Below are positions 1 through 64,000 of a stretch of 64,000 nt of DNA, one piece after another. The DNA is taken from assembly GCA_017676145.1 (NCBI GenBank), contig GCA_017676145.1_3628.1. The stretch is one strand, 5' to 3'. Numbering within the stretch: the stretch's first letter is position 1; the number at the start of each line of letters is the position of its first letter. Below the pieces are notes generated by a model. It was not told the DNA's origin. It saw only the letters and a list, made by a program, of their open reading frames with translations, and searched no databases. The position numbers and the translations under genes were made by a program. This stretch comes from a phage.

Positions 1-966
1 AAAAAACAAAAAGAGCAAGATTGGGCAGAGGATGAAGTGGATTTGTCGCAATCTATTTCAGATTTTGTAACATGCTCAAAGTCAACTTATGACGTGATGG
101 TGCAGACCTTGATGTGGCAATGGGAGGCTGATAGCGTTGCGGCAAGATCGATCATCTGCCTCTTTTCACCATTCATCACTAATAGTGAGCTTTTCACTCT
201 ATTGATGAAACAGTCGGAGATTGAAGTTCTTCACGCGCTAACTTACTCAGAGATTGTTAGACAATGTCTCCCCAATGCCCGTGAGATTATAGAAGAGATT
301 CAGGAAAACCAAAACGTTCTGAGCAGATCCGGCGTTATTGTCAAATACATGCAAGAGCTCGAGGTTATTGGTGCAAAATACCGACTGGATCCTTCTAGTG
401 TTGAAGAAGATGTTGTGCGGAAATGCATTCTTAGAGCGCTTTTTGCACTTTTAGCTCTGGAAAGTATTGAGTTTATTGCAAGTTTTGCATGCACTTTCGC
501 AGTAGCTGAACAGGGTATCTTTGTTCAGGTGGCGCAGCTTGTTCAAAAAATCATGCTTGACGAAATGCTACATTCGAAAGGTGATTTTGCTATCATCGAT
601 ATCCTGCTTGATGATCCTGCATGGGAGCAAAGCTTCCTTGAGATTAAGGGTGAGTTAAAAGAAATTCTTGACGAAGTGCGGACCAAGGAGTACGGTTGGA
701 GTGACTATATTTTCAGCGAAGGAAGAGCGATTATAGGTCTTAATTCACCGTTGCTTAAAGAATGGGTTGACTATAACTGCTCACCGATTTATGATTATTA
801 CGACATCGACAAAGACTTTGTGCCGCCAACAAAAGACCCGCTACCGTTTATGCAGGTGTGGATGAAACCTTCACTGCAACAGACGGCTAACCAGGAAATG
901 TCTAACACCGACTACCGCGTCAACACAACCGTTAACGACGCTGAAGAAGAAATTTGGGAGTTTTAA
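1..966 (+). CDS. nrdB: ribonucleotide reductase small subunit-like protein (class I R2 fold), 5' end outside window
   Basis: Reading frame open from window start (track ORF 37..966). Two E-x-x-H motifs (EVLH, DEMLH) and an IASFACTFAVAE segment resembling the R2 iron-ligand helices. Lies upstream of grx-nrdD-nrdG. Confidence 0.5.
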   Translation, partial: KKQKEQDWAEDEVDLSQSISDFVTCSKSTYDVMVQTLMWQWEADSVAARSIICLFSPFITNSELFTLLMKQSEIEVLHALTYSEIVRQCLPNAREIIEEIQENQNVLSRSGVIVKYMQELEVIGAKYRLDPSSVEEDVVRKCILRALFALLALESIEFIASFACTFAVAEQGIFVQVAQLVQKIMLDEMLHSKGDFAIIDILLDDPAWEQSFLEIKGELKEILDEVRTKEYGWSDYIFSEGRAIIGLNSPLLKEWVDYNCSPIYDYYDIDKDFVPPTKDPLPFMQVWMKPSLQQTANQEMSNTDYRVNTTVNDAEEEIWEF

Positions 967-969
967 TAT

Positions 970-1248
970 ATGAGCTGCGAAAAATCTTTTTTCATCATCA
1001 TTTACGGCAAGGATAACTGCCCACATTGTGTAAGAGCAAAAGAATTTGCAGTCAGCAAAGGCATACCTTTCGTATACAAGACGCTAGGTGAGGGATACAC
1101 AAAAGAAGAGCTTATCGAGAAGTGTAGCCCATTTGTTCCCAGAACGTTGCCTCAGATCTTCTTGGAAAGCAACCTTGACAGTATCCACATAGGTGGTGCT
1201 GACGATTTCATCTCTTTTGTTAAGAATGGTTTTGGAGAGAAAAAGTGA
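970..1248 (+). CDS. glutaredoxin-like redoxin (NrdH/NrdC-like), 92 aa
   Basis: C-P-H-C active-site motif near N-terminus (YGKDNCPHCVRAK), size and fold pattern of glutaredoxin; stop overlaps nrdD start (GTGA). Confidence 0.7.
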   Translation: MSCEKSFFIIIYGKDNCPHCVRAKEFAVSKGIPFVYKTLGEGYTKEELIEKCSPFVPRTLPQIFLESNLDSIHIGGADDFISFVKNGFGEKK

Positions 1249-2105
1249 AAGTTGTAAAACGGGACGGTAGAGAAGAGTTTTATAACGGAATTAAGGTGAT
1301 CAAGGCGGCAGAGTCCGCCTTACTTGAGTCTGGACATACTGAAGAAGAAGCTTACCGGATTGCCTGTGCGGTTAATGAAGTTGTTGCCAACAATCTGCCA
1401 ACCGACCAGTGCACGATCTCTGTAAAAAATATCCATATCCTTGTTGAAGATGCTCTTATGGATATGGGTTTAAAATGTGCAGCCAGAGAATACATCCAGT
1501 ATAGACAGACAAGAGATAATAACAGAGAGGCAGGTGGAAAACTGCTTGCAGATATTAGTGGCTTCTTGGATCGTACTTGTGATGAATTTACAAAAGAAAA
1601 CGCAAATAAGCCTACTAATCATGTACACACTCATCGTGACCTGCTTGCAGGCATCCTTAGCAAACACCTTGCATCAACACAGATCCTGCCAGATCGTGTC
1701 TCAGAAGAGCACAACAAGGGCTTCATCCATGTGCATGATCTTGACTACTTGATCAGCCCGTTAACAAACTGTTGTTTGGTGAATTATCCGGATATGCTGG
1801 AAAACGGATTCAACATTGGCAACGCCCATGTCAGTAAGCCGAAGTCAATAGGGGTTGCAACAACAATCCTTAGCCAAATCTCTAGTGCAGTAGCTAGTGC
1901 TCAATATGGTGGTCAGACCATGAGCCATATTGATCATTATCTGGCACAGTATGCTGAAGCAACCTACGAGAAGAACCTTAAATTTTGTCAGGAACATTGG
2001 TTGCCAGATGCTGAGACTGTTGCAATGCAAATGACAGATAAAGACGTGTTTGATAGTATGCAAACTTTGCTCTACCAAATCAATACGTTAACTTCTGTCA
2101 ACGGT
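1245..2105 (+). CDS. nrdD: anaerobic ribonucleoside-triphosphate reductase NrdD, exon 1 (ATP-cone and N-terminal half)
   Basis: N-terminal ATP-cone (MKVVKRDGREEFYNGIKV). ORF stops at 2106-2108 exactly where the NrdD-like sequence is interrupted; C-terminal half resumes in the same frame at 2904. Confidence 0.8.
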
Positions 2106-2903
2106 TAACAAACTGGCCGTTGTAAAACTCTCCTAACCTCATAAGAGGGGTCGGTAAATCCGGCTAACGGGGAACGCTAAGGCGAAAGCTATGCCAATCC
2201 CGTGACTAGTTCTTACAGGAGTTGGAACGGTTGTAACGACTAACGAAAGGCAGAGATGCTTGACAAACATTTCTGAACCGAGTAGTGTAGGGGTTAGTTG
2301 AAATACTAACTTCGAAAGGGAGAGACTCTATGAAAAAGATCATTCTTAATGGTGAAGAATCGAACTACGTGATTGATGAGGTGGGAAACGTATACGGAAA
2401 ACGTGGAATGCTGCACCCCATATTGTGGGGAGGTTATGGAAAAGGTAACAAGCATGTTAAACGCCGCTATATGTATTCTTTCAACCACAAAGGTAAGAAG
2501 ATTCGAATCCAAACTTCAAGGGTTGTTGCCTTGTATTGTTTGCCAGATGTCCCAGAAGACCCTGAAAACTGGGAAGTGAATCATAAAGATGGCAATACAT
2601 TGAATGATCATCCGTCTAACCTAGAGTGGGTTTTGCCGGAAGATAATAAGAGACATGCTTTCCGAACAGGGCTTTGTCCAGGCAAGTGCTACAGGAAAGT
2701 GCAGGCATACCAAGGGAAAACCTTGGTGGGTGAATATCCTTCACTCTATGCCTGTGCAAAAGCCTTAAATTTGAACGTAGGGAACGTCCATAGGGCTATC
2801 GAAGGAAATGCCGAAGGTAAGCATCTCACAATAAAGGGTTATTATCTTATTGAAGTAGAGTAAGAGATAGTCTGGCCCTGTGGAAACACAGGGGTGGAGA
2901 CAG
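2106..2903 (+). mobile_element. group I self-splicing intron in nrdD carrying an HNH homing endonuclease ORF
   Basis: 798 nt (multiple of 3) between two NrdD halves. Exon 1 ends in U (caacggt) that can pair with downstream ccgttg (P1/IGS-like). Intron ends in G. GACUA / UAGUC P7-like elements flank the ORF. Predicted junction gives ...TSVNG/QTPFITL. Confidence 0.6.
2330..2863 (+). CDS. intron-encoded HNH homing endonuclease, 177 aa
   Basis: HNH motif VNHKDGNTLNDHPSNLEWV; located entirely inside the nrdD intervening sequence; ATG preceded by purine-rich SD. Confidence 0.75.
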   Translation: MKKIILNGEESNYVIDEVGNVYGKRGMLHPILWGGYGKGNKHVKRRYMYSFNHKGKKIRIQTSRVVALYCLPDVPEDPENWEVNHKDGNTLNDHPSNLEWVLPEDNKRHAFRTGLCPGKCYRKVQAYQGKTLVGEYPSLYACAKALNLNVGNVHRAIEGNAEGKHLTIKGYYLIEVE

Positions 2904-4163
2904 CAGACTCCATTCATCACATTAAGTTTAGGGCTAGATACCTCGGTCTTTGGTAGAATGATTACCAAAAACTACTTGAAAGTTCACAAAATGGGTCTTG
3001 GTGAAGAACGGATCACACCTGTGTTCCCTAAAGTGCTGTTCTTCTTAGAGGAGGGTGTCAACATGAACCCTGGGGATCCTAACTACGATTTGAAACGATT
3101 GGCTCTAGAATGTTCTGCAGAGCGGATTTATCCTGACTTTGTTTCTGTTCCGCTGAATCGTAAAGTGACAGGTTCAACAGACGGCAAAGTAACAAGCATG
3201 GGATGTAGGTCGTTCCTTGGCAAATATGTTACACCGGAGGGTGATGAAAAATACCTTGGCAGATTCAACTTGGGTGTTGTTAGCCTTAACCTACCAATGA
3301 TTGCGGCAAAAGCTAAGACGGAAGGTATTGATTTCTTTGCAGTTCTTGACGAATACTTGGATCTTGCATACGAGGCTCACCTTGTAAGGGTTAACCGTCT
3401 AAAAGGAACAAAGGCAGGGCAGAACCCTATCATGTGGTGTGAAGGAGCTCTTGCTCGCCTGGATCCTGAAGAGAGTATCGATAAACTCTTCTATGACGGG
3501 TACGCTTCCATCAGTATTGGGTATATTGGTGTGTATGAAACCTGTCAGATTTTGGGCAGAGAGGGTGACAAGGCTTTAGCTCTTGGAATCCTTCAGCACA
3601 TGAAAGATGCTTGTGAGCGATACAAGAAGGAAAGTGGACTAGCATTTAGCTTGTACGGCACACCTTCTGAGAGTTTATGCTATAAAGCTGCAACCTGTCT
3701 GGATCGTGAATACCCAGAAGTGTTGAAGCACGAGCATGAATACCTCACCAACAGTTTCCATCAGCCAGTATGGATCAATAGCTCGCCTTTTGATAAGTGG
3801 AAGTATGAGGAAGGTTTTGCTATGATCTCCTCTGGTGGTAACATTGGGTACATAGAGACACCAAATCTGAAAAACAACTTAGATGCTTTGGAAGCTCTTG
3901 TTGATTTCGGATATAAACACATTATGTATTTTGGTATTAACCAGCCTGTGGATAAATGTCTTAAGTGTGGATTCTCTGGTGAGTTCAGTGCAACAGCTAA
4001 AGGCTTTGTATGCCCAGAGTGTGGAAACCATGAAGAGGGAACGATCAGTGTGATTAGACGTGTATCCGGGTATCTATCCAGTCCAAACTCCCGTCCTTAC
4101 AATAAAGGTAAGCAAGCGGAGGTTATAGAACGGGTTAAGCACTACGGAAGTTGTGGTTGCTGA
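2904..4163 (+). CDS. nrdD: anaerobic ribonucleoside-triphosphate reductase NrdD, exon 2 (C-terminal half with glycyl-radical domain)
   Basis: C-terminal zinc ribbon (CLKCG...CPECG) and glycyl-radical motif RVSGYL; in frame with exon 1 after removal of 2106-2903. Confidence 0.8.
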   Translation, partial: QTPFITLSLGLDTSVFGRMITKNYLKVHKMGLGEERITPVFPKVLFFLEEGVNMNPGDPNYDLKRLALECSAERIYPDFVSVPLNRKVTGSTDGKVTSMGCRSFLGKYVTPEGDEKYLGRFNLGVVSLNLPMIAAKAKTEGIDFFAVLDEYLDLAYEAHLVRVNRLKGTKAGQNPIMWCEGALARLDPEESIDKLFYDGYASISIGYIGVYETCQILGREGDKALALGILQHMKDACERYKKESGLAFSLYGTPSESLCYKAATCLDREYPEVLKHEHEYLTNSFHQPVWINSSPFDKWKYEEGFAMISSGGNIGYIETPNLKNNLDALEALVDFGYKHIMYFGINQPVDKCLKCGFSGEFSATAKGFVCPECGNHEEGTISVIRRVSGYLSSPNSRPYNKGKQAEVIERVKHYGSCGC

Positions 4164-4166
4164 TAC

Positions 4167-4196
4167 TTGACAAAAGTCACAAGGATGTGGCATATT
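4167..4196 (+). promoter_or_regulatory. sigma70-like promoter (TTGACA, about 17-18 nt spacer, CATATT) with conserved CACAAGGATGTGGCAT box
   Basis: TTGACA at about 4167; spacer contains a box that recurs near 11118-11140. Confidence 0.4.
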
Positions 4197-4226
4197 GTTG
4201 TCACACAGTAAACTAGGAGGTGCAGT

Positions 4227-4343
4227 ATGTCTACAGGTATTTATAAAATTTGCAAGTGTGGTTGTCATTGCAATCTTCGTTGGTGTAAGGCACTGGACGA
4301 TTTTATTTGGCATTGTCCTAAATGCGATGCGGAGTACGTATGA
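4227..4343 (+). CDS. small Cys-rich protein (38 aa, zinc-ribbon-like), translationally coupled to nrdG
   Basis: ATG after strong SD (aggagg); sequence MSTGIYKICKCGCHCNLRWCKALDDFIWHCPKCDAEYV; stop overlaps nrdG ATG (ATGA). Not on ORF track (<60 aa). Confidence 0.4.
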   Translation: MSTGIYKICKCGCHCNLRWCKALDDFIWHCPKCDAEYV

Positions 4344-4813
4344 ATATTGTCGGGTATACAGAGATATCTTACACCGAGGGACCGGGTATTAGGACAGCTT
4401 TGTGGGTATCTGGGTGCCCACACGCTTGCCCTGGTTGCTTTAATCAAGCATTTTGGTCAAAAGATAAAGGAAGGGAGTTCACAGAAGAAGATTTGCAGAA
4501 AGTTTTGTCGGACTTAGACAATGAATCTGTATGCGGTATTTCTTTACTTGGTGGAGAGCCTTTGGCTACTTATAATGAGCCAGGTATTATAGACCTTATG
4601 AGGAGAATTAAGGAAAAGTTTGGTGACAAGAAAACTATTCTTGTGTATACTGGGTTCACATTTGAGCATATCTCTAGTGATGTTCTTAAACTGGCTGATA
4701 TCGTCATTGATGGAAAGTATGTAAAAGATTTACCAACCAAGAAACCATTTCGAGGCAGTGATAACCAAAGAATGTTTAAAAAGGTAGCAGGCGGTTGGGT
4801 TCAGGTTGACTAA
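4340..4813 (+). CDS. nrdG: anaerobic ribonucleotide reductase activating protein NrdG (radical SAM)
   Basis: Radical-SAM cysteine cluster CPHACPGC; small size (157 aa) and position directly after nrdD; ATG at M7 of track ORF 4322..4813. Confidence 0.8.
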   Translation: MNIVGYTEISYTEGPGIRTALWVSGCPHACPGCFNQAFWSKDKGREFTEEDLQKVLSDLDNESVCGISLLGGEPLATYNEPGIIDLMRRIKEKFGDKKTILVYTGFTFEHISSDVLKLADIVIDGKYVKDLPTKKPFRGSDNQRMFKKVAGGWVQVD

Positions 4814-4816
4814 TTG

Positions 4817-4846
4817 TTGACAAAGTCTTGTTAAGTTGGTTATAAT
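4817..4846 (+). promoter_or_regulatory. strong sigma70-like promoter (TTGACA-17-TATAAT)
   Basis: ttgacaaagtcttgttaagttggttataat immediately downstream of nrdG stop. Confidence 0.55.
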
Positions 4847-4875
4847 TAGCGTAATGAAAGCAGAGGAGGTGCCCA

Positions 4876-4989
4876 ATGGCTAAAAAGGCCTTGAAGAAGG
4901 CGTACAAAAAAGAGATTGCGCTTGAGCTTAAGAAAAAACACAAGCGTGAAAAGAAACATCATGAGGATGAAGAGGGGGTGCAGCAGTGA
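4876..4989 (+). CDS. small Lys-rich protein (37 aa)
   Basis: ATG 6-7 nt after gaggaggt SD; MAKKALKKAYKKEIALELKKKHKREKKHHEDEEGVQQ; stop overlaps GTG start of next ORF. Not on track (<60 aa). Confidence 0.4.
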   Translation: MAKKALKKAYKKEIALELKKKHKREKKHHEDEEGVQQ

Positions 4990-5336
4990 CACAAGAACGT
5001 ATCGATTTGGCTAATAAGTTTGTAGATCTCATTTTGCCACGGTTAGTTACTCAACATGCAGACGCTATTTCTACTAATCTTGATGGCTTACGCCTGATGC
5101 TGAATCGCACAGATGACCCTCGTATTCGGGCTGATTTAGAAGCCTCTGCCAACAAACTGGAAAAGTTCTTGCAGGTAGACACGCAAGAAGCCTTGCACAA
5201 AATTATGGTGGAAGGTTTCTCTAAAGAATTTACCATTAAAGAGCTTAAGGAGCTGATCCACCAAGAAGAGATGAATATCCGAGTTCAGGCTGTTGCAAGC
5301 AGCATGGAAGCGGCTATTGAAAAACTATTGCAGTAA
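4986..5336 (+). CDS. hypothetical protein (116 aa)
   Basis: Track ORF; GTG start overlapping upstream stop; no recognised domain. Confidence 0.5.
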   Translation: MTQERIDLANKFVDLILPRLVTQHADAISTNLDGLRLMLNRTDDPRIRADLEASANKLEKFLQVDTQEALHKIMVEGFSKEFTIKELKELIHQEEMNIRVQAVASSMEAAIEKLLQ

Positions 5337-5374
5337 AAGCACTTGGCACATCTCAATCTGAAAGGAGTCCCAAC

Positions 5375-6163
5375 ATGGGTCGAGCTAAAGAAACAAAACG
5401 CATGCGTGATGAAGCTAGAGAGGCTCGCAAATCTGATCGCCTGCGTAAGGCTGCTGAGAAATTTGCTGAAGAACGAGAGCACACAGCTCCAGCTCTCAGA
5501 CCAATGAACAAAAAGCAGCAAAAGTATCTTGATTATCTAGGATCGCGTAAGATTATTATTGTAAACGGTGTGTTTGGATCCGGTAAGACATTCATGGCAT
5601 CCGCATATGCAGGTGATCTTCTGCGTAAGAACGAGATTGATAAGATCATTGTTGCACGCCCTTACGTTCAGACAGGAAAGACTTCAGGATTTAAACCTGG
5701 AAATGCAATGCAGAAACTATGGCCCTATCTTCGAAGCATGATGGACACTATTTGTCGTCGTGTTGGCAAAGGTGCTTTTGCAGCAATGCTTGGGGACGGT
5801 CAGAACAGCCGTATCGAGATTTGTGAGGTTGAAAGCATTCGTGGTCGTAGTTTTGATGAACGATGCTTTGTCCTTATTGATGAAGCACAGCAAACTAACC
5901 CTGAAGAAATGTTGTCAATTATTACAAGGATCTCTGATCAGGCCACCCTTGTAATTATGGGTGATAATAGCCAACGTGACATCCCAGGTAAGTCTGGCCT
6001 TGCATGGGTGACAGATTTCTTTACGCGTCATCCAGACCCTGAGGTTGGAATGATTAGCTTTGATAGTCCAGACGATGTCGTTCGTTCTGGGTTGGGCCGT
6101 CAGATTGCACTCAATCTTATTGAGGATCGTGCAAATCATATTTGGACTCCTGTTTCCGAGTAA
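5375..6163 (+). CDS. phoH: PhoH-like ATPase
   Basis: Walker A GVFGSGKT, Walker B-like LIDEAQ, overall PhoH architecture; ATG after aaaggag SD. Confidence 0.8.
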   Translation: MGRAKETKRMRDEAREARKSDRLRKAAEKFAEEREHTAPALRPMNKKQQKYLDYLGSRKIIIVNGVFGSGKTFMASAYAGDLLRKNEIDKIIVARPYVQTGKTSGFKPGNAMQKLWPYLRSMMDTICRRVGKGAFAAMLGDGQNSRIEICEVESIRGRSFDERCFVLIDEAQQTNPEEMLSIITRISDQATLVIMGDNSQRDIPGKSGLAWVTDFFTRHPDPEVGMISFDSPDDVVRSGLGRQIALNLIEDRANHIWTPVSE

Positions 6164-6167
6164 TACA

Positions 6168-6189
6168 GAAGGGTGGTTATTCCACCCTT
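6168..6189 (+). terminator. stem-loop after phoH (8-bp stem aagggtgg/ccaccctt), weak U-tract
   Basis: Perfect hairpin directly after phoH stop; followed by A-rich rather than T-rich sequence, so termination efficiency uncertain. Confidence 0.3.
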
Positions 6190-6207
6190 AAATATCTAAA
6201 ACAGTTG

Positions 6208-6236
6208 TTGACAAGCAGGTGAGCTTTAGATACTAT
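6208..6236 (+). promoter_or_regulatory. sigma70-like promoter (TTGACA-17-TACTAT)
   Basis: ttgacaagcaggtgagctttagatactat upstream of ORF 6267. Confidence 0.5.
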
Positions 6237-6266
6237 TATTGGAAAAAACAAGGAGAAGGGCACAGT

Positions 6267-6578
6267 ATGGCTACAATACAAGAGAGATTGAATAAAATAT
6301 ACTGCCTGTTTGTCTATAACGGCGAGACAATTTTGGCAAATAAGGGATCCAAGAATGTGTGGACCAAGGACAGTGGTGGTAACATAATCAACTTAGCGTT
6401 GCTACGTGAGCGCAGACACAGATTCTTTATCGAGTCTCGGATTATTGAAAGCAGCACCTGCTACAGAACAGGCGATAAAGTAATTGTTGACAATGATACG
6501 TGGTATGTGGTAGACTGGCAATCATTGAGCTGTGATGCTTCTGACAATCGTAAGTATTCTATAGTGATTGCTAAATAA
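6267..6578 (+). CDS. hypothetical protein (103 aa)
   Basis: In-frame ATG (M17 of track ORF 6219..6578) preceded by aaggagaag SD; no recognised domain. Confidence 0.5.
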   Translation: MATIQERLNKIYCLFVYNGETILANKGSKNVWTKDSGGNIINLALLRERRHRFFIESRIIESSTCYRTGDKVIVDNDTWYVVDWQSLSCDASDNRKYSIVIAK

Positions 6579-6638
6579 AGGTAAATGTGAATCAGGTTTA
6601 AATAAATAGCTTTCAACTTCCAATATTAAGGATTTCTC

Positions 6639-7688
6639 ATGAATTTAACACCTCGCAGCACCATGGTACACGGCATGAAAGAAAAACAGAACGGTTTCGA
6701 ACCTATGAGTAACAAAATGTTCGGCATGCCTGGTGGTATTATGGAAACATACAGCTACCCAACACCTGTTGTTGACCACGTTCTTTATATCGACGATTTG
6801 GACGACCTGCAAGATCATATGTCTCGTCTACAGACGATCCGTATGGCTCAGCCAGAAGAAAGTATCCGTGTAATCATTAACAGTCCTGGTGGTTGCGTTC
6901 ACATTGCTATGGCGTATTTGCAGGCATTCCGCGAGTCTCAGGCAAGCGTTGTTGTACACGCTGAAGGGATGTGCTGCTCGGCAGGAACAATCTTATGGCT
7001 GGGTTGCAAAGAACGAACTGTGGCTCCGGACACAGAATTTATGTTCCACTACTATCAAGGTGGCACCTATGGTAACGGTGTGAACATGAATACCCAGATC
7101 AACTACTGGAAGAAACGTTTTGAACGCCTGATCGAAAAATACTACGGTGGGGTGTTAACAGAGGATGAGATCGCATCCATCACAGCTGGCGGTGAAGTGT
7201 GGTTAGATGGAGAAGAGCTGGCATCTAGAACTGGTGCTATCATTCTGGACGATGAAAACATTCAGCGCATTCAGAATGGACAGAAACCGAAAAAGCTTTT
7301 GGCAAAAAGTGATGAAGAAGGTGTGCTAGGCGAAGCAGGCCTGCCAGAGATTCACCAATGCACATCTCTGGACGAGCTGGTTCATGCTGTTGAGTCTGCA
7401 AAAGCAAATGGTATGAAAGGTGATGTTCACACTGTGTTCCTGAATCTGCAGATGGAGAGTGGTGAGACCGTTAAGATTGCACTGGGTGAGATTACCTCGG
7501 AAGATCTGCAGCGATTCTCTGTGGTAGAGCTTCAGGACATTTTGTCCCAATTGAAAACCACCCTGAACGGCGGCGAAGAAGTTCAGGTGAAAGATAAGAC
7601 CCGTAAGCGTCTGGTGGACAATATTATTAAAACAGCAAAAGAGCTCAATGAAAAAATCCTGGGCGCAGGAATTGTCGAAGAAGCTTAA
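6639..7688 (+). CDS. ClpP-family serine peptidase (S14) with about 150 aa C-terminal extension
   Basis: INSPGG motif, GMCCSAG (active-site Ser context) and MFHYYQGG (His context) aligned by eye with E. coli ClpP; followed by intrinsic terminator. Confidence 0.7.
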   Translation: MNLTPRSTMVHGMKEKQNGFEPMSNKMFGMPGGIMETYSYPTPVVDHVLYIDDLDDLQDHMSRLQTIRMAQPEESIRVIINSPGGCVHIAMAYLQAFRESQASVVVHAEGMCCSAGTILWLGCKERTVAPDTEFMFHYYQGGTYGNGVNMNTQINYWKKRFERLIEKYYGGVLTEDEIASITAGGEVWLDGEELASRTGAIILDDENIQRIQNGQKPKKLLAKSDEEGVLGEAGLPEIHQCTSLDELVHAVESAKANGMKGDVHTVFLNLQMESGETVKIALGEITSEDLQRFSVVELQDILSQLKTTLNGGEEVQVKDKTRKRLVDNIIKTAKELNEKILGAGIVEEA

Positions 7689-7700
7689 ACATTAATTCTA

Positions 7701-7724
7701 AAGCCCTCTTCGGAGGGCTTTTAT
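7701..7724 (+). terminator. rho-independent terminator
   Basis: gccctc-ttcg-gagggc hairpin followed by TTTT, 12 nt after ClpP-like stop. Confidence 0.7.
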
Positions 7725-7739
7725 GATCTGGAGATTTGC

Positions 7740-8273
7740 ATGACTTGTGCTAGAAAACCTGATGAACAACGTAACGCTTACGACGAGTATGTGACACCGG
7801 AGTGGTGTGCAGAAGGGCTGTATGACCTTATTCCGTTCCCAGAAGACTGGACCTACTTAGAGCCTTGCAGGAATAGCGCCTCAGGCGTGTTCTACTCCCG
7901 TATGCCGTTAGGATCTGCATGGGGAGAAATCCAAGAAGGTGTTGACTATCTGAATACAGAATACAACCATGTTGACTGTATTATCACCAACCCGCCGTAC
8001 AGCCTGGCTCGGGAATTTGTGGACAAGGCGTTGAAAGATGCCGACGTAGTTATTATGCTTTTGCGTCTTAATTTTCTGGAAAGCAAGGCCAGATTTGAAT
8101 GGTGGCTTGATAATGCACCTACCACTGTGATCACAATATCTAAGCGACCGTCATTCCAATCCAATGGTAGAACGGATGGGCAGGCATATGCCTATTTTGT
8201 ATGGGACAAGAAAAACCGTCTAGACTTGCCGCCATTTATGTGGTTGGCACCACCAGAGGCAGACTTGAAATGA
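7740..8273 (+). CDS. DNA N6-adenine methyltransferase-like protein (gamma-class motif order)
   Basis: Motif I-like LEPCRNSASGVF followed by catalytic NPPY (IITNPPYSLA); 177 aa. Confidence 0.6.
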   Translation: MTCARKPDEQRNAYDEYVTPEWCAEGLYDLIPFPEDWTYLEPCRNSASGVFYSRMPLGSAWGEIQEGVDYLNTEYNHVDCIITNPPYSLAREFVDKALKDADVVIMLLRLNFLESKARFEWWLDNAPTTVITISKRPSFQSNGRTDGQAYAYFVWDKKNRLDLPPFMWLAPPEADLK

Positions 8274-8554
8274 AAATGAGTGCTAAGGACAAGTTGCACC
8301 AGTTAGCGCTAAAACGCCCTGTAACGCTTCCTGACGAGCTTAACTCTATTTATGATGCGATTGTAGGGGAGATACAAAATAAAGCGTTAGCAGGCTTTCT
8401 GGGATGCGGATTTTCGATAAATCTCCCATCACACCTCTCAGACTACTTCCCACACATCGTTGGGGATTTGAGGGCAGGGGGTCTGCAGGTGGATGTTGTT
8501 GGCATCTCTCCGGAGAAAAATAACACGGTTGCCTACTTGACAGTGACTTGGTAG
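8270..8554 (+). CDS. hypothetical protein (94 aa)
   Basis: ATG overlapping upstream stop (ATGA); M24 of track ORF 8201..8554. Confidence 0.45.
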   Translation: MKMSAKDKLHQLALKRPVTLPDELNSIYDAIVGEIQNKALAGFLGCGFSINLPSHLSDYFPHIVGDLRAGGLQVDVVGISPEKNNTVAYLTVTW

Positions 8555-8591
8555 TAGTGTATTTTGTTTTCAACAAGAGGGGGGGTCATCT

Positions 8592-8831
8592 ATGTATAAG
8601 TCGTTTTCAATTTACTCAAGACAGGCAAAACACTACACAGAGATTCTGATCACTCAGAAAAAATCTGTAGAAGGTGAGTGGGAATATCATCATAAAATGT
8701 TGCGTCCAGATTGGGTTTTTGATAGACTTATTGCTATGATTCCCCTTGGAGAAGTATACCCTCTGACAGGTCATAGGGATGCTTGGGATTTAATTGATTA
8801 CATAGATTCATTTAAGGAGCCCAGTGTATGA
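8592..8831 (+). CDS. hypothetical protein (79 aa)
   Basis: Track ORF with G-rich SD upstream; stop overlaps next start. Confidence 0.5.
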   Translation: MYKSFSIYSRQAKHYTEILITQKKSVEGEWEYHHKMLRPDWVFDRLIAMIPLGEVYPLTGHRDAWDLIDYIDSFKEPSV

Positions 8832-9226
8832 AGATTGAGATCACTAAAGAAGGTAAGAAAGTGTCTGGCGATTATGCAACAGTAATTCGGGATGTAATGT
8901 TCGAAGTCACTAAGATTGGCACATCCAAGGTTGGTCAAACGGTGAGTGTGCAAGGTAATATCGCCTCAGGAGAGAAGATAATCATCGTGATCAAAGGACA
9001 AGACCCTGTGGAAGGAACAGTGGGCCGAGGAGGCTACCTGTGCATTTCTGAAGAACCGCGCATGCTGGTTGCTGATGACTCCACAGGTAAAAAGCGGGTA
9101 TGTAACACTGACGAGGTGATGATTATCTATCCAGTCAACCCGGATGATCCGGCAACATGGATTGTGGGAAATGAAATCTTCTCTTTAGAAGAGTTATCCT
9201 TCCCAGCTCCGCGCTTTGTTCAGTAA
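8828..9226 (+). CDS. hypothetical protein (132 aa)
   Basis: Track ORF; aaggag SD 8 nt upstream of ATG. Confidence 0.55.
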   Translation: MKIEITKEGKKVSGDYATVIRDVMFEVTKIGTSKVGQTVSVQGNIASGEKIIIVIKGQDPVEGTVGRGGYLCISEEPRMLVADDSTGKKRVCNTDEVMIIYPVNPDDPATWIVGNEIFSLEELSFPAPRFVQ

Positions 9227-9265
9227 TAATTTATCTTACCAGGGACGGTAGGAGTAGGAGGTAGC

Positions 9266-9499
9266 ATGAAAGTTAAATTTCTTACAGATTTAGGGTACCC
9301 TTCCTTGGTTGACTGCGTTGGTAAAATTGTGGAAGCAAAACGGCTATCTGCAAACGATAATGTTGTCATGGTTAAGGGAAAAGATTTACTGGCTGCAGGT
9401 GCAGAGTCTGGCAGGATCTCTCCTGACTATACGTATTACCTGTCTTTAAGTAATCTACCAGAACGAGGCGGCAAAGGCCTTGAAGTTGTGGAGGAGTGA
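9266..9499 (+). CDS. small protein, member of MKVK...KGxDLxAAGA...EVVEE paralogous family
   Basis: MKVKFL N-terminus, VKGKDLLAAGA core, C-terminal LEVVEE; ggaggt SD. Confidence 0.55.
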   Translation: MKVKFLTDLGYPSLVDCVGKIVEAKRLSANDNVVMVKGKDLLAAGAESGRISPDYTYYLSLSNLPERGGKGLEVVEE

Positions 9500-9503
9500 C
9501 AGT

Positions 9504-10022
9504 ATGCTATTAGTTGATTGGAAAGATTTTTATGGAGATAAAGACCCGAAAGCCTTTATATATAAGCCATGGAGATACTCAGAGAGTCAAATTGCTGCAA
9601 TAAACCTTACAGCAAAGCGCCGAAAAATTATCGAAAGTAAATATAGATACGCTCAGCTAGTAGCTGGTGTTTCTCCACAGGTAGAGAGTTTTGTGCTCAA
9701 ACTGTACGAAAAGTTTATGAGTTACGATCTGTCATTCGTGAAGGTTGGTGATGATTTATCTCCTGGTAACAACGTAACCCGTTGGAAAGTTTCATGTGAC
9801 AAAAAACTCCCGGTCAGTATTGAGGTGTGCCGATACTGGGGGTATCATGATTGTGGATTGTACGACTATCATGATGTGGAAATAAAGCCACGCAATCATC
9901 TAAGCGACCCAGAAAAAGATTACTTGAAGCATGTGATTCTTTCCATGTTTGGAGGGTACATCACAGAGAAAAATAGCGAAGACAGGGTATCCTTTCTTAA
10001 CAGTTTGAACCAGGAGATGTAG
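9504..10022 (+). CDS. hypothetical protein (172 aa)
   Basis: ATG at M9 of track ORF 9480..10022, preceded by gaggag SD. Confidence 0.5.
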   Translation: MLLVDWKDFYGDKDPKAFIYKPWRYSESQIAAINLTAKRRKIIESKYRYAQLVAGVSPQVESFVLKLYEKFMSYDLSFVKVGDDLSPGNNVTRWKVSCDKKLPVSIEVCRYWGYHDCGLYDYHDVEIKPRNHLSDPEKDYLKHVILSMFGGYITEKNSEDRVSFLNSLNQEM

Positions 10023-10023
10023 T

Positions 10024-10260
10024 ATGACTATAGACACTGTGCTGGTTTGGTATTGCGCATTGACCTTTCTGACAATGGTTGTTTTAGCAACTCTTTGCAT
10101 CATATCTTGTAGAAAAATTAAGTTTGACGACTTCATAACTATAATCACTGCCGCACCTTTTTGGCCTGTTGTTCTCTTCATTGTGGTTATGTGCTTGGTA
10201 GATCACTGTAAAACCGTCAGGAAAATGAAGGAGGCAGATAAGAATGGTAACAGTGCCTGA
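10024..10260 (+). CDS. small membrane protein (78 aa, two predicted TM helices)
   Basis: Hydrophobic stretches LVWYCALTFLTMVVLATLCII and ITAAPFWPVVLFIVVMCLV. Confidence 0.5.
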   Translation: MTIDTVLVWYCALTFLTMVVLATLCIISCRKIKFDDFITIITAAPFWPVVLFIVVMCLVDHCKTVRKMKEADKNGNSA

Positions 10261-10374
10261 AACTGTTTATGCTGTTCTTAGGGAGATTGCATTCTATACA
10301 GACCTTAGTTTAGCATCTTCATGGGAAAAGAGTATGTATTTAAAATGGTGCGTGAAATTAGAGGGGGCCTTCTA

Positions 10375-10494
10375 ATGTTTCAAGCCATGTTTATTGAAAT
10401 GCTCTCTGGAGTATTACTGCTAGTAGCCATTTTGGGTGGCGCGGCACTGATGTATAATTATCTTGAAAAAGGGGACAGTAATGACAAAAAATAA
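10375..10494 (+). CDS. micro-ORF encoding hydrophobic peptide (39 aa)
   Basis: ATG 6 nt after gaggggg SD; MFQAMFIEMLSGVLLLVAILGGAALMYNYLEKGDSNDKK; overlaps next start by 14 nt. Not on track. Confidence 0.35.
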   Translation: MFQAMFIEMLSGVLLLVAILGGAALMYNYLEKGDSNDKK

Positions 10495-10666
10495 ATCCTT
10501 AGAACAGGCTGAAAACCTTCTCCACGAGCTGGTAAAGGAGTGGAAAGTCGAATACTCAGATTTTAATGCAAGAGAGGGGGAAGATTATTGGCCTACGGAG
10601 CGCTCAGAGGGAGAGTGGTATCAAGATTTCATAGAATGGTTATATCAGACGTGCGATGAGGGGTGA
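10481..10666 (+). CDS. hypothetical acidic protein (61 aa)
   Basis: ATG at M7 of track ORF 10463..10666 preceded by aaggggac SD. Confidence 0.45.
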   Translation: MTKNKSLEQAENLLHELVKEWKVEYSDFNAREGEDYWPTERSEGEWYQDFIEWLYQTCDEG

Positions 10667-10668
10667 CG

Positions 10669-11124
10669 ATGTTTGTTAAATATGTAAAAACGTGCCTCAA
10701 CAACCTTGGTAGAGAGCATTGGTACACCCTGCTTGAAAAAGGAGAAATTTTAACAAAATCTGGAAAGATAACTTTGATACCCTTGGATGATAAAGACCCG
10801 TCACTACTTGTCATAGATGATTACGTTACAGGTGTGTCGTACGAAGTCTCTGTGGAGAGGTTAATACGCAGATCTGGAGGGCCTTATGACCGAAGAGAGT
10901 ATGTTTTCGATTCTGTTACAGAGAAGGAGGATCCGTCTCTAATGTTTAGGATGGTAATCAGAGATATGAAATCATCTATACATAGGATCGTAAAGGACAT
11001 TAAAGAGCCTTTTAGGGTAAAAGTTAAGAAGTTTTTTGATTCTAAGATCAACATACTCGCCGTTGTGCTGGGCGTAATTCAACTTCTGTTAATTTTGCAC
11101 TATCTTGAACTGTTGTTCAAGTAG
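10669..11124 (+). CDS. hypothetical protein with C-terminal TM segment (151 aa)
   Basis: ATG at M3 of track ORF 10663..11124; C-terminal ILAVVLGVIQLLLILHYL. Confidence 0.5.
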   Translation: MFVKYVKTCLNNLGREHWYTLLEKGEILTKSGKITLIPLDDKDPSLLVIDDYVTGVSYEVSVERLIRRSGGPYDRREYVFDSVTEKEDPSLMFRMVIRDMKSSIHRIVKDIKEPFRVKVKKFFDSKINILAVVLGVIQLLLILHYLELLFK

Positions 11125-11184
11125 TGTACAACAAGGCACAAAGGATGTGCCATGATCAAATAAACTAAGAAAGAGGTAGAGAGA

Positions 11185-11532
11185 ATGCCAAAGATTAAGT
11201 CGATACTAATGTGGGCAGCTGTTGTGGCTTTTGTAGGATACTGGACTTGGGAAACTGAATTAAAAGATATCGGATATACCAGTCTTGAGAGCAAGGCATG
11301 CATTGGCATAACCGATGCATTCAGGCAAAATGCTATGGATCACGAATGTGTCGATGCAGATATAGATGAGAAACTGTCTAAGGACAAGGATTTTTACCAT
11401 GGTCATGCCTTGCTTGATAGTGGTGACACTGTAGAATTCTGGTCGTGGTTCCGTGAAGATGGAACAATAAAGACAGCAGTAAAGATTTCCAACAAAGAGT
11501 TAATGCTGTTGCAGCAGAAGGAGGTGCAATGA
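11185..11532 (+). CDS. hypothetical protein with N-terminal TM/signal-anchor (115 aa)
   Basis: agaggtagagag SD; N-terminal ILMWAAVVAFVGYWTW. Confidence 0.5.
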   Translation: MPKIKSILMWAAVVAFVGYWTWETELKDIGYTSLESKACIGITDAFRQNAMDHECVDADIDEKLSKDKDFYHGHALLDSGDTVEFWSWFREDGTIKTAVKISNKELMLLQQKEVQ

Positions 11533-11816
11533 TTTGGATATCCTACACTGATGGCACCATGCTGTATACTGCAGGTACTAGGTATGAAGTTCAGGAGGAC
11601 GATAAAAAATTTATCGTAAAAACATTTGACAAGGACGACAACCTTTTGTTAGAATTGACTTACAAGGTTGGGGAGGTATCTAGCATCCAATTGGATTGCG
11701 GTCATAAAGATAACCCGCTCAAGAAACCTGGGGTAGGTAAAGCTTCAGAAGAACGCCTGTCTCGTATTGCAGAAAGTGTTTCTGCACAAAAATCTAAGAA
11801 GGGGACTAGAAAATGA
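11529..11816 (+). CDS. hypothetical protein (95 aa)
   Basis: Track ORF, start overlaps upstream stop (ATGA). Confidence 0.5.
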   Translation: MIWISYTDGTMLYTAGTRYEVQEDDKKFIVKTFDKDDNLLLELTYKVGEVSSIQLDCGHKDNPLKKPGVGKASEERLSRIAESVSAQKSKKGTRK

Positions 11817-12007
11817 AAAACTTACGTTTTAACACTTATTACTACAACACTTTGAATGATTTGTATTATATTGTTCGAAGTAAAAGTCCTGAAACAGTCC
11901 TATTCTGCCGCGAACCTTTCAAAGGGGAGGAAGTAGAGTCTGAGATGAATGTTAGCCATATTACCTCTTTGTTGCTCTCAGGTGCAATGGAAGAAGCAAT
12001 ATTCTAA
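11813..12007 (+). CDS. hypothetical protein (64 aa)
   Basis: Track ORF, start overlaps upstream stop. Confidence 0.45.
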   Translation: MKNLRFNTYYYNTLNDLYYIVRSKSPETVLFCREPFKGEEVESEMNVSHITSLLLSGAMEEAIF

Positions 12008-12025
12008 ACCAGTCGGGAGGGTTCT

Positions 12026-12211
12026 ATGAAGCACTATTGCCTGTCTGGTAGGATGGGTGCAGATTGTGATTGGATTTTCTTAAAACTTGTCAGCATCCGA
12101 GAGTCAATCCCAGAGGAAGAGCAAGAAAGCGAGCTGATGTCATGGATCAACTATTACGGCAACACTTTCCGGTATGTCAAAATGGAAGAGCTGCCAAACG
12201 AGGATGATTGA
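12026..12211 (+). CDS. hypothetical protein (61 aa)
   Basis: Track ORF with gggaggg SD. Confidence 0.45.
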   Translation: MKHYCLSGRMGADCDWIFLKLVSIRESIPEEEQESELMSWINYYGNTFRYVKMEELPNEDD

Positions 12212-12213
12212 TT

Positions 12214-12303
12214 ATGGTCGCATCAATATTAACGTTTATGGGTGGCGTGGCATTCGGATTCATTATTTGTCTGTTTATAGTTATTATGGCTATGCGAGGC
12301 TGA
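12214..12303 (+). CDS. micro-ORF encoding TM peptide (29 aa)
   Basis: MVASILTFMGGVAFGFIICLFIVIMAMRG between two track ORFs; weak SD. Not on track. Confidence 0.3.
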   Translation: MVASILTFMGGVAFGFIICLFIVIMAMRG

Positions 12304-12306
12304 ATT

Positions 12307-12591
12307 ATGAAACTGTTTGAGTGGTTTAAAAAGTTTAAATACCGAGCCGTTGCTGTATCGAAATGGACCGTCCGCTGGGTGGACGATGATGGAACACAAA
12401 TTCCAGGTGATCAGGATACAGGATACTGGGTTATGATGGAGAACGGATTTGGGAAAAGGAAGTTTAAATGTGTTGGTGCTCCTACTCTTTTAAATGTTAG
12501 AAGTGTGCCAGGGTACAGCACTATGGTTGTTTGGGAGCTATCCGGTGTTCCTCCTGCCAATGTGCAATATCTGCCAAACCCAGAAAAATAA
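12307..12591 (+). CDS. hypothetical protein (94 aa)
   Basis: Track ORF. Confidence 0.5.
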   Translation: MKLFEWFKKFKYRAVAVSKWTVRWVDDDGTQIPGDQDTGYWVMMENGFGKRKFKCVGAPTLLNVRSVPGYSTMVVWELSGVPPANVQYLPNPEK

Positions 12592-12603
12592 AAGGAGAAG
12601 ATA

Positions 12604-12888
12604 ATGAGCAATGGTGTCAGTAACAGTGCTGCAGAGTTTAAAGTGATCTGTAAAGGAACTTATTGGATAGTGAAACAGAAGGTGTACCTATTCGGTTTCA
12701 TACCGTTTTGGCAGAGATTTTGCTGGGGAGCTAACGAGCTTAAGAGATACGCTACCAAGTCTATGGCACTTATTGGTATAGCTGAATACATTGCTGCCAG
12801 AGACAGAGAGGGGAAAACTTGTTACTACACTGCTGACGAGATTCGTAACAGTGTTTACGTTCCACAACCGCCCGATGGAGACCGCTGA
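12604..12888 (+). CDS. hypothetical protein (94 aa)
   Basis: Track ORF with aaaaggagaag SD. Confidence 0.5.
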   Translation: MSNGVSNSAAEFKVICKGTYWIVKQKVYLFGFIPFWQRFCWGANELKRYATKSMALIGIAEYIAARDREGKTCYYTADEIRNSVYVPQPPDGDR

Positions 12889-13112
12889 TGAAAGTTAAAG
12901 TTTTAGATTCAAACTTCTATATTGGTCAAGAGCCTTTAGTTGGAAAAGTGTTTACCGCTATCCCTAACGAAGATTATCCTGACCTTTTAAAAATAAAAGG
13001 GGAAGATCTTATTGCCGCTGGCGCGTCTCAGGAATGCTTTGACAGTCAGTGGACCTACAACTTTGCCCTAGGGGAGGATGTGGAGGTAGTGGAGGACGAT
13101 TATGAAGGTTAA
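12888..13112 (+). CDS. small protein, MKVK...EVVEE family member (first gene of duplicated triplet A)
   Basis: MKVKVLDSNFYIGQ..IKGEDLIAAGA...VEVVEDDYEG; ATGA overlap with upstream gene. Confidence 0.55.
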   Translation: MKVKVLDSNFYIGQEPLVGKVFTAIPNEDYPDLLKIKGEDLIAAGASQECFDSQWTYNFALGEDVEVVEDDYEG

Positions 13113-13356
13113 AATTCTTGACTCTAACGTCTACTTGGGACAATCATTCCTGAAGGGAAAGGTCGTACCTGCTGTATACTTCGAAGGGTTGCCGTGGGAT
13201 GATCCTGTGCGGCAAAATCACAGCCATGTAGGCCACAATGTGGTGTTCATTTTGGGATCAGACCTGATCGCGGCTGGTGCCCCGGAATATTATTTCGGAG
13301 ATGACTCGTATTATGCCTTTGGGGTAGGGTCAGATGCAGATATTTTAGAGCCGTGA
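13102..13356 (+). CDS. small protein, MKVK family member (triplet A, gene 2)
   Basis: MKVKILDSNVYLGQ...LGSDLIAAGA; paralogous to 12888 and 9266 ORFs. Confidence 0.55.
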   Translation: MKVKILDSNVYLGQSFLKGKVVPAVYFEGLPWDDPVRQNHSHVGHNVVFILGSDLIAAGAPEYYFGDDSYYAFGVGSDADILEP

Positions 13357-13767
13357 TTGGGGACTGTTGTGAAAAATAAACTGTTCAAAGTTACAATGAA
13401 AATTCGCGGAGCTTGGAGCGTAAAGCAAGGGCGTATCCCGGAATTTGAGAAAGACTTCTACGTAGTCTCTACCTCTGAAGAGGCTGCATGCTGGCAGGCT
13501 GGCTATGCCTACGCAAGAACTTGGTACGAAGGGTACCAGACTGGGGGCTATGACGGAGAAATTGTCAGTAAGGGTGTGGAAGAAATTAATGTGTTGACAA
13601 GTGAAAAAGTTTTTGTTATAGTACATCCTGATTCCAGAGTGAAGCATTACTGGAATGCCAGAACAAAAACCTGGACACCGTTTGCAGATTCTGCTACACC
13701 ACTTTTAAACCAGAAAGCTCTTGACTCTGCCCCGAGCTACGGGGTTGTTGAAGAAAAGATAAGCTGA
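13357..13767 (+). CDS. hypothetical protein (about 130 aa), paralog of 15571..15966 (triplet A, gene 3)
   Basis: Shares HP..S.V.HYW...T.TWTP block with 15571 ORF; exact start uncertain (TTG 13357 / GTG 13369 / ATG 13396). Confidence 0.45.
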   Translation: MGTVVKNKLFKVTMKIRGAWSVKQGRIPEFEKDFYVVSTSEEAACWQAGYAYARTWYEGYQTGGYDGEIVSKGVEEINVLTSEKVFVIVHPDSRVKHYWNARTKTWTPFADSATPLLNQKALDSAPSYGVVEEKIS

Positions 13768-13784
13768 AATAGTGGGGTACTTAC

Positions 13785-14075
13785 ATGATGGATTTAGTTT
13801 TGGATACTGATAACACCGAATCGTTTAAAAAAGATGGTGTAATAAGCATGGACCAATCCTGCCATGCCAAGATTGACTCAAAATGGACCTACAAGTTTGA
13901 CGGTGAGATCTTCGCAAATGATGAGAAGGTCGTGGATGCTGTAGCCATTTTAAAAGCTTTAGGGTATGACCCTGTGAACTCATTGATCAAGGATCCTGTT
14001 GAGTTTGCAGAGTATGTTCGTAAAATGGCAGATCTTGCAGTGGATATTTTAAAAACTATCGACGACAAGCTGTAA
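13785..14075 (+). CDS. hypothetical protein (96 aa)
   Basis: Track ORF with ggggta SD. Confidence 0.5.
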   Translation: MMDLVLDTDNTESFKKDGVISMDQSCHAKIDSKWTYKFDGEIFANDEKVVDAVAILKALGYDPVNSLIKDPVEFAEYVRKMADLAVDILKTIDDKL

Positions 14076-14081
14076 AAACTG

Positions 14082-14110
14082 TTGACACAACATTTGATCT
14101 TTAGTATCAT
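14082..14110 (+). promoter_or_regulatory. sigma70-like promoter (TTGACA-17-TATCAT) upstream of hpf-like gene, followed by 5' UTR hairpin
   Basis: ttgacacaacatttgatctttagtatcat, then gaggg-tttggtt-ccctc hairpin (about 14121-14137), aaggag SD, ATG 14158. Confidence 0.5.
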
Positions 14111-14157
14111 TATTTTCAAAGAGGGTTTGGTTCCCTCTTCTTTAAAAGGAGCACGTT

Positions 14158-14475
14158 ATGCAGATTGAAATCACTGGCAACGTAGAGATCACTGAAGGTA
14201 TGGTGTCTTTCATTTCCCACAAAATGTCCAAACTGGAGCGTTTGCACCCATCTGCCAACTATGCACGTGTGAGTGTAAAAGTTGAAAATGATCACCAGGA
14301 AGTTATGGCTTTTATTTTTGACAATTCTGGGAAAGAAGTTATCGCCAAAGCTAAAGGTAGCGATGCTTACGAGGCAACTGACCGTATGGTGGATGTTGCA
14401 GCACGCCAGTTGGCTAAATGCGGTGGAAAGAAAGGTAAGGGAAAAGGTAAAGTAAAGATTGACTTTTGGGATTGA
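14158..14475 (+). CDS. hpf: ribosome hibernation promoting factor / RaiA (S30AE family) homolog
   Basis: N-terminus MQIEITGNVEITEG and ...AARQLAK closely parallel E. coli HPF (MQLNITGNNVEITEA...LARQLTK); 105 aa with Lys/Gly-rich tail. Confidence 0.75.
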   Translation: MQIEITGNVEITEGMVSFISHKMSKLERLHPSANYARVSVKVENDHQEVMAFIFDNSGKEVIAKAKGSDAYEATDRMVDVAARQLAKCGGKKGKGKGKVKIDFWD

Positions 14476-14484
14476 GGTGCTACA

Positions 14485-14586
14485 ATGGGTATGATTAAGA
14501 AATTAGTCCCAAATGTAGAGATTGCATGCTTTGAAATTATGTTTGCAATCGCAGTTGTAGTTAATGTGTTAGGTTACGGCTATTAA
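14485..14586 (+). CDS. micro-ORF encoding hydrophobic peptide (33 aa)
   Basis: ATG 5 nt after gaggtg SD; MGMIKKLVPNVEIACFEIMFAIAVVVNVLGYGY. Not on track. Confidence 0.3.
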   Translation: MGMIKKLVPNVEIACFEIMFAIAVVVNVLGYGY

Positions 14587-14612
14587 TATCAAATAATTGA
14601 GGAGACCTCTAA

Positions 14613-14882
14613 ATGAAAATTAAATTATTCAAAACTGAGCTGGCAGACAAAAACTGCGGACTGGTTGAAGGCATGATCGTTGAAGCACAACCAGTGGACT
14701 ACATGAAGGTGGTTCGTGATGCTCTGGGTGAAGGTTTTGATCTGATGGAGCCAGCTCTGCGAGAAGATGTCATCGAGATGGCTAAAAAGCACACACCGGA
14801 AGGTTTGGTAGTGTTTGTTGCTCCAGGTAACGGAGAAGAGTTGATTGTAACTCCGGATGTGTATGAGGTTGTAGAGGAGTAA
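14613..14882 (+). CDS. small protein with C-terminal YEVVEE (family-related)
   Basis: MKIKLF start, ends VYEVVEE; gaggagacc SD. Confidence 0.55.
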   Translation: MKIKLFKTELADKNCGLVEGMIVEAQPVDYMKVVRDALGEGFDLMEPALREDVIEMAKKHTPEGLVVFVAPGNGEELIVTPDVYEVVEE

Positions 14883-14970
14883 TCTTGGGTTAGCCATACT
14901 TCCTCGACAAGAAAGGTTTGTAATTATTTGCGGGAAAGGAATCCCCATCTCTTACCAGAGGTGATACTGT

Positions 14971-15234
14971 ATGATTGTTTATTTTAAAACTTCAGGTGGA
15001 TACCCTGATTCTCAAAGCTTGATTGGAAAAACGTGCACAGCATACTCGCCTCTTGATGATGAGGTAAGTGATACCCTACGAAATATGTATCGGATTGATC
15101 CACAAGAAGCTTTTGATCAGAACCTTGTATTTGTCAAGGGCTCAGACATGAAGTCTTTGGGGGCATTTCCTGAAGCAGATGATAATGCTGTTTATTCGTT
15201 TATGACCCCTTTTGAAGCTATGGTTGTTGGGTGA
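14971..15234 (+). CDS. small protein, MKVK family-related (triplet B, gene 1)
   Basis: ...VKGSDMKSLGA... core; gaggtga SD. Confidence 0.5.
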   Translation: MIVYFKTSGGYPDSQSLIGKTCTAYSPLDDEVSDTLRNMYRIDPQEAFDQNLVFVKGSDMKSLGAFPEADDNAVYSFMTPFEAMVVG

Positions 15235-15238
15235 GAAT

Positions 15239-15571
15239 ATGAAAGTACGCTTTATTGGTGAAACAATTCCTGTGCATCTCCGGTCGCCTGAGGATTCTGC
15301 AGATCTTGCATCTCAAAAGGCCAGAGGGTATGATAAGAAAGTAATCTCAACCGATGTAGAGCTTGAGGCTACCAGTCTGCCTGACCCTGCTGCATTCTTT
15401 AATCATTATGGATACTATTTCAGCAATCTGATGAATATCGGTGAGCTTGTGTTTATTAGTGGTGGAGAAATAGTTAGCAAGCTTGGCGGCGATCCGGATG
15501 TCTTTCATGAAACCTGCCCTTTTGCATTTGTGGTAGGTTCAGATGTGGAAGTTATTGAGGAGGTGCGGTAA
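15239..15571 (+). CDS. small protein, MKVK family member (triplet B, gene 2)
   Basis: ATG at M10 of track ORF 15212..15571 (MKVRFIGE); C-terminal VEVIEEVR. Confidence 0.5.
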   Translation: MKVRFIGETIPVHLRSPEDSADLASQKARGYDKKVISTDVELEATSLPDPAAFFNHYGYYFSNLMNIGELVFISGGEIVSKLGGDPDVFHETCPFAFVVGSDVEVIEEVR

Positions 15572-15966
15572 TGGTAAGTCTATACCGTGTTGAGTATAGC
15601 TCAGATACTGTATACAACGTAAGAAGCAAAGATCGTAGCGACAGAGTGCAAGAAATGTATGTTCTTGCCGACAGTCCGTTATCTGCAGCGTTTAAGGCAG
15701 GAGCTCTTGCATCTCGTTGGAAATTCGAGGGTGGATCTTTCTATGAAGAAACTCTTGAAGATTCTGTTGTTATTTCTTCTGTAGAGGTTTCAACTGACTA
15801 CGAAGGGAAAAAGTTCGTAATGCGGCACCCACACAGCAACATTGCGTACTACTGGGATGTTCTGAACAACGAGTGGACTCCAGATCTTCAGAAGGCCACT
15901 GTTCTGACTCCGTTCTTGGCAGATAAGTTCCCACCAGAAGGTAATTTATCTGCACTGTTTCAGTAA
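15571..15966 (+). CDS. hypothetical protein (131 aa), paralog of 13357..13767 (triplet B, gene 3)
   Basis: Shares RHPHSNIAYYW...NEWTP block with 13357 ORF. Confidence 0.5.
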   Translation: MVSLYRVEYSSDTVYNVRSKDRSDRVQEMYVLADSPLSAAFKAGALASRWKFEGGSFYEETLEDSVVISSVEVSTDYEGKKFVMRHPHSNIAYYWDVLNNEWTPDLQKATVLTPFLADKFPPEGNLSALFQ

Positions 15967-15984
15967 TTTTATTCTACACAGGTG

Positions 15985-16013
15985 TTGACAACACCAACCC
16001 TGTGTGCAATAAT
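15985..16013 (+). promoter_or_regulatory. sigma70-like promoter (TTGACA-17-AATAAT) flanked by inverted repeat
   Basis: cacaggtgttgacaacaccaaccctgtgtgcaataat; cacagg/cctgtg inverted repeat brackets the -35 region (possible operator). Confidence 0.45.
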
Positions 16014-16045
16014 ACCTTCATCTTAACAAGACAGGAGACTGATTG

Positions 16046-16303
16046 ATGAAGATTAAATTGAAAAACCTTGAAATGGCAGAGGTTCAGGAAGGTGTTGATT
16101 TCCGCTCTAAAGATGGCGACATCTTAGAGGCGAATATCCCGACCTATAAGTTGATTAAAGGTTTTGGCAACGTTCCTGAAGAGGATATTACAGACATTCT
16201 TATGATGTTGATCCTTGACGGGACCGTGTTTGTAGGTGAAGGTGAGAACGCTATTGCAATCCCAGGCCATTTTTATGAAGTAGTTGACGAAGAGGTGCTG
16301 TAA
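16046..16303 (+). CDS. small acidic protein with C-terminal YEVVDEEVL (family-related)
   Basis: ATG at M2 of track ORF; acaggag SD. Confidence 0.5.
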   Translation: MKIKLKNLEMAEVQEGVDFRSKDGDILEANIPTYKLIKGFGNVPEEDITDILMMLILDGTVFVGEGENAIAIPGHFYEVVDEEVL

Positions 16304-16654
16304 ATGAAAGTAGAGATCACAGGTTTTGATATGAATGTGGTTCCGGAAGATATTTTAGCTAAACTTCCGGAAGGTTTTGGTAACGGTGTTGTGGTGGATG
16401 CTGTCCCTCCTACCAAAGACATTCTGCTGCAGTATGGTGTAGCAGAGGAAGATGTCGATAAAGTTCTTACAATGATGGCAATAGACCGTGTTGTCGTTGT
16501 TAAAGGTCTTGAAGGTTTTGATGACGATCCTCTGATTATTCGTGGTGATGACTATCGCATCATCGACAACGAAGGCCAAGAGTTCTACGAACCTTCTGCT
16601 GAAGATGTTCTTAACTTACTACTGGAAGCAGGCACCGAAGAGGAGGAAGAATAA
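16304..16654 (+). CDS. hypothetical acidic protein (116 aa)
   Basis: Track ORF, ATG directly after upstream stop. Confidence 0.5.
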   Translation: MKVEITGFDMNVVPEDILAKLPEGFGNGVVVDAVPPTKDILLQYGVAEEDVDKVLTMMAIDRVVVVKGLEGFDDDPLIIRGDDYRIIDNEGQEFYEPSAEDVLNLLLEAGTEEEEE

Positions 16655-16983
16655 TGAAAATTGATCCGTTACTAAAGGCTCGTGCAGAAAAAGCATACAC
16701 TATCAAGCTGACCTCTCTGGTCCCTACTTGTCATCCGGATGTAGGTTGGCCTGAAGGCCTGGTAGAGGGGACTGTAACAGCTGCATACCTTCCTAACATC
16801 AAATACCTCATGGAGATCTTGGAGATGGATGAGGAAACGGCAGAACAGTTCCAGTTAGACATGAAGCAAAGTGGGACTCTGGTTATTCACGGGTGGTATA
16901 ATACTAAAGATGCAGAAGATCCCCTGGTAACTTCTAATCTGGCATATGAAATCTTAGGACCTTTGAACTTGGGGGAAGACTAA
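16654..16983 (+). CDS. hypothetical protein (109 aa)
   Basis: Track ORF, start overlaps upstream stop. Confidence 0.5.
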   Translation: MKIDPLLKARAEKAYTIKLTSLVPTCHPDVGWPEGLVEGTVTAAYLPNIKYLMEILEMDEETAEQFQLDMKQSGTLVIHGWYNTKDAEDPLVTSNLAYEILGPLNLGED

Positions 16984-17270
16984 TGAAAGGTTTGGTTAAG
17001 ATCAAGATTAAAGACACCAAGGGAGAACTCAGCCATTTTGGAATTAACGATGGTGACGAGCTGATCGCCCACCTGCCTACCAAGGAAGTTGTAAGCAAAG
17101 CTGTTGCCGGAGAAGAAGATGCAATGCAGGCTGCAGGTGTGGATGAAAACTATGTAGCAATGTGTATGTGCCGAGATCAGGTTGTTCTGTATAAAGCGTA
17201 TCGACCAAATGGAGCACCTGAGTGGCTTGTTTTCCGACCCGAAGGGTATGAAATTTTAGAGACGCTATGA
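16983..17270 (+). CDS. hypothetical protein (95 aa)
   Basis: Track ORF, start overlaps upstream stop. Confidence 0.5.
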   Translation: MKGLVKIKIKDTKGELSHFGINDGDELIAHLPTKEVVSKAVAGEEDAMQAAGVDENYVAMCMCRDQVVLYKAYRPNGAPEWLVFRPEGYEILETL

Positions 17271-17359
17271 TAAATCTTGCCAAGGTTGCAACGGCACTGT
17301 TAATTATTTGCTGGATAGTGACCTTGGCACTATGTCTTGTATTTCATTAAGGGGGCTGT

Positions 17360-17623
17360 ATGAACATCCTGATGTGGGTTGTGGCAGTGGCGTTTGTTGC
17401 GTGCCTCTCTTGTTGGGTTGCTGTGAGGATTTCTATAGCCACTCTTCGGAAATTAGGGTTCTCAGAGTGGGATATTAATATCCTCTCTTTTCGCAATGAG
17501 ACGATCTCAGCTGCCTTACTGTGCAAGAAGTTCAAGTGGAAACCTTGGGAGGTCATGAGCTATCTAAGAACAGGAGATATTCCTGAGAGATTTAAAAAAG
17601 TTCTTGACGGCGAAGATAAATGA
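17360..17623 (+). CDS. small membrane protein (87 aa)
   Basis: N-terminal TM helix MNILMWVVAVAFVACLSCWVAV; gggggctg SD. Confidence 0.5.
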   Translation: MNILMWVVAVAFVACLSCWVAVRISIATLRKLGFSEWDINILSFRNETISAALLCKKFKWKPWEVMSYLRTGDIPERFKKVLDGEDK

Positions 17624-17651
17624 TAGTATAGTTACTAACAAGAGGTGAGGA

Positions 17652-17792
17652 ATGACTGATTTTACTGAAGCTTTAATGATGGCCTTATCTGTTTTAGCGC
17701 TGTCGGTGTGTTTTGGGGCGTTATTCACATCTCTGGTTAAAGTTTTACATACCATATTATCACCCAAGGAGCACAGTAATGACGAAGATTGA
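17652..17792 (+). CDS. micro-ORF encoding TM peptide (46 aa)
   Basis: ATG after gaggtgagg SD; MTDFTEALMMALSVLALSVCFGALFTSLVKVLHTILSPKEHSNDED; overlaps next start by 14 nt. Not on track. Confidence 0.3.
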   Translation: MTDFTEALMMALSVLALSVCFGALFTSLVKVLHTILSPKEHSNDED

Positions 17793-18030
17793 CTTAAATG
17801 CTGGCGACCATGTTGTTGTCAAATGCATCGGGGATTATCTTGGATTCACAATCGGCAATACTTACGAGGCGGTAGTGGCGAAGGTTTACCATGATAAAGT
17901 CCTCAGTCTTGTATTTGACTGCGATGATGATGGGGATGACCGATACGTCTGTGAGGTGCTGGCACGAGACGATAGTGAAGACCAGAAATTCCTGGTTATT
18001 GAACTGAACGGTATTTTTGTAGAACGTTAA
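17779..18030 (+). CDS. hypothetical acidic protein (83 aa)
   Basis: ATG at M23 of track ORF 17713..18030, preceded by aaggagcac SD. Confidence 0.5.
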   Translation: MTKIDLNAGDHVVVKCIGDYLGFTIGNTYEAVVAKVYHDKVLSLVFDCDDDGDDRYVCEVLARDDSEDQKFLVIELNGIFVER

Positions 18031-18058
18031 TTTAAAACAACATAAGGAGACTCTTACT

Positions 18059-18364
18059 ATGGCTAAATCTAAAGTCGAACTGTTCACCTCTCTTCCTTCT
18101 GACACTGCAGAACGTGATCGCCTTCGCAAAACAATCGAAGAACTGGTGGAACTCCAGCTTCAGATTAAAGATCTGAAAGACGCTATCAAGGATATTATTC
18201 TTGTCGAGAAACAGGATCACCTGTACTCTCCTAAGTTTATCAAGTCCTTGGTGGCTACCGAATTCGATATTCGCTATGAGGCTGAAAAACGTCGAGCTAA
18301 AATCGAAGAAGAGGTTGAACACATGTCCGAGGCAGACATTCTGTTCAAACGCTCTGTAGAATAA
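18059..18364 (+). CDS. hypothetical coiled-coil protein (101 aa)
   Basis: aaggagac SD; heptad-like charged sequence; followed by terminator. Confidence 0.55.
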   Translation: MAKSKVELFTSLPSDTAERDRLRKTIEELVELQLQIKDLKDAIKDIILVEKQDHLYSPKFIKSLVATEFDIRYEAEKRRAKIEEEVEHMSEADILFKRSVE

Positions 18365-18373
18365 TGACAAAGA

Positions 18374-18398
18374 GAGGGGCTTGGGCCCCTCTTTTTAC
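18374..18398 (+). terminator. rho-independent terminator
   Basis: gaggggc-ttgg-gcccctc hairpin followed by TTTTT. Confidence 0.65.
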
Positions 18399-18419
18399 TA
18401 TCTATGAAGGAGATTTGAG

Positions 18420-18746
18420 ATGGGTATACCGATCACTGTAAAAGAGTTGAATGAACGTGATGCAGGTGGTCTATGGCCTGCACGAAAAATCCGCTGCGTC
18501 CGTATGAAAGAGAATCTTGAACATCTTGATCAACAGATCGAGGTCGGTGATATTTTTGAGGTCTTCTATTCCAATCGTCGCAACTGGGAAACCATTCAGC
18601 CTTCTGGTTTTGTTCTTGCCAAACTTGATACTGGAGAAGTGATTATCCCTGGGTTAGATATTGTCTTCGAAATTATCCAGGAGTGGGATCCGGATAAGAT
18701 TAGATACGAAGAGTTATTCGGTAAAGGTATTATCAAACCTGTGTGA
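18420..18746 (+). CDS. hypothetical protein (108 aa)
   Basis: gaaggagat SD; track ORF. Confidence 0.55.
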   Translation: MGIPITVKELNERDAGGLWPARKIRCVRMKENLEHLDQQIEVGDIFEVFYSNRRNWETIQPSGFVLAKLDTGEVIIPGLDIVFEIIQEWDPDKIRYEELFGKGIIKPV

Positions 18747-18754
18747 GGTGGATT

Positions 18755-19054
18755 ATGTCTACAAGGGCGGCTAAATACTCCTATATGCCATCAACCTCTG
18801 CAGAGGTAGACTTTAGTTTCGATGTGTTTCCATTGTTTGAGATAGTTCTGGCATACCCAACAATTCTATCTACTCCTGAATCACTTGTGCCTATTAAGTT
18901 GCAGAACGCTATGCATTCCATGCACTACAACAATAAATGTAGACACAGATGGTGTCAGGACGAGGAAAAAGATCTGGACAGTTTGAAAGATTTTGACAGT
19001 CACCTTTTGACCCCTTTCAGTTACTCCAACCTGGACAAGCCCTCATGGGTATAG
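18755..19054 (+). CDS. hypothetical protein (99 aa)
   Basis: ATG at M5 of track ORF 18743..19054. Confidence 0.45.
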   Translation: MSTRAAKYSYMPSTSAEVDFSFDVFPLFEIVLAYPTILSTPESLVPIKLQNAMHSMHYNNKCRHRWCQDEEKDLDSLKDFDSHLLTPFSYSNLDKPSWV

Positions 19055-19079
19055 CAAAATATCAAATTTAAGGCACCTA

Positions 19080-19105
19080 GGACGCTCTGTGGCGTCCTTT
19101 TCTTT
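19080..19105 (+). terminator. rho-independent terminator closing the rightward early-like block
   Basis: ggacgc-tctgtg-gcgtcc hairpin followed by TTTTCTTT. Confidence 0.65.
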
Positions 19106-19267
19106 ATCTGGTGCACGATTGCATACCTTAGATGAATAATCTTATTACAGAGCGTTTAAGGGCGGCCTGTAAACAACTCTCTATTTCGAGCGTAGCGAGA
19201 ACGCACGTCCGTTTTGACCCAAATCACCATACGCTCGGATTTTAACCAAACCCTCGCGGCGTTTCTG

Positions 19268-19296
19268 TTGACACATTCCCGCTCCTGTGATAGTAT
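19268..19296 (+). promoter_or_regulatory. sigma70-like promoter (TTGACA-17-TAGTAT)
   Basis: ttgacacattcccgctcctgtgatagtat; drives region with two coupled micro-ORFs (about 19329-19591). Confidence 0.45.
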
Positions 19297-19710
19297 CCTC
19301 ACATAGTTTGTAGAATATGGAATACGCAATGAAAACATTATCCGAGGTTTTGGTGGTGATCCTGATGATCATTACGTCCATAGCAGTTGTTGCCGGAATA
19401 CTCACGGGTGGAACATGACCAACACACATGCATCTGAAGAGGTGACTATAGAGAAAAACTTCAATTCTGAGGATTCTCTATCTCCGTCCCAGGTGGACCC
19501 TGAGGCTGATGACCTGACGTGGGAGGACATCATAGCCATCTGGTTCTCTATCATGCCTGAGAACGAAGAGTTCAGAGGTGGCAGACTATGAAGCACCGAG
19601 CCCACACAAGTTTATCATGCTAAAGCATGGCCTGAAGAGGCAAACGTGCATAATTCCTGTGCATTGGAACGTATAACCCTGTTCACACTCTCATTTCCAG
19701 AGGAGATTTT

Positions 19711-19926
19711 ATGAAGATAGAAATATTTGGTGGAGCTGACAACACTCGTGGCCTGATTTACCTTGAATTCGATGAATCATACCTGCCAGAGGTGTTAAAT
19801 ATAGACTCTGTTGCTGAGGCTTTGGGAGTAAACCCTAAAGAACTCCACTCTTGTGCTGAGATCGATGGTTGGGAAGAGACCCTGAACATCGATTTCAGTG
19901 AAGTAGAGGATGAACCGCTGGACTGA
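19711..19926 (+). CDS. small acidic protein (71 aa)
   Basis: agaggag SD; MKIEIF start similar to other small ORFs in block. Confidence 0.45.
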   Translation: MKIEIFGGADNTRGLIYLEFDESYLPEVLNIDSVAEALGVNPKELHSCAEIDGWEETLNIDFSEVEDEPLD

Positions 19927-20053
19927 CACACAATTAGCTGCCCGGCTAAAGTGCTGGAAGCACCTATAACACATCTTTCAACTAAATTTCCTACCACCAC
20001 AATCACTTACCTCCCACACATGACTGTTTGCTTGTTTAGTGAGCAGTCATGCC

Positions 20054-20081
20054 TTGACATTCTTACCTATCCTGATAAAAT
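20054..20081 (+). promoter_or_regulatory. sigma70-like promoter (TTGACA-16-TAAAAT) followed by hairpin + T-run within about 50 nt
   Basis: ccttgacattcttacctatcctgataaaat, then ccgagtaattcggg hairpin and T-rich tract (about 20110-20135): possible very short transcript or attenuator. Confidence 0.35.
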
Positions 20082-20499
20082 TAAGTTCTTCTCTTTTCTT
20101 TTACCGAGTAATTCGGGTTTTCTGTTCTCTTCGGTTTGAAGGGGTATGGAGATACACCTGAGTGAACAGGGTGAACAACCGAACAGTTAGCTATGGCATT
20201 AGCATGGCGAAGCGGACGGGTGACGAAAGAGGGGCCGGAGGACACCAGTCACTGCCATATGGTATATGGGTGATAACCTGAAGAGTCTGAATAAGTGTTT
20301 AAGTACCAGTCAGAGGAAAAGGTGAATGGTAGCCGAAGGGGGAGGGGGGTTTCTTGTATCTTTAATTTGTATACTTTATATACACTTGTAAACCAATTCA
20401 ATTAGAATCTGTTTACCACACAAAGTGGATACAGGCAAATATTCCCTATTAAACTTGAATTATTTATAGAAAATACCACAACACCACTTAAGTCTTTGA

Positions 20500-20660
20500 T
20501 TTTACACACAAATCTTACAGATATTCAACCTCCATATTTAACATACCTGTAACATATCCCATACTCTACCTGCCTGATCAATTTCCCAAACTACATCCCC
20601 ATATTTTCCCTTCCTGTACTACCCCTGCCCCGCCGGGAGTCCCGTCATATCTGGCTTTCC
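20500..20660 (+). other. strongly strand-biased pyrimidine-rich (C+T) tract in non-coding hub
   Basis: About 160 nt with very few G on + strand (aacctccatatttaacatacctgtaacatatcccatactctacc...). Confidence 0.5.
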
Positions 20661-21044
20661 AGCAAATATCACACCCACAAATATCATCACCTGAAGAGTG
20701 ATTCCTCCCATAATCCACACCCTGCCTGAAGAGCGCTTCATACACCGCGTAAATTTTTTAATTGATCCCTCCCCGCCGCCGGAGAGGTTGGCTTTTCCCA
20801 CACAGGCCTGAAGAGTCAGCCAGAAATATCTGAAGGGTGTCCAGTTCTACCACGATTTTGACCTGACCTACAGGAGTGCTGCCCTGTCAGGAGCCGTAGC
20901 GACTGGAGTGCTGCCAGGCGGACGAAATGGGAATACTTCTCATTCTTATAACAATTCTCAAATATCGGGGCAGTGAGGCAAATTAATAGGCGAGGCCGCT
21001 CACACAGTGGCACAACATTTGCAGGCTATTTTGTGGGGGTGAAT

Positions 21045-21078
21045 GAGAATACCTATCATTGTGAGAATAGTTATCATT
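21045..21078 (+). repeat. tandem pair of 16-bp motif GAGAAYRNYTATCATT
   Basis: gagaatacctatcatt and gagaatagttatcatt 2 nt apart; same motif recurs at about 31924 and 32050. Confidence 0.55.
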
Positions 21079-21473
21079 ACGGGCAATTTAACATAATACC
21101 CATTATGCGCACCACTGTCGATACATACAGGGATTGATAACATGGGTTACTGTTTACGCATATAACAATTGTATTTCTTATTATTTGTGGGGGATATAGT
21201 TAGCAACCAATAGATTAGTTATTAACCTGCGGACTTCTGACCGTCTAGACGTCCAAACGCCCACACCACAAGGATTATACATACACTCCTGAATGTAAAC
21301 AGGTCCGAAAAAATGCTACCATACCAGTTTGTAAATTTTCCATGCAGCACTTGACAAAGAGGAGAAAAACTTGTCTGACACCTTATACACACCGGGCACC
21401 TTATACACTTTCGACACAATAACGACTGTTATTATTTCATGTTTCATTATTCACGTGCAGATTGTTCCTGCGT

Positions 21474-21535
21474 AGACTGTTTACGCCTGGATAGTTTGCA
21501 CCTGAATAGTTTACACCCTGACAGTTTACGCATAG
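21474..21535 (+). repeat. array of four AGTTTAC(G/A)C-type iterons spaced 14-15 bp
   Basis: ctgtttacgcc / tagtttgcacc / tagtttacacc / cagtttacgca in direct orientation. Confidence 0.55.
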
Positions 21536-21543
21536 ATGATAAG

Positions 21544-21562
21544 CCATGACATTCGTTTGCAT
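21544..21562 (+). repeat. 19-20 bp direct repeat copy 1 (gccatgacattcgtttgcat)
   Basis: Exact second copy at 21837..21855; the pair brackets iteron/palindrome-rich segment. Confidence 0.6.
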
Positions 21563-21594
21563 GATAACACCCTTGAGACGAGGGCTATGCTCCC

Positions 21595-21660
21595 GAGTTT
21601 AACAATTAACAAGATAACAATTGACAAGCTAACAGCCAACAAGCTGACAATTAACAGGTT
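21595..21660 (+). repeat. array of AACAATTAACAAG-like iterons
   Basis: taacaattaacaag ataacaattgacaag ctaacagccaacaag ctgacaattaacagg: four direct repeats. Confidence 0.5.
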
Positions 21661-21836
21661 AATAATATATGACATAATATAAAAGCAGGGCAACTATTAG
21701 CAGATCTATAGTTGCCTTGCTTATTATGTCATGATTAACTGAATACAAGGCAACTATGATCTGATTAATAGATTGCAGACAAACTATCACGGGGGTGATT
21801 GTTACTGCTTTTATATTATGTCGCGACTCCGTCGCG

Positions 21837-21855
21837 CCATGACATTCGTTTGCAT
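21837..21855 (+). repeat. 19-20 bp direct repeat copy 2 (gccatgacattcgtttgcat)
   Basis: Identical to 21544..21562. Confidence 0.6.
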
Positions 21856-22470
21856 AGTTGCCTTATTGTTACAGGTAAAATAATTACATTGTTAACTATT
21901 TCTTATCTTTCTCTTAGTCATCTAATGATTCCAGTCAGTATAGTTATGTGCAGTAAACATTAGACGACTAAAGATTTCTCTGATTATAGTAACCTATCGT
22001 GACAATTTCGGACTGTTTACGAAAAATGTTGACACCTGGGCAGGTTTATGTTATGCAGTTTGTACGAATAATTATTTTGTACAGGTATTGACTATTCCGT
22101 TATTCTGTGGTTGGAATAAATACTTTGCAGGCTATAGAATGGTGATCGTACGTGGATTCTGAGATCTGTCGGCTATAGTTACACCCGATTTTTCACGTAG
22201 GACGCGCTTTTTGGTTTGTGTAAGTGTATGACTTATAAGGGTTTTTAATTGTTGACAGTATACTGAAAATGTGCATCAGGTTAAATTTTGCGCAATAGCT
22301 GCATTACGTGCAATTTTGGGAGAGAAAACAGGTAAAAATAGCACCGCTACCACACAATGAAAGGTTATGCAATAGTTATTTTACATGTATATTTGTACAG
22401 TGTGCTGGATTAATGGCTCGTCAATTATTCCACTTGTCAGGTAGGGCCGTTTATGGTAGGAAAAGAGCAG

Positions 22471-22497
22471 ACAAAAAAGAAAGGGGCCTAAGCCCCC
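22471..22497 (-). terminator. rho-independent terminator at the 3' end of the leftward block
   Basis: On - strand ggggc-ttag-gcccc hairpin followed by TTTCTTTTTT; 15 nt after stop of 22512..22775. Confidence 0.6.
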
Positions 22498-22511
22498 TTG
22501 ATAATGTTGTA

Positions 22512-22775
22512 TTATTTGTTGCTCATCCAGTTTTCCCAAGCTGCCTGATAATCTGCCTCACTGCGGCGGATCTCTTCTTGTTCTTCAAGCCGGATCTCTT
22601 CTTCCAGGTACCCAAGGATATCGGATTTTTTGGTCTGGCGTAACATCCAATCATCTTTTTTACGAGTAAAGATCTTGTACGCTTTCTCGCAAACCTCTTT
22701 TTTACTACCTTTTTGGACTTCAAGAACTTTGTAGGCCATGTACTGAACTAGTTTGAGCTGATCAAGACGTTTCAT
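22512..22775 (-). CDS. hypothetical charged protein (87 aa)
   Basis: Track ORF; aagaggta SD; last gene of leftward block. Confidence 0.5.
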   Translation of the reverse strand: MKRLDQLKLVQYMAYKVLEVQKGSKKEVCEKAYKIFTRKKDDWMLRQTKKSDILGYLEEEIRLEEQEEIRRSEADYQAAWENWMSNK

Positions 22776-22838
22776 GATGTTTACCTCTTTATGGGGTTCT
22801 GGTTTGGTGTGGGCCTTTTGGCCCGTGTCATTATCTTA

Positions 22839-23111
22839 TTACTTGCGGCGGCAAAATTCAAGCGTTTTTAATTGATAATCTTCCTCAGCCTGGAGTACAA
22901 CCGCCTCGATCATTTCGTTGGCATTGGTGAAGCCATACCCTTGAGCGAACTCATCCGCGCCACCTTCGTGATCATGTTCTGCGTTCATCGCTTCCACAAA
23001 ATGGAATTCAAGATTATTGAGGTAAGGGCTTGATGTTCCGTCCTCTTTTTCGATGAGATCCCAAATAGCGTTGAAACGTGATTCGACTTCTTGGTTAATC
23101 CAGCTTGACAC
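22839..23111 (-). CDS. hypothetical acidic protein (90 aa)
   Basis: Track ORF (GTG start) downstream of promoter 23166..23194 and 5' UTR hairpin. Confidence 0.45.
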   Translation of the reverse strand: MSSWINQEVESRFNAIWDLIEKEDGTSSPYLNNLEFHFVEAMNAEHDHEGGADEFAQGYGFTNANEMIEAVVLQAEEDYQLKTLEFCRRK

Positions 23112-23165
23112 GGCGTTTTCCTCTCTTCTGGTTGTTGTGTGGGCACTTTTGCCCCTTCAAGGTAA

Positions 23166-23194
23166 ATGCTACCCCACCACCTGGCAGATGTCAA
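23166..23194 (-). promoter_or_regulatory. sigma70-like promoter (TTGACA-17-TAGCAT) with CCAGGTGG spacer box
   Basis: - strand ttgacatctgccaggtggtggggtagcat; the spacer box gccaggtgg is shared with the + strand promoter at 31824. Confidence 0.4.
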
Positions 23195-23224
23195 CGGTTT
23201 TTATAGTTTTTTATATAACAGGCA

Positions 23225-23246
23225 CCCCCGGTGATTGTCTCCCCCC
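23225..23246 (-). promoter_or_regulatory. GC-rich conserved element GGGAGACAATCACCGGGGG (copy 1 of 3)
   Basis: - strand ggggggagacaatcaccggggg about 30 nt upstream of the -35; near-identical copies at 31886 and 32002 on + strand. Confidence 0.45.
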
Positions 23247-23280
23247 GTCGCCAGGTGCCGCCCGTAAAACAAGTATAACA

Positions 23281-23310
23281 AAAAACAGGACCATTGCAAG
23301 CCCTGTTTTA
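23281..23310 (-). terminator. putative intrinsic terminator (short stem)
   Basis: - strand acagg...cctgt stem followed by TTTTT, after stop of 23324..23515. Confidence 0.3.
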
Positions 23311-23323
23311 TAGTTTATAAAGA

Positions 23324-23515
23324 TTATATTTTTTCGCCTATGTAGTCCGGTCGGTTTTTCTCTGTCATGCGCTTGAGCAATTCTTGCATGTTGCTTATGG
23401 CTTGCAGTGTATCCCCTTCCAGACTTGAATCAACATAATCAGGATCGTCTATAACCTTTTTATGATTATGATAACGCAGTACCGCCAGTACTTTTTTAAC
23501 CTCTTCTGCTGTCAT
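23324..23515 (-). CDS. hypothetical protein (63 aa)
   Basis: Track ORF; taggtg SD. Confidence 0.45.
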   Translation of the reverse strand: MTAEEVKKVLAVLRYHNHKKVIDDPDYVDSSLEGDTLQAISNMQELLKRMTEKNRPDYIGEKI

Positions 23516-23523
23516 TATCGCAC

Positions 23524-23658
23524 CTAAAACAATGAGTTAATATATAACACCAGATCGCTGACTACCAGGACAACACCGATCAGCACATACCTAACCATAA
23601 AGGGAAAGATCGCCAATATTGCCGCCACGATCCCTATGGTAATAATTATCTTTCTCAT
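23524..23658 (-). CDS. micro-ORF encoding TM protein (44 aa)
   Basis: ATG 3 nt after stop of upstream gene; MRKIIITIGIVAAILAIFPFMVRYVLIGVVLVVSDLVLYINSLF. Not on track. Confidence 0.35.
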   Translation of the reverse strand: MRKIIITIGIVAAILAIFPFMVRYVLIGVVLVVSDLVLYINSLF

Positions 23659-23660
23659 GG

Positions 23661-23945
23661 TTAACGGTTCACGTAAGTTTTCCCGTTTACGGTTATCGGC
23701 AGATCCTCCAGGTCTGGATCTTCTTTAAGGTCGCGAGCAAGCTCACCGCACCGGATACCTTCGAATCCGTAGTACTCTGTTGTGCCGTCCTTAAAAGTTT
23801 TTGCGGCAAGGCATAACCGATAAGTAACACCGATTTGATTGACGGCATGGATATCAGTTAGATCTACCTCTTTTGCCAGCTCTTTAGCCATTACAGGCGC
23901 ATTAAGTCCAATAACCAGGGCAACTACTGCGATCATCTTTTTCAT
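23661..23945 (-). CDS. small secreted protein (94 aa) with N-terminal signal peptide
   Basis: MKKMIAVVALVIGLNAPVMA signal-like N-terminus followed by two Cys. Confidence 0.55.
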   Translation of the reverse strand: MKKMIAVVALVIGLNAPVMAKELAKEVDLTDIHAVNQIGVTYRLCLAAKTFKDGTTEYYGFEGIRCGELARDLKEDPDLEDLPITVNGKTYVNR

Positions 23946-24034
23946 GTTGTCTATTCTCTTTCTGCTGCGTTTAAGGCGGTCACCGCCGCCTGTTTATGCT
24001 TTGTTAGTTAATGGGGCGTACGGTATAGATTAAA

Positions 24035-24250
24035 CTATGCTGTACGCTCAACTATAACAACGGCTTGAGGGATCTCACCTTCCACCACTATCAAGGCTTT
24101 TTTCTGCGTGATAGATATCTTTACCCGCTTCAGCGTGGCGGTAAAATCTTTCATTTCGTCACGTGGTGTTTTAGTGCAATACCAGATCTCAGGCTTACCT
24201 ATTTGCAAGCCGCGTAAAAATTCCGTTTTGCCTGTTTTGTTCGTGATCAT
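24035..24250 (-). CDS. hypothetical protein (71 aa)
   Basis: ATG at M4 of track ORF 24035..24259; aaggtga SD. Confidence 0.45.
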   Translation of the reverse strand: MITNKTGKTEFLRGLQIGKPEIWYCTKTPRDEMKDFTATLKRVKISITQKKALIVVEGEIPQAVVIVERTA

Positions 24251-24260
24251 TTGTTTCACC

Positions 24261-24365
24261 TTACCCGATACCGTGGGAAGATAGGATCATGTTAGCCATA
24301 GTTGCAACCACTCCAACCGATAATGCCATGCCAACTACTACAACCGTGAAAATTTTTTCTAACAT
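24261..24365 (-). CDS. micro-ORF encoding TM peptide (34 aa)
   Basis: MLEKIFTVVVVGMALSVGVVATMANMILSSHGIG; not on track. Confidence 0.3.
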   Translation of the reverse strand: MLEKIFTVVVVGMALSVGVVATMANMILSSHGIG

Positions 24366-24437
24366 GATTCCACCATCATTAATGGGCGTTGCCTTATTGC
24401 CCCGCCCTATGTCGTACATTTTTCTTCTGATCCTCTG

Positions 24438-24701
24438 TTAGCATACGATAGCGATCACGCCGCCACAAATAAAAGGTAAATCAAAACGGTCTACCTTGCA
24501 AGCTATTTTTAAACGAAAGGCAACATAAAAGAAAAGTTGCAAACAATCGATCATTGTGTTAGCTGTTGAAACGCTGCCAGCATTAAACATCGCCCCGCCC
24601 ACGGCGTTAAACGTTGCGTTACTCACGAAAGCGAAAAGGCAAGCGATCACGGTGGCGATCATAATGTTGCGTTTTGTCAATCTGTAAATGATGTTTCTCA
24701 T
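24438..24701 (-). CDS. small membrane protein (87 aa)
   Basis: Track ORF with hydrophobic segments; start uncertain (alternative internal ATG at about 24662). Confidence 0.4.
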   Translation of the reverse strand: MRNIIYRLTKRNIMIATVIACLFAFVSNATFNAVGGAMFNAGSVSTANTMIDCLQLFFYVAFRLKIACKVDRFDLPFICGGVIAIVC

Positions 24702-24765
24702 TCTGTCATGTTGGCGGCATCGCTGCCGCCTTATGTATTATGCTTTGTTAGATTGTTGTTTGTTG

Positions 24766-24999
24766 TCAACTATTTTCAAAAAATTTTTCTGCTGTAATAT
24801 TTTTCCCGGTAGGGTTCGCTACTTTCAAAATTTTATCATGCACTGGACGCCCAAAAGAATAAGCGCCGTACACAGTACACCAATAATCGCCGTCAGGCTG
24901 TACTATTACCGCCGCATAGGGTACGCCTTTTTCGTTTTTGCTGACAAAATAGATCACATTGCCATTAATAGCCTCAGCGCGTTTAATTTGTTCCATCAT
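24766..24999 (-). CDS. hypothetical protein (77 aa)
   Basis: Track ORF; aggtga SD. Confidence 0.5.
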   Translation of the reverse strand: MMEQIKRAEAINGNVIYFVSKNEKGVPYAAVIVQPDGDYWCTVYGAYSFGRPVHDKILKVANPTGKNITAEKFFENS

Positions 25000-25062
25000 G
25001 ATGATTCACCTATCTTTATTTTTTCATAGTTTCAGGAGGGGCCTTTTTCGGCCCCGCCAGGC

Positions 25063-25347
25063 TTATTTATTGATGGCGTGCAGCGGGAAAGGTACGCCAG
25101 GTTGATAGATAACTTTTACAACCTCATCAGGGCAAAAGAAGTTACAAAATTCACCCTGATAAGCCTCATCCTCTTTTAATTCTTCACCAACATACTGGAA
25201 AAAGTAGTCAATGCTTGGATAATCCTGGCCGGGATTATAGTCGACCATTGTCAGGACTAACTCAAGATCGTTGCGTAGGATATGCATGCCCGCTTTTAAG
25301 TATTTTGCTTCCATTTCTACTACATCGCCAAAGGTAACAATAGCCAT
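25063..25347 (-). CDS. hypothetical acidic protein (94 aa)
   Basis: Track ORF; agaggag SD; downstream of promoter 25404..25432. Confidence 0.5.
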   Translation of the reverse strand: MAIVTFGDVVEMEAKYLKAGMHILRNDLELVLTMVDYNPGQDYPSIDYFFQYVGEELKEDEAYQGEFCNFFCPDEVVKVIYQPGVPFPLHAINK

Positions 25348-25403
25348 GATTTTAACTCCTCTCTATCCGGTTAATGATTGGGGGCCGCCCCCCTGATACG
25401 TCC

Positions 25404-25432
25404 TATTATCCATATTGTAGGGCTTGATGCAA
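25404..25432 (-). promoter_or_regulatory. sigma70-like promoter (TTGCAT-17-ATAATA)
   Basis: - strand ttgcatcaagccctacaatatggataata; shares AATATGGATAATA with promoter 26223..26251. Confidence 0.45.
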
Positions 25433-25571
25433 GTACTTTTTAAAAATTTTTTAAACGCCTTGGGGGCCGCTGTAGCGCTAAAATAAAAAAGGCCATGCAA
25501 CCGCATAGCCTTTGTGCGATTATATCGCTGCAGGCCCTGCCACGGGCCTTATTTTGCATCATTTGCCGGAA

Positions 25572-25877
25572 TTATCTGGAGAAAACATCGTTCACAATAG
25601 CGATCACAATGCCGCCCACCTTGTCACGGTCAACAATGCACAAATCACCATAGATCATGTGGTAGTCTGGATGATCTTTCACGGAATAGTCAATAAGTGT
25701 CTTCTTATCATCCAGCTTTTTAACTTCCACAGTCATTGTAATAAATTGATCGTTAAAGGCACTATTGCGGAAGATCATTACCTGGCCGCCTTGACATCCA
25801 GTGATCTCAACTTCCACGCCGTCTACGATCTGACCATCAAAGAAATAAAGATTATTGGCGGGTATGAACATGATCAT
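25572..25877 (-). CDS. hypothetical protein (101 aa)
   Basis: Track ORF; aaaaggag SD. Confidence 0.5.
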   Translation of the reverse strand: MIMFIPANNLYFFDGQIVDGVEVEITGCQGGQVMIFRNSAFNDQFITMTVEVKKLDDKKTLIDYSVKDHPDYHMIYGDLCIVDRDKVGGIVIAIVNDVFSR

Positions 25878-25915
25878 TGCTCCTTTTTGCGCTGATTATT
25901 TTAGCAGGGTTTAAA

Positions 25916-25961
25916 TTTACTTTATTTGATGGCCCTGGAGTCAAGGCCATCTAAAAATAAA
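25916..25961 (-). repeat. 46-bp conserved intergenic element, copy A
   Basis: tttactttatttgatggccctggagtcaaggccatctaaaaataaa immediately 3' of stop codon of 25964..26164; near-identical to copies at 29635 and 30257. Confidence 0.6.
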
Positions 25962-25963
25962 CT

Positions 25964-26164
25964 TTACAGGCCTACAATGTCTTTAATTCGTTTTACTGCT
26001 GCCTCAGCGCCTTGAGGGTAAAAATTATGGTAACCAATCACGCGGGTAATACTGATCGCCGCCTGATGATCTTCGTAATACCCCTTGAATATTTCTTGAC
26101 CATCAACCAGCACAGCAATTTTTTCTTCTTTTTTGAAGTTAATAACGCGGATATTGTTGCTCAT
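25964..26164 (-). CDS. hypothetical protein (66 aa)
   Basis: Track ORF; aaaaggag SD; own promoter and 5' UTR hairpin upstream. Confidence 0.5.
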   Translation of the reverse strand: MSNNIRVINFKKEEKIAVLVDGQEIFKGYYEDHQAAISITRVIGYHNFYPQGAEAAVKRIKDIVGL

Positions 26165-26207
26165 TTTGTTTCTCCTTTTGGAACTTTGTCTGTGTGGTGG
26201 GGAGTGT

Positions 26208-26222
26208 CTCCCCGTTGATTGT
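26208..26222 (-). promoter_or_regulatory. 5' UTR stem-loop GGGGAGACACTCCCC between promoter and SD
   Basis: Perfect palindrome located between -10 of promoter 26223..26251 and the RBS of 25964..26164. Confidence 0.45.
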
Positions 26223-26251
26223 TATTATCCATATTCAGGACCGGATTGCAA
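26223..26251 (-). promoter_or_regulatory. sigma70-like promoter (TTGCAA-17-ATAATA)
   Basis: - strand ttgcaatccggtcctgaatatggataata. Confidence 0.45.
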
Positions 26252-26261
26252 CACCCCGGAA

Positions 26262-26306
26262 GAAAAATTTTTTGAAAAAAGTTAGGCCCCCCAGGGATCG
26301 GGGGCC
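26262..26306 (-). terminator. rho-independent terminator
   Basis: - strand ggcccccgatccctggggggcc hairpin followed by long T-rich tract. Confidence 0.55.
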
Positions 26307-26310
26307 GTTA

Positions 26311-26430
26311 TCAGGTACGTACAGCGATAAAATACATCCCTACGCCTAACAATATTTCAAGGGCGAGGATCTCCAGCCATACCATAACACGGCGCGCCTT
26401 ATCGGTGCGGAGCTTATCCTTGGGTGTCAT
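26311..26430 (-). CDS. micro-ORF encoding TM protein (39 aa)
   Basis: ATG after strong SD (aggaggaaaggggga); MTPKDKLRTDKARRVMVWLEILALEILLGVGMYFIAVRT. Not on track. Confidence 0.4.
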   Translation of the reverse strand: MTPKDKLRTDKARRVMVWLEILALEILLGVGMYFIAVRT

Positions 26431-26450
26431 CGTCTCCCCCTTTCCTCCTG

Positions 26451-26672
26451 TTAGCGGTTACGTGGTTTGCAATGGCCCCCAGTAGTCCGATCACGACACA
26501 CACCGCAAGAAAAATTATCTCTGTCGTTGTTCGATCCATTGTTATAAAATTCCTCAAGATCAGGCCTAAAAGTAAATCCTTCGTTATTGAATCCATCCCG
26601 CCAGGCGGCTGGCTTCAAATCTTCACTAAATGGATTAATTAACGTGGTATTATTTAAACGGCTGGCCCACAT
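26451..26672 (-). CDS. hypothetical Asn-rich protein (73 aa), uncertain
   Basis: ATG at M7 of track ORF 26451..26690 with gaggag SD; competes with alternative frame 26414..26596. Confidence 0.3.
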   Translation of the reverse strand: MWASRLNNTTLINPFSEDLKPAAWRDGFNNEGFTFRPDLEEFYNNGSNNDRDNFSCGVCRDRTTGGHCKPRNR

Positions 26673-27021
26673 ATTTTCTACTCCTCTCAAATAAGCGATC
26701 CGCCTCAGTTAAACAAATCTCATGGGCGTGATCTCTGGTTTTAGCCTCATCGAAAACCTGTTGCGCAAGGCTGCAACGTAGGGAGATCGGGAGATCACTA
26801 TAATAGGCGTTGACAAACGTTTGAGCGTCGTACAGGTCTGAAAATACTTTACCCTTTCTATTATTCCCCTTGTCAACAATTGCAAGGATAATTAATACAA
26901 TAGTTGCAACCACCCCCAGGAAAATAGATATAATAAACCATAAAAAGGCGGATCTTCCCATCTTGCCAGCGATCCAGGCGTTAAATAAGGCGACCAACAC
27001 AGTCAAAATAATAAATTCCAT
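26650..27021 (-). CDS. membrane protein (123 aa, two N-terminal TM helices)
   Basis: ATG at M12 of track ORF; aagaggta SD; MEFIILTVLVALFNAWIAG...FLWFIISIFLGVVATIVLIILAIV. Confidence 0.5.
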   Translation of the reverse strand: MEFIILTVLVALFNAWIAGKMGRSAFLWFIISIFLGVVATIVLIILAIVDKGNNRKGKVFSDLYDAQTFVNAYYSDLPISLRCSLAQQVFDEAKTRDHAHEICLTEADRLFERSRKYVGQPFK

Positions 27022-27085
27022 TCTATGTACCTCTTTTGCAGTTCTTATCAACAATAAGGCGGCAAATATGCCGCCTGCTACCTGA

Positions 27086-27466
27086 TTAAAAATTATCGCC
27101 GTAAATCTTTCCGCTTTCTACCCATACCACCACGCGAGGCATACTATCCCACACGTCTTGTTTTAGATTGAGCGCGTGCAATTCTTCGGTGGTGCTCATA
27201 CCAGGCACGGGCTGATTGTATACTGCAAAACGACCGCCTGCATAATCATAGGCCAGGGTTAAATCACACTGGATCATCTTTTTGATCATGGCATTAAGCA
27301 TGGCGTTAGCCGCATATTGATCACGTTTTAAAGGCAACTCTTTGATTAGTTTGCGATAGTTTTCGATATGGTCGCACACTGTTTCACGCGGAAGATCTTT
27401 CATATCTTCACGGAATGTGACCAGGTTAAACATAACGGTGTCAATAGCCTTGGTGGTGTTTTTCAT
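27086..27466 (-). CDS. hypothetical protein (126 aa)
   Basis: Track ORF; agagga SD; promoter and 5' UTR hairpin (ggggcaagacgtttgcccc) upstream. Confidence 0.5.
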   Translation of the reverse strand: MKNTTKAIDTVMFNLVTFREDMKDLPRETVCDHIENYRKLIKELPLKRDQYAANAMLNAMIKKMIQCDLTLAYDYAGGRFAVYNQPVPGMSTTEELHALNLKQDVWDSMPRVVVWVESGKIYGDNF

Positions 27467-27519
27467 GATGTTATCCTCTATGTTTTGTGTTGGGGCAAAC
27501 GTCTTGCCCCTTGAGTTTT

Positions 27520-27547
27520 AATATAGCAGGTTTTTAGGTTATTGCAA
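27520..27547 (-). promoter_or_regulatory. sigma70-like promoter (TTGCAA-16-TATATT)
   Basis: - strand ttgcaataacctaaaaacctgctatatt upstream of 27086..27466. Confidence 0.45.
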
Positions 27548-27551
27548 CACT

Positions 27552-28178
27552 TTATTTATGAAAACTCATTTCCCCATATTCATCCACATCAAACCTCCAA
27601 TCATTGGCCGCGATAAGGCCGATCAGGTTTTCTGCGGTGAACTGCTCTAGATAGGCCTCCTCTAGGTCTACGTAAACCTTGCGGGATAGCTCCCGTACCG
27701 TCTCGGTGATCAGCTCCTCCAGGTCTTCCACTTTGTTTTCTTGTTTAGCGGTCAGATCTAGCCATGTGGTATCAATGTACCCGCTTACAGTGTTTTCATG
27801 GCTGTAACGGCTGTACTTGTCGCGTTCAATACTGGCGGATAGTTCGCCATCGTGCATTGTGCCGAACAAGTGACGAATTGATCGGAACTTGGTCAGGGCC
27901 TTGACTTTACGCAAGAATTTTTCTAAGTCTACATTTTCAGCACTGATCGATGCGCCATCGCCTTGACACCAAAAGCCGGACCAATGTACTTCAGTATCTT
28001 CAAGGCCGTACTCTGGAAAAACTTGTTCTTTATAGTATTCAATTACATTTTCTGAGAAAAAATCATCCTCGCTGCGTTCTTCTCTTTCGCGGACCATTTC
28101 AATGGCTTTTTCTTTTTGTTCGTCGGTCAGCACGTCGAAAGATAAATTGTAACCTGTGGTAATGTTAACGGTGGTCAT
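27552..28178 (-). CDS. hypothetical acidic protein (208 aa)
   Basis: Track ORF; acaggagaaaa SD; no domain recognised by eye (HWSGFWCQGDGAS segment noted). Confidence 0.55.
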   Translation of the reverse strand: MTTVNITTGYNLSFDVLTDEQKEKAIEMVREREERSEDDFFSENVIEYYKEQVFPEYGLEDTEVHWSGFWCQGDGASISAENVDLEKFLRKVKALTKFRSIRHLFGTMHDGELSASIERDKYSRYSHENTVSGYIDTTWLDLTAKQENKVEDLEELITETVRELSRKVYVDLEEAYLEQFTAENLIGLIAANDWRFDVDEYGEMSFHK

Positions 28179-28206
28179 GATATTTTCTCCTGTTTTCTTT
28201 GTTAAT

Positions 28207-28225
28207 GGCGGGAAGTTTTCCCGCC
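28207..28225 (-). promoter_or_regulatory. 5' UTR stem-loop GGCGGGAAAACTTCCCGCC between promoter and SD
   Basis: 8-bp perfect stem; sits between -10 of promoter 28236..28263 and RBS of 27552..28178; related hairpins at about 30728, 24713, 23972. Confidence 0.5.
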
Positions 28226-28235
28226 TATGTTTTTA

Positions 28236-28263
28236 ATTATACTTATTGAGATTTACTTGTCAA
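28236..28263 (-). promoter_or_regulatory. sigma70-like promoter (TTGACA-16-TATAAT)
   Basis: - strand ttgacaagtaaatctcaataagtataat. Confidence 0.5.
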
Positions 28264-28513
28264 CACTATTTTTTAAATTATTGTGGCGCAAAATGTTTAA
28301 AATCTCCTCAACGTCATCAACACGGCGGCAATTTTTAAACGCTACCAATTGCCCCATGATTTTAATCACTGGGCGGCCTTGCCAGTGCCCTTGAAGAAAG
28401 CGCGCTTTGACTTTATCGGTGGAACTATCCCGCCACCAGATAGCTTTATTGTTGCAGTAGTAAAAATTATTCAGGATAACATCAACTTTATCAAAATTTT
28501 TTAATTTACGCAT
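28253..28513 (-). CDS. hypothetical protein (86 aa)
   Basis: Track ORF; aaaggag SD. Confidence 0.5.
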   Translation of the reverse strand: MRKLKNFDKVDVILNNFYYCNNKAIWWRDSSTDKVKARFLQGHWQGRPVIKIMGQLVAFKNCRRVDDVEEILNILRHNNLKNSVDK

Positions 28514-28544
28514 GGCGTTTACTCCTTTCTCTCTTTGATGTGGT

Positions 28545-28572
28545 TATTATAGCTAACCTGTTGACGATGTCA
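28545..28572 (-). promoter_or_regulatory. sigma70-like promoter (TTGACA-16-TATAAT)
   Basis: - strand ttgacatcgtcaacaggttagctataat upstream of 28253..28513. Confidence 0.5.
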
Positions 28573-28694
28573 ATGATATTTTTAACGCTATAAAACGGCC
28601 CTAGGCGATGCTTTCAGGTTAAAGGGGGGCGATTGCATAGGTGGGGGCCTTTTTGGCGCTTACAGGGCCAACCAGGGGCGCTATTCGTAGGATA

Positions 28695-28724
28695 GAAATA
28701 AAAAGCCCCGCACAATGGCGGGGC
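28695..28724 (-). terminator. rho-independent terminator
   Basis: - strand gccccgc-cattgt-gcggggc followed by TTTTTATTTC. Confidence 0.6.
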
Positions 28725-28732
28725 GTTGGTTG

Positions 28733-28930
28733 TTATTTGTCTTTATGGCGGTATCGTTCTGCCTGTCGTTCACGTTCCAAAAGTAGGCCGGGCAATTTAC
28801 GATCATAATGATTCCGCCAGATCTTCCCAAACCTTTTTGGCTTATTCAGTTTATTGTTGCGCTGTCGGCGTTCTGGCAGATCTTCGGAATCATGAGGGCG
28901 CTTTATAATTTTCTCGAAATTAATTTTCAT
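28733..28930 (-). CDS. small basic protein (65 aa)
   Basis: ATG at M9 of track ORF 28733..28954; aagggggg SD. Confidence 0.45.
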   Translation of the reverse strand: MKINFEKIIKRPHDSEDLPERRQRNNKLNKPKRFGKIWRNHYDRKLPGLLLERERQAERYRHKDK

Positions 28931-29273
28931 ATATTCCCCCCTTGCTAACTTCAATATTGGCCTGAATAGCCCGGATACGGCGCTTTATACCTTCCCGATC
29001 TGTGTGATCGTATCCCCAAAAGTCAACAATTTTTGCGCCGCCCGCCTCCAAGCGGTATAGTGTTTCCTGCATTTTGTAAGCCGGGATCGGTCGCGGTGTT
29101 ACTTGGTCACCTTCTTTATTTTTATACTTTATAATATAATCTTCGTTATCGTTGAATGTCCAAAATGGATATTCTGCAAGGGCGGTACTTCCTCTTTCCT
29201 TTTTATCCTGGATCTTGTTTACAATTAAAGCCGTAGCAATAGCGCCAATAATAAAACTAGTCCCGCTAATCAT
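28920..29273 (-). CDS. membrane-anchored protein (117 aa, N-terminal TM helix)
   Basis: ATG at M3 of track ORF; aaaggagaaa SD; MISGTSFIIGAIATALIV. Confidence 0.5.
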   Translation of the reverse strand: MISGTSFIIGAIATALIVNKIQDKKERGSTALAEYPFWTFNDNEDYIIKYKNKEGDQVTPRPIPAYKMQETLYRLEAGGAKIVDFWGYDHTDREGIKRRIRAIQANIEVSKGGIYEN

Positions 29274-29349
29274 GTGCACTTTCTCCTTTCATGGTGTTAA
29301 TAAATTATCTTTATAGATGGCCCTGCAACCAGGACCACCGAAAAAATAA

Positions 29350-29595
29350 CTATTTCACAATACCTACAAAACAGATCCCGCCTTCACCTATGTAAGCAAT
29401 ATCGGTTACTTTGTAGTCGGTTAAGATCTGTTTATTCAGATCATTAATAAAATCAGTCATTACGTTGGTATAATTGTCTTCCATATCTAGGGAATAGTCC
29501 CAGGTGTAGACCTTTTTACGTCCGAAGCCTTTTACCATGATACGGGCGCTTTTGGTGTTGGTGGGCGCATAATATTTTGTGATTAGTGCTGCCAT
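29350..29595 (-). CDS. hypothetical protein (81 aa)
   Basis: Track ORF; gaggag SD. Confidence 0.5.
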   Translation of the reverse strand: MAALITKYYAPTNTKSARIMVKGFGRKKVYTWDYSLDMEDNYTNVMTDFINDLNKQILTDYKVTDIAYIGEGGICFVGIVK

Positions 29596-29634
29596 GGTTT
29601 TAACTCCTCATTAGTTCAGTGTTAACAGTGTAAA

Positions 29635-29680
29635 GTTTACTTTATTGATGGCCCTGGAGTCAAGGCCATCTAAAAATAAA
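29635..29680 (-). repeat. 46-bp conserved intergenic element, copy B
   Basis: gtttactttattgatggccctggagtcaaggccatctaaaaataaa directly after stop of 29683..30024; identical to copy C. Confidence 0.6.
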
Positions 29681-29682
29681 TT

Positions 29683-30024
29683 TTACTCGTTTTCTTCCAG
29701 CTCTGAAAGCTCCTCTTTCACTTCTTCCAGCTCTGTCTGCAATTCCTGGTATTCCTCATCGTCCTCAATATCCAGGCTGTCGATGTAGTCGCTAAATCCG
29801 CAGCGGTAAGCGATAGGATCTAACTCCTTGAGGATACGCGACGGAAGAAAAGAAATGTTACCGATCATAATTTCGCCGTGGATCTCGTCTAACCATTCAT
29901 CATAGTTTTCGTCGTACTTGTCCTCGTCGATTTCAAAGTTATCGATCTTGTTCTCAAGATCTGCGATCTGTTTTTTCAGCGCGGCGATCTGCATAGCTTT
30001 TTCTGCGGCGGTCATAGTAGTCAT
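29683..30024 (-). CDS. hypothetical acidic coiled-coil protein (113 aa)
   Basis: Track ORF; aaaaggagaaaa SD. Confidence 0.5.
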   Translation of the reverse strand: MTTMTAAEKAMQIAALKKQIADLENKIDNFEIDEDKYDENYDEWLDEIHGEIMIGNISFLPSRILKELDPIAYRCGFSDYIDSLDIEDDEEYQELQTELEEVKEELSELEENE

Positions 30025-30074
30025 GGTGTTTTCTCCTTTTTTGTGTTTTGGGAAGTTTTCCCGTTTACGTGTTT

Positions 30075-30103
30075 AAGTATACTGATTTGGGTTAGCTTGT
30101 CAA
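30075..30103 (-). promoter_or_regulatory. sigma70-like promoter (TTGACA-17-ATACTT)
   Basis: - strand ttgacaagctaacccaaatcagtatactt upstream of 29683..30024. Confidence 0.4.
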
Positions 30104-30256
30104 TTAAAAATTTAAGAAAAATTTTGCAAAACTGTTGGCGCTACTCATTAACATTTGCGCCAGGATGTAACCGACAACGCAAACGATAATAGTTACCTTT
30201 GTGTATTGGCGTGTAGTGCTCATCTTAAAGCCCCCTTTTTCGCTTAGTTGAGACTA

Positions 30257-30302
30257 GTTTACTTTATTGATGGCCCTGGAGTCAAGGCCATCTAAAAATA
30301 AA
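30257..30302 (-). repeat. 46-bp conserved intergenic element, copy C
   Basis: Identical to copy B; directly after stop of 30304..30708. Confidence 0.6.
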
Positions 30303-30303
30303 C

Positions 30304-30708
30304 TTAATAAGTTTTCAGTACTTTCCCGTCCAACCTGTCAAGCTGGATCTCAATAGCTGCAGAAAACCTATTGTACACCACGTCGCCCATAGAATCCAAC
30401 CAATCTATGACGTTATATACCTGCTCTTTATTCTTACAGGTCCGGATCCGTTTCATGATGTAAGCCGGATCAATATTGGTACTCTCGTTGGTGTTCTCCT
30501 GTGCCTGGTTTGCCGTATTAGTTACATCTTTAATGGCCTTTACCACCACCTGGAACGGCTTTAAGGTGCCTTTTGCGTTCATCTCACGCGCTTTTGCGGC
30601 GCGGTTGTTATATGTTACACAACGGCGGCAAATGTTGATCAAATGCATGTCAATAATTTTTTCATCGTTTGCCAGCTCGTTCATGATGCGGCGTACGTTC
30701 TTATTCAT
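30304..30708 (-). CDS. hypothetical protein (134 aa)
   Basis: Track ORF; 5' UTR hairpin ggcgggaatgtctcccgcc upstream. Confidence 0.5.
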   Translation of the reverse strand: MNKNVRRIMNELANDEKIIDMHLINICRRCVTYNNRAAKAREMNAKGTLKPFQVVVKAIKDVTNTANQAQENTNESTNIDPAYIMKRIRTCKNKEQVYNVIDWLDSMGDVVYNRFSAAIEIQLDRLDGKVLKTY

Positions 30709-30727
30709 GATCTTTTTCCTTTGTTCT

Positions 30728-30746
30728 GGCGGGAGACATTCCCGCC
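30728..30746 (-). promoter_or_regulatory. 5' UTR stem-loop GGCGGGAATGTCTCCCGCC
   Basis: Perfect 8-bp stem between putative promoter and RBS of 30304..30708. Confidence 0.45.
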
Positions 30747-30790
30747 TTTTGTGCCTAGTTTACTTGAATTTTGCAGCGTGTCAATGATTT

Positions 30791-31189
30791 TTATTCGTGG
30801 GCACATGTCACAATGTGCTTTTTATAGCCCAGGCGGTCAGCAAGTGCCGCCAAAAACTCTTCTTCGTAGATCCAGCCGTCGGCAGTGATCCCCATAGCAT
30901 TTAATGCGCTCTCAAGTGCTGCGTTGGCTTTATCATAACCGTGACCGCTCGCCTTGCCGCCAGTATAGCCGTACTTATTGTTCTTGTTGTCGTGTATCCA
31001 AAAAACGCAGTAGTAAGTGTTCCCGCTGGCGGCGGCATAATACCGGATCTCAGCTACTTCGTGCAAATTATTGTCATCGTCCAGGCCCACCAGATTATAG
31101 GCCTTGTAAAATCCACGATCACGGCGGCAGTTCTTGACATCAGAAAAAGAAAAGTCCGCATTATCAAAATTAAAGGTGGTGGTTTTCAT
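30791..31189 (-). CDS. hypothetical protein (132 aa)
   Basis: Track ORF; gagagga SD. Confidence 0.5.
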   Translation of the reverse strand: MKTTTFNFDNADFSFSDVKNCRRDRGFYKAYNLVGLDDDNNLHEVAEIRYYAAASGNTYYCVFWIHDNKNNKYGYTGGKASGHGYDKANAALESALNAMGITADGWIYEEEFLAALADRLGYKKHIVTCAHE

Positions 31190-31253
31190 GATTTTATCCT
31201 CTCAGTGTCTTTTGTGCTTTTAGTGTATTTGGTGTCGGCCTATATGTCAATAC

Positions 31254-31451
31254 TTATTTTTTATTAAACCAGTGGTTGATCTGGCCTTTTGTCAGGGCGC
31301 AACGATTAAGCTGTTGCCGGGTATAGCTCTGACCGCGACGGAATTTATAAAGGCCTTGCCCGTTGTTGATGGTCACATCCACCTGGCAAATCATTTGATC
31401 GGTGACCACCTGGCGAGTGCTGCGACGTACTTTAATTCCGTAGGCGTTCAT
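31254..31451 (-). CDS. hypothetical basic protein (65 aa)
   Basis: Track ORF; gagagga SD. Confidence 0.45.
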   Translation of the reverse strand: MNAYGIKVRRSTRQVVTDQMICQVDVTINNGQGLYKFRRGQSYTRQQLNRCALTKGQINHWFNKK

Positions 31452-31487
31452 GATTTTTATCCTCTCTGTTAATTAGTGTGGTGTTGT

Positions 31488-31712
31488 TCACCTTGCGAGG
31501 ATAAGAATAACAAAAACTGTCCTAGCTGTCAACCACCAGTTAAAATTATTTTTTGGGTAGAATTCTCCAGCCGCCGCCCCTGCCAGGTTGACCATCATTT
31601 TTTCGTACTCTTCTTTATGTTCCAACGCTCCCGCCATAGCCTTTTCAACCAGGGCGATGGCCTCCGCGTTATTAATAGCTACATTTTCCAGGAGGATCCT
31701 ATTACCTTTCAT
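31488..31712 (-). CDS. hypothetical protein (74 aa) with C-terminal hydrophobic segment
   Basis: Track ORF; gaggagg SD. Confidence 0.5.
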   Translation of the reverse strand: MKGNRILLENVAINNAEAIALVEKAMAGALEHKEEYEKMMVNLAGAAAGEFYPKNNFNWWLTARTVFVILILAR

Positions 31713-31823
31713 TTTTGTACCTCCTCTTCAATTGTTACCTATCCTATAGCATAGGCCCACCAGGCTGGCCCCGCCAGGTTGCAGCGGTCAGCGCATCAGG
31801 TTAGAAAAATTTTTTGAAAAGTG

Positions 31824-31852
31824 TTGACAGCGGCCCCGCCAGGTGGCATAAT
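31824..31852 (+). promoter_or_regulatory. strong sigma70-like promoter on + strand inside the leftward block (TTGACA-17-CATAAT)
   Basis: ttgacagcggccccgccaggtggcataat; no ORF of 60 aa or more downstream on + strand; transcribes conserved GGGAGACAA / GAGAA-TATCATT elements. Confidence 0.5.
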
Positions 31853-31885
31853 ATACATATCGAAAGGACGGCAGGCACCGGTGAC

Positions 31886-31906
31886 GGGGGAGACAACCAC
31901 CGGGGA
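31886..31906 (+). promoter_or_regulatory. GC-rich conserved element GGGGGAGACAACCACCGGGG (copy 2 of 3)
   Basis: About 35 nt downstream of -10 of promoter 31824; followed by GAGAACGATTATCATT at about 31924. Confidence 0.45.
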
Positions 31907-31923
31907 TGGGCGCTGCATGAAAT

Positions 31924-31939
31924 GAGAACGATTATCATT
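31924..31939 (+). repeat. 16-bp motif GAGAACGATTATCATT
   Basis: Third of four copies of GAGAAYRNYTATCATT. Confidence 0.5.
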
Positions 31940-32001
31940 ATCGTCTAAAAATTTATGCAAAAACTTCTTGCTTTCTTTGTCCTGTGTGGTACTATAATAA
32001 C

Positions 32002-32020
32002 AAGCCGGGGCAGTAGGGGC
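32002..32020 (+). promoter_or_regulatory. GC-rich conserved element GGGAGACAATCACCGGGGG (copy 3 of 3)
   Basis: Preceded by TACTATAAT -10-like element; followed by GAGAATGATTATCATT at about 32050. Confidence 0.45.
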
Positions 32021-32049
32021 CGGGAGACAATCACCGGGGGTGCCCGTTA

Positions 32050-32065
32050 TTCTGCAAACGAGAAT
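32050..32065 (+). repeat. 16-bp motif GAGAATGATTATCATT
   Basis: Fourth copy of GAGAAYRNYTATCATT. Confidence 0.5.
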
Positions 32066-32696
32066 GATTATCATTCAAAATTCTAAATGAGAACTTTTCG
32101 CATTTCATAAATTTAGTTAGCATGCTAATTACCTACCGTGACAATTCTATATAAAATAATAACTCCTAAAATATTCCCATATAGAAATTTTAAAAATCCA
32201 TTTCTGAAAACGAAAAATCGATTTAGTCCCCAAAAATTTCAGGTCGAGCGCCGGAACGATTTCCAGAAAATCTGATTCAGAAAACGAAAAACAGATCGAG
32301 TACTGAGAGATTTATCGAGAAAAATTTTCAGAAAATCCAATCTTTGAAACGAAAAACAGATCGAGTACTGGGAAAGATGTATCAAAACCTATTGATAATA
32401 ATTAACTTATTGTTATAAAAGGTCAGAAGTAAGTTGGGAAAGTTCTGGTAGAAGGGTGAGAGTGTGTGCGGAAAATCTGGAACGGTGATTTGAAGTACGG
32501 TGCGAACGATAGGATGATCAGCACAGCTTATCGTGCCTGTCTTGAAAAATCCATTTTAGTTTTCGATCCATTTTCTGATTTTCTAAGGATTTCCAAATAT
32601 CTGCAAATATCTGATAAATAAGGGAAAATCCATTACATATTTTCCCTCATCGCCTAAAATTTTTATAATTTTAAAATAAATACTACCATAAATATC

Positions 32697-33341
32697 TTAA
32701 ATAAATTTCACCAATGTTATAGTCTCCTTATTATTTTTCAAATCATTCTCAAGGATAGTTATTGCACGTTTAATGGCGAACAGCCAAATCTCATCTTTGT
32801 TTTTAATAGCCTGAAGTTTCATCTCCTCAAGTTTCATTTCTTGCCACACCTTGTGTGCTGTCTGTGGATCATCGAAATGACCGCCATGAACAATTTTTCC
32901 ATCTCGATGACAATGCACGAGATACTTGTTTACATCTTTTCTAAGTGTCACACCCAAAGGTAAATCCCCTCGTGCTGCCTGTCTTATGCCAAATAGGGTG
33001 TTTATTTGTGGTGGAACAAACATGCATGTTTCTGGGGAGTATATTCTGTTTCCAGGGATTTTCAGATCTTTGTCAAGAGTGAACTTCTTAGCGTCTCTTT
33101 TCCACTCTTGTGTATCCATCCATTTCCAGAATTCTGAGAACAACCACCAATCTTCTACAACTTCACAACCTGTATGGTACTTTGAGTTATCGCCGTAGCA
33201 CCTCTGGAATAATGCTTTCCATGTAGCATAGTGGGGTTCTGGTACTCTCTTACCATTAACAGATTGGTACATTGGGACTTTGTCTTTTAAATCGTTTACT
33301 CCACGACCACATACTTTTCTGTCTTTAACAGGTATTCCCAT
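32697..33341 (-). CDS. putative homing endonuclease-like protein (degenerate HNH-like segment plus AP2-like DNA-binding segment)
   Basis: ATG at M18 of track ORF; LDKDLKIPGNRIYSPETC (HNH-like) and KYLVHCHRDGKIVHGGHFDDPQTAHKVWQE (AP2-like pattern); flanked by AT-rich repeat region. Confidence 0.35.
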   Translation of the reverse strand: MGIPVKDRKVCGRGVNDLKDKVPMYQSVNGKRVPEPHYATWKALFQRCYGDNSKYHTGCEVVEDWWLFSEFWKWMDTQEWKRDAKKFTLDKDLKIPGNRIYSPETCMFVPPQINTLFGIRQAARGDLPLGVTLRKDVNKYLVHCHRDGKIVHGGHFDDPQTAHKVWQEMKLEEMKLQAIKNKDEIWLFAIKRAITILENDLKNNKETITLVKFI

Positions 33342-33666
33342 CAATCCCACCTTTTCCTTTGTACATGCGTAGAGGTATAGTCTTTGTAACATTCCATCTC
33401 CCCAACCCTTCCCAGTTCCAATTGTGGGCGTGGTACCCAGTTATGCATGCACTGCTGGAGTGATCATAGGCATAGGAGAACGCTATGCGTAACAGATGAG
33501 GCCAGTCTTTCCACGGCTGTGGTCCGTAAGCCTTTCTCCAACACCGACACAAACTAAATGTCTCAAGAATAGGCAGGATAACAAATCCATACACCACCAC
33601 CAAGATGATCAGCGCAATGATTGTCAGGAATACATACCCTGCAGTTGAAATGATGATCTCTGTCAT
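33325..33666 (-). CDS. membrane protein (113 aa, N-terminal TM helix)
   Basis: Track ORF; ISTAGYVFLTIIALIILVVVYGFVILPI. Confidence 0.4.
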   Translation of the reverse strand: MTEIIISTAGYVFLTIIALIILVVVYGFVILPILETFSLCRCWRKAYGPQPWKDWPHLLRIAFSYAYDHSSSACITGYHAHNWNWEGLGRWNVTKTIPLRMYKGKGGIDGNTC

Positions 33667-33857
33667 TTGTCATCCCCTTTACGAATATAGATGTGTGAGC
33701 CTGCCTGTATATAAATTTCTCGACCATCTTCTGCAAAAATATGGAATACACGGTCACCTTCGTATTCAATACGGGATATCTTCATAACGGTCTTCCCACC
33801 CGGAATGCGGATCTCATCGCCTACAGCAATGTTCCATGCAGATTTAAGCTTAAACAT
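33663..33857 (-). CDS. hypothetical protein (64 aa)
   Basis: ATG at M3 of track ORF; aaaggaggg SD. Confidence 0.45.
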   Translation of the reverse strand: MFKLKSAWNIAVGDEIRIPGGKTVMKISRIEYEGDRVFHIFAEDGREIYIQAGSHIYIRKGDDK

Positions 33858-34095
33858 CAGCACCCTCCTTTGGTAGCTTGAACTCTGGCATAGCCATATA
33901 CGCTACAACAGGGTTGTGATCAAAGTAGAACTGACCGTTAATTATCCCGGTTTTACTCACATAGTTACCAGATCCTGCAAGAACAACCTCGCAAGCTCCG
34001 AAATCTACATTGCCATCCTCATCAGTCATGGCTACGATATACTTTCCTAGAGGCATGTTTTTAACTCCGTCTACAAATGTCCACCCTTTGTTCAT
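33850..34095 (-). CDS. hypothetical protein (81 aa)
   Basis: Track ORF; caggagat SD. Confidence 0.5.
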   Translation of the reverse strand: MNKGWTFVDGVKNMPLGKYIVAMTDEDGNVDFGACEVVLAGSGNYVSKTGIINGQFYFDHNPVVAYMAMPEFKLPKEGADV

Positions 34096-34115
34096 ACTTT
34101 ATCTCCTGCACTTTC

Positions 34116-34448
34116 TTAAGGTAACCAGTAAACAATCTCGCCTTTCAGCCTCATGTCGTTTCCAACATAAATTTCCCAGCCATCCATCTTAGCAACTGTA
34201 GGCCCAAAGTCATCCGCACCCCTTACCTCTTTCCAGGCTCCGTAGTCAGGTTGCCAGATATAGAATCCACCTTCTTTGTCCCATGCTCCGTACACTACGT
34301 TTAACAGGTTTCCCATTGCAACAATGGTGGGCCGTGGGAATAATACATCTACAGATGCGCCACAATTTCGGGTATCTTTTAAGTTGCAATCCCAAAAGAT
34401 GTCTGCCAGTGTGGCGGCGATAGCTTTACGTCTTTCCAATGTTACCAT
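34116..34448 (-). CDS. hypothetical protein (110 aa)
   Basis: Track ORF; weak SD. Confidence 0.45.
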   Translation of the reverse strand: MVTLERRKAIAATLADIFWDCNLKDTRNCGASVDVLFPRPTIVAMGNLLNVVYGAWDKEGGFYIWQPDYGAWKEVRGADDFGPTVAKMDGWEIYVGNDMRLKGEIVYWLP

Positions 34449-34458
34449 GGCACGATAC

Positions 34459-34650
34459 TCACTTGTTGTTAATAAGTTCTAAAACTTTCTGTCTTACTTT
34501 GTCAAGGTCTGTTGATTCAAAAACTGTGCGATATCCCCAACTTTGCCCATAGGAGTGACTGCAATCTCCGTAGCACCATTGCTCAATTTGATAGTATTCA
34601 AGGAAGGGGTGCTGTCTAACTATGATGCCATCCCGGTTAAAAATTACCAT
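34459..34650 (-). CDS. hypothetical protein (63 aa)
   Basis: Track ORF downstream of promoter 34682..34709. Confidence 0.45.
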   Translation of the reverse strand: MVIFNRDGIIVRQHPFLEYYQIEQWCYGDCSHSYGQSWGYRTVFESTDLDKVRQKVLELINNK

Positions 34651-34681
34651 AATACGTCGCTCTCTGTTAGTCTGTGCGTAT

Positions 34682-34709
34682 ATTATACACTGTAGTTTTC
34701 AGATGTCAA
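34682..34709 (-). promoter_or_regulatory. sigma70-like promoter (TTGACA-16-TATAAT)
   Basis: - strand ttgacatctgaaaactacagtgtataat. Confidence 0.5.
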
Positions 34710-34713
34710 TCTT

Positions 34714-34908
34714 TTACAGGTTACTCCAGTATACTCGGCATTTACATTTCGGGCAATGAGGCTCTTTTATGTAATAACCATCAGTCTTTGGAACACTTTT
34801 TGGTGCAGTTTTAAGATTGTACCGAGTAAAACACCGGAAGCAGGTTACCTCTCCAACCTGTTGATCGTTTATCCACGCGCCAGAGTAAAGCTCTCTCTTG
34901 TTTCTCAT
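34714..34908 (-). CDS. small Cys-rich protein (64 aa, C-x2-C...C-x2-C zinc-ribbon-like)
   Basis: ATG at M20 of track ORF 34714..34965 with gggagag SD; CFRCF...CPKCKC. Confidence 0.4.
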   Translation of the reverse strand: MRNKRELYSGAWINDQQVGEVTCFRCFTRYNLKTAPKSVPKTDGYYIKEPHCPKCKCRVYWSNL

Positions 34909-34934
34909 AATTCTCTCCCAAATCCTCTGCAATC

Positions 34935-35105
34935 TTATACCAAAATCTCCAGCCAGAAAGCACACGGGAACACTTTGATGATTGAATCTTTACCTGGTTC
35001 AGAAGTTCTTTTTCCGTAGGGTAGGTAGAAATGCCCTCCTGCAGATTCGAATATAGCTCCTTCGGTTGTATCTATCACAGCCAGAATTAAGATTTTAGTC
35101 TCCAT
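34935..35105 (-). CDS. micro-ORF (56 aa)
   Basis: ATG after acaggggaac SD downstream of promoter 35135..35163; not on track. Confidence 0.3.
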   Translation of the reverse strand: METKILILAVIDTTEGAIFESAGGHFYLPYGKRTSEPGKDSIIKVFPCAFWLEILV

Positions 35106-35134
35106 AGTGTTCCCCTGTTTTAGTCGTTGTGGTG

Positions 35135-35163
35135 ACTATACCACCTCAGAAGATGGTCGTCAA
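35135..35163 (-). promoter_or_regulatory. sigma70-like promoter (TTGACG-17-TATAGT)
   Basis: - strand ttgacgaccatcttctgaggtggtatagt overlapping stop of macro-domain gene. Confidence 0.45.
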
Positions 35164-35618
35164 CACTTTTTGTACTCCACCACAATCACATCAATGTCTG
35201 TGGTGGCAAGATTAATAACGTCTTCCACGTGTTCCCACTTTAGACCACCAATACCGCATCCGATTTTAGGAATGTAGAACGGTAATGACATACCTTTGAA
35301 TACCTCGTTGACTCGCTCAAAGCCTTTCATGATTGAGAAGTATTCAGCATTGGGCCCTGGGTAGAACTGGGTATACAGGTTGATTCCATATACGACCCTG
35401 TTCTTGGCAAAATGCTCCCAACAAGAAAACATGCCCAGCTTGTCTAGATTACCATAAGCAGTTTCTTTGTCGGCTGCCAGTGCTTGAGGGAACTCACGGG
35501 CAATATCTTTCGCTATACCTGCACCCATTGTGTGAAAGCAGTTACAACCGTGGATCATGTGGCCTGACCCTTTCTTGAAAATGGAGATTAGATCTCCACC
35601 TATAGTATCAATAATCAC
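35160..35618 (-). CDS. macro domain protein (ADP-ribose binding / de-ADP-ribosylation family)
   Basis: GDLISIF...HMIHGCNCFHTMGAGIAKDI and IGCGIGG segments match the macro-domain nucleotide-binding pattern by eye; start set at in-frame GTG (V34 of track ORF), because upstream gene occupies 35608..36033; exact start uncertain. Confidence 0.65.
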   Translation of the reverse strand: MIIDTIGGDLISIFKKGSGHMIHGCNCFHTMGAGIAKDIAREFPQALAADKETAYGNLDKLGMFSCWEHFAKNRVVYGINLYTQFYPGPNAEYFSIMKGFERVNEVFKGMSLPFYIPKIGCGIGGLKWEHVEDVINLATTDIDVIVVEYKKC

Positions 35619-36033
35619 GGTATGCCAGCTCCTCTTCCGCAATTTCAAAAAACTCAGTCCAGCACTGTGGCATATTGGAGTTACCGAAGTGGCTTTCATA
35701 GTAAAGGTTCTCACCACTCGGAAGATAGAAATCTGTTACCTCGTAGAATCCACAATCGTCGCACTCACCTTCTTCAAACTTGGCCTCAACCTTGATACCG
35801 AGGAAGGTGAAAAGTTTATGGATATCTTCAGTTTCGAACTCCCAGTGAATGTTGTTTTCCGCATCGGTGTAGAACTGGATCAGCAGACCATTGTCCAGTT
35901 TACCAAAATACTCTGTGAAGTAACTTCCTTCCCAGAAATCTTTATGACAAATAATATCCATGCGTTTGCCCATAATAATGGTGTGAGCGTTTTGGGCATC
36001 ATCACGAATCAGTTTTGGCATTTCATAGGTCAT
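35608..36033 (-). CDS. hypothetical acidic protein (141 aa)
   Basis: Track ORF; ggaga SD. Confidence 0.5.
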   Translation of the reverse strand: MTYEMPKLIRDDAQNAHTIIMGKRMDIICHKDFWEGSYFTEYFGKLDNGLLIQFYTDAENNIHWEFETEDIHKLFTFLGIKVEAKFEEGECDDCGFYEVTDFYLPSGENLYYESHFGNSNMPQCWTEFFEIAEEELAYRDY

Positions 36034-36101
36034 CTTAGTTCTCCGGGTTCAACAGGTGGTGGCGCTATAGGAAGATCATAAAACATGGCTATCACATCCT
36101 C

Positions 36102-36299
36102 TTACACAGGAATTGCTTCAAATAGACCGTTATCTATACCGTCCTTCAGATAGAGATTATATTCTATGTCTGTATCTGTATAAAGGGCAGCATCCAGCAT
36201 TCTATCTGTGAGTCCATCCATCGGGTGGAGAAACCACCACCCACGCCAGTCAAAGTAACAGCCTGGTGCATCTTCTCTTACACGGATTCGATAAATCAT
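36102..36299 (-). CDS. hypothetical protein (65 aa)
   Basis: Track ORF; caggagg SD. Confidence 0.45.
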   Translation of the reverse strand: MIYRIRVREDAPGCYFDWRGWWFLHPMDGLTDRMLDAALYTDTDIEYNLYLKDGIDNGLFEAIPV

Positions 36300-36395
36300 G
36301 GGCAGTGGCCTCCTGTTAGTTATACATCCCAGTTTTCTTCGTTCATCACGTCCTCCCGTTCTATGAAGTTATAATTGCACACCTTTCAATCTGTG

Positions 36396-36812
36396 TCAAC
36401 AGAAAACTTCAACAAATTCTTCCACAGTTTTAATGTCGTGGGAAAAAGGTTTACGGCTATAACGGGCAATAGCACTATCAACCATCGCCCGGTACTCCAA
36501 ATCTTCAGAATATTTCATGAAGCATTGTAGCGTCTCTGGACAGATAGCTAAATAGCTCCACCACCCCTCTTCAGATTGGTAGTCGAATCCCATACTCTCC
36601 AACCACGAAGCATATACGCCTGCACCCTCAAGCCAGTGAGTATTTTCATCCAGAAACTTGTTAATAGACATGTGAGCTTCTAAGCATTTATCCAGCTCTT
36701 TTCCGTTAACCAGCCACGCACTGACAGTGGCGCATCCAAGGTCCACAGATTGAGTTGATAGATTGTATTGGTCATAGTTCTCAGGTTTAACAATGATATC
36801 TTCTAATGTCAT
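36396..36812 (-). CDS. hypothetical acidic protein (138 aa)
   Basis: Track ORF; aaggaga SD immediately after terminator 36829..36859. Confidence 0.55.
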   Translation of the reverse strand: MTLEDIIVKPENYDQYNLSTQSVDLGCATVSAWLVNGKELDKCLEAHMSINKFLDENTHWLEGAGVYASWLESMGFDYQSEEGWWSYLAICPETLQCFMKYSEDLEYRAMVDSAIARYSRKPFSHDIKTVEEFVEVFC

Positions 36813-36828
36813 TTTTCAGATCTCCTTA

Positions 36829-36859
36829 TACAAAAATGCCCCACCCTTTCGGGCAGGGC
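36829..36859 (-). terminator. rho-independent terminator with GAAA tetraloop (copy 1 of identical pair)
   Basis: - strand GCCCTGCCC-GAAA-GGGTGGGGC followed by ATTTTTG; identical 22-nt hairpin at 48641..48662. Confidence 0.65.
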
Positions 36860-36874
36860 TATGTCAGTTAGGTG

Positions 36875-37498
36875 CTAAAAGTATTCATAGAGGTATCCAT
36901 CGGGAGCTGGAATTTTTTCATGAATGTAGTAATCAACACATATTCCTGTTTCTCTTCTACAAGAATTGTGGGATACCCATTCTTTAAGAACGTTGCCATT
37001 CATGTCCAACCTCCTTACATTTTTACACCGTCTACCGCTGGTGCTTCTATGCAACAGAATATCCTCCGTCTGCTTGTCTTTATTTTCTCCCCAGGTCGTT
37101 AAACGGATATTATCAAAAGAGTACCCTTTGAAATCATCTATCCTGTCACAAGAGGGCTTTTTCCTTTTGTCGTATCCGCTGGCTACCCACTGGTCATACA
37201 ACTCTTTGTAACCGTTCAGGTATAGCCACTCCTTAAACTCTTTTTTGGTGTAAGTCGGAGGAGGGTGACCTCTTTGCTTGCTGTTGCACTTTTGAGCCTT
37301 GTACAACACGCGTATTACACCTTTTTCTGAAGAGTCGTGGGAAAACTGGTCAGCCTCCCTACTGGCCTTCTTACAACACTCTTTGCACTTATTAAGATGA
37401 CCGTCAGACATCTTTGGGTGTTTGTAGAACTCGGAGAGGTTTTTCACCTCTCCGCACTTGATGCACCTCTTACAATGCGTGGATTCTACTTTTGCCAT
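36875..37498 (-). CDS. Cys-rich protein with degenerate HNH-like C-terminal motif (possible free-standing homing endonuclease)
   Basis: ATG at M30 of track ORF; N-terminal CKRCIKCG...CKECC zinc ribbon; C-terminal [15 protein letters not shown] resembling HNH tail; overlaps 3' end of 37470..38741. Confidence 0.35.
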
Positions 37499-38741
37499 AT
37501 TGCAAACCCACCGGAGCGAAAGGTATGTCATCACAGAAGTCATACTGTGCTGGATTCTGATCCATTGGGTCATCTTCCGCATCATCTACAGGAGGGGCGT
37601 CTACAGTGTTTTGCTGTGGAGTGGCTTCCTGTTTGGCAGCTTGAGGTTCTTGATGCTCAGTAGTCCCCGCACCATTCTTGATCCAATCGTACAACGGTTC
37701 AGCAAGATTAGTCAAGACATCTTTTGCCTCTGCAGTAATTGCTGCTGCAAAATCATCAACTTTCGTTTTCTTGTCAATACGGCGACAAGCGTTCAATACC
37801 GCGTTACCAACACTGGCACCTACTTCATCTTCAGTCCGGTTGGTGGCTTGAGCGTACTCTTTCTTAAGCTCGATGGTGACCACGTGCAATGTTTTAGCCA
37901 CATCTAAAGGGCTGTCAATCTTAAACCCGCGATCCAGAATGATCTGCAACGCATTGATACTGTGCCCTGTCTCTACACCAATGGGGTCGTAAGAGGATTT
38001 ACGCTTACCACCAGAACCTTGTGTACCGTTCTCTGCTTTAGGCGGGTAGGCCTTGAAGCCGCTGATAATATTCCCGGTGTCTTTGTCAACAATAGCTGCA
38101 ACACGACCGCCAACCACCAGATCTTTAAGCTGCTCATCAGTGACAACCATGGCACCTTCGCCAATCTTGTGGTCATTAACAGTAACCACGTTGCCAACAA
38201 TCTGAGTCACATCGCCATAGATGCGTAAAACGTCCTGATTGGCATTCTGCTGAGGTTTCTGCTTCTGACCTTGTGATTGTGCACCTTGTTGCTGTTTTTG
38301 TTGCTGTGGAGCTGCTGGAGCCTCTCCTGCACCCAGTTTGACCATCTTAGCCAGTGAGCCTTTGTAATAGGTCTTACCGTTATGCTCATTTGCCTTTAAA
38401 GGGATATTTACGATCCATCCTGGCGTTACTGTTTCCCACTTGTCATCAATTTTAACAGAGACGGAATCTTGATGACCAGGTTTGAGCAATTTATCACCCA
38501 TGCTGATCCAAACTTCTTCACCACCTTGAAGTAGGTTATCAGAAGAATCCAGTTCAGAAATCAGTAAAGAGATGGTATGGCTGGACTCGATTTTCTTACC
38601 TTGCCACACAGTGGTTTTAATACCTGTTGTAGGATCGGCACCTTTGATAGGCTTGATGCTGACACGTTTAATCATGCCGTGAGCCAGTAAAACAGTTTCA
38701 CGCGGATTCATCGGGTTAGCGAATTGTTGAATAACGCTCAT
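37470..38741 (-). CDS. putative ssDNA-binding protein-like protein (423 aa) with Gln-rich linker and acidic DDIPF motif
   Basis: Low-complexity Q-rich linker and C-proximal acidic DFCDDIPF resembling SSB tail; aaggaga SD. Function call is tentative. Confidence 0.35.
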
Positions 38742-39106
38742 TATTTATCTCCTTGTTCTTCGTTAGTGTTTGCCGTGTGTGCAAACCCTGCTTGAATTAA
38801 TTTGTCCTGAACTTGAGCCAACAGGCCCATTGCAAAACTTGTGGTCCCAGAGAGGGCCATCAGCATATCTCGTTGTTGAGCTACCCAACCTAAGGCATAG
38901 TCCAAACGACGATATTTTTCTTCTTCACGCAGAGCCTGGAATAATTGTTCAGCCTCTGGCTGTTGTGTAAGCTCCTGAAGTCTTCCCATGAAAGAAGAAA
39001 GCACTAGCAGAAGAGACACTTGATCTTTACTTAACCCTAAGAAAAATTCTTGAGGTTGTTCTTGCTCGTTCATCGCAACCGACGCTTGATCGTTCATTTG
39101 TTCCAT
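38741..39106 (-). CDS. hypothetical protein (121 aa)
   Basis: ATG at M16 of track ORF 38741..39151 (ggaga SD); 5' UTR hairpin aggaga...tctcct upstream. Confidence 0.4.
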   Translation of the reverse strand: MEQMNDQASVAMNEQEQPQEFFLGLSKDQVSLLLVLSSFMGRLQELTQQPEAEQLFQALREEEKYRRLDYALGWVAQQRDMLMALSGTTSFAMGLLAQVQDKLIQAGFAHTANTNEEQGDK

Positions 39107-39188
39107 TGTGGAATCTCCGATTTTATTTGAACAACATAAAGGAGACACCATTTTAGCATCTCCTTCTGTAAATTACAACAGGTATTTG

Positions 39189-39434
39189 TTAGCCAATTAC
39201 TTCGAAAGTACCCCAACTCCCGTTCAGCAGGCAGGTGATCGGATCACCATCATCGTCAATTATTTCAAAGTTTTCAACATCCAGAATATGGTCATCGAAC
39301 ACAATACTTTCGTCACCACCGCCAGAAACAACAGTGTATTCCTTACCTTGAGTCAAGTTTTGACACCCTTTGCCACCAAAACCCACTTCAACACAACGCA
39401 CTTTCTGTCCTGCACGAGCAACTACTTCAGCCAT
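39189..39434 (-). CDS. hypothetical acidic protein (81 aa)
   Basis: Track ORF; caggagacc SD. Confidence 0.5.
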   Translation of the reverse strand: MAEVVARAGQKVRCVEVGFGGKGCQNLTQGKEYTVVSGGGDESIVFDDHILDVENFEIIDDDGDPITCLLNGSWGTFEVIG

Positions 39435-39451
39435 CTTAAGGTCTCCTGATA

Positions 39452-39754
39452 TTAATCGTCAAGTTCAAAATAGATTTTAACAGCTTCATCAAAGATTGGA
39501 ATCCCGATGTTGTTGATAAGCTGCCAAACTACCATATCTTTTCCTGGATCTGGGAGAATGTCAACCTTTCTCCATGCGCTGTATACCCAGTTCGGACCAC
39601 CTTCTGCGCTAATTGGAAGATTTTCACCAGCTTCCTGCAGATACTTATACAGCAAAAGATATTCTGGGTACTCTAAAACACTATCCTCTGTGGTATACAA
39701 TAGTTCACGGTATACTTTCAGAAATCCTTCTGGGGTAATGTTTTCAGTCTTCAT
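39452..39754 (-). CDS. hypothetical protein (100 aa)
   Basis: ATG at M7 of track ORF 39452..39772; aggagaag SD. Confidence 0.45.
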   Translation of the reverse strand: MKTENITPEGFLKVYRELLYTTEDSVLEYPEYLLLYKYLQEAGENLPISAEGGPNWVYSAWRKVDILPDPGKDMVVWQLINNIGIPIFDEAVKIYFELDD

Positions 39755-40145
39755 TTGCTGCTTCTCCTGCATTCATCAGATCTGCCATAGCGTCACCCAC
39801 GAAGAGGACAACCACGTCGTTGACAGCGTCAGCATCATCTTTATTAATGTTGCTGAATTTGGGGCACACTGCAATGACCATATATACCCCGTTGCCCAAC
39901 TGAACAGTGCGTGTAGTGCACATCAGTGTGGTGTTTGTGCCTTCTTTAAAGGCAAATCCTTGCAGACGTTCTTCCAGAGAGTCGCCTGTTGATTTCAACA
40001 AGGCAAGATCGCCCAATGAGTAGGTAGTGTCCTCATAGGTCAGTCCAGAGGTCAGTGTTGCCTTTCCATCAGAAACTATAATAACCCCATCGGCACCGTC
40101 AAGCTCAGAGGCTTCAAAGATATTGATATCCCAAATGTTTTTCAT
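39744..40145 (-). CDS. hypothetical acidic protein (133 aa)
   Basis: ATG at M2 of track ORF; overlaps upstream stop. Confidence 0.5.
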   Translation of the reverse strand: MKNIWDINIFEASELDGADGVIIVSDGKATLTSGLTYEDTTYSLGDLALLKSTGDSLEERLQGFAFKEGTNTTLMCTTRTVQLGNGVYMVIAVCPKFSNINKDDADAVNDVVVLFVGDAMADLMNAGEAANED

Positions 40146-40417
40146 CACTCTGCCTCATCATCTAAGTAATCATCAAGAGAGGTGAAGATTTCACCGAAGT
40201 ATTCTAAGATCTCTAGCTCGCGTGTGGTGCAGCAAACATAATCTCCCTGGTCGTCCTTGATAGTAGCCTCTTTACCCAGAACATCTACTTCAAATTCATC
40301 GTTCAACAGGACGGCCCCTGTGTAAACTTTGTCAGCTGTGCAGTCCCGAAAAGCAGAGTCCTTTTCCAGATAGTCTGGCTTAACCTTGGCTTTAATTCGT
40401 TGATATTGTTTGGTCAT
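40145..40417 (-). CDS. small Cys-containing protein (90 aa), paralog of 40481..40735
   Basis: ATG at M21 of track ORF 40145..40477 (aaagggga SD) downstream of promoter 40449..40477; shares KP.Y...AF.DCT...Y...DDQGD.V.CTT pattern with neighbour. Confidence 0.5.
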   Translation of the reverse strand: MTKQYQRIKAKVKPDYLEKDSAFRDCTADKVYTGAVLLNDEFEVDVLGKEATIKDDQGDYVCCTTRELEILEYFGEIFTSLDDYLDDEAE

Positions 40418-40448
40418 TGCTGTGGTCCCCTTTCGTTTTGATAGGGCC

Positions 40449-40477
40449 ATTATATTAGGCCCCATCACTGTTGTCAA
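40449..40477 (-). promoter_or_regulatory. sigma70-like promoter (TTGACA-17-TATAAT)
   Basis: - strand ttgacaacagtgatggggcctaatataat. Confidence 0.55.
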
Positions 40478-40480
40478 GTA

Positions 40481-40735
40481 TTAATGTTCAGGTTTTACAA
40501 AAACTACTTCATTAACAGTGCACCAGACAGAGTCTCCTTCATCATCTTTAAAGGTAAGGCACTGGGCTGAGTTTTCCAGCTCATCAATCTCTTCTTGTGA
40601 TAAAGGGGCCCCTTCTTCCAGAAGGGCTTTTACCAGAGGGTTCTCACAAAACTCTGCTTCATAAATTGCACCGACTGTGCAATCCTTAAAAGCCCGGTCA
40701 TTTGCAACACATTCTGGCTTCAAAGTAATTTTCAT
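40481..40735 (-). CDS. small Cys-containing protein (84 aa), paralog of 40145..40417
   Basis: Track ORF; aaggaga SD. Confidence 0.5.
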   Translation of the reverse strand: MKITLKPECVANDRAFKDCTVGAIYEAEFCENPLVKALLEEGAPLSQEEIDELENSAQCLTFKDDEGDSVWCTVNEVVFVKPEH

Positions 40736-40811
40736 CTTGGCAGTCTCCTTAGTTATTTAAAAATCAACGCTCTGTTTGTGTGAAGCATCTTATACCTAAT
40801 CTTACTTCTTG

Positions 40812-41183
40812 TCAATGACTATTTTCAATCATCCACACAGGGTCTAGGTAAATCTGTTGGCGTTTTGCCCAATGACAAACTTCATTGTACATCTGAATCT
40901 CTTTGTCCGTCAGTTCACGAATAGGCTCATCTATACCCTCATTTTTGTGGTAATCCCATTCGGCATCGATTTCCCACAACCATGACTTACGATCTTCACG
41001 TTTACGCACACAGAAGTCCCCAGGACGGCCTGCCAGTGCATTTAAGAACTCGTTCTCCGCTCGCTCCTGGAGAATACTGAGGAGCAAAACGTTGGAGCAC
41101 GACCGTAAGATATGCTTCAGCTCACAATCATCAATCTCAACTTCAATACGTTGCTTGACTGTGTGGGTACCTTTTACTAACAT
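40812..41183 (-). CDS. hypothetical protein (123 aa)
   Basis: ATG at M10 of track ORF 40812..41210 preceded by aggagg SD. Confidence 0.5.
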   Translation of the reverse strand: MLVKGTHTVKQRIEVEIDDCELKHILRSCSNVLLLSILQERAENEFLNALAGRPGDFCVRKREDRKSWLWEIDAEWDYHKNEGIDEPIRELTDKEIQMYNEVCHWAKRQQIYLDPVWMIENSH

Positions 41184-41193
41184 TCTGCCTCCT

Positions 41194-41388
41194 CTAGACA
41201 AACTCTGCAAGGGTTGTGTTGTTCACTGCACCGCAGTAGATGGAATACCCCAACCCATTATGGTGCAGAAACCACGGCACACCTTGGTCATCCTTCACGT
41301 ATACATCTCCATTTTCCGTAAAGGGCCAATACTCCTCTCCGATGGTAAAATACCTACTCATACCTTCAGCCAGATACTTTACTTTCAT
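41194..41388 (-). CDS. small protein (64 aa), member of tandem paralog trio
   Basis: YW.F.ENGDVYVKDDQGVPWFLHHNG.GY.IY pattern shared with 41385 and 41609 ORFs. Confidence 0.5.
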   Translation of the reverse strand: MKVKYLAEGMSRYFTIGEEYWPFTENGDVYVKDDQGVPWFLHHNGLGYSIYCGAVNNTTLAEFV

Positions 41389-41612
41389 AGATCCTCTTCA
41401 ACAGCTACAAACTTGGCAAGTAGGGTGGTTCCATAGATATGATACTCACCATTTGCCAGATGGGAGATAAACCAGGCAACACCTTCCTCGTCTTCGATCA
41501 TATTGTTCCTGCGATCCTTATCGTAGTAAACCTTGTAGACCTTACCTTCTTCAAAGAATGACAGGTCTGTCATCTTTTCTTCTACAAACGTCGCTTTAAC
41601 CAAAGTTGTCAT
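41385..41612 (-). CDS. small protein (75 aa), member of tandem paralog trio
   Basis: KVYKVYYDKD...EGVAWFISHLANGEYHIY; start overlaps upstream stop. Confidence 0.5.
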   Translation of the reverse strand: MTTLVKATFVEEKMTDLSFFEEGKVYKVYYDKDRRNNMIEDEEGVAWFISHLANGEYHIYGTTLLAKFVAVEEDL

Positions 41613-41920
41613 TGATCTGCCTCCTTCTTGTTGAGCCGGAACACTGCAATAATAGCATTTCCAAGATGCAGTGTCAAATCATTTCCCAGATACCATAACA
41701 TTCCACGGTCATCTTTAATGAAAGGGTAACAATCCGGTGCCTTCCAGACATTATACACTTTGCCGACCTGAAAGAAATCAGGCCCTGTTGGAATTTTAGT
41801 ACCTGGCCACACTTGAGACACCTGAACGCACTCTACCTGCATAATAACAGGAATAGTCATGGAGGTAAATGTTTTTGTCGGTTCTACTACCATAAAAGTC
41901 TCCTCTCTATCTAACAACAC
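41609..41920 (-). CDS. small protein (103 aa), member of tandem paralog trio
   Basis: KVYNVWKAPD...RGMLWYLGNDLTLHL. Confidence 0.5.
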   Translation of the reverse strand: MLLDREETFMVVEPTKTFTSMTIPVIMQVECVQVSQVWPGTKIPTGPDFFQVGKVYNVWKAPDCYPFIKDDRGMLWYLGNDLTLHLGNAIIAVFRLNKKEADQ

Positions 41921-41952
41921 TTCCGTGTGTTGATAGTTTACATTAGTGACAA

Positions 41953-42609
41953 TCAGCTTACCGAGAAATTCTGCTCGGACATACTCTTCGGGGACCTCTT
42001 CCCTTTGTTTTTACACCTTGCGGTTTTAGGTATCCCAGTGTACCATGCCCAACTCCTCCCAGTCAAGATATTGGAAATGGTTATTTGATTAACACCGAAA
42101 AGATCTGCTATAGCTTGCTGTGACATACCTGTTTTGGAAAGCTTTAATATTTCGTCAACATCTCTCTCTTTAAGTTTTGCACAGTATGATCTTTCCCCTC
42201 TTGTTTTACAGTAATCGTAGTCCACATCTTGGGCATTTTTTGAAGGCGAGGCCCATTCAAGGTTATCAGCAGCATTGTTTAGACGATTATGGTCTTTATG
42301 ATTAATCGGCACATAATCCAGCCCTGCTGCCTTACACTCTTCTACAAGCTCTTTTGAGGGAGGCTCTAGAAAGGTCTCGGCAATTAACCTGTGAAGCAAT
42401 TCCGATCTTCCATCCACATTTACTTGAATGTAACCGCTACTGTCTACGCTACCTTTTAAAATCCTGTCAGGGACAGCTTTGAAAGTAACTTTACCTGTTT
42501 GGTTACTGTACTTTCTCAGGTAAGACAGCCTTTTAATCCTTCCTTTGCTGCTAACTTCATAGTCGGCCTCCTTGCCAACCAGTTTTCTCCATTCCTCCAT
42601 AGCAAACAT
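41953..42609 (-). CDS. free-standing HNH homing endonuclease (NUMOD4-like N-terminus, HNH core, C-terminal HTH)
   Basis: EEWRKLVGKEADYEVSSKGRIKR (NUMOD4-like), INHKDHNRLNNAADNLEW (HNH), GMSQQAIADLFGVNQITISNIL (HTH); located 12 nt downstream of DNA polymerase exon 2. Confidence 0.75.
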   Translation of the reverse strand: MFAMEEWRKLVGKEADYEVSSKGRIKRLSYLRKYSNQTGKVTFKAVPDRILKGSVDSSGYIQVNVDGRSELLHRLIAETFLEPPSKELVEECKAAGLDYVPINHKDHNRLNNAADNLEWASPSKNAQDVDYDYCKTRGERSYCAKLKERDVDEILKLSKTGMSQQAIADLFGVNQITISNILTGRSWAWYTGIPKTARCKNKGKRSPKSMSEQNFSVS

Positions 42610-42620
42610 CTCTTATCAGA

Positions 42621-42974
42621 TCAATGGCAACTACCCCAATTAGCCCCACACAAGTATTCACCTGTGATCTGGAACGGAACGCCCATCATTTTAGAAGCTT
42701 GCCAGAAGCAATGTACCACCATTTCGCCCACAGGGCTCCAGATAAGTTCAAGCTTTCCGTCCTCGTTCAAGATAGGATCGTATACCGTATTTCCATCCTT
42801 GTCAACCACTTCGTTTCCGTCCTCATCCTTGCGTGCCTTTTTGTACTTATGACCGTCGAACACATGAAGTTTAGCCTCTTGCTGGGCTTTAAATGTTTCC
42901 AGCTCTTCAATTGTGTCGAAGGTGTATACAGTTTTATACTTAGGTGTGTCAGGTACTTGAAGTTGGTACTCATC
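42621..42974 (-). CDS. DNA polymerase (family A), exon 2 (C-terminal 117 aa)
   Basis: Begins DEYQLQV (completing motif C HDE with H from exon 1) and ends ...GANWGSCH, matching the conserved C-terminal His of T7-type polymerases. Confidence 0.6.
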   Translation of the reverse strand, partial: DEYQLQVPDTPKYKTVYTFDTIEELETFKAQQEAKLHVFDGHKYKKARKDEDGNEVVDKDGNTVYDPILNEDGKLELIWSPVGEMVVHCFWQASKMMGVPFQITGEYLCGANWGSCH

Positions 42975-43302
42975 CAATAGTTCAGGTAGGTCGTTAAGCT
43001 ACCCCGCACCATTACGTGCATAGCCATACAGTTTCCCGTATGGATCGGACTATCTCACTGCCTTGTCACCAAGGCACCTCTCATTTCGACCGCACTTGCT
43101 GGCCTACTCTACTCGCTTCTTCACCCCAAACTGTGTTGGAGCTATGCTTTCGATAGTCTCTGAACGTTCATCCTCTCGGATGCTTCGCTGCGGATTAGCA
43201 TATTGAGCTTTTACCATGGTTAGGTGTAAAAGTCAACTTAGCCTTCCCGTCAATTAAAGAGGTTTTCGACGTGCATCACTGCACGAAGCCACAATGTTAT
43301 TT
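42975..43302 (-). mobile_element. ORF-less group I intron interrupting DNA polymerase motif C
   Basis: 328 nt between H and DE codons of motif C; exon 1 ends in U, intron ends in G; P7-like pairing AGACUAU / AUAGUC present; in-frame stop 1 codon into intron. Confidence 0.55.
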
Positions 43303-45726
43303 ATGGTAATAAATAATCCGACGAACACCCTCATCATACCATCCACGCTTCACCAGCTGGTGGTGCATGAGGATTCCCACCAAGTCGCACAACGAGGCAC
43401 CGCCATTTTGCTGATATGCATTAAGCAAAGAGTGTTTAGAGCGGGTCCAAATGGCATGACCGTCAAAAGAGTAGATGAATTTCTTACCTGTTGCTTCCCA
43501 GAATTTCTCCAGATCCTCTTTACGCCCCTTAAGACCTGGGTTGGCATCCCAGAGAGCATCGATTACTCTCTGCCCCAGCTCTGGAGAGATATCCAGCATA
43601 TCTGCAACTTTATCTTTTTGTGCCCCGTACATAACCCCATACGTGACAGGCTTACCATCGTTACGAGACACCTCCCTGCCTGCTACTTTTGTATATGCCT
43701 CAGCATTGTTTTGGTGCGCATCTCCGTTACTTACAACATCATAGTACAGACCGTTGTCGAACTCAAAGGCACCCCAAGCCCCGATAAGCTGCTCTAAGTT
43801 GGACCCGTCAATACCGATCTCAAAGTATCCGGGAGGAACACCCCACAGACTACGCATCTCTTTACCCATAACCACTTTAGGAGATGGTTTAGGCATGTTT
43901 GCACAAATGCTGTGTTTCTGTCTGGAAGTGTTTGTTAATCCAGAACTTTTAGCAGGAAGCTTATGGTCAATCTTCAAACGTGGATGATTAAGAAGACCAG
44001 TATCAACCTTATCCTCCTTGATTGGATCAAGGACCGATCTACGGTTTCGCAAGGATAACCACAAGACGATATCTTTAGCCATCTCTCCGTTCAACTTTTC
44101 AAGATTCGGACATAGGTGTCCAAACGTATCTTTCAGTTGCGGAGAAGTAATAAGCGCTCTGGCTTTTCTACGTATCTTCCCAAACACTTCCTTTTTAATC
44201 CTTTCTGAGTTAGGGAAGCTTCGGAACTTGTGCACGGTTGTCTGAAACTTAGCATCAGTTTTGTTCCAGAAGTTTATAATTAGGTCACAATACTCTGACT
44301 CTAAAAGCTCGTCCATATATGCATATACTCGTGCATCAACATCAGCATCAGGCAGAGCTTTCTTCTTGCTGTCTTTAGTTACATCCTTAGTTCTCCACAT
44401 TGTTGGGAGCCAACCAGCACTAATCAGGTATCGCTTAATGTCGTCCTGATTGCTGATTTTCATAGGTATCTTGCAGTCAGGCATTCGCTTCTGCTGTAGG
44501 TCACTTATTGCCTGATCCATTAGCTCTTTAGGTAAAGGGTGTGGTGTAGAAGTTCCTTTGATATACCCCCTCAAGAAATCAGCCATCTTATCTGGGTCTT
44601 TACAGCCCATCTCTTCACACCATTTTATCCCCATTTTGCTGACATCCCCTGCAGAGGTAAATGCTCGCTTAGGAGGGGCTTTGAACTCTAAAGCGCTCAT
44701 GTCCACAGGATAGCCAAGCTTGTCTTTTAACCATTTCCAACCATTATTGGAGATTGTCCCATCCTGGTTAAACGGCTTTTCAGGGAACTTAGGCCGCTGA
44801 GACATTGATAACTCTTTTAAAGGAAGTTGTGGTTCAACACGATCAGCGATCTCTTTCATCCACGCATCGCAGCGGTCACGTAAAGCAATAGCCCCATCTA
44901 TGTCGAAATACACACCCTGTCGAGCCTGCAGCTCCATCAGGAAATGCTGCAGCATGCCTCGGCGTAATGCATTCTTCCAGGTAATCTTCTTGAATCCTTT
45001 AGGCTTCTCTTTGGCAGGGTCATACATAAAGTTCTGCATGTCAGATTTGCCGTAGAATACACCTTTTGATTCCGCTACCAACTCTTTCCAGAGCAACTCC
45101 TGGATGATAACGTCCTCGAACACACGATCCACATATTTCCACAGTGGAAGCTCACGCCAGTCATCGATTTGAACTTTCTGGTTACCAAGGGCATAGCCCC
45201 ATGCCATAAGGCCATGAGGCCCAACAGGTTGCATTTTCTTGGTAACTGGATTGAATACTGCGTCCGGACAACCTTTTGGCAAAGGGCGGTCAGGCCACAA
45301 GATTCGGCTCATAGCTAACGTATCAAACAGATTAACCTGGTGGTCGTTGATAGTTCCCATGCATTTAGGGTCACGGAACATATCAAAATGAATACCAGAT
45401 AATCTCTCCATCAGCATAAAGTCATAACTGTAGCAGTTATGGCAGTTCAAAGCTGTTGGTGACCAGTCGGAATTGCCTGTAAGCCAACCTTCCAACTCCG
45501 AAAAATCTGCTATGCGGACTTCAAAATCTTTATAAAGAGTTTTCTTTGCTAGAATAAAGTTCTTAGCCTTCTCTACATCCTCTTCAGAGTAGTGTGTGCG
45601 GTCATTTAGAGGAAGGAACAGCATAAAACGGTTCTTATTCAGCTCTTTAAACAAACCGCAGTGATAATAAAGATCTGGATCTTCCAGCAAGCCCGAGGCC
45701 TCCAGATCGAAAGACCACATACTCAT
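43303..45726 (-). CDS. DNA polymerase (family A, T7-like, with 3'-5' exonuclease domain), exon 1
   Basis: Exo I motif FDLEASG; motif A-like GIDGSNLEQ; motif B RNDGKPVTYGVMYGAQ; ORF terminates right after ...IIYYH, immediately before motif C acidic residues. Confidence 0.8.
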
Positions 45727-45784
45727 ATACAGTTCTCCTTAAAGGGGAGGCGGTTGTACTACCCCTCCCACTCTTGGTTAAACA

Positions 45785-47863
45785 TTAAAAAGGTGTTTCG
45801 TCGTCTTCAAAACCAGGAACGTGGTTAGAGGACGGATCATCATACTGAAGGTCTTCCTGTGTGTCAACAGGGTTAACAGTAGGAGTTATAACCTTATCAG
45901 CCACAACCTTGCCAACAGGTGTTTCTACAACTGCATGCTCCTGATCCTCAAACATAGCTTGAGGTCTCCAAACAACCTCTCCACCTTCCCCGTCTGTAAA
46001 CATCTGCATTTCTTTATCCCAATACCAATTGCTGGCATCGTGGAACTTGCCTGTGTGAGGATCCATAACTAAAGTGTCCGCAATACCTAACGTTTTTGCT
46101 GGGCGGTTTTTAAGACCTACTAGACGGACACGTCCACGGGAACGATCCACCATCTCTTCTGCCTCTACCCCAACAACTACCCAGCTAAGTTGCTCCAATC
46201 CGGCACTACCACGAAGGTTCTCTTTTCGTACAGGGTACCAGAAAGGCAACGGATTCCCATCCTTATCCTTAGGAGGTACAATCTCTGTGCGTTTCAGGTG
46301 GGCGATCACCAGGATAAACACATTAAACTGCTTACAGAACGCAGCTAGTTGAGTCATAGCCATGTCAAGCTCTTTGCGCTCATCCTTAACATTAAGCCCT
46401 GAAATCACCATAGACAAGTGATCCAGCACAATGTAACGGCAGTGATACAGGCACACCATTTGTTTAAGCTTAGTGATCAGCTCATCCACAGGGATGGAGC
46501 CGAAATGCTTGAACACTTTAATTTTTCCTGCCTTGGCCCAAGATTGATGAATCTCAGCGTGCTCCTGATCGGTCAGGAACTGACTGGGGTCTTCAACAAA
46601 CTCTTTAACATCAAATCCCAGCTGGTTAGCGTATAGAGAGTTGATTGCTTCCTCAGGATCCTCTTCAAGGTGAATCAGGCACAGGCGATCATCCTCTTCA
46701 TAGTCATCAGCTTTAGGGCATGTTGGATCCATCAAGTATCTTGCAATACAGTGTTCCAGCTTCTTGGCTACAGTTGTTTTACCACCGCCAGATGGGCCTG
46801 TCAGCATCATCAAGGTGCCTTTGTGGAGCCCTTTCAGCATCTTCTGCAATTTAGGGAACTCCGCACTGATATCTACGCCATTGGAAGTCTTCTTACGAAG
46901 AGACTCAATGGAGAAGTCTTCTAAATCAGATACAGCATCAGGCACATATTTGACTGGGTGACGGAACATGTTGACAATATCTTCCAGCTTTTTAGCCTTC
47001 AGCATGTCACGAATATCTTTTACACCATCAGGGTCGTTTACCTCACCTGGATATTCCACGTGGTAAACGTTATCAGCCATCAAAAATGCTGCGATATTAT
47101 GTGTGGCCTCAACACCTTTGATAACGTGTTTTTGCTTCTCTACCTCGTTAGCTGCATCGTTGTCCATTGCAAGGACCACTGTTCCGTAGCTACGGATAAA
47201 TTTCTCATTGTTCGCAAAAGTGTCTACGGCGTTTGCACACCCGCAGTTAATTCCAACAAAAGGCAGGCAGGGTTTTCCTGCCAGATCACCACCATTGATA
47301 ACTGCATCGATCCCATCCTGAACTTCTTTAGCCCACTGCTTCACCTTTGCTGGGGCTTTAGCATTGGTGAGAATCCCTTTTACTTGTATCTGATATGCAG
47401 CTTGCCATGCTGCAATAACATCACCCTCCCCCTCGCAAACGTTAATCTGTTTACGGTTGTTGGAGGATGCACACAGCTTTTGACCAAACATCTGAGAGTT
47501 GGCCTTTACTATGCCAACAACTGAGAAATGGCCCCTTTGCTCTTTAGGGATTGTCCAGTCGCGCTTTTTAAAGCCAGATAGATTACCGTAGCGGTCGTAA
47601 TATGGGAAATATGTTGCAGTGACCGTTACCCCATCTTCTTGAGACAATGCTGATCGCACACCGAAGTATTGTGCAGCCATCAGTCCGATATTTTGTTGTG
47701 GAACAGGGACAATTTTAGTATTTTCTAAAACAGTCTCTACAGTTTCGACCTCTTTTTCATCACGATAGTCTCGTTTCACACTCCCCCCACTTTTATATTT
47801 GGTTGCTTTCGGGTTTGGCTCACCGAAACGGTTGTATGCAGATGCCATGAATTTACTGCCCAT
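45785..47863 (-). CDS. bifunctional DNA primase / replicative helicase (TOPRIM + DnaB-like)
   Basis: TOPRIM acidic motifs (CEGEGD, DNDAAN), Walker A GPSGGGKT, Walker B-like IVLDHL; 692 aa. Confidence 0.8.
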   Translation of the reverse strand: MGSKFMASAYNRFGEPNPKATKYKSGGSVKRDYRDEKEVETVETVLENTKIVPVPQQNIGLMAAQYFGVRSALSQEDGVTVTATYFPYYDRYGNLSGFKKRDWTIPKEQRGHFSVVGIVKANSQMFGQKLCASSNNRKQINVCEGEGDVIAAWQAAYQIQVKGILTNAKAPAKVKQWAKEVQDGIDAVINGGDLAGKPCLPFVGINCGCANAVDTFANNEKFIRSYGTVVLAMDNDAANEVEKQKHVIKGVEATHNIAAFLMADNVYHVEYPGEVNDPDGVKDIRDMLKAKKLEDIVNMFRHPVKYVPDAVSDLEDFSIESLRKKTSNGVDISAEFPKLQKMLKGLHKGTLMMLTGPSGGGKTTVAKKLEHCIARYLMDPTCPKADDYEEDDRLCLIHLEEDPEEAINSLYANQLGFDVKEFVEDPSQFLTDQEHAEIHQSWAKAGKIKVFKHFGSIPVDELITKLKQMVCLYHCRYIVLDHLSMVISGLNVKDERKELDMAMTQLAAFCKQFNVFILVIAHLKRTEIVPPKDKDGNPLPFWYPVRKENLRGSAGLEQLSWVVVGVEAEEMVDRSRGRVRLVGLKNRPAKTLGIADTLVMDPHTGKFHDASNWYWDKEMQMFTDGEGGEVVWRPQAMFEDQEHAVVETPVGKVVADKVITPTVNPVDTQEDLQYDDPSSNHVPGFEDDETPF

Positions 47864-48617
47864 TAATTCTGCTCCTTACTGCAGGCTCGTTTGCTAAGAA
47901 TACAGCTTTAGCCCAGCCACGTGGTGTAAGGCTTCGAATCATCTTCGTCCTTGCACTCTTTCCACCTAGCTTAGCGTGTTGCATAGAATAACCACTAACC
48001 GCATCCACTATCTGCGGGACAGGTTTTGTGGCTGGGATTATAAATCCATTACCTATCCAACCGCAAGTTATTTTTGGGTAGGCATCACGTGGAGCTATAA
48101 ATTCAGGAAACCACGGGTTTACATCATCATCAGGTAAATACCCGCCATAATCTGAAGGATGAAAACGATAATCAGGTTTACGCCACAGTGTTGACATAAC
48201 CCCTACAGGGTTCTCTACATGCCACGGGCAATCATAAATCTCTCCCAACTCTTCTGCAACCCGAGCATCTTTTACAGCATTAATTTGGATCAGAGGGTCC
48301 TTAGCCAGCTTTTTCTTAAAATGTGCAGCACCTGATACTGCTAAATGCGTGCACGGAGGAAATGCAAGAATAAAGTCTGGAGCTGGGTACATGCAAAAAG
48401 TTTCTTGAGGGAACCACGGGTCAATCCAATAATCCACGTAGTGAATGTTGGGATGATCGGTTATCACCTCTGCATAGCTACCATGGTCAGCACCTTCTGC
48501 ATTAAAGCACAGGCACAGATACCCAGCTTTTGCCCAGTCAATGACTGCACCACCAGACCCATCAAATAGACTCCACACAACACCTTTGTGGTGGTGTTCT
48601 TTGTAGATAAATTTCAA
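47853..48617 (-). CDS. putative SAM-dependent DNA methyltransferase (C5-cytosine MTase-like motifs)
   Basis: Motif I-like LFDGSGG near N-terminus and PPC (AFPPCTHLAVSG) candidate catalytic motif; start placed at TTG (L11 of track ORF) 7 nt after aggaga SD because the track's GTG lies inside the upstream terminator hairpin. Confidence 0.4.
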   Translation of the reverse strand: MKFIYKEHHHKGVVWSLFDGSGGAVIDWAKAGYLCLCFNAEGADHGSYAEVITDHPNIHYVDYWIDPWFPQETFCMYPAPDFILAFPPCTHLAVSGAAHFKKKLAKDPLIQINAVKDARVAEELGEIYDCPWHVENPVGVMSTLWRKPDYRFHPSDYGGYLPDDDVNPWFPEFIAPRDAYPKITCGWIGNGFIIPATKPVPQIVDAVSGYSMQHAKLGGKSARTKMIRSLTPRGWAKAVFLANEPAVRSRINGQ

Positions 48618-48632
48618 TTTGCTGTCTCCTAA

Positions 48633-48662
48633 TGCAAAAAGCCCCACCCTTTCGGGCAGGGC
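48633..48662 (-). terminator. rho-independent terminator with GAAA tetraloop (copy 2 of identical pair)
   Basis: - strand GCCCTGCCC-GAAA-GGGTGGGGC followed by TTTTTG; identical to hairpin at 36838..36859. Confidence 0.65.
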
Positions 48663-48668
48663 CTAGTG

Positions 48669-49151
48669 TTAAACCCGGATACCTATTGTATACTCGGTGG
48701 ATACCAATGTCAAATCTAAATTTAAAATTTCTTGCATCTCATAGTATGCGTCCAGGGTGAGATACATTTCCCCATCCTTTTCTACATACTTGTCAAGGTG
48801 TTTGAGGCACTTTGGATAACTATCAAGAGCCGCCTTTAAGCACTCAAACTCTGTGCTGTTGATAAATCCTTCCATCTTGGCTACCCGTTCTGGGGTAACG
48901 ATAGCACTGTAGTGAGATTTAGCTTCCTGAATGCAATGGGTCCAAGCATCGACTTTCTCTTCGAAAAGTCCGAAGAACTTCTTCTTGGTGAGCTTCAGAT
49001 TCTTTAAGTGCTTAAGCACTCGGTTGCCGATCACAGACACATCACGAAACTTAAGGATCACTTTGTCAATATCCTCGCGGCCTATTTTCACAAAGCAAGC
49101 CTCACACATTTCAGGAGAGGCATAGCCTACCTTCCACATAAAATCTGACAT
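48669..49151 (-). CDS. hypothetical protein (160 aa)
   Basis: Track ORF; agaggag SD. Confidence 0.5.
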   Translation of the reverse strand: MSDFMWKVGYASPEMCEACFVKIGREDIDKVILKFRDVSVIGNRVLKHLKNLKLTKKKFFGLFEEKVDAWTHCIQEAKSHYSAIVTPERVAKMEGFINSTEFECLKAALDSYPKCLKHLDKYVEKDGEMYLTLDAYYEMQEILNLDLTLVSTEYTIGIRV

Positions 49152-49163
49152 AGCACTCTCCTC

Positions 49164-49559
49164 TTATTCCTGAAAAGCAACGATATCATATGAACTTGCA
49201 GACGAGCCTGGTGAAGAGTGACTCCAGTCTAGGTCATCAGAGTAGTCAGCATACTGTGCACCACTCCTCAGTTTGTATTTTACCCACTTACCTGGTGCAG
49301 GGTTTTCACCACCTTCCCATGCTTCCCAGCCTTCTGGCAGGCCATCCTGAGAGTAATCGTCCACCTCGCTAATAATCTTAGGGTTTGGCACCAAGACCCA
49401 TGCAGGCTCTTCCTTCTTAGCAAGTGTCCACACAATGTATGTGTCTGAGCAGGAGCATGTCAGTAAAGTATACCCACTGTTCAGAACTTCTGCAAGCTCT
49501 TTTTCAGCATCTTCTAATTTGGTTAGGTGGTATTGGATAATCTTCACATCTGTAATCAT
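49164..49559 (-). CDS. hypothetical acidic protein (131 aa)
   Basis: Track ORF; aggagg SD; start overlaps upstream stop. Confidence 0.5.
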   Translation of the reverse strand: MITDVKIIQYHLTKLEDAEKELAEVLNSGYTLLTCSCSDTYIVWTLAKKEEPAWVLVPNPKIISEVDDYSQDGLPEGWEAWEGGENPAPGKWVKYKLRSGAQYADYSDDLDWSHSSPGSSASSYDIVAFQE

Positions 49560-49864
49560 TAGAAGCCTCCTACTTCTTCAGCAAATGCTGCTGCTGTTGT
49601 TGCTGCATCCAGATAGGACTCTAGTTCACGTGCTGCACGTTTATAAATCGAGTGGCGCAGATCGTTTGGCAGCTGGTGAAAATCCACCTCTTCTCCGTTG
49701 TGGTAAACATGCACATCCGTAATCTGTCTAAATCCATAATAATCAACATCAGAATCACGGCACTCTGGATCTGGCAACTGGACAACTGCCTGAGCCTCTA
49801 CAGTGAGCATATCGTCAAGTTCGAAATCTATTTCAAAAGTGTATGGTTTATAACGCTTCATCAT
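49559..49864 (-). CDS. hypothetical acidic protein (101 aa)
   Basis: Track ORF; 5' UTR palindrome ggggaggaactcctcccc upstream. Confidence 0.5.
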   Translation of the reverse strand: MMKRYKPYTFEIDFELDDMLTVEAQAVVQLPDPECRDSDVDYYGFRQITDVHVYHNGEEVDFHQLPNDLRHSIYKRAARELESYLDAATTAAAFAEEVGGF

Positions 49865-49921
49865 TCGGTGTTCTCTTCGGTTTTGTGGGGAGGAGTTCCT
49901 CCCCTATATACTCACATCTTA

Positions 49922-50260
49922 CTACTGAAGGTCTTCAGAGTCAAGCTCAAAAAGAATCAAACTATGCATGTTTGCAGAGAGCTCAACACACTCTGCAACG
50001 ATAAGGGTCTGATAGTAAGGTTCAGCACCCTCGATGTCTTCGTTAAAATCCACAACAAGGTAGTCACCTTTGTTAAAGGTGTATTTGTCAGATGTAAACG
50101 CAAACCCTGCCCAGTCCCCTACAGGGTCTTTATCGATCACCTTTGTTAGCAGGAGGTCTTTTTCACGAGATCTTTTAGTAAAATCGTGAATCACAACAGC
50201 CTTCTCTTCAGGATTTGGATTTCCACACACGTAGTTAACTATATTTCTCCACAAACTCAT
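49922..50260 (-). CDS. hypothetical protein (112 aa)
   Basis: Track ORF; start overlaps helicase stop. Confidence 0.5.
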   Translation of the reverse strand: MSLWRNIVNYVCGNPNPEEKAVVIHDFTKRSREKDLLLTKVIDKDPVGDWAGFAFTSDKYTFNKGDYLVVDFNEDIEGAEPYYQTLIVAECVELSANMHSLILFELDSEDLQ

Positions 50261-51627
50261 ACGTCCCCCTTTTCTGCTCTAGTTTCAAAATCTTTCCTGA
50301 CTTTCTCGTCTAAGCCAGGGAAAGTTGTATTATAAAACTCTACGACTCTCGGGTCAACAATAATATCCACCTCTCTTAATGGACGCAACAAGTTTATTCC
50401 TTGTATCGTCTTAACCCGACTCAAGGCAACATACGTCATTCCGGGAGAGAAAGCTCCGCTCTTTCCGAGGTCTAGGTTGTAACAATCTAACGTAAGTCCT
50501 TGACTTTTATGAGATGTTACTGCGTACCCCGATTTCAAAGGGAGTTGCTCATAAGACCCGATCACAACCCTCTCTATGAACTTCTCCATCTTCCTTTCGG
50601 CAATATTGTACCTCTGGGAAGGTTTGTACTCGTTATTCTCCCACAATCTCGGCTCAATTTCAACCTGTGTCCCATCTTCTAGCTCAACTACCACGGATTT
50701 GGTCTTGAATTTTACCACTGTGGCACGTGTCCCGTTGACATAATACGGAACTTTGTGAGTAGGGTCAACATCGTTTGAGGTTATCATAACCTTCATCCCT
50801 ATCTTCAGCCTCATTTCCTGCTCCACAGGCAGTGTGGAAGGGAACTTACCCTTCATTTTACCAATGTAGGTCTTCTCTGGGGCCTTGATGGCATCATAGA
50901 AACGTCTGTTCACCTCCTCTGCTTGCTTATTGGTGGCACAGATGGTCAAGGCATCTGTTGGGACACCGCCATGATAGCAACGAGTGTTAAGCTCTGCTAC
51001 AACCTCTTTTATGCGACGACCTTCACGAACACAGTTCAACATTGTGGCGAAGCGAACAGATTCCTGACGGAACTGGTCTACTAAGGCTATATTGTGAAGA
51101 TTAAGATCCTCCCAAGATTCTGTATAGCAACACAGATCTGTGTGGTAGAAGTTGAAGTAGGCTTCTTTCTCCATGGAAGAGACAACTGGAGGTGCTTGGT
51201 AGAAATCTCCAAACAATAACACCTGAATGCCTCCGAAAGGTTTGTCATTTTTCCGAAGAAAGCGGAGTTTTCTGTCCATCTCTATGAACTTGTCAGCACG
51301 GATCATAGAGATTTCATCGATAATTAGGATGGTAAATGCCTTGCTTTTCAGAGGCTTTGCTGTTTTTGCCCTTATTGCTGTCCAGTCTGACTCCATGCTC
51401 ACACCTGCGGCAAGATCGAAAGTTCGGTGCGCTGTTGCTCCATTAACGTTTAAAGCGGCTACCCCTGTCGGGGCAACCGTTATGCAAGAGTCTCCATACA
51501 TGGACTGGATCATGTTGATAAGATATGTCTTCCCGGTTCCACCCGGTCCACTTACGAAGACATTCTCACCACTCATAATTGCAACAAGGGCAGCATCTGT
51601 GCCTACATCGTACTGCCCTTTTTCCAT
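50257..51627 (-). CDS. SF1B DNA helicase (Dda / RecD / Pif1-like)
   Basis: Walker A VSGPGGTGKT, Walker B IIDEISM, overall RecD-like motif order; 456 aa. Confidence 0.75.
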   Translation of the reverse strand: MEKGQYDVGTDAALVAIMSGENVFVSGPGGTGKTYLINMIQSMYGDSCITVAPTGVAALNVNGATAHRTFDLAAGVSMESDWTAIRAKTAKPLKSKAFTILIIDEISMIRADKFIEMDRKLRFLRKNDKPFGGIQVLLFGDFYQAPPVVSSMEKEAYFNFYHTDLCCYTESWEDLNLHNIALVDQFRQESVRFATMLNCVREGRRIKEVVAELNTRCYHGGVPTDALTICATNKQAEEVNRRFYDAIKAPEKTYIGKMKGKFPSTLPVEQEMRLKIGMKVMITSNDVDPTHKVPYYVNGTRATVVKFKTKSVVVELEDGTQVEIEPRLWENNEYKPSQRYNIAERKMEKFIERVVIGSYEQLPLKSGYAVTSHKSQGLTLDCYNLDLGKSGAFSPGMTYVALSRVKTIQGINLLRPLREVDIIVDPRVVEFYNTTFPGLDEKVRKDFETRAEKGDV

Positions 51628-52832
51628 TACGCCTCCTCGTAGATAATGTCGATAGTGTTACCGTCGCGGTCAACCACGTACTCGATTGGGTCTCCATCTT
51701 TGCGCGATTCTGGAGCTACTACGATTTCGTAGCGGCATGCACGGCACTTAGCGCTGTTGTGTTGGTAAGGTACACTGACTACATCAGCAGGGTCAACCAT
51801 AACCGTCATCACAGTGCCGTAGCTCTTTGCATACTCTTTGCTGGCACAGTGCAGGCCATAAGAGCATGCAGCTTCCGGATCATCCTCTACAAAGTTACGA
51901 GGCATGGATACAAAAGCGCCCTGGTATTGTGGGACTTTACCACTGTGCCAATCCACCCACTTGTCGCCGTTAAACTGAACCCCTTTGTAGCAAATGATTC
52001 GACCATCTTCTGCAATCTGAATGTCGTTTGCCTGCATAAAATCGTAGAGCATGTTTACAGATTTTGCAGACGGATTGCGTAACAGGCGAACTAGGAATTT
52101 CACATAGCGGTCATCCAGTGTTCCATCTGCATAATCTTTCTCAATTTTCTTTGCAATGGTAGATCGCATCTCTACACCGTAGTAGTAGAGCTTACCATCT
52201 TTCATAATCAGGTTGTCTGCCAGTGTAGTGAACTCATTCTTACGTTCCAGCCAGATAAGGATTTCACCAATTGCCTCGTCATATTCCTGAACAGAGATAT
52301 GGTCGAAGACTTTCTGGTAAACTTCCTCACTTTCGCTACGGCGAATTTCAAAAATACCTTCGTTGCAGGTGATCTGGAGAAGTTCTCCGCAAATAACTAC
52401 CAAAGGCTCGATGCTTCGAGTCTGTTGCTGAGACACACTGCTCACCACCTCCAGCACCGGGTCTTTGACTTCTACCGAAGGTTCTTCTGACTTAACTGCT
52501 ACCCCAGTGAACCCCACACCGTGAACAACACACAGTGGGTATACCACGCTCCAACGTTTAACGGAACCTTCGCCTAAGTCTAGGATCATGGCGTACTTAC
52601 CGTTATCTTCCAACCCATATCGAAATAAACGGGCCTCTTCACGGGTTTCAAAATCCTCACGGGTGTAGCAGACGCTGTCACGGTCAGGATCGAACACCTC
52701 TGGGGCACCAACTGCCAGTGTCCAGGTTGTGTCACCTTTCTCAATAGCGCATGTGAAACCTTTCTTCTCAAGTTCTGCACGGCGGTCTCGTGCTTCTTTA
52801 CGGGTTTTGAAATGTTCGTAGATGAAAATCAT
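51627..52832 (-). CDS. rIIB: rIIB-like protein (by synteny with rIIA-like gene)
   Basis: 401-aa ORF immediately downstream of rIIA-like gene, as in T4-type rIIA-rIIB pairs; no independent motif evidence. Confidence 0.4.
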   Translation of the reverse strand: MIFIYEHFKTRKEARDRRAELEKKGFTCAIEKGDTTWTLAVGAPEVFDPDRDSVCYTREDFETREEARLFRYGLEDNGKYAMILDLGEGSVKRWSVVYPLCVVHGVGFTGVAVKSEEPSVEVKDPVLEVVSSVSQQQTRSIEPLVVICGELLQITCNEGIFEIRRSESEEVYQKVFDHISVQEYDEAIGEILIWLERKNEFTTLADNLIMKDGKLYYYGVEMRSTIAKKIEKDYADGTLDDRYVKFLVRLLRNPSAKSVNMLYDFMQANDIQIAEDGRIICYKGVQFNGDKWVDWHSGKVPQYQGAFVSMPRNFVEDDPEAACSYGLHCASKEYAKSYGTVMTVMVDPADVVSVPYQHNSAKCRACRYEIVVAPESRKDGDPIEYVVDRDGNTIDIIYEEA

Positions 52833-52842
52833 CTTGGTCTCC

Positions 52843-54825
52843 TTATTTGATGTTATTCTTTGTATCGATCAGTTCACGGTATTCAATCATAGCAGGGGTG
52901 TCCCAATATTTCAAGCCTACATGCTTTAAAAGTGGATATTTCTTTTCCAATCTTGCAATATAGGCCTTCCCGCACTTAACTCGGTTGGCGATTAAGACTT
53001 TGGCACGATGATTCAGCTCACCATACTTCCACGTGGTGCTACCTTCCCACTTGTGGAAATGTGGCTGATAATTTCCAAAATCCTGCATGGGTATAATTTT
53101 ACCTAACTGTCTGTACAGGCTGTCATATGAAGTTTCATTTGCTGCGCGAGTCAGTAAGAATTTCCAAGCATCCTCTTTCAGCAAATGTTCCACATTCTTC
53201 TCTGTAACATATTGGCAATTAGGATCAGTCCAAAGCAGACGAGATTCTGATACCAGGTACAGATCTTCACCTTCAGGGATCTGGAGTGCCGCACGCACAC
53301 GGTCATAATTTTGCTGGTAGATGTTACTCATCTGCCCTAGCCAACAACTTCCGCGTTGGATATCCCCCTCATACGGTATGCAGTGCTTAATCTTCCTGAA
53401 CTCTGCCTTAGTAATACGCTCACGCCGGAAGTAACCATCCTTCTCAAGTTTTTTAACCCAATAACCTGGTTCGTAACGGGTTTTGGTTTCACCTTTCTTC
53501 GTAGGTCGGCGTGGAAGCTCCGATAACAATTTGACCGTATCTGCAAAAAACGGATGGTGTGCCGCCTCTTTAAACTCTTTCACCAGATCCGTGTTACGGC
53601 AATAGAAAACGTTGCGTCCGGTGATCTCGCTTAAGTAGTTACACTTATTTCGGTTATATTTACCGTCTCCGTCGTTAAATACTAAATAAACTCCCCGTAA
53701 GAATTCTACCTTTCCGTAGCAGGCGTAACCTATGCGGCCTTTATTTAAGCCGCCAGCGAAGATCTCGCAGTCCCCCAAATTCCCTAGCCCTGTTTCTTCC
53801 CAGCGGTCATACATAAAATTCTTACCGAAGATGTGCCCGAACACTCCACTGTTCTTCATCATCTCGCGTGCTTCTGAGGATGTTTTTGCTGTCTTCAGTT
53901 CTGCAACAACTTCTGCTCCACGAAGGCGAATGCCTTCTTTGACAAAAGCTTCCAAACGCTCTTGGAATCCACCATCATCGTGACCTTCTATGGTCCATTC
54001 ACGCCCTGGGTTAATATTGCAATCTCCGATAGGGATCTCTACACAAATTGCAGGATAATCTGTTAGTGTTTCCAGGAACTTAGAACGGTAAGGTTGGTGA
54101 CCCATTACCACACGACTCTCGTCAGAACTGGTATAGCCCTTCAGGATGGTCATCTTCCAACCATCTTTTTCATAATAATACTGCGCCTCTACTTTGTCTC
54201 CCTCCAGCATCTTGCTCGTCATCGGATCGGTGACAGTGAACGGAAATTTTGCATAGCGCAAACATGATGCAATAGCAGTGCGATATTTCAGAACATGCTC
54301 TTTCTTAACATGAAACTGAACTTTTACCCCGTTGTGCTCTTCAGTCTTCCGCTCACGGATCTTGGTGACATTTGGGATGCCCTGATCCAAGAACAATAGA
54401 TATGTGCTTTCCACACCATTGTGCACACTGATTACATCGAAAGTGTCTACCATGCTGAACGGGGCCTTTGAACCAACACCCTTATTACCAACCAGAGCGT
54501 TGCTATTGCGCTTGGTTGACTCACCGAGGTTCATGAAGGTGTTGCGGACCATCTCTTCTGACATGCCTAGGCCAACGTCCTGCACAAAGAAGTAGGGTTC
54601 AAGATCTGTAGGAGAGTGAATAATGATCGGTACATCACCCCGTCCAGACTCAACATGGGAGTCTACAGCATTGAAGATTGGTTCACGGCAGCTTGCCAGC
54701 ACCTTATCTTCATAAATCCCTTTAATGATTAACCCAAAAGTCTCTTTATTCAGAGAAATTGATCCCCTTGTGACCTCCATATTCCCAGTTAGCACTGCTT
54801 TAGTTTCATTACTGTTTACAATCAT
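52843..54825 (-). CDS. rIIA: rIIA-like protein with N-terminal GHKL-type ATPase motifs
   Basis: N-box-like EPIFNAVDS, G1-like VQDVGLGMSEE, G2-like GNKGVGSKA in first 120 aa; 660 aa total, size and motif order as in rIIA family. Confidence 0.55.
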   Translation of the reverse strand: MIVNSNETKAVLTGNMEVTRGSISLNKETFGLIIKGIYEDKVLASCREPIFNAVDSHVESGRGDVPIIIHSPTDLEPYFFVQDVGLGMSEEMVRNTFMNLGESTKRNSNALVGNKGVGSKAPFSMVDTFDVISVHNGVESTYLLFLDQGIPNVTKIRERKTEEHNGVKVQFHVKKEHVLKYRTAIASCLRYAKFPFTVTDPMTSKMLEGDKVEAQYYYEKDGWKMTILKGYTSSDESRVVMGHQPYRSKFLETLTDYPAICVEIPIGDCNINPGREWTIEGHDDGGFQERLEAFVKEGIRLRGAEVVAELKTAKTSSEAREMMKNSGVFGHIFGKNFMYDRWEETGLGNLGDCEIFAGGLNKGRIGYACYGKVEFLRGVYLVFNDGDGKYNRNKCNYLSEITGRNVFYCRNTDLVKEFKEAAHHPFFADTVKLLSELPRRPTKKGETKTRYEPGYWVKKLEKDGYFRRERITKAEFRKIKHCIPYEGDIQRGSCWLGQMSNIYQQNYDRVRAALQIPEGEDLYLVSESRLLWTDPNCQYVTEKNVEHLLKEDAWKFLLTRAANETSYDSLYRQLGKIIPMQDFGNYQPHFHKWEGSTTWKYGELNHRAKVLIANRVKCGKAYIARLEKKYPLLKHVGLKYWDTPAMIEYRELIDTKNNIK

Positions 54826-55322
54826 TTATTGCGCTCCTTGTAGTAGATATGACTCCCGAATTGAGCTGTCCTCTGCATCTTTTTTGCCCATTCCGGTCGT
54901 ACTTTTGTTGTATGATAGTGTGTTGCTCCACCTGTTATATCCATAGCCATGTATGCAACATGGTTGTTATTATAGACCTTTAGAAGCATCTTTGCAAGAC
55001 TTTTAGCGTGATCCCATGAATCTTTTTCTGTCACCTTAAAAGTTTTGCCGTGGTTTGTCCACGAAAACTGGTTAGGTTGGTAGACAATCTTTCTTATAGT
55101 GTCTGGGTATTTAGGGTGAGATTTCCTGTTTAGTGTGGCAAACCCAGATGCCAACATACCCATCGTGCCATCTCCTCTGGCTTCCCTGTAGATATTGCAT
55201 GCCAGAATGTTCTCCTTAGTATCCGATGGCTTGCAGGTGTGATATACTTTTTGTTTTGGTGCTGCAACAACAGGCAGCGATAAAAGTGCGCTCAAAATAA
55301 TAGCAAAGATCTTAATTTTCAC
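54822..55322 (-). CDS. secreted SleB/CwlJ-family cell wall hydrolase
   Basis: N-terminal signal peptide MKIKIFAIILSALLSLPVVAAP; catalytic-domain motifs NIYREARGD, LNR, IVYQPNQFSW match SleB/CwlJ. Confidence 0.65.
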   Translation of the reverse strand: MKIKIFAIILSALLSLPVVAAPKQKVYHTCKPSDTKENILACNIYREARGDGTMGMLASGFATLNRKSHPKYPDTIRKIVYQPNQFSWTNHGKTFKVTEKDSWDHAKSLAKMLLKVYNNNHVAYMAMDITGGATHYHTTKVRPEWAKKMQRTAQFGSHIYYKERNK

Positions 55323-55332
55323 AATAACTCCA

Positions 55333-55359
55333 AATAGAAAATCCCCGCCGAAGCGGGGG
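55333..55359 (-). terminator. rho-independent terminator
   Basis: - strand ccccgc-ttcg-gcgggg hairpin followed by ATTTTCTATTT. Confidence 0.6.
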
Positions 55360-55371
55360 TGGTCTTAGAAA

Positions 55372-55752
55372 TTAGTCGTAGTGTGCCAAAATCTCTCCAT
55401 CGTTGCAAGTTCCCTCTACGAAGTTGTGAAGATTCATGCACTCGTCTTGGTAGAAGAATTTACCGCTTTTCAGCCGTAGACCAAACAACTCCGCATCTCC
55501 ACGATGGCAAGCCTCTACAAGTTCATAGATTTCATACGGTAACTCTCCATCGTCATGGAAGAACCCCGCTTTATCGTTGACATAGATGAAGAAATAGTCA
55601 CTGCTGTCGCAAGCGTCTAATATTTTAAACCAGATTTCATCTACATCTTTTTCTCTGATATCGATCACGCAAGTGGAGCTGCATTCGTACTCCTTCTCCG
55701 GCTCCTCGGTCAATACCACCAGGTAGTTTCCCCGCTTACCTACTTTAGCCAT
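55372..55752 (-). CDS. hypothetical Cys-containing protein (126 aa)
   Basis: Track ORF. Confidence 0.5.
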   Translation of the reverse strand: MAKVGKRGNYLVVLTEEPEKEYECSSTCVIDIREKDVDEIWFKILDACDSSDYFFIYVNDKAGFFHDDGELPYEIYELVEACHRGDAELFGLRLKSGKFFYQDECMNLHNFVEGTCNDGEILAHYD

Positions 55753-55761
55753 ACAACCTCC

Positions 55762-56946
55762 TCAAGCTTTAGCTAAAATGGCGCTAAACTCTTCACCAAA
55801 CTCTTTTACAATCTTCATCAGGTTTGGGTATGCTTTGATCAGCTGAGCAACGATCTTGTCCCGGCCTTTACCAATAAGTAAGGCATTTCCTAGGGCGTTG
55901 GGTTTCATCATCGCCATAAAGACTGAGAATACAAAGTCTCGGTTCTCATCCTTGAAATTTTCCCAAAGGAAATCAAGGAAGTTTGCCACGCAGCTAACAA
56001 GATCTTCGTCTGAGACACTTGCATTTTCCATCATATTCCGAATAGCAATACAACCTTCAGACCCAAGAATCCACAAAATATCTGGCTGCTTAGGACCTAC
56101 ATACTCTTTGCAACCCCCTGCCATAATCCGACCGATTTCTGGCAAGTTTCGTTTCTTGGTGTGGTAGGTCCAGATTTCTACCGCTGCAGTGTGACCAATA
56201 GCACCTTGCAGAAGAACACGAGCCATAGCGTCAGAAATAATACCGCTGTCAAAATCGTGCAGGATGTCAGATGCAGCAACCCAAGATCGCGGTGTAGCAA
56301 AAGATGGACAATTAATCTCAGCCATAGCCTCATAATTATCGATAGCTGATGGAACTCTTTTCAGATATCCAATTACAGAGGAATGCACACCATTAAGGAA
56401 TGCGTAGTCCTCAATAAATACCTCTGCACTGCTTGTAACTTCTACAATGATAAAGCGGTTAGCCAGAGGGGCTTCGAGCGCTGAAAGAACAGCACCATCC
56501 GTAGCACGGTTACCTGCAGCTACAAAAACAGAGCCCTTAGGAAATGCATAGGTGCCGCACTTGTGGTCGAGCATAATTTGCATTGCAACCTTCTGCAGGT
56601 AGTTATCTGCATGAGTAAGCTCATCCAGAAAGATAATTCCGCTCCAGTCCGAGTCTGCAGGCCAAAATTCTGGAATTGCAAACACTGTGCGTGTAGTTCC
56701 ATCTGCCTCTACAGGGATAGGTAGTCCAGACAAGTCAGCAGGATCTTTATCTGACAGCCGCACGTCAACCAGGTTGTCATCTCGCTCACCGAACATATTA
56801 TCAGCAATCTGCTTCATCACCTGGCTCTTCCCCACACCCATCGGTCCTAAAATCAGGACAGATCGGTTATGACGCTGGGCAAATTGAATAATAGCTGGCA
56901 ACTCGCGGACAGTGATTTGACCACTTTCGAATACGTTTCTTGACAT
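55762..56946 (-). CDS. MoxR-like AAA+ ATPase
   Basis: Walker A ILGPMGVGKS, Walker B IIFLDELTHA, sensor-1-like VAAGNR; 394 aa. Confidence 0.75.
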   Translation of the reverse strand: MSRNVFESGQITVRELPAIIQFAQRHNRSVLILGPMGVGKSQVMKQIADNMFGERDDNLVDVRLSDKDPADLSGLPIPVEADGTTRTVFAIPEFWPADSDWSGIIFLDELTHADNYLQKVAMQIMLDHKCGTYAFPKGSVFVAAGNRATDGAVLSALEAPLANRFIIVEVTSSAEVFIEDYAFLNGVHSSVIGYLKRVPSAIDNYEAMAEINCPSFATPRSWVAASDILHDFDSGIISDAMARVLLQGAIGHTAAVEIWTYHTKKRNLPEIGRIMAGGCKEYVGPKQPDILWILGSEGCIAIRNMMENASVSDEDLVSCVANFLDFLWENFKDENRDFVFSVFMAMMKPNALGNALLIGKGRDKIVAQLIKAYPNLMKIVKEFGEEFSAILAKA

Positions 56947-57215
56947 TAGTAAAAGTCCTCTACTTGTGTGTAAGTGTTTTCAAAGTTTTCCAAAACAGAC
57001 ATCACATCGGATCTGTCAATATCATACGCAACTCTCCAGCCATATGCAACCCTTTCTGCTGTTGCCTCTTCTGGAGCTAGTCGTCTGCTGGCATGAAAGA
57101 GTGTTGGAGTACACTTTCTTGCTTGCCCTCTAACTTTCCCATAATAATATCTGTGAATATCTTTGTCAAAATTTAATTCTTTTTCTGCACGAAGTTCGTA
57201 CTGCTGGTATAACAT
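56946..57215 (-). CDS. hypothetical protein (89 aa)
   Basis: Track ORF; start overlaps upstream stop. Confidence 0.45.
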   Translation of the reverse strand: MLYQQYELRAEKELNFDKDIHRYYYGKVRGQARKCTPTLFHASRRLAPEEATAERVAYGWRVAYDIDRSDVMSVLENFENTYTQVEDFY

Positions 57216-57259
57216 CTCTACTGCTCCTTAAGCAGCATCCTTGCCGCCATCCCTACCCA

Positions 57260-57640
57260 CTAAAATGCAGTCCGAATCCAGACAAGGTTCTTATCTGCCC
57301 AATCATAAAGGCAAGTCATTGCACTATTGAATTGCTCACACGGAGGGTAATCTTCTTCCATCCGGCGCATAGCGGATCCTTGTGGGTATAACTCCAGTGC
57401 TGCAAACCACGCATCGTAGTCATCCACGGTGTCGAAGTAGTATACAACATCCTCCAACTCAGGATCGAACTTTGAACTATCAGGATCCAGTTGTTCAGGG
57501 AACTTGGAGCGTAACTTGCCAGCCACAATACTTGCCAACTCGCTAACATGCTTGTTGTCCCACTCTACCAGTTTCCCGTCTTCAGCTATGCGTCCTAACC
57601 ACTGATCATGAAGGTCAACTGTTGTCTTCCACTGGGCCAT
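57260..57640 (-). CDS. hypothetical acidic protein (126 aa)
   Basis: Track ORF; agaggtga SD. Confidence 0.5.
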   Translation of the reverse strand: MAQWKTTVDLHDQWLGRIAEDGKLVEWDNKHVSELASIVAGKLRSKFPEQLDPDSSKFDPELEDVVYYFDTVDDYDAWFAALELYPQGSAMRRMEEDYPPCEQFNSAMTCLYDWADKNLVWIRTAF

Positions 57641-57642
57641 TA

Positions 57643-57900
57643 TCAGTTCACCTCTTCTTCTCGTTGCAGTTCAAGATACCCGTAGGTCTGGATATCTTCA
57701 AGGGTGTGGAACTCCCCATCTGCCGCTAAGGCACGGACAACCTGGCATAGGGTTTTATAAGGTACTTTCTCCAAACCTAGATTCAGCGCAGGAAAAACCT
57801 TATCTAAGTCAACAAAATATACAAACTGTAGCTCACCAGTTTCAAAAGGCGTATCTTCGATAAACATCTTCTCGGCATTGGTTAAGATTTGCACTTTCAT
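57643..57900 (-). CDS. hypothetical protein (85 aa)
   Basis: Track ORF; start overlaps upstream stop. Confidence 0.45.
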   Translation of the reverse strand: MKVQILTNAEKMFIEDTPFETGELQFVYFVDLDKVFPALNLGLEKVPYKTLCQVVRALAADGEFHTLEDIQTYGYLELQREEEVN

Positions 57901-58256
57901 TATTCTACCTCCTCTTCTTTTTCTTCAGTATTAGTTTCAGTGCTACCCCACTCTGGAGTTTCCACCTCGATAGTAAACTCACGCACTACACGGTAATTGC
58001 CCATGAAGCGCTCCACTTCTTCAAGGCTTATGGAGAGGCCATTGGCAACCAAGTCTGCAGCACCCTTCTCTACCAGGTAGTCCAGATTGGCTTCCAAGGC
58101 TTCAGGCTCAAACCCTGTCAATGCAATCATATAACCTTCCCCTTCATCAAGGAGGGCAATACAGCCCAACTGATTTTCTTTAAAAAAGCAGTGACCATCA
58201 CTATTGATTGGGTGTTCATTACAGTAAATAGCTGCACGATAAGTAACTTTAGACAT
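57900..58256 (-). CDS. hypothetical acidic protein (118 aa)
   Basis: Track ORF; aaggagg SD. Confidence 0.5.
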   Translation of the reverse strand: MSKVTYRAAIYCNEHPINSDGHCFFKENQLGCIALLDEGEGYMIALTGFEPEALEANLDYLVEKGAADLVANGLSISLEEVERFMGNYRVVREFTIEVETPEWGSTETNTEEKEEEVE

Positions 58257-58268
58257 TGGTAGGCCTCC

Positions 58269-58547
58269 TTAGGCAACTGTCATTTTACATTCTTGAAATT
58301 TTAACACAAGACGGTGATTGTGTCTAGTGTCTAAAAAGATTTTTTCAACCATCAGGCACACGGTATAACCGTCCGTCTTGTTGACAACAAAATCCCCAGG
58401 GTGAGGGAGAATGTCTCCGGGATTGGGGAAACATAACCCGCTCAAGAAGGCATCATCGGTGGTGGACTTAATGGATTTCCACACACTATCTGCCTGAACA
58501 TTCTCACCCACATAGTATACACTACCACATGCCTTCATCATAGTCAA
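58269..58547 (-). CDS. hypothetical protein (92 aa)
   Basis: Track ORF; start overlaps upstream stop. Confidence 0.45.
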   Translation of the reverse strand: MTMMKACGSVYYVGENVQADSVWKSIKSTTDDAFLSGLCFPNPGDILPHPGDFVVNKTDGYTVCLMVEKIFLDTRHNHRLVLKFQECKMTVA

Positions 58548-59443
58548 ATCTCCGCGTAAATTAAACTGGAATCAGTATACTTCTTTAACGGGTAAATATC
58601 CTGTCCATAGATGCCGTCATTAAACACCTCATCTACCCAAAGGCTACACTTATATCCCATCATTTCTAAAACGCCCATCTCTTCTTCGGTAAACTTATCA
58701 CCACTCTTGCAAGATGTCAATACCTCATTCTGCACTCTTGCTACCTCGAAGCGGTTATTGGCAATATCACTATTGGCAATCAAATACTCACCTAAAGGGT
58801 GTGCAGCATTAAAGATGCACAGTGGACGGTTGACGTAATAGTCTCCCGGTGTATAAAAATTGTTGAGATCCTTCACCAGAACATTCTTATCAGTCACTTC
58901 ATTTATAACATCATGCATATCACACATCTTTATATGTTTGAGGATTCCATCCCCCATCACAAAATAAAAACTTGCTGAGACACTCTCGGCATAGATCTTA
59001 CTAGATCCGTTGTAGTTGTATTTTACGCGAATGCTCACAGGGGTTTTGCCTGTCGCGTTAGCCATCATCCAAAGGAACGGAAGTTCAAACTTCTCCTCTG
59101 AGGAAACAAAAGGTGAAGTTGCCAGAGATCGGAAACCACCAGAGAAGTTGAAAGTTACAGAGCCGCTCCGGCGATATGATACCGCATATTCTACTTTTAT
59201 ATCGACATAGCCGTTGGAGTAAGTGTGGCCTCCATTATCCAGATATGTCCACTTATCAGATCCGGATACCAGCCTACGCTCAATAACCTTCATTACTATA
59301 GGAATTAGCGGGTTGGTACAAACCGATTTTGAAGTAGCTTTATCATCCAAAGCCTCGTAAATTGCAGAAAGGATATCGCCTGCTGAGAGATTAGTTGTGA
59401 TATCTTGTTTCCATCGAGTGCTAAAGCTGTTAAGATTTGCCAT
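58544..59443 (-). CDS. hypothetical protein (299 aa)
   Basis: ATG at M15 of track ORF 58544..59485 (caggag SD), chosen because the - strand promoter -10 lies at about 59484-59489. Confidence 0.5.
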   Translation of the reverse strand: MANLNSFSTRWKQDITTNLSAGDILSAIYEALDDKATSKSVCTNPLIPIVMKVIERRLVSGSDKWTYLDNGGHTYSNGYVDIKVEYAVSYRRSGSVTFNFSGGFRSLATSPFVSSEEKFELPFLWMMANATGKTPVSIRVKYNYNGSSKIYAESVSASFYFVMGDGILKHIKMCDMHDVINEVTDKNVLVKDLNNFYTPGDYYVNRPLCIFNAAHPLGEYLIANSDIANNRFEVARVQNEVLTSCKSGDKFTEEEMGVLEMMGYKCSLWVDEVFNDGIYGQDIYPLKKYTDSSLIYAEI

Positions 59444-59483
59444 GATTAAGTACTCCTGTGTTCGTTTTCTTTCGAATGGGTGC

Positions 59484-59512
59484 ACTATATCGTGGATTTA
59501 GAGTAAAGTCAA
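59484..59512 (-). promoter_or_regulatory. sigma70-like promoter (TTGACT-17-TATAGT), leftward arm of divergent pair
   Basis: - strand ttgactttactctaaatccacgatatagt. Confidence 0.5.
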
Positions 59513-59525
59513 CACGTTTTTGAGG

Positions 59526-59554
59526 TTGACATATTCCCAGGCACTTGATAAGAT
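59526..59554 (+). promoter_or_regulatory. sigma70-like promoter (TTGACA-17-TAAGAT), rightward arm of divergent pair
   Basis: ttgacatattcccaggcacttgataagat. Confidence 0.5.
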
Positions 59555-59585
59555 TTCTCCACCTACAGAGCACAAGAGACAACTC

Positions 59586-60575
59586 ATGAATCTTGAAAAA
59601 TATTATACACCAGAAGAGTTAGAGCGCCTGCTCAAAAAATACAGACGCAAACAAAATAATGCACGGAAACGAGATATAGAGTTCAACCTGTCGTGGGAAG
59701 AATACCTCCTATTTGGTAAAAAACTTTTAGGAGAGGGGGTATGCGACTATACCCTTATACCTTTCGACATGCACACAGATGAAAACGGGCTGGGGAATCC
59801 TTTCTACCCATCTCTGGAGCGGATAGATGATGAAGGTCCTTACGCAATTGATAACTGTTGTGTGGTAGGATTGAGGTGTAACTCTCTGAAAGACTGCCTG
59901 GTAGATAAAAAGACCGCAATCTTGATTAAAGACAAAACTGATCGAAAAATTGTCCAGCAGATGATGCTCCACCTGAGCGAAGAGCGCATGGAGAAATTGA
60001 AAGGTGATTACACTTTTGAAGATTTCATCTTGCAATATGGGACGGAAGAGGATAAACTGGCACTCTTTGACGAAGAATGGGAGGAAGATATGTCACCAAT
60101 GCAGGATTTTAAAAACTTCATGGCTAACCGTGGAGCCAACAAGCACATTTCTGACATTGTAAACGAGCCTGCAGCAGAGGAGATTGAAGAAGTGGAGCAA
60201 CAGGCTTACGAAGAGGAAAAAGAGCCTCAAGGGGACGAAGAAGAGCTTACAGAAGAGGTTCCTGCACTGCCTGACGATGTTGAGATTGCCAAAGCTTACA
60301 CTTTCTATTGTCAGACGTTCTACGATGCAGGTATGAAAGTTGATCTGTCATTCAGTCAATTTAAGAGCACGTACATTCGAAAATGTTGTGCTTTAACTGG
60401 TGAGCGTCTCGGGGTCGGACTTAAACCACTATTAGTGACCGACTGGAATAAAGGTTTCACCAAGGGCAACTTTATGGTAGTATCTCCAATTATGGAGAAG
60501 GCTATGACAGACCTTATGAAGACCACTCGCATGACAATGACCGAGTTGGCTGGTATTTTCAAGCACGTTAAATAA
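59586..60575 (+). CDS. acidic protein with two HNH-like nuclease-type motifs (330 aa)
   Basis: ATG at M23 of track ORF 59520..60575; two segments resembling SxxRID..GY..xN..V...N..K (PSLERIDDEGPYAIDNCCVV...NSLKD and LTGERL...DWNKGFTKGNFMVVS); long Glu-rich linker. Confidence 0.35.
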   Translation: MNLEKYYTPEELERLLKKYRRKQNNARKRDIEFNLSWEEYLLFGKKLLGEGVCDYTLIPFDMHTDENGLGNPFYPSLERIDDEGPYAIDNCCVVGLRCNSLKDCLVDKKTAILIKDKTDRKIVQQMMLHLSEERMEKLKGDYTFEDFILQYGTEEDKLALFDEEWEEDMSPMQDFKNFMANRGANKHISDIVNEPAAEEIEEVEQQAYEEEKEPQGDEEELTEEVPALPDDVEIAKAYTFYCQTFYDAGMKVDLSFSQFKSTYIRKCCALTGERLGVGLKPLLVTDWNKGFTKGNFMVVSPIMEKAMTDLMKTTRMTMTELAGIFKHVK

Positions 60576-60587
60576 TGACAGGGGCCA

Positions 60588-62069
60588 ATGGCCCCTTCTG
60601 GAGTTTTAATGGATAGCAGAAGTTCAGAAATCATTGCCGCACAAAAAGATGACGCCTTGCGAATGCTGCAGGCAGCACGCATGTATCTTCTTGAAAAGCT
60701 GCCGTTTTATGGCACACTGTTGTCAGGGTTGCAGTTCGTAGAAAACCACACATGGTGCTCCACTATGGCAACAGACCATAAACGCATTTATTACAGCCCT
60801 GAGTTCATTATGGGGTTGGCGGATGAGCGCAAAACCATTCTTAAAGCATCTTTGACTGACAAGCAGTTTGAGATGGCTGAGGTTTTCTATTCCCCAAAAT
60901 CTGTGAAAGAGGTGGCATTTCTTCTATCGCATGAGGTGGGGCATATTATCTGTGATCATCTGGTCCGTGGCAAAAGTTTTGAGCCGGAGCTGTTCAATAT
61001 TGCCTGTGATCATGTTATCAACACAGGTCTTGTGGTTGACTTTAGCAAGCCTCCTTGTGTTTTCTTCCCGAAGGGGAAAAGCACTACGTTTGTAAAAGGT
61101 AAGCCTTTTGGCTTCTTAGCTAGTTGCTACTGTGACATGAGGTTCCATGGATGGATTGCTGAGAACGTCTATGCGGTTCTTGATAAGCAAAGAGATCAGA
61201 ATAGCGGTAAAAGTAAGAACGGTAAAGGCGAGAGCTCTCAAGGAGATAAACGACAAACCGATGATCACATGAGTGGTAACGGTGGCACTAGCGATGATCT
61301 TGGAAAGGCGATGGGGTATGATCAGCCACAACCAGTGATCAGTCAATCTGATAAAGATCAAGCCATGCAGGACTCTGGTGACATGTTGGAAGCAGCAATG
61401 CAGGCTTCCGGAGGTCGTTGCCCTGAGGCTGTGCGTGAGTTTGTCAAGAACAGAGGTAAGCCTGTAATCAATTATATAGACATCATTAAGCAACGTATGC
61501 TGTCTAAACGAAAGGCTGAACTAACCTATAGAAAACCCGGTCGCCGATCTGGGTCTTTGACCAGCACAATGCGAAAAGTTGGGGCTATAAACAAGAATCA
61601 GCACGTTGTTGTTCCAGGTCGTAATCCGGAAAACACTATAGATATTGTGGTGGCTCTAGACGTTTCTGGATCGATCTCCCAAAGAACTTTAAAGAAAATG
61701 TTCAATGAGATCACTGGGTTGTGCAATCTGTATAAAGAGTTCAAGGTTACGATGTTCTGCTGGTCAACCGAGGTTGGAGAGGTTAAAGTATACACTCGTG
61801 GGAACATCGACGAGATGATCAACTATGAGGTCCACTCAACATGGGGAACAACAGCCGCTTGCGTGTTCGAGTATCTGGACGCTAACATACCAAATGCAAA
61901 AGATGTCATCGTCCTGACCGACCTATACTTTGAGCATAACTTTGAACAAAAGGCTGTTGACAACAAGTGGAAAAAGTACGATACTCTATGGGTCCTCACT
62001 GAAGGGTATAATAAAAATTATATCCCGAGCTTTGGGAAAACTGTGGAATTAATCGAGTACGCTAAGTAA
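60588..62069 (+). CDS. von Willebrand factor A (vWA) domain protein with N-terminal HExxH metallopeptidase-like domain
   Basis: HEVGH zinc-binding-type motif in N-terminal half; MIDAS motif VVALDVSGS in C-terminal half; 493 aa; typical partner architecture of MoxR AAA+ ATPases. Confidence 0.7.
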   Translation: MAPSGVLMDSRSSEIIAAQKDDALRMLQAARMYLLEKLPFYGTLLSGLQFVENHTWCSTMATDHKRIYYSPEFIMGLADERKTILKASLTDKQFEMAEVFYSPKSVKEVAFLLSHEVGHIICDHLVRGKSFEPELFNIACDHVINTGLVVDFSKPPCVFFPKGKSTTFVKGKPFGFLASCYCDMRFHGWIAENVYAVLDKQRDQNSGKSKNGKGESSQGDKRQTDDHMSGNGGTSDDLGKAMGYDQPQPVISQSDKDQAMQDSGDMLEAAMQASGGRCPEAVREFVKNRGKPVINYIDIIKQRMLSKRKAELTYRKPGRRSGSLTSTMRKVGAINKNQHVVVPGRNPENTIDIVVALDVSGSISQRTLKKMFNEITGLCNLYKEFKVTMFCWSTEVGEVKVYTRGNIDEMINYEVHSTWGTTAACVFEYLDANIPNAKDVIVLTDLYFEHNFEQKAVDNKWKKYDTLWVLTEGYNKNYIPSFGKTVELIEYAK

Positions 62070-62084
62070 GAGAGGGGGTTATTT

Positions 62085-62348
62085 ATGGCAACAGAGTTAA
62101 AATTTGCATCAAACCGTAAAACTAAGAAATATCTGTCCTCAGTGGCTCCAGGCACTGTGGTGATGTTTGTTGATGAACTTGGGGATGTGAATACAGCACT
62201 TGTTGTAAAATCACATCCTGCAAACATATATGTTGGGGTATTTGACCTGTTCAGAAAAGTGTTTGTAGAACTACCCCACAGTTTAGTTGTTACAGAAATG
62301 GATGCCTGCATAGAAATTCTTGGCGAAGTTATGGTGGAGGAACAATAA
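62085..62348 (+). CDS. small protein (87 aa), paralog array member 1, C-terminal GEVMVEEQ
   Basis: Same length and K-rich N-terminus/GTVV core as next two ORFs; C-terminal tail resembles EVVEE family of block 1. Confidence 0.55.
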   Translation: MATELKFASNRKTKKYLSSVAPGTVVMFVDELGDVNTALVVKSHPANIYVGVFDLFRKVFVELPHSLVVTEMDACIEILGEVMVEEQ

Positions 62349-62611
62349 TGGCTACTAGCATTGTATTCAATTCTAAGGTGAAGAACAAAAAGCGTGCAGA
62401 CAGCTTTCCGTGTGGGACCGTGGTAAGTTGCGACGGAGACGGCATTCAAAACATAGTTATGATTGTCAAAACAGGAGAACATTGTGTGTGGGGGTTCGAT
62501 TTAGAAAATAATGAGTTGTACGATCTGCCACCAAACATGAAAGTTACAGAGCTTGACACCAAAATTACCATCCTTGGAGAGACAAGCTATTCAAAAGAAG
62601 GAGGAGAATAA
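62348..62611 (+). CDS. small protein (87 aa), paralog array member 2
   Basis: MATSIVFNSKVKNKK...CGTVV; start overlaps upstream stop. Confidence 0.55.
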   Translation: MATSIVFNSKVKNKKRADSFPCGTVVSCDGDGIQNIVMIVKTGEHCVWGFDLENNELYDLPPNMKVTELDTKITILGETSYSKEGGE

Positions 62612-62874
62612 TGACCACAAAAATCACTATCGCAGAACCGAAAGCTAACACTCAACCTATCGAAAAGTTTAAATGCGGGGAGGTGGTAACATTTACACCA
62701 GATAATGAAGATGCTAAGATTTTCGCCATGGTCACAGCTGAGTGGATGTGTGACAATACCACACAGGTTCTGCGTTTTGACACCTATCTTACAGATGAAA
62801 TCAGGAACGATAAGATCGTGACTGGTGTGGATACTGAGATTATTTTCTACAAGAGCTTTTTAGAGGGTTTCTGA
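62611..62874 (+). CDS. small protein (87 aa), paralog array member 3
   Basis: MTTKITIAEPK...CGEVV; start overlaps upstream stop. Confidence 0.55.
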   Translation: MTTKITIAEPKANTQPIEKFKCGEVVTFTPDNEDAKIFAMVTAEWMCDNTTQVLRFDTYLTDEIRNDKIVTGVDTEIIFYKSFLEGF

Positions 62875-62875
62875 T

Positions 62876-63109
62876 ATGGCAAAAATTCGTAAATTATCCA
62901 GCAATCAAGTTGTGAAAGACTTTGAATCTGGAGAGATTCTGTATGTTCGTGATGCAGATGACGAAGGTGAAGATCTTGTTATGCTAGTAGGACACGCTGA
63001 AGACGGATGCATACAGGCTGTTTTTCTTGAAACAGCTATGGTGCACTGGATAGAGCTGGACCTGAAAGCACGAAAACCTAAAGCAGAGATCCTGATTTAC
63101 GAAGATTAA
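62876..63109 (+). CDS. small acidic protein (77 aa), paralog array member 4 (divergent)
   Basis: MAKIRKLSSNQVV...GEILYV; immediately follows member 3. Confidence 0.5.
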   Translation: MAKIRKLSSNQVVKDFESGEILYVRDADDEGEDLVMLVGHAEDGCIQAVFLETAMVHWIELDLKARKPKAEILIYED

Positions 63110-63124
63110 CAAAAGGAGAGAGCC

Positions 63125-63574
63125 GTGTTGAGCAAACGTGAATGCGACAGCATCAGCCTGAATTCTTATAAAAAACAATGGTTTGGGGTAGAAGTTTGCC
63201 GACTGCGGCTAGGCTCCTACCTGAACTTCGTTTATTACGAGAGCGACAGTCGTATAGTTTCTTATGAAGTGTTCTACACTAAGAATACATTCGAACTACG
63301 CCGTAAAGTGGACGGAGGGAGAACTACCACCCAGAATAATTGGGAAACTATTCTGCCCCCGGATGTTATAGGTAGTCCCCTGAATGTATCTGAAGATGAA
63401 AATCTTATGGTTCATGCTATGATGGGACTTGACAGCTTAGAGCTGGCGATCTATGATATGTCCATCGAAGCAGTTAAGCTGGACTACATCGAAAACACTT
63501 TAGAGGAAGGTATCAAGAAGTTTCTCGGTGAGAAATTGAAAGCCCACTTTCATAAGGAGCTATATCTGTTATGA
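63125..63574 (+). CDS. hypothetical protein (149 aa)
   Basis: Track ORF (GTG start) after aaaaggagag SD. Confidence 0.5.
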   Translation: MLSKRECDSISLNSYKKQWFGVEVCRLRLGSYLNFVYYESDSRIVSYEVFYTKNTFELRRKVDGGRTTTQNNWETILPPDVIGSPLNVSEDENLMVHAMMGLDSLELAIYDMSIEAVKLDYIENTLEEGIKKFLGEKLKAHFHKELYLL

Positions 63575-63816
63575 AGACCCGTAAAGAACGTAACAAGATT
63601 TTACCTGGCGCTCTCGAACACATGATGAAGTGCAGATCTATCTGGCACTCTGCCAAGGAGGGGCAGCATGTGGTCGTGGTTAGTGATAATGCCAACCCAT
63701 TCGGTGATTATGTCACCATGATGACTCCATACATCCGCGACGGTGTTGTGGAAGTGGTTCCTTATAGCGGTCTGCATGAGAGGCATTTTGAGAGCACTTT
63801 GCTAGTGGAGCTATAA
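63571..63816 (+). CDS. hypothetical protein (81 aa)
   Basis: Track ORF; start overlaps upstream stop. Confidence 0.5.
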   Translation: MKTRKERNKILPGALEHMMKCRSIWHSAKEGQHVVVVSDNANPFGDYVTMMTPYIRDGVVEVVPYSGLHERHFESTLLVEL

Positions 63817-63818
63817 TT

Positions 63819-64000
63819 ATGGCGGTCAATGTGTCTTACAACACAGGAAAGCTTGACAGGGACATTGGGTGTCTTGTCCTTTCAGATACAGAGGAGTATT
63901 GGGGTTATGGGTTGCTGTCAGACCCACACCCGAGCAATCTTGTATCAACAGTGCTATATCGCTACGACCCTGTGCCAACGGTACACGACAAAGATATTCA
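63819..64000 (+). CDS. hypothetical protein, 3' end outside window
   Basis: ATG 3 nt after upstream stop; frame open to window end (MAVNVSYNTGKLDRDIG...). Confidence 0.4.
   Translation, partial: MAVNVSYNTGKLDRDIGCLVLSDTEEYWGYGLLSDPHPSNLVSTVLYRYDPVPTVHDKDI

Follow-up and report, generated by a model that had tools for sequence, protein, structure and literature searches.

Cassettes that join an early promoter to a stem-loop are known from T4-like phages as promoter-early stem-loop (PeSL) cassettes, with RB49/phi1, PST/T4 and nt-1/KVP40 as the described cases (Arbiol et al. 2010, PMC2839356; Comeau et al. 2014, PMC4122927). In hyperplastic regions a sigma70 promoter is combined with polyG/polyC stem-loops, including a subclass located past the -10; lacZ placed behind one stem-loop was reduced as strongly as by rrnB T1 (Arbiol et al. 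2010, PMC2839356). PeSL is the closest known system to the cassettes in the window, i.e. the whole stretch of 64,000 nucleotides analysed here, which belongs to a Vequintavirus (rV5-like coliphage, a myovirus) with 97% identity to phage FV3. In both systems an AT-rich region lies ahead of a sigma70 early promoter that is close to consensus, a G-run/C-run stem-loop adjoins the promoter, and a Shine-Dalgarno sequence (SD) and a start codon come next, all in short intergenic gaps among small orphan genes where the genome of a large virulent myovirus is variable. More than one positional class per genome, degenerate mis-spaced promoter copies and an association with gene replacement between closely related phages are also common to both. 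The lineages differ (here Vequintavirinae, Stephanstirmvirinae and Asteriusvirus). In these lineages the dominant class has its stem-loop in the transcribed leader, 9-14 nt past the -10, whereas RB49/phi1 have it as a minor class and the descriptions of PST and nt-1 lack it. Furthermore, the window hairpins lack U-tracts and stand alongside separate canonical terminators. The leader hairpins are a variant of the cassettes already described in T4-like phages.

A second comparison concerns the leaders of ompA and papA in E. coli (Emory, Bouvet and Belasco 1992; reviewed in PMC3997798), in which a stable hairpin lies a few nucleotides from the 5' end of an otherwise unstructured leader with an accessible ribosome-binding site (RBS), and structure matters rather than sequence. 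The phage leaders appear to be alike in these respects. However, ompA and papA are individual host genes whose 5' ends were mapped and half-lives measured, in contrast to a multi-copy phage early-gene family with predicted 5' ends. In T7 class III transcripts the phi10 leader (GGGAGACCACAACGGUUUCCC) starts with a G-rich arm pairing a C-rich arm, which likewise places a 5' hairpin a few nucleotides from +1 and upstream of a strong RBS. The T7 leader is made by the phage's own RNA polymerase from a T7 promoter, though, and its sequence is unrelated to the window hairpins. A preliminary description of this DNA reported GGGAGACA/TGTCTCCC in several hairpins; they are present in two but are not conserved, since relatives carry TGTTTCCC at 30728-30746, and the resemblance of GGGAGACA to the T7 leader has the same limits.

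Hairpin cassettes of the window

All seven - strand hairpins named in the preliminary description are present. Four were correctly placed (28207-28225, 30728-30746 and 24713-24730 exactly, 23974-23991 essentially so), while three lie 5-9 nt away, at 26199-26213 (given as 26208-26222), 27492-27510 (given as about 27497-27517) and 49887-49904 (given as about 49879-49896). Three further members, at 30050-30062, 25380-25393 and 23141-23154, and a + strand candidate were found. Distances are from the end of the -10 to the stem; MFE is that of the predicted leader in kcal/mol.

30728-30746, - strand: leader hairpin GGCGGGAatgtcTCCCGCC; promoter TTGACA-16-TAAACT at 30757-30784, 10 nt; gene 30304-30708; MFE -14.4, z -3.2
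30050-30062, - strand: short leader hairpin GGGAAaacTTCCC, core identical to 28207-28225; promoter TTGACA-16-TATACT at 30076-30103, 13 nt; gene 29683-30024; weak fold, -5.9, z -0.9
28207-28225, - strand: leader hairpin GGCGGGAAaacTTCCCGCC; consensus promoter TTGACA-16-TATAAT at 28236-28263, 10 nt; gene 27552-28178; MFE -14.6, z -4.6
27492-27510, - strand: leader hairpin GGGGCAAgacgtTTGCCCC; promoter TTGCAA-16-TATATT at 27520-27547, 9 nt; gene 27086-27466; MFE -13.3, z -3.8
26199-26213, - strand: leader hairpin GGGGAGacaCTCCCC; promoter TTGCAA-16-GATAAT at 26224-26251, 10 nt; gene 25964-26164; MFE -13.0, z -3.2
25380-25393, - strand: leader hairpin GGGGGGcggCCCCC; promoter TTGCAT-16-GATAAT at 25405-25432, 11-12 nt, weak -35 (TTGCAT), below the objective promoter filter; gene 25063-25347
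23141-23154, - strand: leader hairpin GGGCAaaagTGCCC; promoter TTGACA-17-TAGCAT at 23166-23194, 11 nt; gene 22839-23111 (GTG start)
49887-49904, - strand: leader hairpin GGGGAGGaactCCTCCCC; promoter TTGACT-17-TAAGAT at 49916-49944, 11 nt; ORF 49559-49864 (101 aa); MFE -15.1, z -3.8
24713-24730, - strand: hairpin GGCGGCAgcgaTGCCGCC upstream of gene 24438-24701; degenerate promoter, TTGACA/CATAAT 21 nt apart; fold -15.4, z -4.5
23974-23991, - strand: hairpin AGGCGGcggtgaCCGCCT upstream of gene 23661-23945; no recognisable -35
14119-14139, + strand: candidate member AAGAGGGtttggttCCCTCTT; TTGACA-17-TATCAT, 8 nt, hairpin, SD, ATG of gene 14158-14475

The order promoter, GC stem-loop, SD, ATG, as described earlier, is borne out: eight hairpins have a sigma70-like promoter upstream, and their stems begin 9-13 nt past the end of the -10 hexamer although the intervening sequences are unrelated. 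The distance from hairpin end to SD, about 6-21 nt in these eight (8-13 nt in the cassette description), is just as tight as the promoter-to-hairpin distance. Promoters are weaker at two of the ten hairpins, 24713-24730 and 23974-23991, whose cassettes have the motif CTAACAAAGCATAA in common (24738-24751 and 23994-24007, respectively). The former lies at a recombination junction, with homology to relatives ending right past the -35 at 24764; at this locus FV3 has TTGACA-16-TAGAAT, 10 nt and then the stem.

The arrangement is far more frequent than in the controls. A perfect GC-rich hairpin stands 6-16 nt past the -10 at 10 of 175 promoter-like sites in the window; two of the 10, the terminator 27057-27076 and a stem-loop of the repeat cassette, belong to different hairpin classes. 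In dinucleotide-shuffled sequence the mean was 0.72 and the maximum 4, with 0/500 reaching 10, and in unrelated viral contigs a hairpin followed only 2 of 121 chance promoter-like matches.

Two other cassette classes occur, the first with its stem-loop overlapping the -35:

29635-29680, - strand: 46-nt repeat cassette TTTATTTTTAGATGGCCTTGACTCCAGGGCCATCAATAAAGTAAAC with hairpin GATGGCCTTGactcCAGGGCCATC, -35 TTGACT within the stem-loop; identical copy 30257-30302, near copy 25915-25961, diverged copy 29304-29349
40444-40462, - strand: third class, hairpin GGGCCtaatataatGGCCC enclosing the -10 TATAAT of promoter 40449-40477

Canonical intrinsic terminators of the same region provide the contrast:

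28705-28724, - strand: GCCCCGCcattgtGCGGGGC followed by TTTTTATTT
26285-26306, 25488-25513, 27057-27076, 23282-23309 and 22480-22499: further canonical terminators

In all of these the 8 nt past the stem contain 5-7 T, and the next promoter lies downstream. The leader hairpins resemble Rho-independent terminators in their GC-rich 5-9 bp stem and short loop, but they have no sense-strand U-tract (0.9 T in the 8 nt past the stem) and follow the promoter rather than precede it. At 26199-26213, 25380-25393 and 23141-23154 a canonical U-tract terminator (26285-26306, 25488-25513 and 23282-23309, respectively) and a promoter already precede the hairpin, so that a second terminator there would be redundant. 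The earlier case against termination therefore stands, and a terminator role is poorly supported, even though GenBank annotates some such hairpins as Rho-independent terminators (e.g. in phage EdH4).

Spread and conservation of the leader hairpin

The same layout was found in Phapecoctavirus, Justusliebigvirus, Avunavirus and the jumbo Asteriusvirus, and across these genera and genes the hairpin core is GGGAA-N3/4-TTCCC. Among 44 curated cassettes from five phages the stem mostly starts 9-14 nt past the -10 (range 6-14), and the half-site spacer is 3 nt in 24, 4 nt in 17 and 5-7 nt in 3. The arms are very diverse (GGCGGCA, GGGGAG, GGGGCAA, GGGGGG). Different genes stand behind the same promoter-hairpin module in different phages. 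In ESCO5 two hairpins without a promoter lie in short gaps between genes comparable to that at 23974-23991, and one of them is also followed by a similar leader; the two end 24-31 nt from the start codon, compared with 17-34 nt in promoter-bearing cassettes.

Orthologues retain the hairpin at all eight loci, and stems are kept through G-C, G.U and A-U changes. At 28207-28225 L134 has GGTGGGAAcaaTTCCCGCC with a U.G wobble, at 27492-27510 L004 has GGGGCGAGatgaCTTGCCCC with a G.U pair, and at 26199-26213 orthologues have GGGGAgctaaTCCCC or GGGGAaacaTCCCC. One pair of 25380-25393 varies between G-C (4), G.U (2) and A-U (1). Loops are reverse-complemented between orthologues at three loci: at 30728-30746 the 8-bp stem is kept with the loop inverted in L134 (tgt -> aca), at 27492-27510 the inversion is found in FV3, and at 23974-23991 the orientation in the window and FV3 is inverted relative to other vequintaviruses. 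Selection thus appears to act on pairing rather than on sequence, leaving loops free to invert. Embedded wobbles are G.U in 9-11 instances versus A.C in 1-3, corresponding to only ~6 versus 2-3 independent events, and the sense fold is more stable than the antisense fold in 31 cases, with the reverse in 10.

Folded from the predicted start, all 10 window leaders have the hairpin as minimum-energy structure (-6 to -15 kcal/mol), with z from -3.2 to -4.6 in six of them. Being G/C-rich throughout, the 25380-25393 segment does not fold better than its shuffles. Pairing leaves SD and AUG mostly free, and the predicted unpaired 5' ends in the window are 0-6 nt long. The leader location of the hairpins rests on promoter prediction, since transcription starts are predicted rather than mapped.

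Candidate functions

We propose that the hairpins are transcribed 5'-leader stem-loops that would shield early mRNAs from RppH and RNase E in the manner of ompA/papA, a reading to which we assign a probability of roughly 45%. Since RppH and RNase E require an unpaired 5' terminus, structure at the 5' end stabilises mRNA (PMC3997798). In each cassette an AT-rich upstream region, a sigma70-type promoter and ~10 nt are followed by the hairpin (GC-rich, 5-9 bp stem, 3-4 nt loop), A-rich unstructured RNA, SD and start codon. Initiation by host RNA polymerase is predicted 0-6 nt ahead of the stem. The hairpin would fold once clear of the polymerase and leave a very short single-stranded 5' end, which neither RppH nor the 5'-monophosphate sensor of RNase E could engage. 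We infer that early phage mRNAs would be longer-lived, with SD and AUG still accessible to ribosomes. Among three roles suggested in the preliminary description, RNase protection fits best because only 0-6 nt are predicted between transcript start and stem, conservation concerns structure and not sequence, and loops are invertible; a translational operator is unlikely and antitermination is not supported.

Several points count against protection. Roughly every second predicted 5' tail is longer than 4 nt, with lengths of up to 7 nt in PBECO4, and Emory, Bouvet and Belasco (1992) reportedly saw protection weakened by tails of more than ~4 unpaired nt; predicted phage tails of 5-7 nt are thus beyond the classical limit of the ompA/papA type. 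The promoter-less hairpins at 23974-23991 and two ESCO5 sites do not fit either. In the other cassettes the stem-loop over the -35 or -10 is outside the promoter's own transcript, a hint of a function independent of the 5' end. In so short a leader, the hairpin position may be a mere leftover between promoter and ribosome footprint. Simple stem-loops are readily scanned past by RNase E (PMC9943677); a hairpin set back from the very 5' end would therefore protect little.

A serious, though unlikely, alternative is PeSL in the original sense: the stem-loop would attenuate or terminate upstream transcription, the cassette would mainly be a recombination substrate shuffling small orphan genes, and the place in the leader would be incidental. 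The downstream-of--10 subclass and the terminator-strength stem-loop of the published cassettes (Arbiol et al. 2010, PMC2839356) agree with this, as do the presence of all three positional classes in the window, the vequintavirus replacement/indel junctions within cassette zones (one directly past a -35), the promoter-hairpin module that heads different genes in different phages, and a Pfam scan of nine small - strand gene products with no significant match in any. It is difficult to reconcile with the missing U-tract, with the real terminators just upstream of three hairpins, and with the T4/PST and KVP40/nt-1 stem-loops, which lie upstream of the promoter. Moreover, an efficient terminator behind its own promoter would silence its gene, and the leader-class cassettes of the window share little sequence beyond the boxes and would therefore recombine poorly. 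Termination of antisense (+ strand) transcription, with the T-rich complement of the A-rich -10/stem segment as tail, is very improbable. A consensus scan scores several hairpins as terminator-like on the + strand (e.g. GGCGGGAAGTTTTCCCGCC TATGTTTTTA) and antisense tails in the window have 3.9 T in 8 nt, yet ESCO5 and PBECO4 cassettes of the same layout have 3.1-3.3 T in 8 (e.g. tacgtggtaa), wobble pairs favour the sense strand, and the + strand is free of genes and strong promoters between 22.5 and 59 kb.

An improbable explanation at the level of translation is that the hairpin keeps the RBS open as an insulator, or nucleates a general early-mRNA repressor on the A-rich stretch, as for T4 gene 32/RegA. 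The tight hairpin-to-SD spacing, the unpaired SD in predicted folds and the start-codon distances of the promoter-less ESCO5 hairpins are in its favour; behind a terminator and promoter, however, an insulator would have no upstream RNA to act against, and no protein candidate emerged. Since arms and loops vary and loops invert, a common recognition sequence is lacking, and a sequence-specific translational operator is judged unlikely. Poorly supported, like termination, is a double-stranded DNA operator, an inverted repeat at ~+3 to +25 to which a phage repressor dimer would bind to switch off early promoters. The palindrome is at the usual operator position and its GGGAA-N3/4-TTCCC core recurs across genes and genera, but the half-site spacer ranges from 3 to 7 nt, the arms differ widely, and the compensatory changes pass through G.T intermediates that break DNA symmetry while keeping RNA pairing, making this role highly doubtful. 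The same grading applies to nut/boxB-like signals read by an N-like protein, the least probable of these roles: short GC hairpins just past early promoters recall boxB, but the loops are variable, invertible and 3-4 nt long instead of a fixed purine-rich pentaloop, and there is one hairpin per gene, not per operon. BoxA-like sequences are not enriched in the window (17 versus 11.6 expected) and none adjoins a hairpin; Rfam gave no match for the hairpins.

Across these genomes the leader hairpin, for which we favour 5'-end protection, is a conserved RNA feature of many small early genes. The whole cassette is the rV5-group counterpart of the T4-like PeSL cassettes and probably also serves as a recombination joint.

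Leader hairpins and their promoters

The region 23900-30800 of the window is 97% identical to Escherichia phage FV3 over its whole length and is matched by 247 phage records in all. FV3 is an rV5-like myovirus of the genus Vequintavirus. According to a simple gene map, + strand genes extend to about 19.05 kb; beyond a sparse stretch, the genes lie on the - strand between about 22.5 and 59.4 kb. The hairpin family is located at the far end of this - strand unit, in an array of small genes. Pfam gave no significant match for any of the nine - strand gene products that were scanned. Four products of the array were compared with PHROGs and were assigned to families of unknown function only. The gene content of the array varies among close relatives.

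All seven hairpins listed in the preliminary description are present on the - strand. The positions had been exact or essentially exact for four of them, whereas three real hairpins had been placed 5-9 nt off. Three further hairpins of the same kind had been missed.

Leader hairpins of the window
49887-49904, - strand, leader hairpin, position corrected
30728-30746, - strand, leader hairpin, position as first described
30050-30062, leader hairpin, additional
28207-28225, - strand, leader hairpin, position as first described
27492-27510, - strand, leader hairpin, position corrected
26199-26213, - strand, leader hairpin, position corrected
25380-25393, leader hairpin, additional
24713-24730, - strand, leader hairpin, position as first described
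23974-23991, - strand, leader hairpin, position as first described
23141-23154, leader hairpin, additional

A sigma70-like promoter with 9-12 of 12 matches to TTGACA-N16-18-TATAAT precedes eight hairpins, and 9-13 nt separate the end of the -10 hexamer from the stem. The promoter of 25380-25393 has a weak -35 box and failed the objective filter. At 24713-24730 the promoter boxes are 21 nt apart, although the orthologous site of FV3 has a normal promoter, and 23974-23991 lacks a -35 box. The motif CTAACAAAGCATAA is found before both hairpins without a properly spaced sigma70 promoter (24738-24751 and 23994-24007, - strand); it could represent a decayed copy of the promoter or another type of promoter. 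About four promoters of the window carry no hairpin.

The arrangement of promoter and hairpin is far beyond chance. Perfect GC-rich hairpins start 6-16 nt after the -10 box at 10 of 175 promoter-like sites of the window, two of these ten belonging to other classes, one being a repeat-cassette stem-loop and the other a terminator. In dinucleotide shuffles such sites numbered 0.72 on average and at most 4 in 500 trials. For unrelated viral contigs (IMG/VR), the promoter-anchored pattern was too degenerate to serve as more than a background control; a hairpin followed 2 of its 121 mostly chance matches.

The cassettes share a common layout, in which an AT-rich stretch, the -35 and -10 boxes, about 10 nt, the stem-loop, an A-rich segment of 8-13 nt and the SD follow each other. 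The preceding gene ends with a stop codon that adjoins or overlaps the promoter or the AT-rich stretch, and the AT fraction in the 22 nt upstream of the -35 box is 0.71-0.81 vs 0.57 window-wide. Stems comprise 5-9 bp; 24 of the loops have 3 nt and 17 have 4 nt. The start codon lies 17-34 nt 3' of the stem. From the loop outward, the consensus GGGGAA-N3/4-TTCCCC consists of two A-T pairs followed by four G-C pairs. Variation is chiefly by transitions (GC, GT, AT), so that the 5' arm stays purine. Pairs were counted by a loop-anchored script on stems preselected for pairing, and the counts are therefore not independent proof of covariation; a MAFFT alignment of 31 paralogous hairpins placed the length difference at the end instead of in the loop and was unusable for this purpose. 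If the leaders are folded from the predicted start, the hairpin is the minimum-energy structure in all ten window leaders (-6 to -15 kcal/mol; z-scores of -3.2 to -4.6 in six), and SD and AUG are mainly unpaired in the predicted folds.

Other cassette classes occur in the window as well. A 46-nt intergenic repeat forms a 10-bp hairpin (GATGGCCTTGactcCAGGGCCATC), its -35 box TTGACT lies inside the stem-loop, and a T-run is found before, not after, the hairpin.

Other stem-loop cassettes of the window
30257-30302, -, 46-nt repeat, identical copy
29635-29680, -, 46-nt repeat, identical copy
29304-29349, -, 46-nt repeat, diverged copy
25915-25961, -, 46-nt repeat, near copy
40444-40462, hairpin enclosing a -10 box, one case

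Several other features were also observed. In the convergence zone of the + and - strand units (19100-22500) few credible ORFs are present, and terminators are located at 18373-18392 (+), 19079-19098 (+) and 22480-22499 (-). ARAGORN detected no tRNA genes in the entire window. A group I catalytic intron at 43025-43312 on the - strand (Rfam RF00028, 75 bits, E 3e-17) sits in a 696-nt gap; the flanking - strand ORFs, 41953-42600 and 43297-45726, could represent two exons of a single gene. The 622-nt non-coding stretch 32075-32696 contains three direct repeats of about 55 nt (32180-32373; 62-80% alike, spacing 65-74 nt) as well as the recurring motif AAAAATCCATTT. This iteron-like stretch could correspond to a replication origin or to the 'non-coding' box of the rV5 map.

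Conservation of the stem

The comparison covered seven vequintaviruses and two metagenomic contigs. Among these nine relatives, the hairpin is retained at the same place with changed sequence at all eight loci examined. One pair in the orthologues of 25380-25393 passes from G-C over G.U to A-U (GC:4, GU:2, AU:1), and 28207-28225 shows a U.G wobble in one relative. At 27492-27510, 30728-30746 and 23974-23991 the loops are reverse-complemented among relatives (gacgt/acgtc, tgt/aca and cggtga/ttaccg, window vs the related loci L002, L134 and L001-L007). Hence loop sequence and orientation are immaterial, and the palindromes are inverted in the DNA itself, probably via template switching or arm recombination. 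Together with the diverse arms of the paralogues, the compensatory series and the loop inversions reveal conservation of structure over sequence, as expected of the ompA type of 5'-terminal stem-loop that stabilises mRNA. Two single disruptive mutations were found in relatives; they make the stem less stable (-8.4 instead of -14.6 kcal/mol).

Embedded G.U pairs outnumber A.C pairs by 11 to 3 in 46 unique hairpins analyzed with a strand-symmetric caller, which corresponds to roughly 6 vs 2-3 independent events. The sense fold is more stable than the antisense fold in 31 vs 10 cases, a bias that results partly from stem calling. These asymmetries favour selection on the sense RNA but are not conclusive. 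In otherwise near-identical phages (L001, i.e. phage EdH4, L003, L004 and L005), the 5' G-run of the 25380-25393 orthologues varies from 5 to 8 G, which suggests homopolymer slippage or sequencing uncertainty.

Termination and other readings of the hairpin

As stated in the preliminary description, the hairpins are not followed by U-tracts. The 8 nt 3' of the stem contain a mean of 0.9 T in the window and 1.4-2.4 T in the leader hairpins of other phages; the tails consist of 51% A. Six canonical terminators of the same region, in contrast, have 5-7 T in 8 nt and occur in the order stop codon, terminator, promoter.

Canonical terminators of the region (5-7 T each)
28705-28724, terminator
27057-27076, terminator
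26285-26306, terminator
25488-25513, terminator
23282-23309, terminator
22480-22499, - strand, terminator

The leader hairpins thus lack the hallmark of rho-independent terminators, and the missing U-tract argues against efficient intrinsic termination by them. Furthermore, 26199-26213, 25380-25393 and 23141-23154 each lie just 3' of a canonical terminator and a promoter, so that a second terminator would be pointless with nothing to stop. The GenBank record of EdH4 labels at least two such hairpins 'putative transcriptional terminator'; these post-promoter hairpins at 8824-8842 and 2477-2491 are likewise devoid of a U-tract.

Terminators of antisense transcription would need T-rich tails on the opposite strand. 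These tails hold 3.9 T in 8 nt in the window, but they are less T-rich (3.1-3.3) in the cassettes of phages ESCO5 and PBECO4, and this reading fits poorly. The same applies to a palindromic DNA operator, since the spacing between half-sites is not fixed (3-7 nt), the arms are diverse and G.T pairs break the DNA symmetry. A lambda-type nut site, i.e. an antitermination signal, would be expected to have a 5-bp stem with a conserved purine-rich pentaloop, whereas the loops here are variable and 3-4 nt long. Matches to boxA (CGCTCTTTA-like) are not enriched (17 vs 11.6 expected), none of them adjoins a hairpin, and the hairpins have no Rfam match. At the gathering threshold Rfam returned nothing in the hairpin region, and by E-value the one chance hit below 1 was an irrelevant flavivirus stem-loop (E 0.86). 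The operator, antisense-terminator and nut readings consequently fail the sequence tests.

RppH and RNase E need a single-stranded 5' end, and 5' structures therefore stabilise E. coli mRNAs (PMC3997798). A leader hairpin at the 5' end would block access of both enzymes and thereby protect the early mRNA. Because RNase E easily scans past simple internal stem-loops (PMC9943677), protection hinges on the hairpin being truly terminal; the idea of a scanning obstacle to RNase E was dropped for the same reason. Unpaired 5' tails were predicted from starts 6-9 nt after the -10 box with a pyrimidine-purine preference; they comprise 0-6 nt (median 3-4) for the window and 2-7 nt for other phages, while the ompA-type limit is about 4 nt or fewer. 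On these predictions many hairpins, though not all, would qualify as terminal. With modest confidence we rank protection of the 5' end first; an attenuator or recombination element of the PeSL kind (promoter-early stem-loop cassettes of T4-like phages) and a role at the level of translation come next. An exact-protein look-up for transcriptome-derived contigs yielded one 3.7-kb Logan contig, which is uninformative on 5' ends.

Relation to PeSL cassettes and occurrence in other phages

PeSLs occur in hyperplastic regions of T4-like phages and consist of an early promoter of the sigma70 type, AT-rich DNA upstream of it and a stem-loop of G-run and C-run; they are tied to gene shuffling and fall into five positional subclasses, one of which is 'downstream of the -10' (PMC2839356). 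PeSL copies alike over about 100 bp are expected to recombine, with indels flanked by them and mini-circles as products. In PST/T4 and nt-1/KVP40 the stem-loop is upstream of the promoter (PMC4122927). Both papers assign it a terminating or attenuating role, and neither addresses mRNA stability (PMC2839356, PMC4122927). The window phage shares the promoter, the AT-rich upstream stretch, the adjacent stem-loop and the setting among orphan genes of a hyperplastic region, here the small - strand genes at 22.5-31.5 kb. It differs in the predominance of the leader position, in the phage lineages concerned and in the presence of separate U-tract terminators. Leader-class cassettes of the window have little sequence in common beyond the boxes, whereas the copies of PBECO4 and of ESCO5 are very alike. 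Replacement junctions of vequintaviruses fall into cassette zones in three cases, one of them right after the -35 box at 24764, too few for statistics, and the same promoter-hairpin module precedes different genes in different phages. These few events would fit the gene-shuffling idea.

The same layout was found before small genes of Phapecoctavirus ESCO5, Justusliebigvirus arall, Avunavirus Av-05 and Asteriusvirus PBECO4 (348 kb): TTGACA/TTGCAA-N16-TAnnnT, 9-14 nt often with ACAT, a stem-loop of the form GGGCGGGAA-N3/4-TTCCCGCC or GGGGAGAA-N-TTCTCCCC, SD and ATG. The distance from promoter to stem peaks at 9-14 nt. A protein-anchored search for related loci found eight, two of them useful. 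A scan for GCGGGAA-N3-TTCCCGC was rejected, as arms of this sequence are widespread and in other places frequently belong to terminators: in unrelated viral contigs (IMG/VR) 5 of 115 sites were of the promoter-leader type, 30 terminator-like and 81 neither. The five sites represent four loci, and the three with reported size are on contigs of 97-153 kb. Leader hairpins of rV5-like or related phages are not described in the literature searched; for rV5, the genome paper gives 33 promoters and 20 terminators and nothing further on such elements. Taken together, the element is best regarded as a PeSL-like cassette whose stem-loop is carried in the leader and probably acts as a 5' stabiliser of the ompA type.

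The semi-conserved core GGGAA-N3/4-TTCCC follows early promoters at a fixed position in large coliphages of at least five genera. It is conceivable, but in our estimation rather improbable, that the hairpin is a shared 'self' mark read by a host or phage factor and not a generic stabiliser. Such a mark might spare early transcripts the host shut-off by phage-stimulated RNase E, or it might attract a conserved RNA-binding protein; otherwise unrelated phages would then have one common post-transcriptional signal spread horizontally with the promoter. rV5 was reported to encode an Srd-like protein. The neighbouring gene 60090-60575 was rejected as an Srd homologue, since Pfam and PHROG scans identified an HNH endonuclease, and these scans of the candidate did not confirm an Srd-like gene in the window.

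As the EdH4 record illustrates, annotation pipelines mislabel at least some leader hairpins as terminators. The modules of promoter, hairpin and leader are compact and strong, vary naturally and are potential expression parts. The PeSL idea would extend past T4-like phages, and the leader variant hints at an RNA-level role absent from the PeSL papers. If the hairpins are at 5' ends, a simple testable rule would result for early expression via host machinery only in therapeutic-candidate coliphages, namely rV5-, phi92-, ESCO5- and PBECO4-like phages.

Follow-up and report, generated by a model that had tools for sequence, protein, structure and literature searches.

A conserved RNA hairpin behind stop codons of small early genes in rV5/FV3-type phages: a candidate mRNA processing signal and a site of cassette exchange

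Introduction

Phages of the rV5/FV3 type are common therapeutic and biocontrol candidates against pathogenic E. coli, and the control of their early genes is almost unknown. In a 64,000-nt stretch of DNA from such a phage (contig GCA_017676145.1_3628.1; the whole stretch is called the window here), a short sequence recurs directly after stop codons of small - strand genes. A preliminary description listed three candidate roles for it: RNA processing or stability, a protein-binding site, or the footprint of a small mobile element or homing target. Does this sequence work as RNA or as DNA, what might it do to the transcripts that contain it, and why are its copies so alike? The element is undescribed in Rfam, in the annotations of phages FV3, rV5 and EdH4, and in the rV5 paper. 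The Rfam search gave no relevant match at E <= 10 in positions 25000-31500 and, across the whole window, no such match at gathering thresholds.

Results

The repeat is 49 nt long and occurs four times in the window, between small early genes. Its 24-nt core, GATGGCCCTGGAGTCAAGGCCATC, has exact matches on the + strand at 25928-25951, 29647-29670 and 30269-30292, while 0 are expected by chance (no match in 100 shuffles). The three near-identical copies reported earlier lie exactly where they had been placed, directly after - strand stop codons (the upstream ORFs have their low ends at 25964, 29683 and 30304), but a fourth, diverged copy had been missed. On the - strand, copy A (25914-25963, 76 bits in the covariance model) is a full hairpin with its upper stem and tetraloop at 25928-25951; it is preceded by the stop codon (25964-25966) of a 66-aa ORF and followed by a 101-aa ORF (25572-25877). 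Copy B (29634-29682, upper stem 29647-29670, 79 bits) stands past the stop codon (29683-29685) of a 113-aa ORF, and copy C (30256-30304, upper stem 30269-30292, 81 bits) shares its first base with the last base of the stop codon (30304-30306) of a 134-aa ORF; both form the full hairpin on the - strand. Between copies B and C, whose complete identity had been noticed before, no base differs over 47 nt (29634-29680 and 30256-30302); copy A differs from them by a single additional base. The diverged paralog, copy D (29303-29351, - strand, upper stem 29316-29339, 71 bits), has four G·U pairs and a compensated lower stem; it overlaps the TAG (29350-29352) of an 81-aa ORF, with a 119-aa ORF downstream.

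The spacing from stop codon to stem is fixed at these four unrelated genes: the stop abuts the stem base or extends 1-2 nt into it. The next start codon follows at a distance that differs between sites, from a few tens of nt up to about 50. All four copies sit on the coding strand, flanked by ORFs of the same orientation and preceded by promoters, so we infer that they are transcribed; the region belongs to the rV5 transcription unit 10-1-238-164. The element is non-coding in the FV3, rV5 and EdH4 annotations. An idea that it closes all three reading frames was dropped, as one frame stays open by eye. Further long hairpins of this style were not found in 22000-33900. The eight flanking proteins have no Pfam matches, and their PHROGs are all of unknown function.

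A search of related phages, as had been proposed, showed that about 120 independent phage records, as well as metagenome contigs, carry the element at the same sites, which excludes an assembly artefact. The family is confined to the genus Vequintavirus, except for one transferred cassette in Justusliebigvirus KKE7M. Each genome carries four copies in a single orientation, all within 4.4 kb, and a covariance-model search of the remainder of the FV3 genome returned no more. The same model detected no diverged members in the syntenic early regions of Citrobacter phage Tr1 and Klebsiella phage phi1_175008 or at other loci. A loose palindrome scan of viral contigs (GATGGCC-N10-GGCCATC), together with a 15-base scan, gave nearly all chance matches, the real ones being contigs L168 and L123 only. 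In rV5_ev146 copies A and C have been lost; these two copies are therefore dispensable in the laboratory.

The element marks a conserved transcribed RNA structure, not a DNA palindrome and not an intrinsic terminator. In the - strand RNA, two 10-bp stems, an AU-rich lower one and a GC-rich upper one, are separated by a 2x3 internal loop, and a tetraloop caps the upper stem (20 bp in total). The hairpin is thus not a 7-bp stem, the length described earlier, with a 10-nt loop. Its folding energy is -22 to -25 kcal/mol (z = -4 to -6.8) and the + strand is weaker; for copy D the values are -24.6 kcal/mol on the - strand and -10.4 on the + strand. Among 24 distinct copies 99.0% of the pair cells are paired, and 98.7% among 38 distinct copies from 16 sources, while slid registers reach at most 58% and no compensatory pairs. 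Four lower-stem pairs have changed on both sides, and the observed covariation score was equalled in none of 500 shuffles. In one additional copy a U-A pair is replaced by U·G. Loop sequences differ between copies while the stems are retained. No other segment at any of the sites is as conserved as the element, which has 0.10-0.16 variable columns per column against 0.23-0.25 in the adjacent coding sequence and 0.30-0.74 in the downstream spacer.

The pairing is kept on the sense strand, by wobbles (64 sense-only G·U cells vs 5 antisense-only) and by compensatory changes, which argues for a transcribed RNA structure; covariance-model scores are 71-81 bits in sense and 33-42 bits in antisense. 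A palindromic operator bound by a dimeric DNA-binding protein would account for an inverted repeat in several near-identical copies tied to rearrangements, and so would a homing target or a mobile element of miniature size, but such a DNA-level role is extremely unlikely. The strand asymmetry contradicts the protein-binding palindrome, copy D is no palindrome as DNA, and the half-site centres are 17 bp apart. Four copies in one orientation within 4.4 kb, with a single transferred cassette outside the genus, do not look like a mobile element either; neither target-site duplications nor transposase or endonuclease genes were found at the flanks, where the neighbouring proteins are uninformative. 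Sites for IHF follow the pattern ATCAA....TTR. A resemblance to them is a partial match only, absent in copy D, and was discarded.

An intrinsic terminator or attenuator closing each small cassette is very improbable as well, even though a GC-rich 10-bp stem lies directly past the stops, the element closes a promoter-ORF unit, and the stem-loops of PeSLs in T4-like phages have been shown to terminate. The absence of a U-run had already been pointed out, and we found none after the upper stem or the full hairpin. Both strands are U-rich on the 5' side and A-rich on the 3' side, the opposite of terminator polarity. A terminator scan recovers canonical terminators nearby (for example 28724-28705 and 25513-25488) and passes over these elements, which also carry no terminator annotation in the EdH4 and rV5 records.

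The likeness among copies is partly due to gene conversion rather than selection. As near-identical direct repeats, the copies undergo gene conversion and serve as crossover points for deletion, insertion and exchange of small early-gene cassettes. The interval between copies C and B (29684-30255, - strand; a 39-aa ORF, a promoter and the 113-aa ORF) is missing from phiWec189, ECP32 and contig L168, each of which has one C/B hybrid element at the junction. Phage 241Ecol014PP carries a B×D chimera, and the copies share derived loop states. The cassette bounded by copy B (29636-30104, - strand) consists of a sigma-70 promoter (TTGACA 30103-30098, 16-nt spacer, TATACT ending at 30076), a 5'-UTR hairpin GGGAAAACTTCCC, the 113-aa ORF (29683-30024) and element B. 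It is 95.7% common to Justusliebigvirus KKE7M, with unrelated flanks on either side; there the element moved with its upstream gene, not with its downstream gene. These rearrangements are ordinary homologous crossovers within the repeat. The preliminary description had overlooked this recombination, and also the promoter-like hexamers that overlap the hairpin.

In the main copies A, B and C the hexamers read TTGAC-N/18 nt/TAAAYT, and TTGAC never varies. On the - strand they lie at 29663-29658 (TTGACT) and 29639-29634 (TAAACT) in copy B, and at 30285-30280 and 30261-30256 (the same two hexamers) in copy C, with an 18-nt spacer and 9/12 matches in both. Tentatively, the three main copies may double as sigma-70 promoters of the gene that follows, or may serve chiefly as such, which is compatible with a role in processing. 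The -35 TTGAC(N) would span the loop and the uppermost part of the upper stem, with the -10 TAAA(C/T)T in the 3' arm of the lower stem; the hairpin would insulate the unit from upstream transcription, and the whole would be a portable ORF-shuffling linker. Many relatives have TTGACA. The loops of the main copies are all AC-N-N (ACTC, ACAC, ACTT, ACGC, ACAT and ACCC), with the bases that complete TTGAC fixed and the next two free. An AT-rich tract lies upstream, and the orientation and distance to the next SD/ATG fit a promoter. TAAACT is also the -10 of a strong-looking promoter at 30784-30757, and the B/D chimera yields TTGACA/17 nt/GATAAT. In T4-like phages, PeSLs join an early promoter to a stem-loop and give rise to ORF indels of the same kind (Arbiol et al., 2010, PMC2839356; Comeau et al., 2014, PMC4122927).

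Against a promoter, a 9/12 hexamer match is frequent by chance (43 found vs 26 expected in 12 kb), and the 18-19-nt spacer departs from the clear early promoters of this phage, which have TTGACA and 16-17 nt. Copy D keeps the fold and has no -35-like hexamer, and copy C of contig L123 keeps the hairpin with the hexamer spacing widened to 20 nt. The element is missing from the rV5 authors' promoter list and from the RefSeq record, and in KKE7M it did not travel with the gene that it would serve. The fold already explains why the -10 and most of the -35 are conserved, as these bases fall in paired columns. The invariant AC at loop positions 1-2 of the main type speaks against a model of RNA only, and the -35 hexamer does predict it.

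Discussion

The reading that we favour, with moderate confidence, is a cis-acting intercistronic processing and 3'-stabilizing hairpin in Vequintavirus polycistronic early mRNA. It was among the roles first listed, and the conservation restricted to the sense strand together with the architecture of T7 RNase III sites points to it. Transcription of the - strand would make the element the 3' end of the upstream cistron, with the lower stem beginning at the stop codon. A cut at or near the internal loop, at predicted positions of about 29646-29643, 30268-30265, 25927-25924 and 29315-29312, may be made by host RNase III or by a different endonuclease that acts on the A-rich 3' side. This would leave the upstream message with a stable 10-bp hairpin at its end that shields it against 3' exonucleases, and its fate would be decoupled from that of the cistron that follows, as happens at the early R sites of T7.

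E. coli RNase III takes a duplex of ~22 bp and favours intergenic sites within transcripts (PMC6212723). The two 10-bp stems of the element provide the interrupted dsRNA of about 20-22 bp (two helical turns) that the enzyme needs, and all four copies lie on the predicted transcribed strand within a polycistronic transcript. With the enzyme centred on the internal loop, an assumed register, the D and D' positions would fall on invariant U-A pairs (columns 19-39 and 12-48); A-U or U-A at these positions is favourable (PMC6212723). Compatibility was assessed only by architecture and in this assumed register. The small number of copies, four, was counted against a processing role.

Rather than a nuclease, the hairpin might be recognized by an RNA-binding protein (a phage or host translational or stability regulator, or an antitermination factor), which we regard as quite improbable. 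Neither paralog type shows any change in the 3' arm and the adjoining AGGGCCAUC-N-AUAAAG, whereas the 5' arm drifts via wobbles, which suggests sequence-specific recognition beyond pairing, and the copies are limited to one early region. But this asymmetry between arms amounts to merely 3 changes vs 0 (p about 0.125), and the loop, a usual protein contact, varies freely. Pfam and PHROGs reveal no recognizable RNA-binding protein among the flanking genes, and the element has no likeness to nut/put elements or Rfam families.

A dual role of the three main copies in the manner of PeSLs is possible. The fullest version, in which one 49-nt sequence does three jobs as an RNA hairpin of the upstream cistron, a sigma-70 promoter (loop and 3' arm) for the downstream gene and a linker at which crossovers preferentially occur, is unlikely. 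In that case promoter-ORF-hairpin cassettes would be excised, inserted and passed from Vequintavirinae to Stephanstirmvirinae, and the element would be an overlapped, minimal counterpart of the T4-type PeSL with an RNase III site replacing the terminator.

If the processing and stability signal is real, early-gene expression in these phages is shaped post-transcriptionally, as in T7, and an RNA signal of this kind would be a defined part for engineering cassettes. The recombination evidence offers a concrete mechanism by which small early ORFs are gained and lost in a mosaic fashion in this group and by which cassettes reach phi92-like phages. It also extends the PeSL idea past T4-like phages.

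Among known systems, the bacterial REP and stabilizer hairpins resemble the element as imperfect palindromes just past stop codons inside operons, without terminator function. Such hairpins are able to shield upstream mRNA against 3' exonucleases. REPs, however, belong to the host, are scattered in hundreds of copies, bear a GTAG/CTAC signature and are associated with a RAYT transposase, none of which applies here.

The PeSLs of T4-like phages (Arbiol et al., 2010, PMC2839356; Comeau et al., 2014, PMC4122927) are composite motifs that likewise run from a stop codon to the next gene in a plastic early ORFan region, with a stem-loop, an AT-rich tract and a pair of sigma-70-like hexamers. At both, single ORFs are deleted, inserted and exchanged between close relatives, here in phiWec189, ECP32, L168, 241Ecol014PP and KKE7M, and both have stem-loop-only "half" versions, here copy D. 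In PeSLs the stem-loop is a terminator, upstream of and separate from a strong, near-consensus promoter; in the element the hexamers (9-10/12 matches, 18-nt spacer) are embedded in the hairpin, and neither a U-run nor the scan indicates a terminator. PeSLs number dozens per genome across hyperplastic regions, whereas the element has four copies within 4.4 kb.

In architecture the element matches the T7 sites R0.3, R0.5, R1, R1.1 and R1.3, which are also several similar intercistronic copies in an early mRNA transcribed by the host polymerase. Folded side by side with the element, R0.3-R1.3 show an upper stem of 9-13 bp that includes G·U pairs, an internal loop of 4x5 and an AU-rich lower stem of 5-8 bp. 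The cleavage coordinates used for T7, reportedly those of Dunn and Studier in 1983, land on the same UAU|GA motif at two sites. A similarity between arms of the element and T7 sites (CAAGGUCAU / GUGGCCUU) is not above chance, as the best matches in a scan of the whole T7 genome fell away from RNase III sites. The internal loop is 2x3 in the element and 4x5 in T7, and the lower stem 10 bp against 5-8 bp; the element copies are far more alike and recombinationally active, and T7-type cleavage in them is predicted. Common to both are about 18-20 bp in total, split between an AU-rich lower stem and a GC-rich upper stem of ~10 bp that contains G·U wobbles and is capped by a small loop. In both, the internal loop is asymmetric, with 1 nt more on the 3' side, and a terminator U-run is lacking. 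In T7 R0.5 the stop codon of gene 0.4 lies inside the lower stem, much as the stop codon lies at or within the stem base of the element.

Copies of the element and their setting

The element is a 49-nt intercistronic repeat in the leftward early region of this Vequintavirus, a series of small - strand ORFs for which Pfam gave no match and PHROGs only families without an assigned function. Across 25000-31500 the window shares 97% identity with Escherichia phage FV3 and 90-95% with ~110 further rV5-like myoviruses (Vequintavirus). In the rV5 genome paper, which lists 33 promoters and 20 terminators without mentioning the repeat, the region belongs to a single long transcription unit (genes 10-1-238-164; PMC3606486). 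The rV5 RefSeq, FV3, and EdH4 records carry no annotation at the element positions, and Rfam has no matching family. The element is a genus-restricted structured RNA of familiar kind, undescribed in these sources.

An exact 24-nt core occurs three times, at 25928, 29647, and 30269 (expected 0), in agreement with the repeats noted in the preliminary description. Copies B (29634-29682) and C (30256-30304) show no difference over 47 nt, in line with the identity claimed for them, and copy A (25914-25963) has one extra base relative to them. All three adjoin the stop codon that closes the preceding - strand ORF, as had also been described, and a diverged paralog, copy D (29303-29351), likewise sits on a stop codon. 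A covariance model made from the copies was searched against the 64-kb window, with exactly four matches, and against the remaining 90 kb of FV3, with no further copy; we therefore count four copies per genome, in a single orientation and spanning 4.4 kb. The search of related phages that had been proposed placed the three main copies (A, B, and C) at the same sites in ~120 phage records. When metagenomes were scanned with a specific pattern, only Vequintavirus-type contigs of ~137 kb matched, and the element was not found in the regions of more distant phages that are syntenic with this one. A mobile element or homing target, the footprint suggested earlier, finds no support in the copy number, the distribution, the flanks, or the neighbouring genes. 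Among the related records, 17 GenBank entries (MG0656xx) named 'Campylobacter phage', with C. jejuni as host, match this region of an E. coli Vequintavirus at 93-94% identity and have the same elements; their host label looks doubtful.

A selected RNA hairpin

In the mRNA sense (- strand) the element folds into a lower stem AGUUUAUUUU/AAAGUAAACU (10 bp including one U·G), an internal loop UA/AAU, an upper stem GAUGGCCUUG/CAGGGCCAUC (again 10 bp with one U·G), and a terminal loop ACUC; the 7-bp stem first reported was thus an underestimate. The fold has a free energy of about -25 kcal/mol, with z scores from -4 to -6.8, and is weaker on the + strand; copy D folds on the - strand only (-24.6 vs -10.4 kcal/mol on +). 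An intrinsic terminator was rejected: there is no U-run behind the upper stem or the full hairpin, either strand has a U-rich 5' flank and an A-rich 3' flank, and a scan that detects canonical terminators nearby leaves the copies uncalled, which bears out the original view that this is not a canonical terminator.

Among 24 distinct copies, 99.0% of the cells are paired in the proposed register, and shifting the partner by 1-3 columns brings this down to 35-58%. Two-sided changes affect four lower-stem pairs (0 in every slid register), and the observed covariation score was reached by none of 500 shuffles. A larger set of 38 distinct copies from 16 sources gives 98.7% paired cells (upper stem 100%), although this alignment was fitted to the covariance model and is therefore biased towards structure. 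The wobble pairs are strand-biased: G·U on the sense strand facing an A·C mismatch on the other accounts for 64 cells and the reverse for 5. Relative to the main type, copy D has changes at three upper-stem positions, each involving a wobble (A-U to G·U, C-G to U·G, U·G to C-G), and at two adjacent lower-stem pairs that are fully swapped (U-A/A-U to A-U/U-A). Lower stems of D orthologs read GUUAU..AUAAU, ACUGU..AUAGU, GCUGU..ACAGU, and AUUGU..AUAAU, and one metagenomic copy A has changed U-A to U·G. Judged from these alignments, the pairing and wobble pattern marks an RNA structure under selection in the transcript, as opposed to a DNA palindrome. At each site the element is the segment of highest conservation, with 0.10-0.16 variable columns per column; the coding sequence before it has 0.23-0.25, and the spacer up to the next start codon 0.30-0.74.

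Part of this conservation could serve transcription initiation. The main copies carry TTGAC(N), an 18-nt spacer, and TAAA(C/T)T on the - strand, and might double as a promoter in an overlapped version of the promoter-early stem-loops (PeSLs) of T4-like phages (PMC2839356, PMC4122927); we regard this as possible but somewhat doubtful, and the two roles can coexist. A promoter of this kind would start transcripts near 29627, 30249, and 25907. A promoter scan calls B and C at 9/12 matches, a score that is frequent by chance. Two observations favour the promoter: in all main copies examined (ACUC, ACAC, ACUU, ACGC, ACAU, ACCC) the AC that completes TTGAC is invariant while the following two bases vary freely, and the consensus TTGACA is present in many relatives. 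Against it, copy D, which reads TTGGT in place of TTGAC, has the fold but no -35, copy C of one contig (L123) keeps the hairpin with its spacing extended to 20 nt, and the clear early promoters of the phage have 16-17-nt spacers. Most hexamer positions are also paired columns, so their conservation is already explained by the fold. An overlapping promoter in the element is plausible on these terms.

Recombination at the copies

The stretch 29684-30255 is absent from phages phiWec189 and ECP32 and from contig L168, which hold a single element with the upstream flank of C and the downstream flank of B; the overlap of the two homology blocks is as long as one element. In 241Ecol014PP the 81-aa gene is missing and a B/D chimera is present, with the crossover within the common CAGGGCCAUC-N-AUAAAG block; the two lower-stem pairs that covary are precisely the ones left mismatched by it, as U·U and A·A. 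Within a genome, paralogous sites have derived loops in common (ACAC is found at A, B, and C, and ACUU at A and B) and B equals C in 8/11 genomes, while orthologous sites differ from genome to genome; this pattern indicates gene conversion among the copies.

KKE7M (Justusliebigvirus, subfamily Stephanstirmvirinae) is 95.7% identical to window 29636-30104. The block starts at the -35 of a promoter (TTGACA/16 nt/TATACT), includes the promoter, a 5'-UTR hairpin, and a 113-aa ORF up to the last bases of element B, and has unrelated flanks on both sides. From such genome comparisons, we consider the element documented as a recombination linker. A second block, 24037-24422 (74-aa and 52-aa ORFs), is 92% identical to KKE7M 653-1038 in genomes otherwise unrelated, a sign that the two subfamilies have exchanged cassettes repeatedly. 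KKE7M also has intergenic GC-rich hairpins, GGCGGGGA...TCCCCGCC and GGCGGGAAA...TTTCCCGCC, both followed by the 13-mer GCCATCAATAAAG (1800-1812 and 4696-4708), in which AAAGAG is the SD of the next gene; GCCATCAATAAAG also ends the upper stem of the element, and may be a shared motif or chance.

Phage rV5_ev146 lacks 23237-28784 (5.5 kb) and 30212-30721 (0.5 kb) of early genes, with overlaps of about 10 nt at the junctions, so that much of the early region is dispensable in culture. Copies A and C were lost with these blocks, whose ends are not at elements, and are hence dispensable in culture as well. A ~345-bp extra gene at 25558/25559 in EdH4, slur12, phiWec189, and contig L123 lies just downstream of a 101-aa ORF and is not bounded by the element.

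Other features of the window

A - strand module is repeated at 23675-23694, 28210-28263, and 30050-30103. It consists of a strong sigma-70 promoter (TTGACA, 16 nt, TATAAT or TATACT), a conserved 5'-UTR hairpin GGGAAAACTTCCC ~10 nt downstream, and then SD/ATG; the KKE7M-shared cassette begins with the same promoter and hairpin, and the module may be a 5' mRNA stabiliser. Three ~55-nt direct repeats at 32180-32373 (62-80% identical, spacing 74 and 65 nt) sit in an ORF-poor stretch and may correspond to the 'non-coding' box on the rV5 map. Two GC-rich hairpins AAAAAGCCCCACCCTTTCGGGCAGGGC at 36833-36859 and 48636-48662 (96% identical, 11.8 kb between) are probably terminators. A group I catalytic intron lies at 43025-43312 on the - strand (full-length match to Rfam RF00028, 75 bits vs a gathering score of 50).

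A proposed intercistronic processing hairpin and the T7 early RNase III sites

The stop codons of four unrelated genes adjoin the stem base or overlap its first 1-2 bases, and the gap from the element to the next start codon varies between a few tens of nt and about 50. Given this fixed position, and the transfer of the element together with its upstream gene in KKE7M, the element acts like the 3' end of the cistron before it. For comparison, the T7 early RNase III sites (R0.3-R1.3) were extracted from the T7 record and folded. Their upper stem spans 9-13 bp and includes G·U pairs, the internal loop is 4x5, and the AU-rich lower stem, of 5-8 bp, contains the gene 0.4 stop codon in R0.5. The T7 cleavage coordinates assumed here are supported at R0.5 and R1.1, where they fall on one and the same motif, UAU|GA.

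About 22 bp of duplex fit into E. coli RNase III, which favours intergenic sites inside transcripts and has a strong preference for A-U/U-A at positions D/D' (PMC6212723). If the enzyme is centred on the internal loop, D/D' in the element are invariant U-A pairs. RNase III would most likely cut the 3' side of the internal loop, at predicted positions of about 25927-25924 (A), 29646-29643 (B), 30268-30265 (C), and 29315-29312 (D), and the upstream mRNA would then be left capped by a 10-bp hairpin. The fold and its selection are seen in the copies themselves; that it is cleaved, by which enzyme, and with what effect on stability is our inference. Of the roles listed in the preliminary description, RNA processing/stability is the one that the conserved sense-strand fold favours. 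With the stop-codon position, the T7-like architecture, and the RNase III preference for intergenic sites taken together, the element is best read as an intercistronic processing/3'-stabilising hairpin, and its likeness to the T7 sites lies in 20 bp arranged as 10 + 10 around a small asymmetric internal loop.
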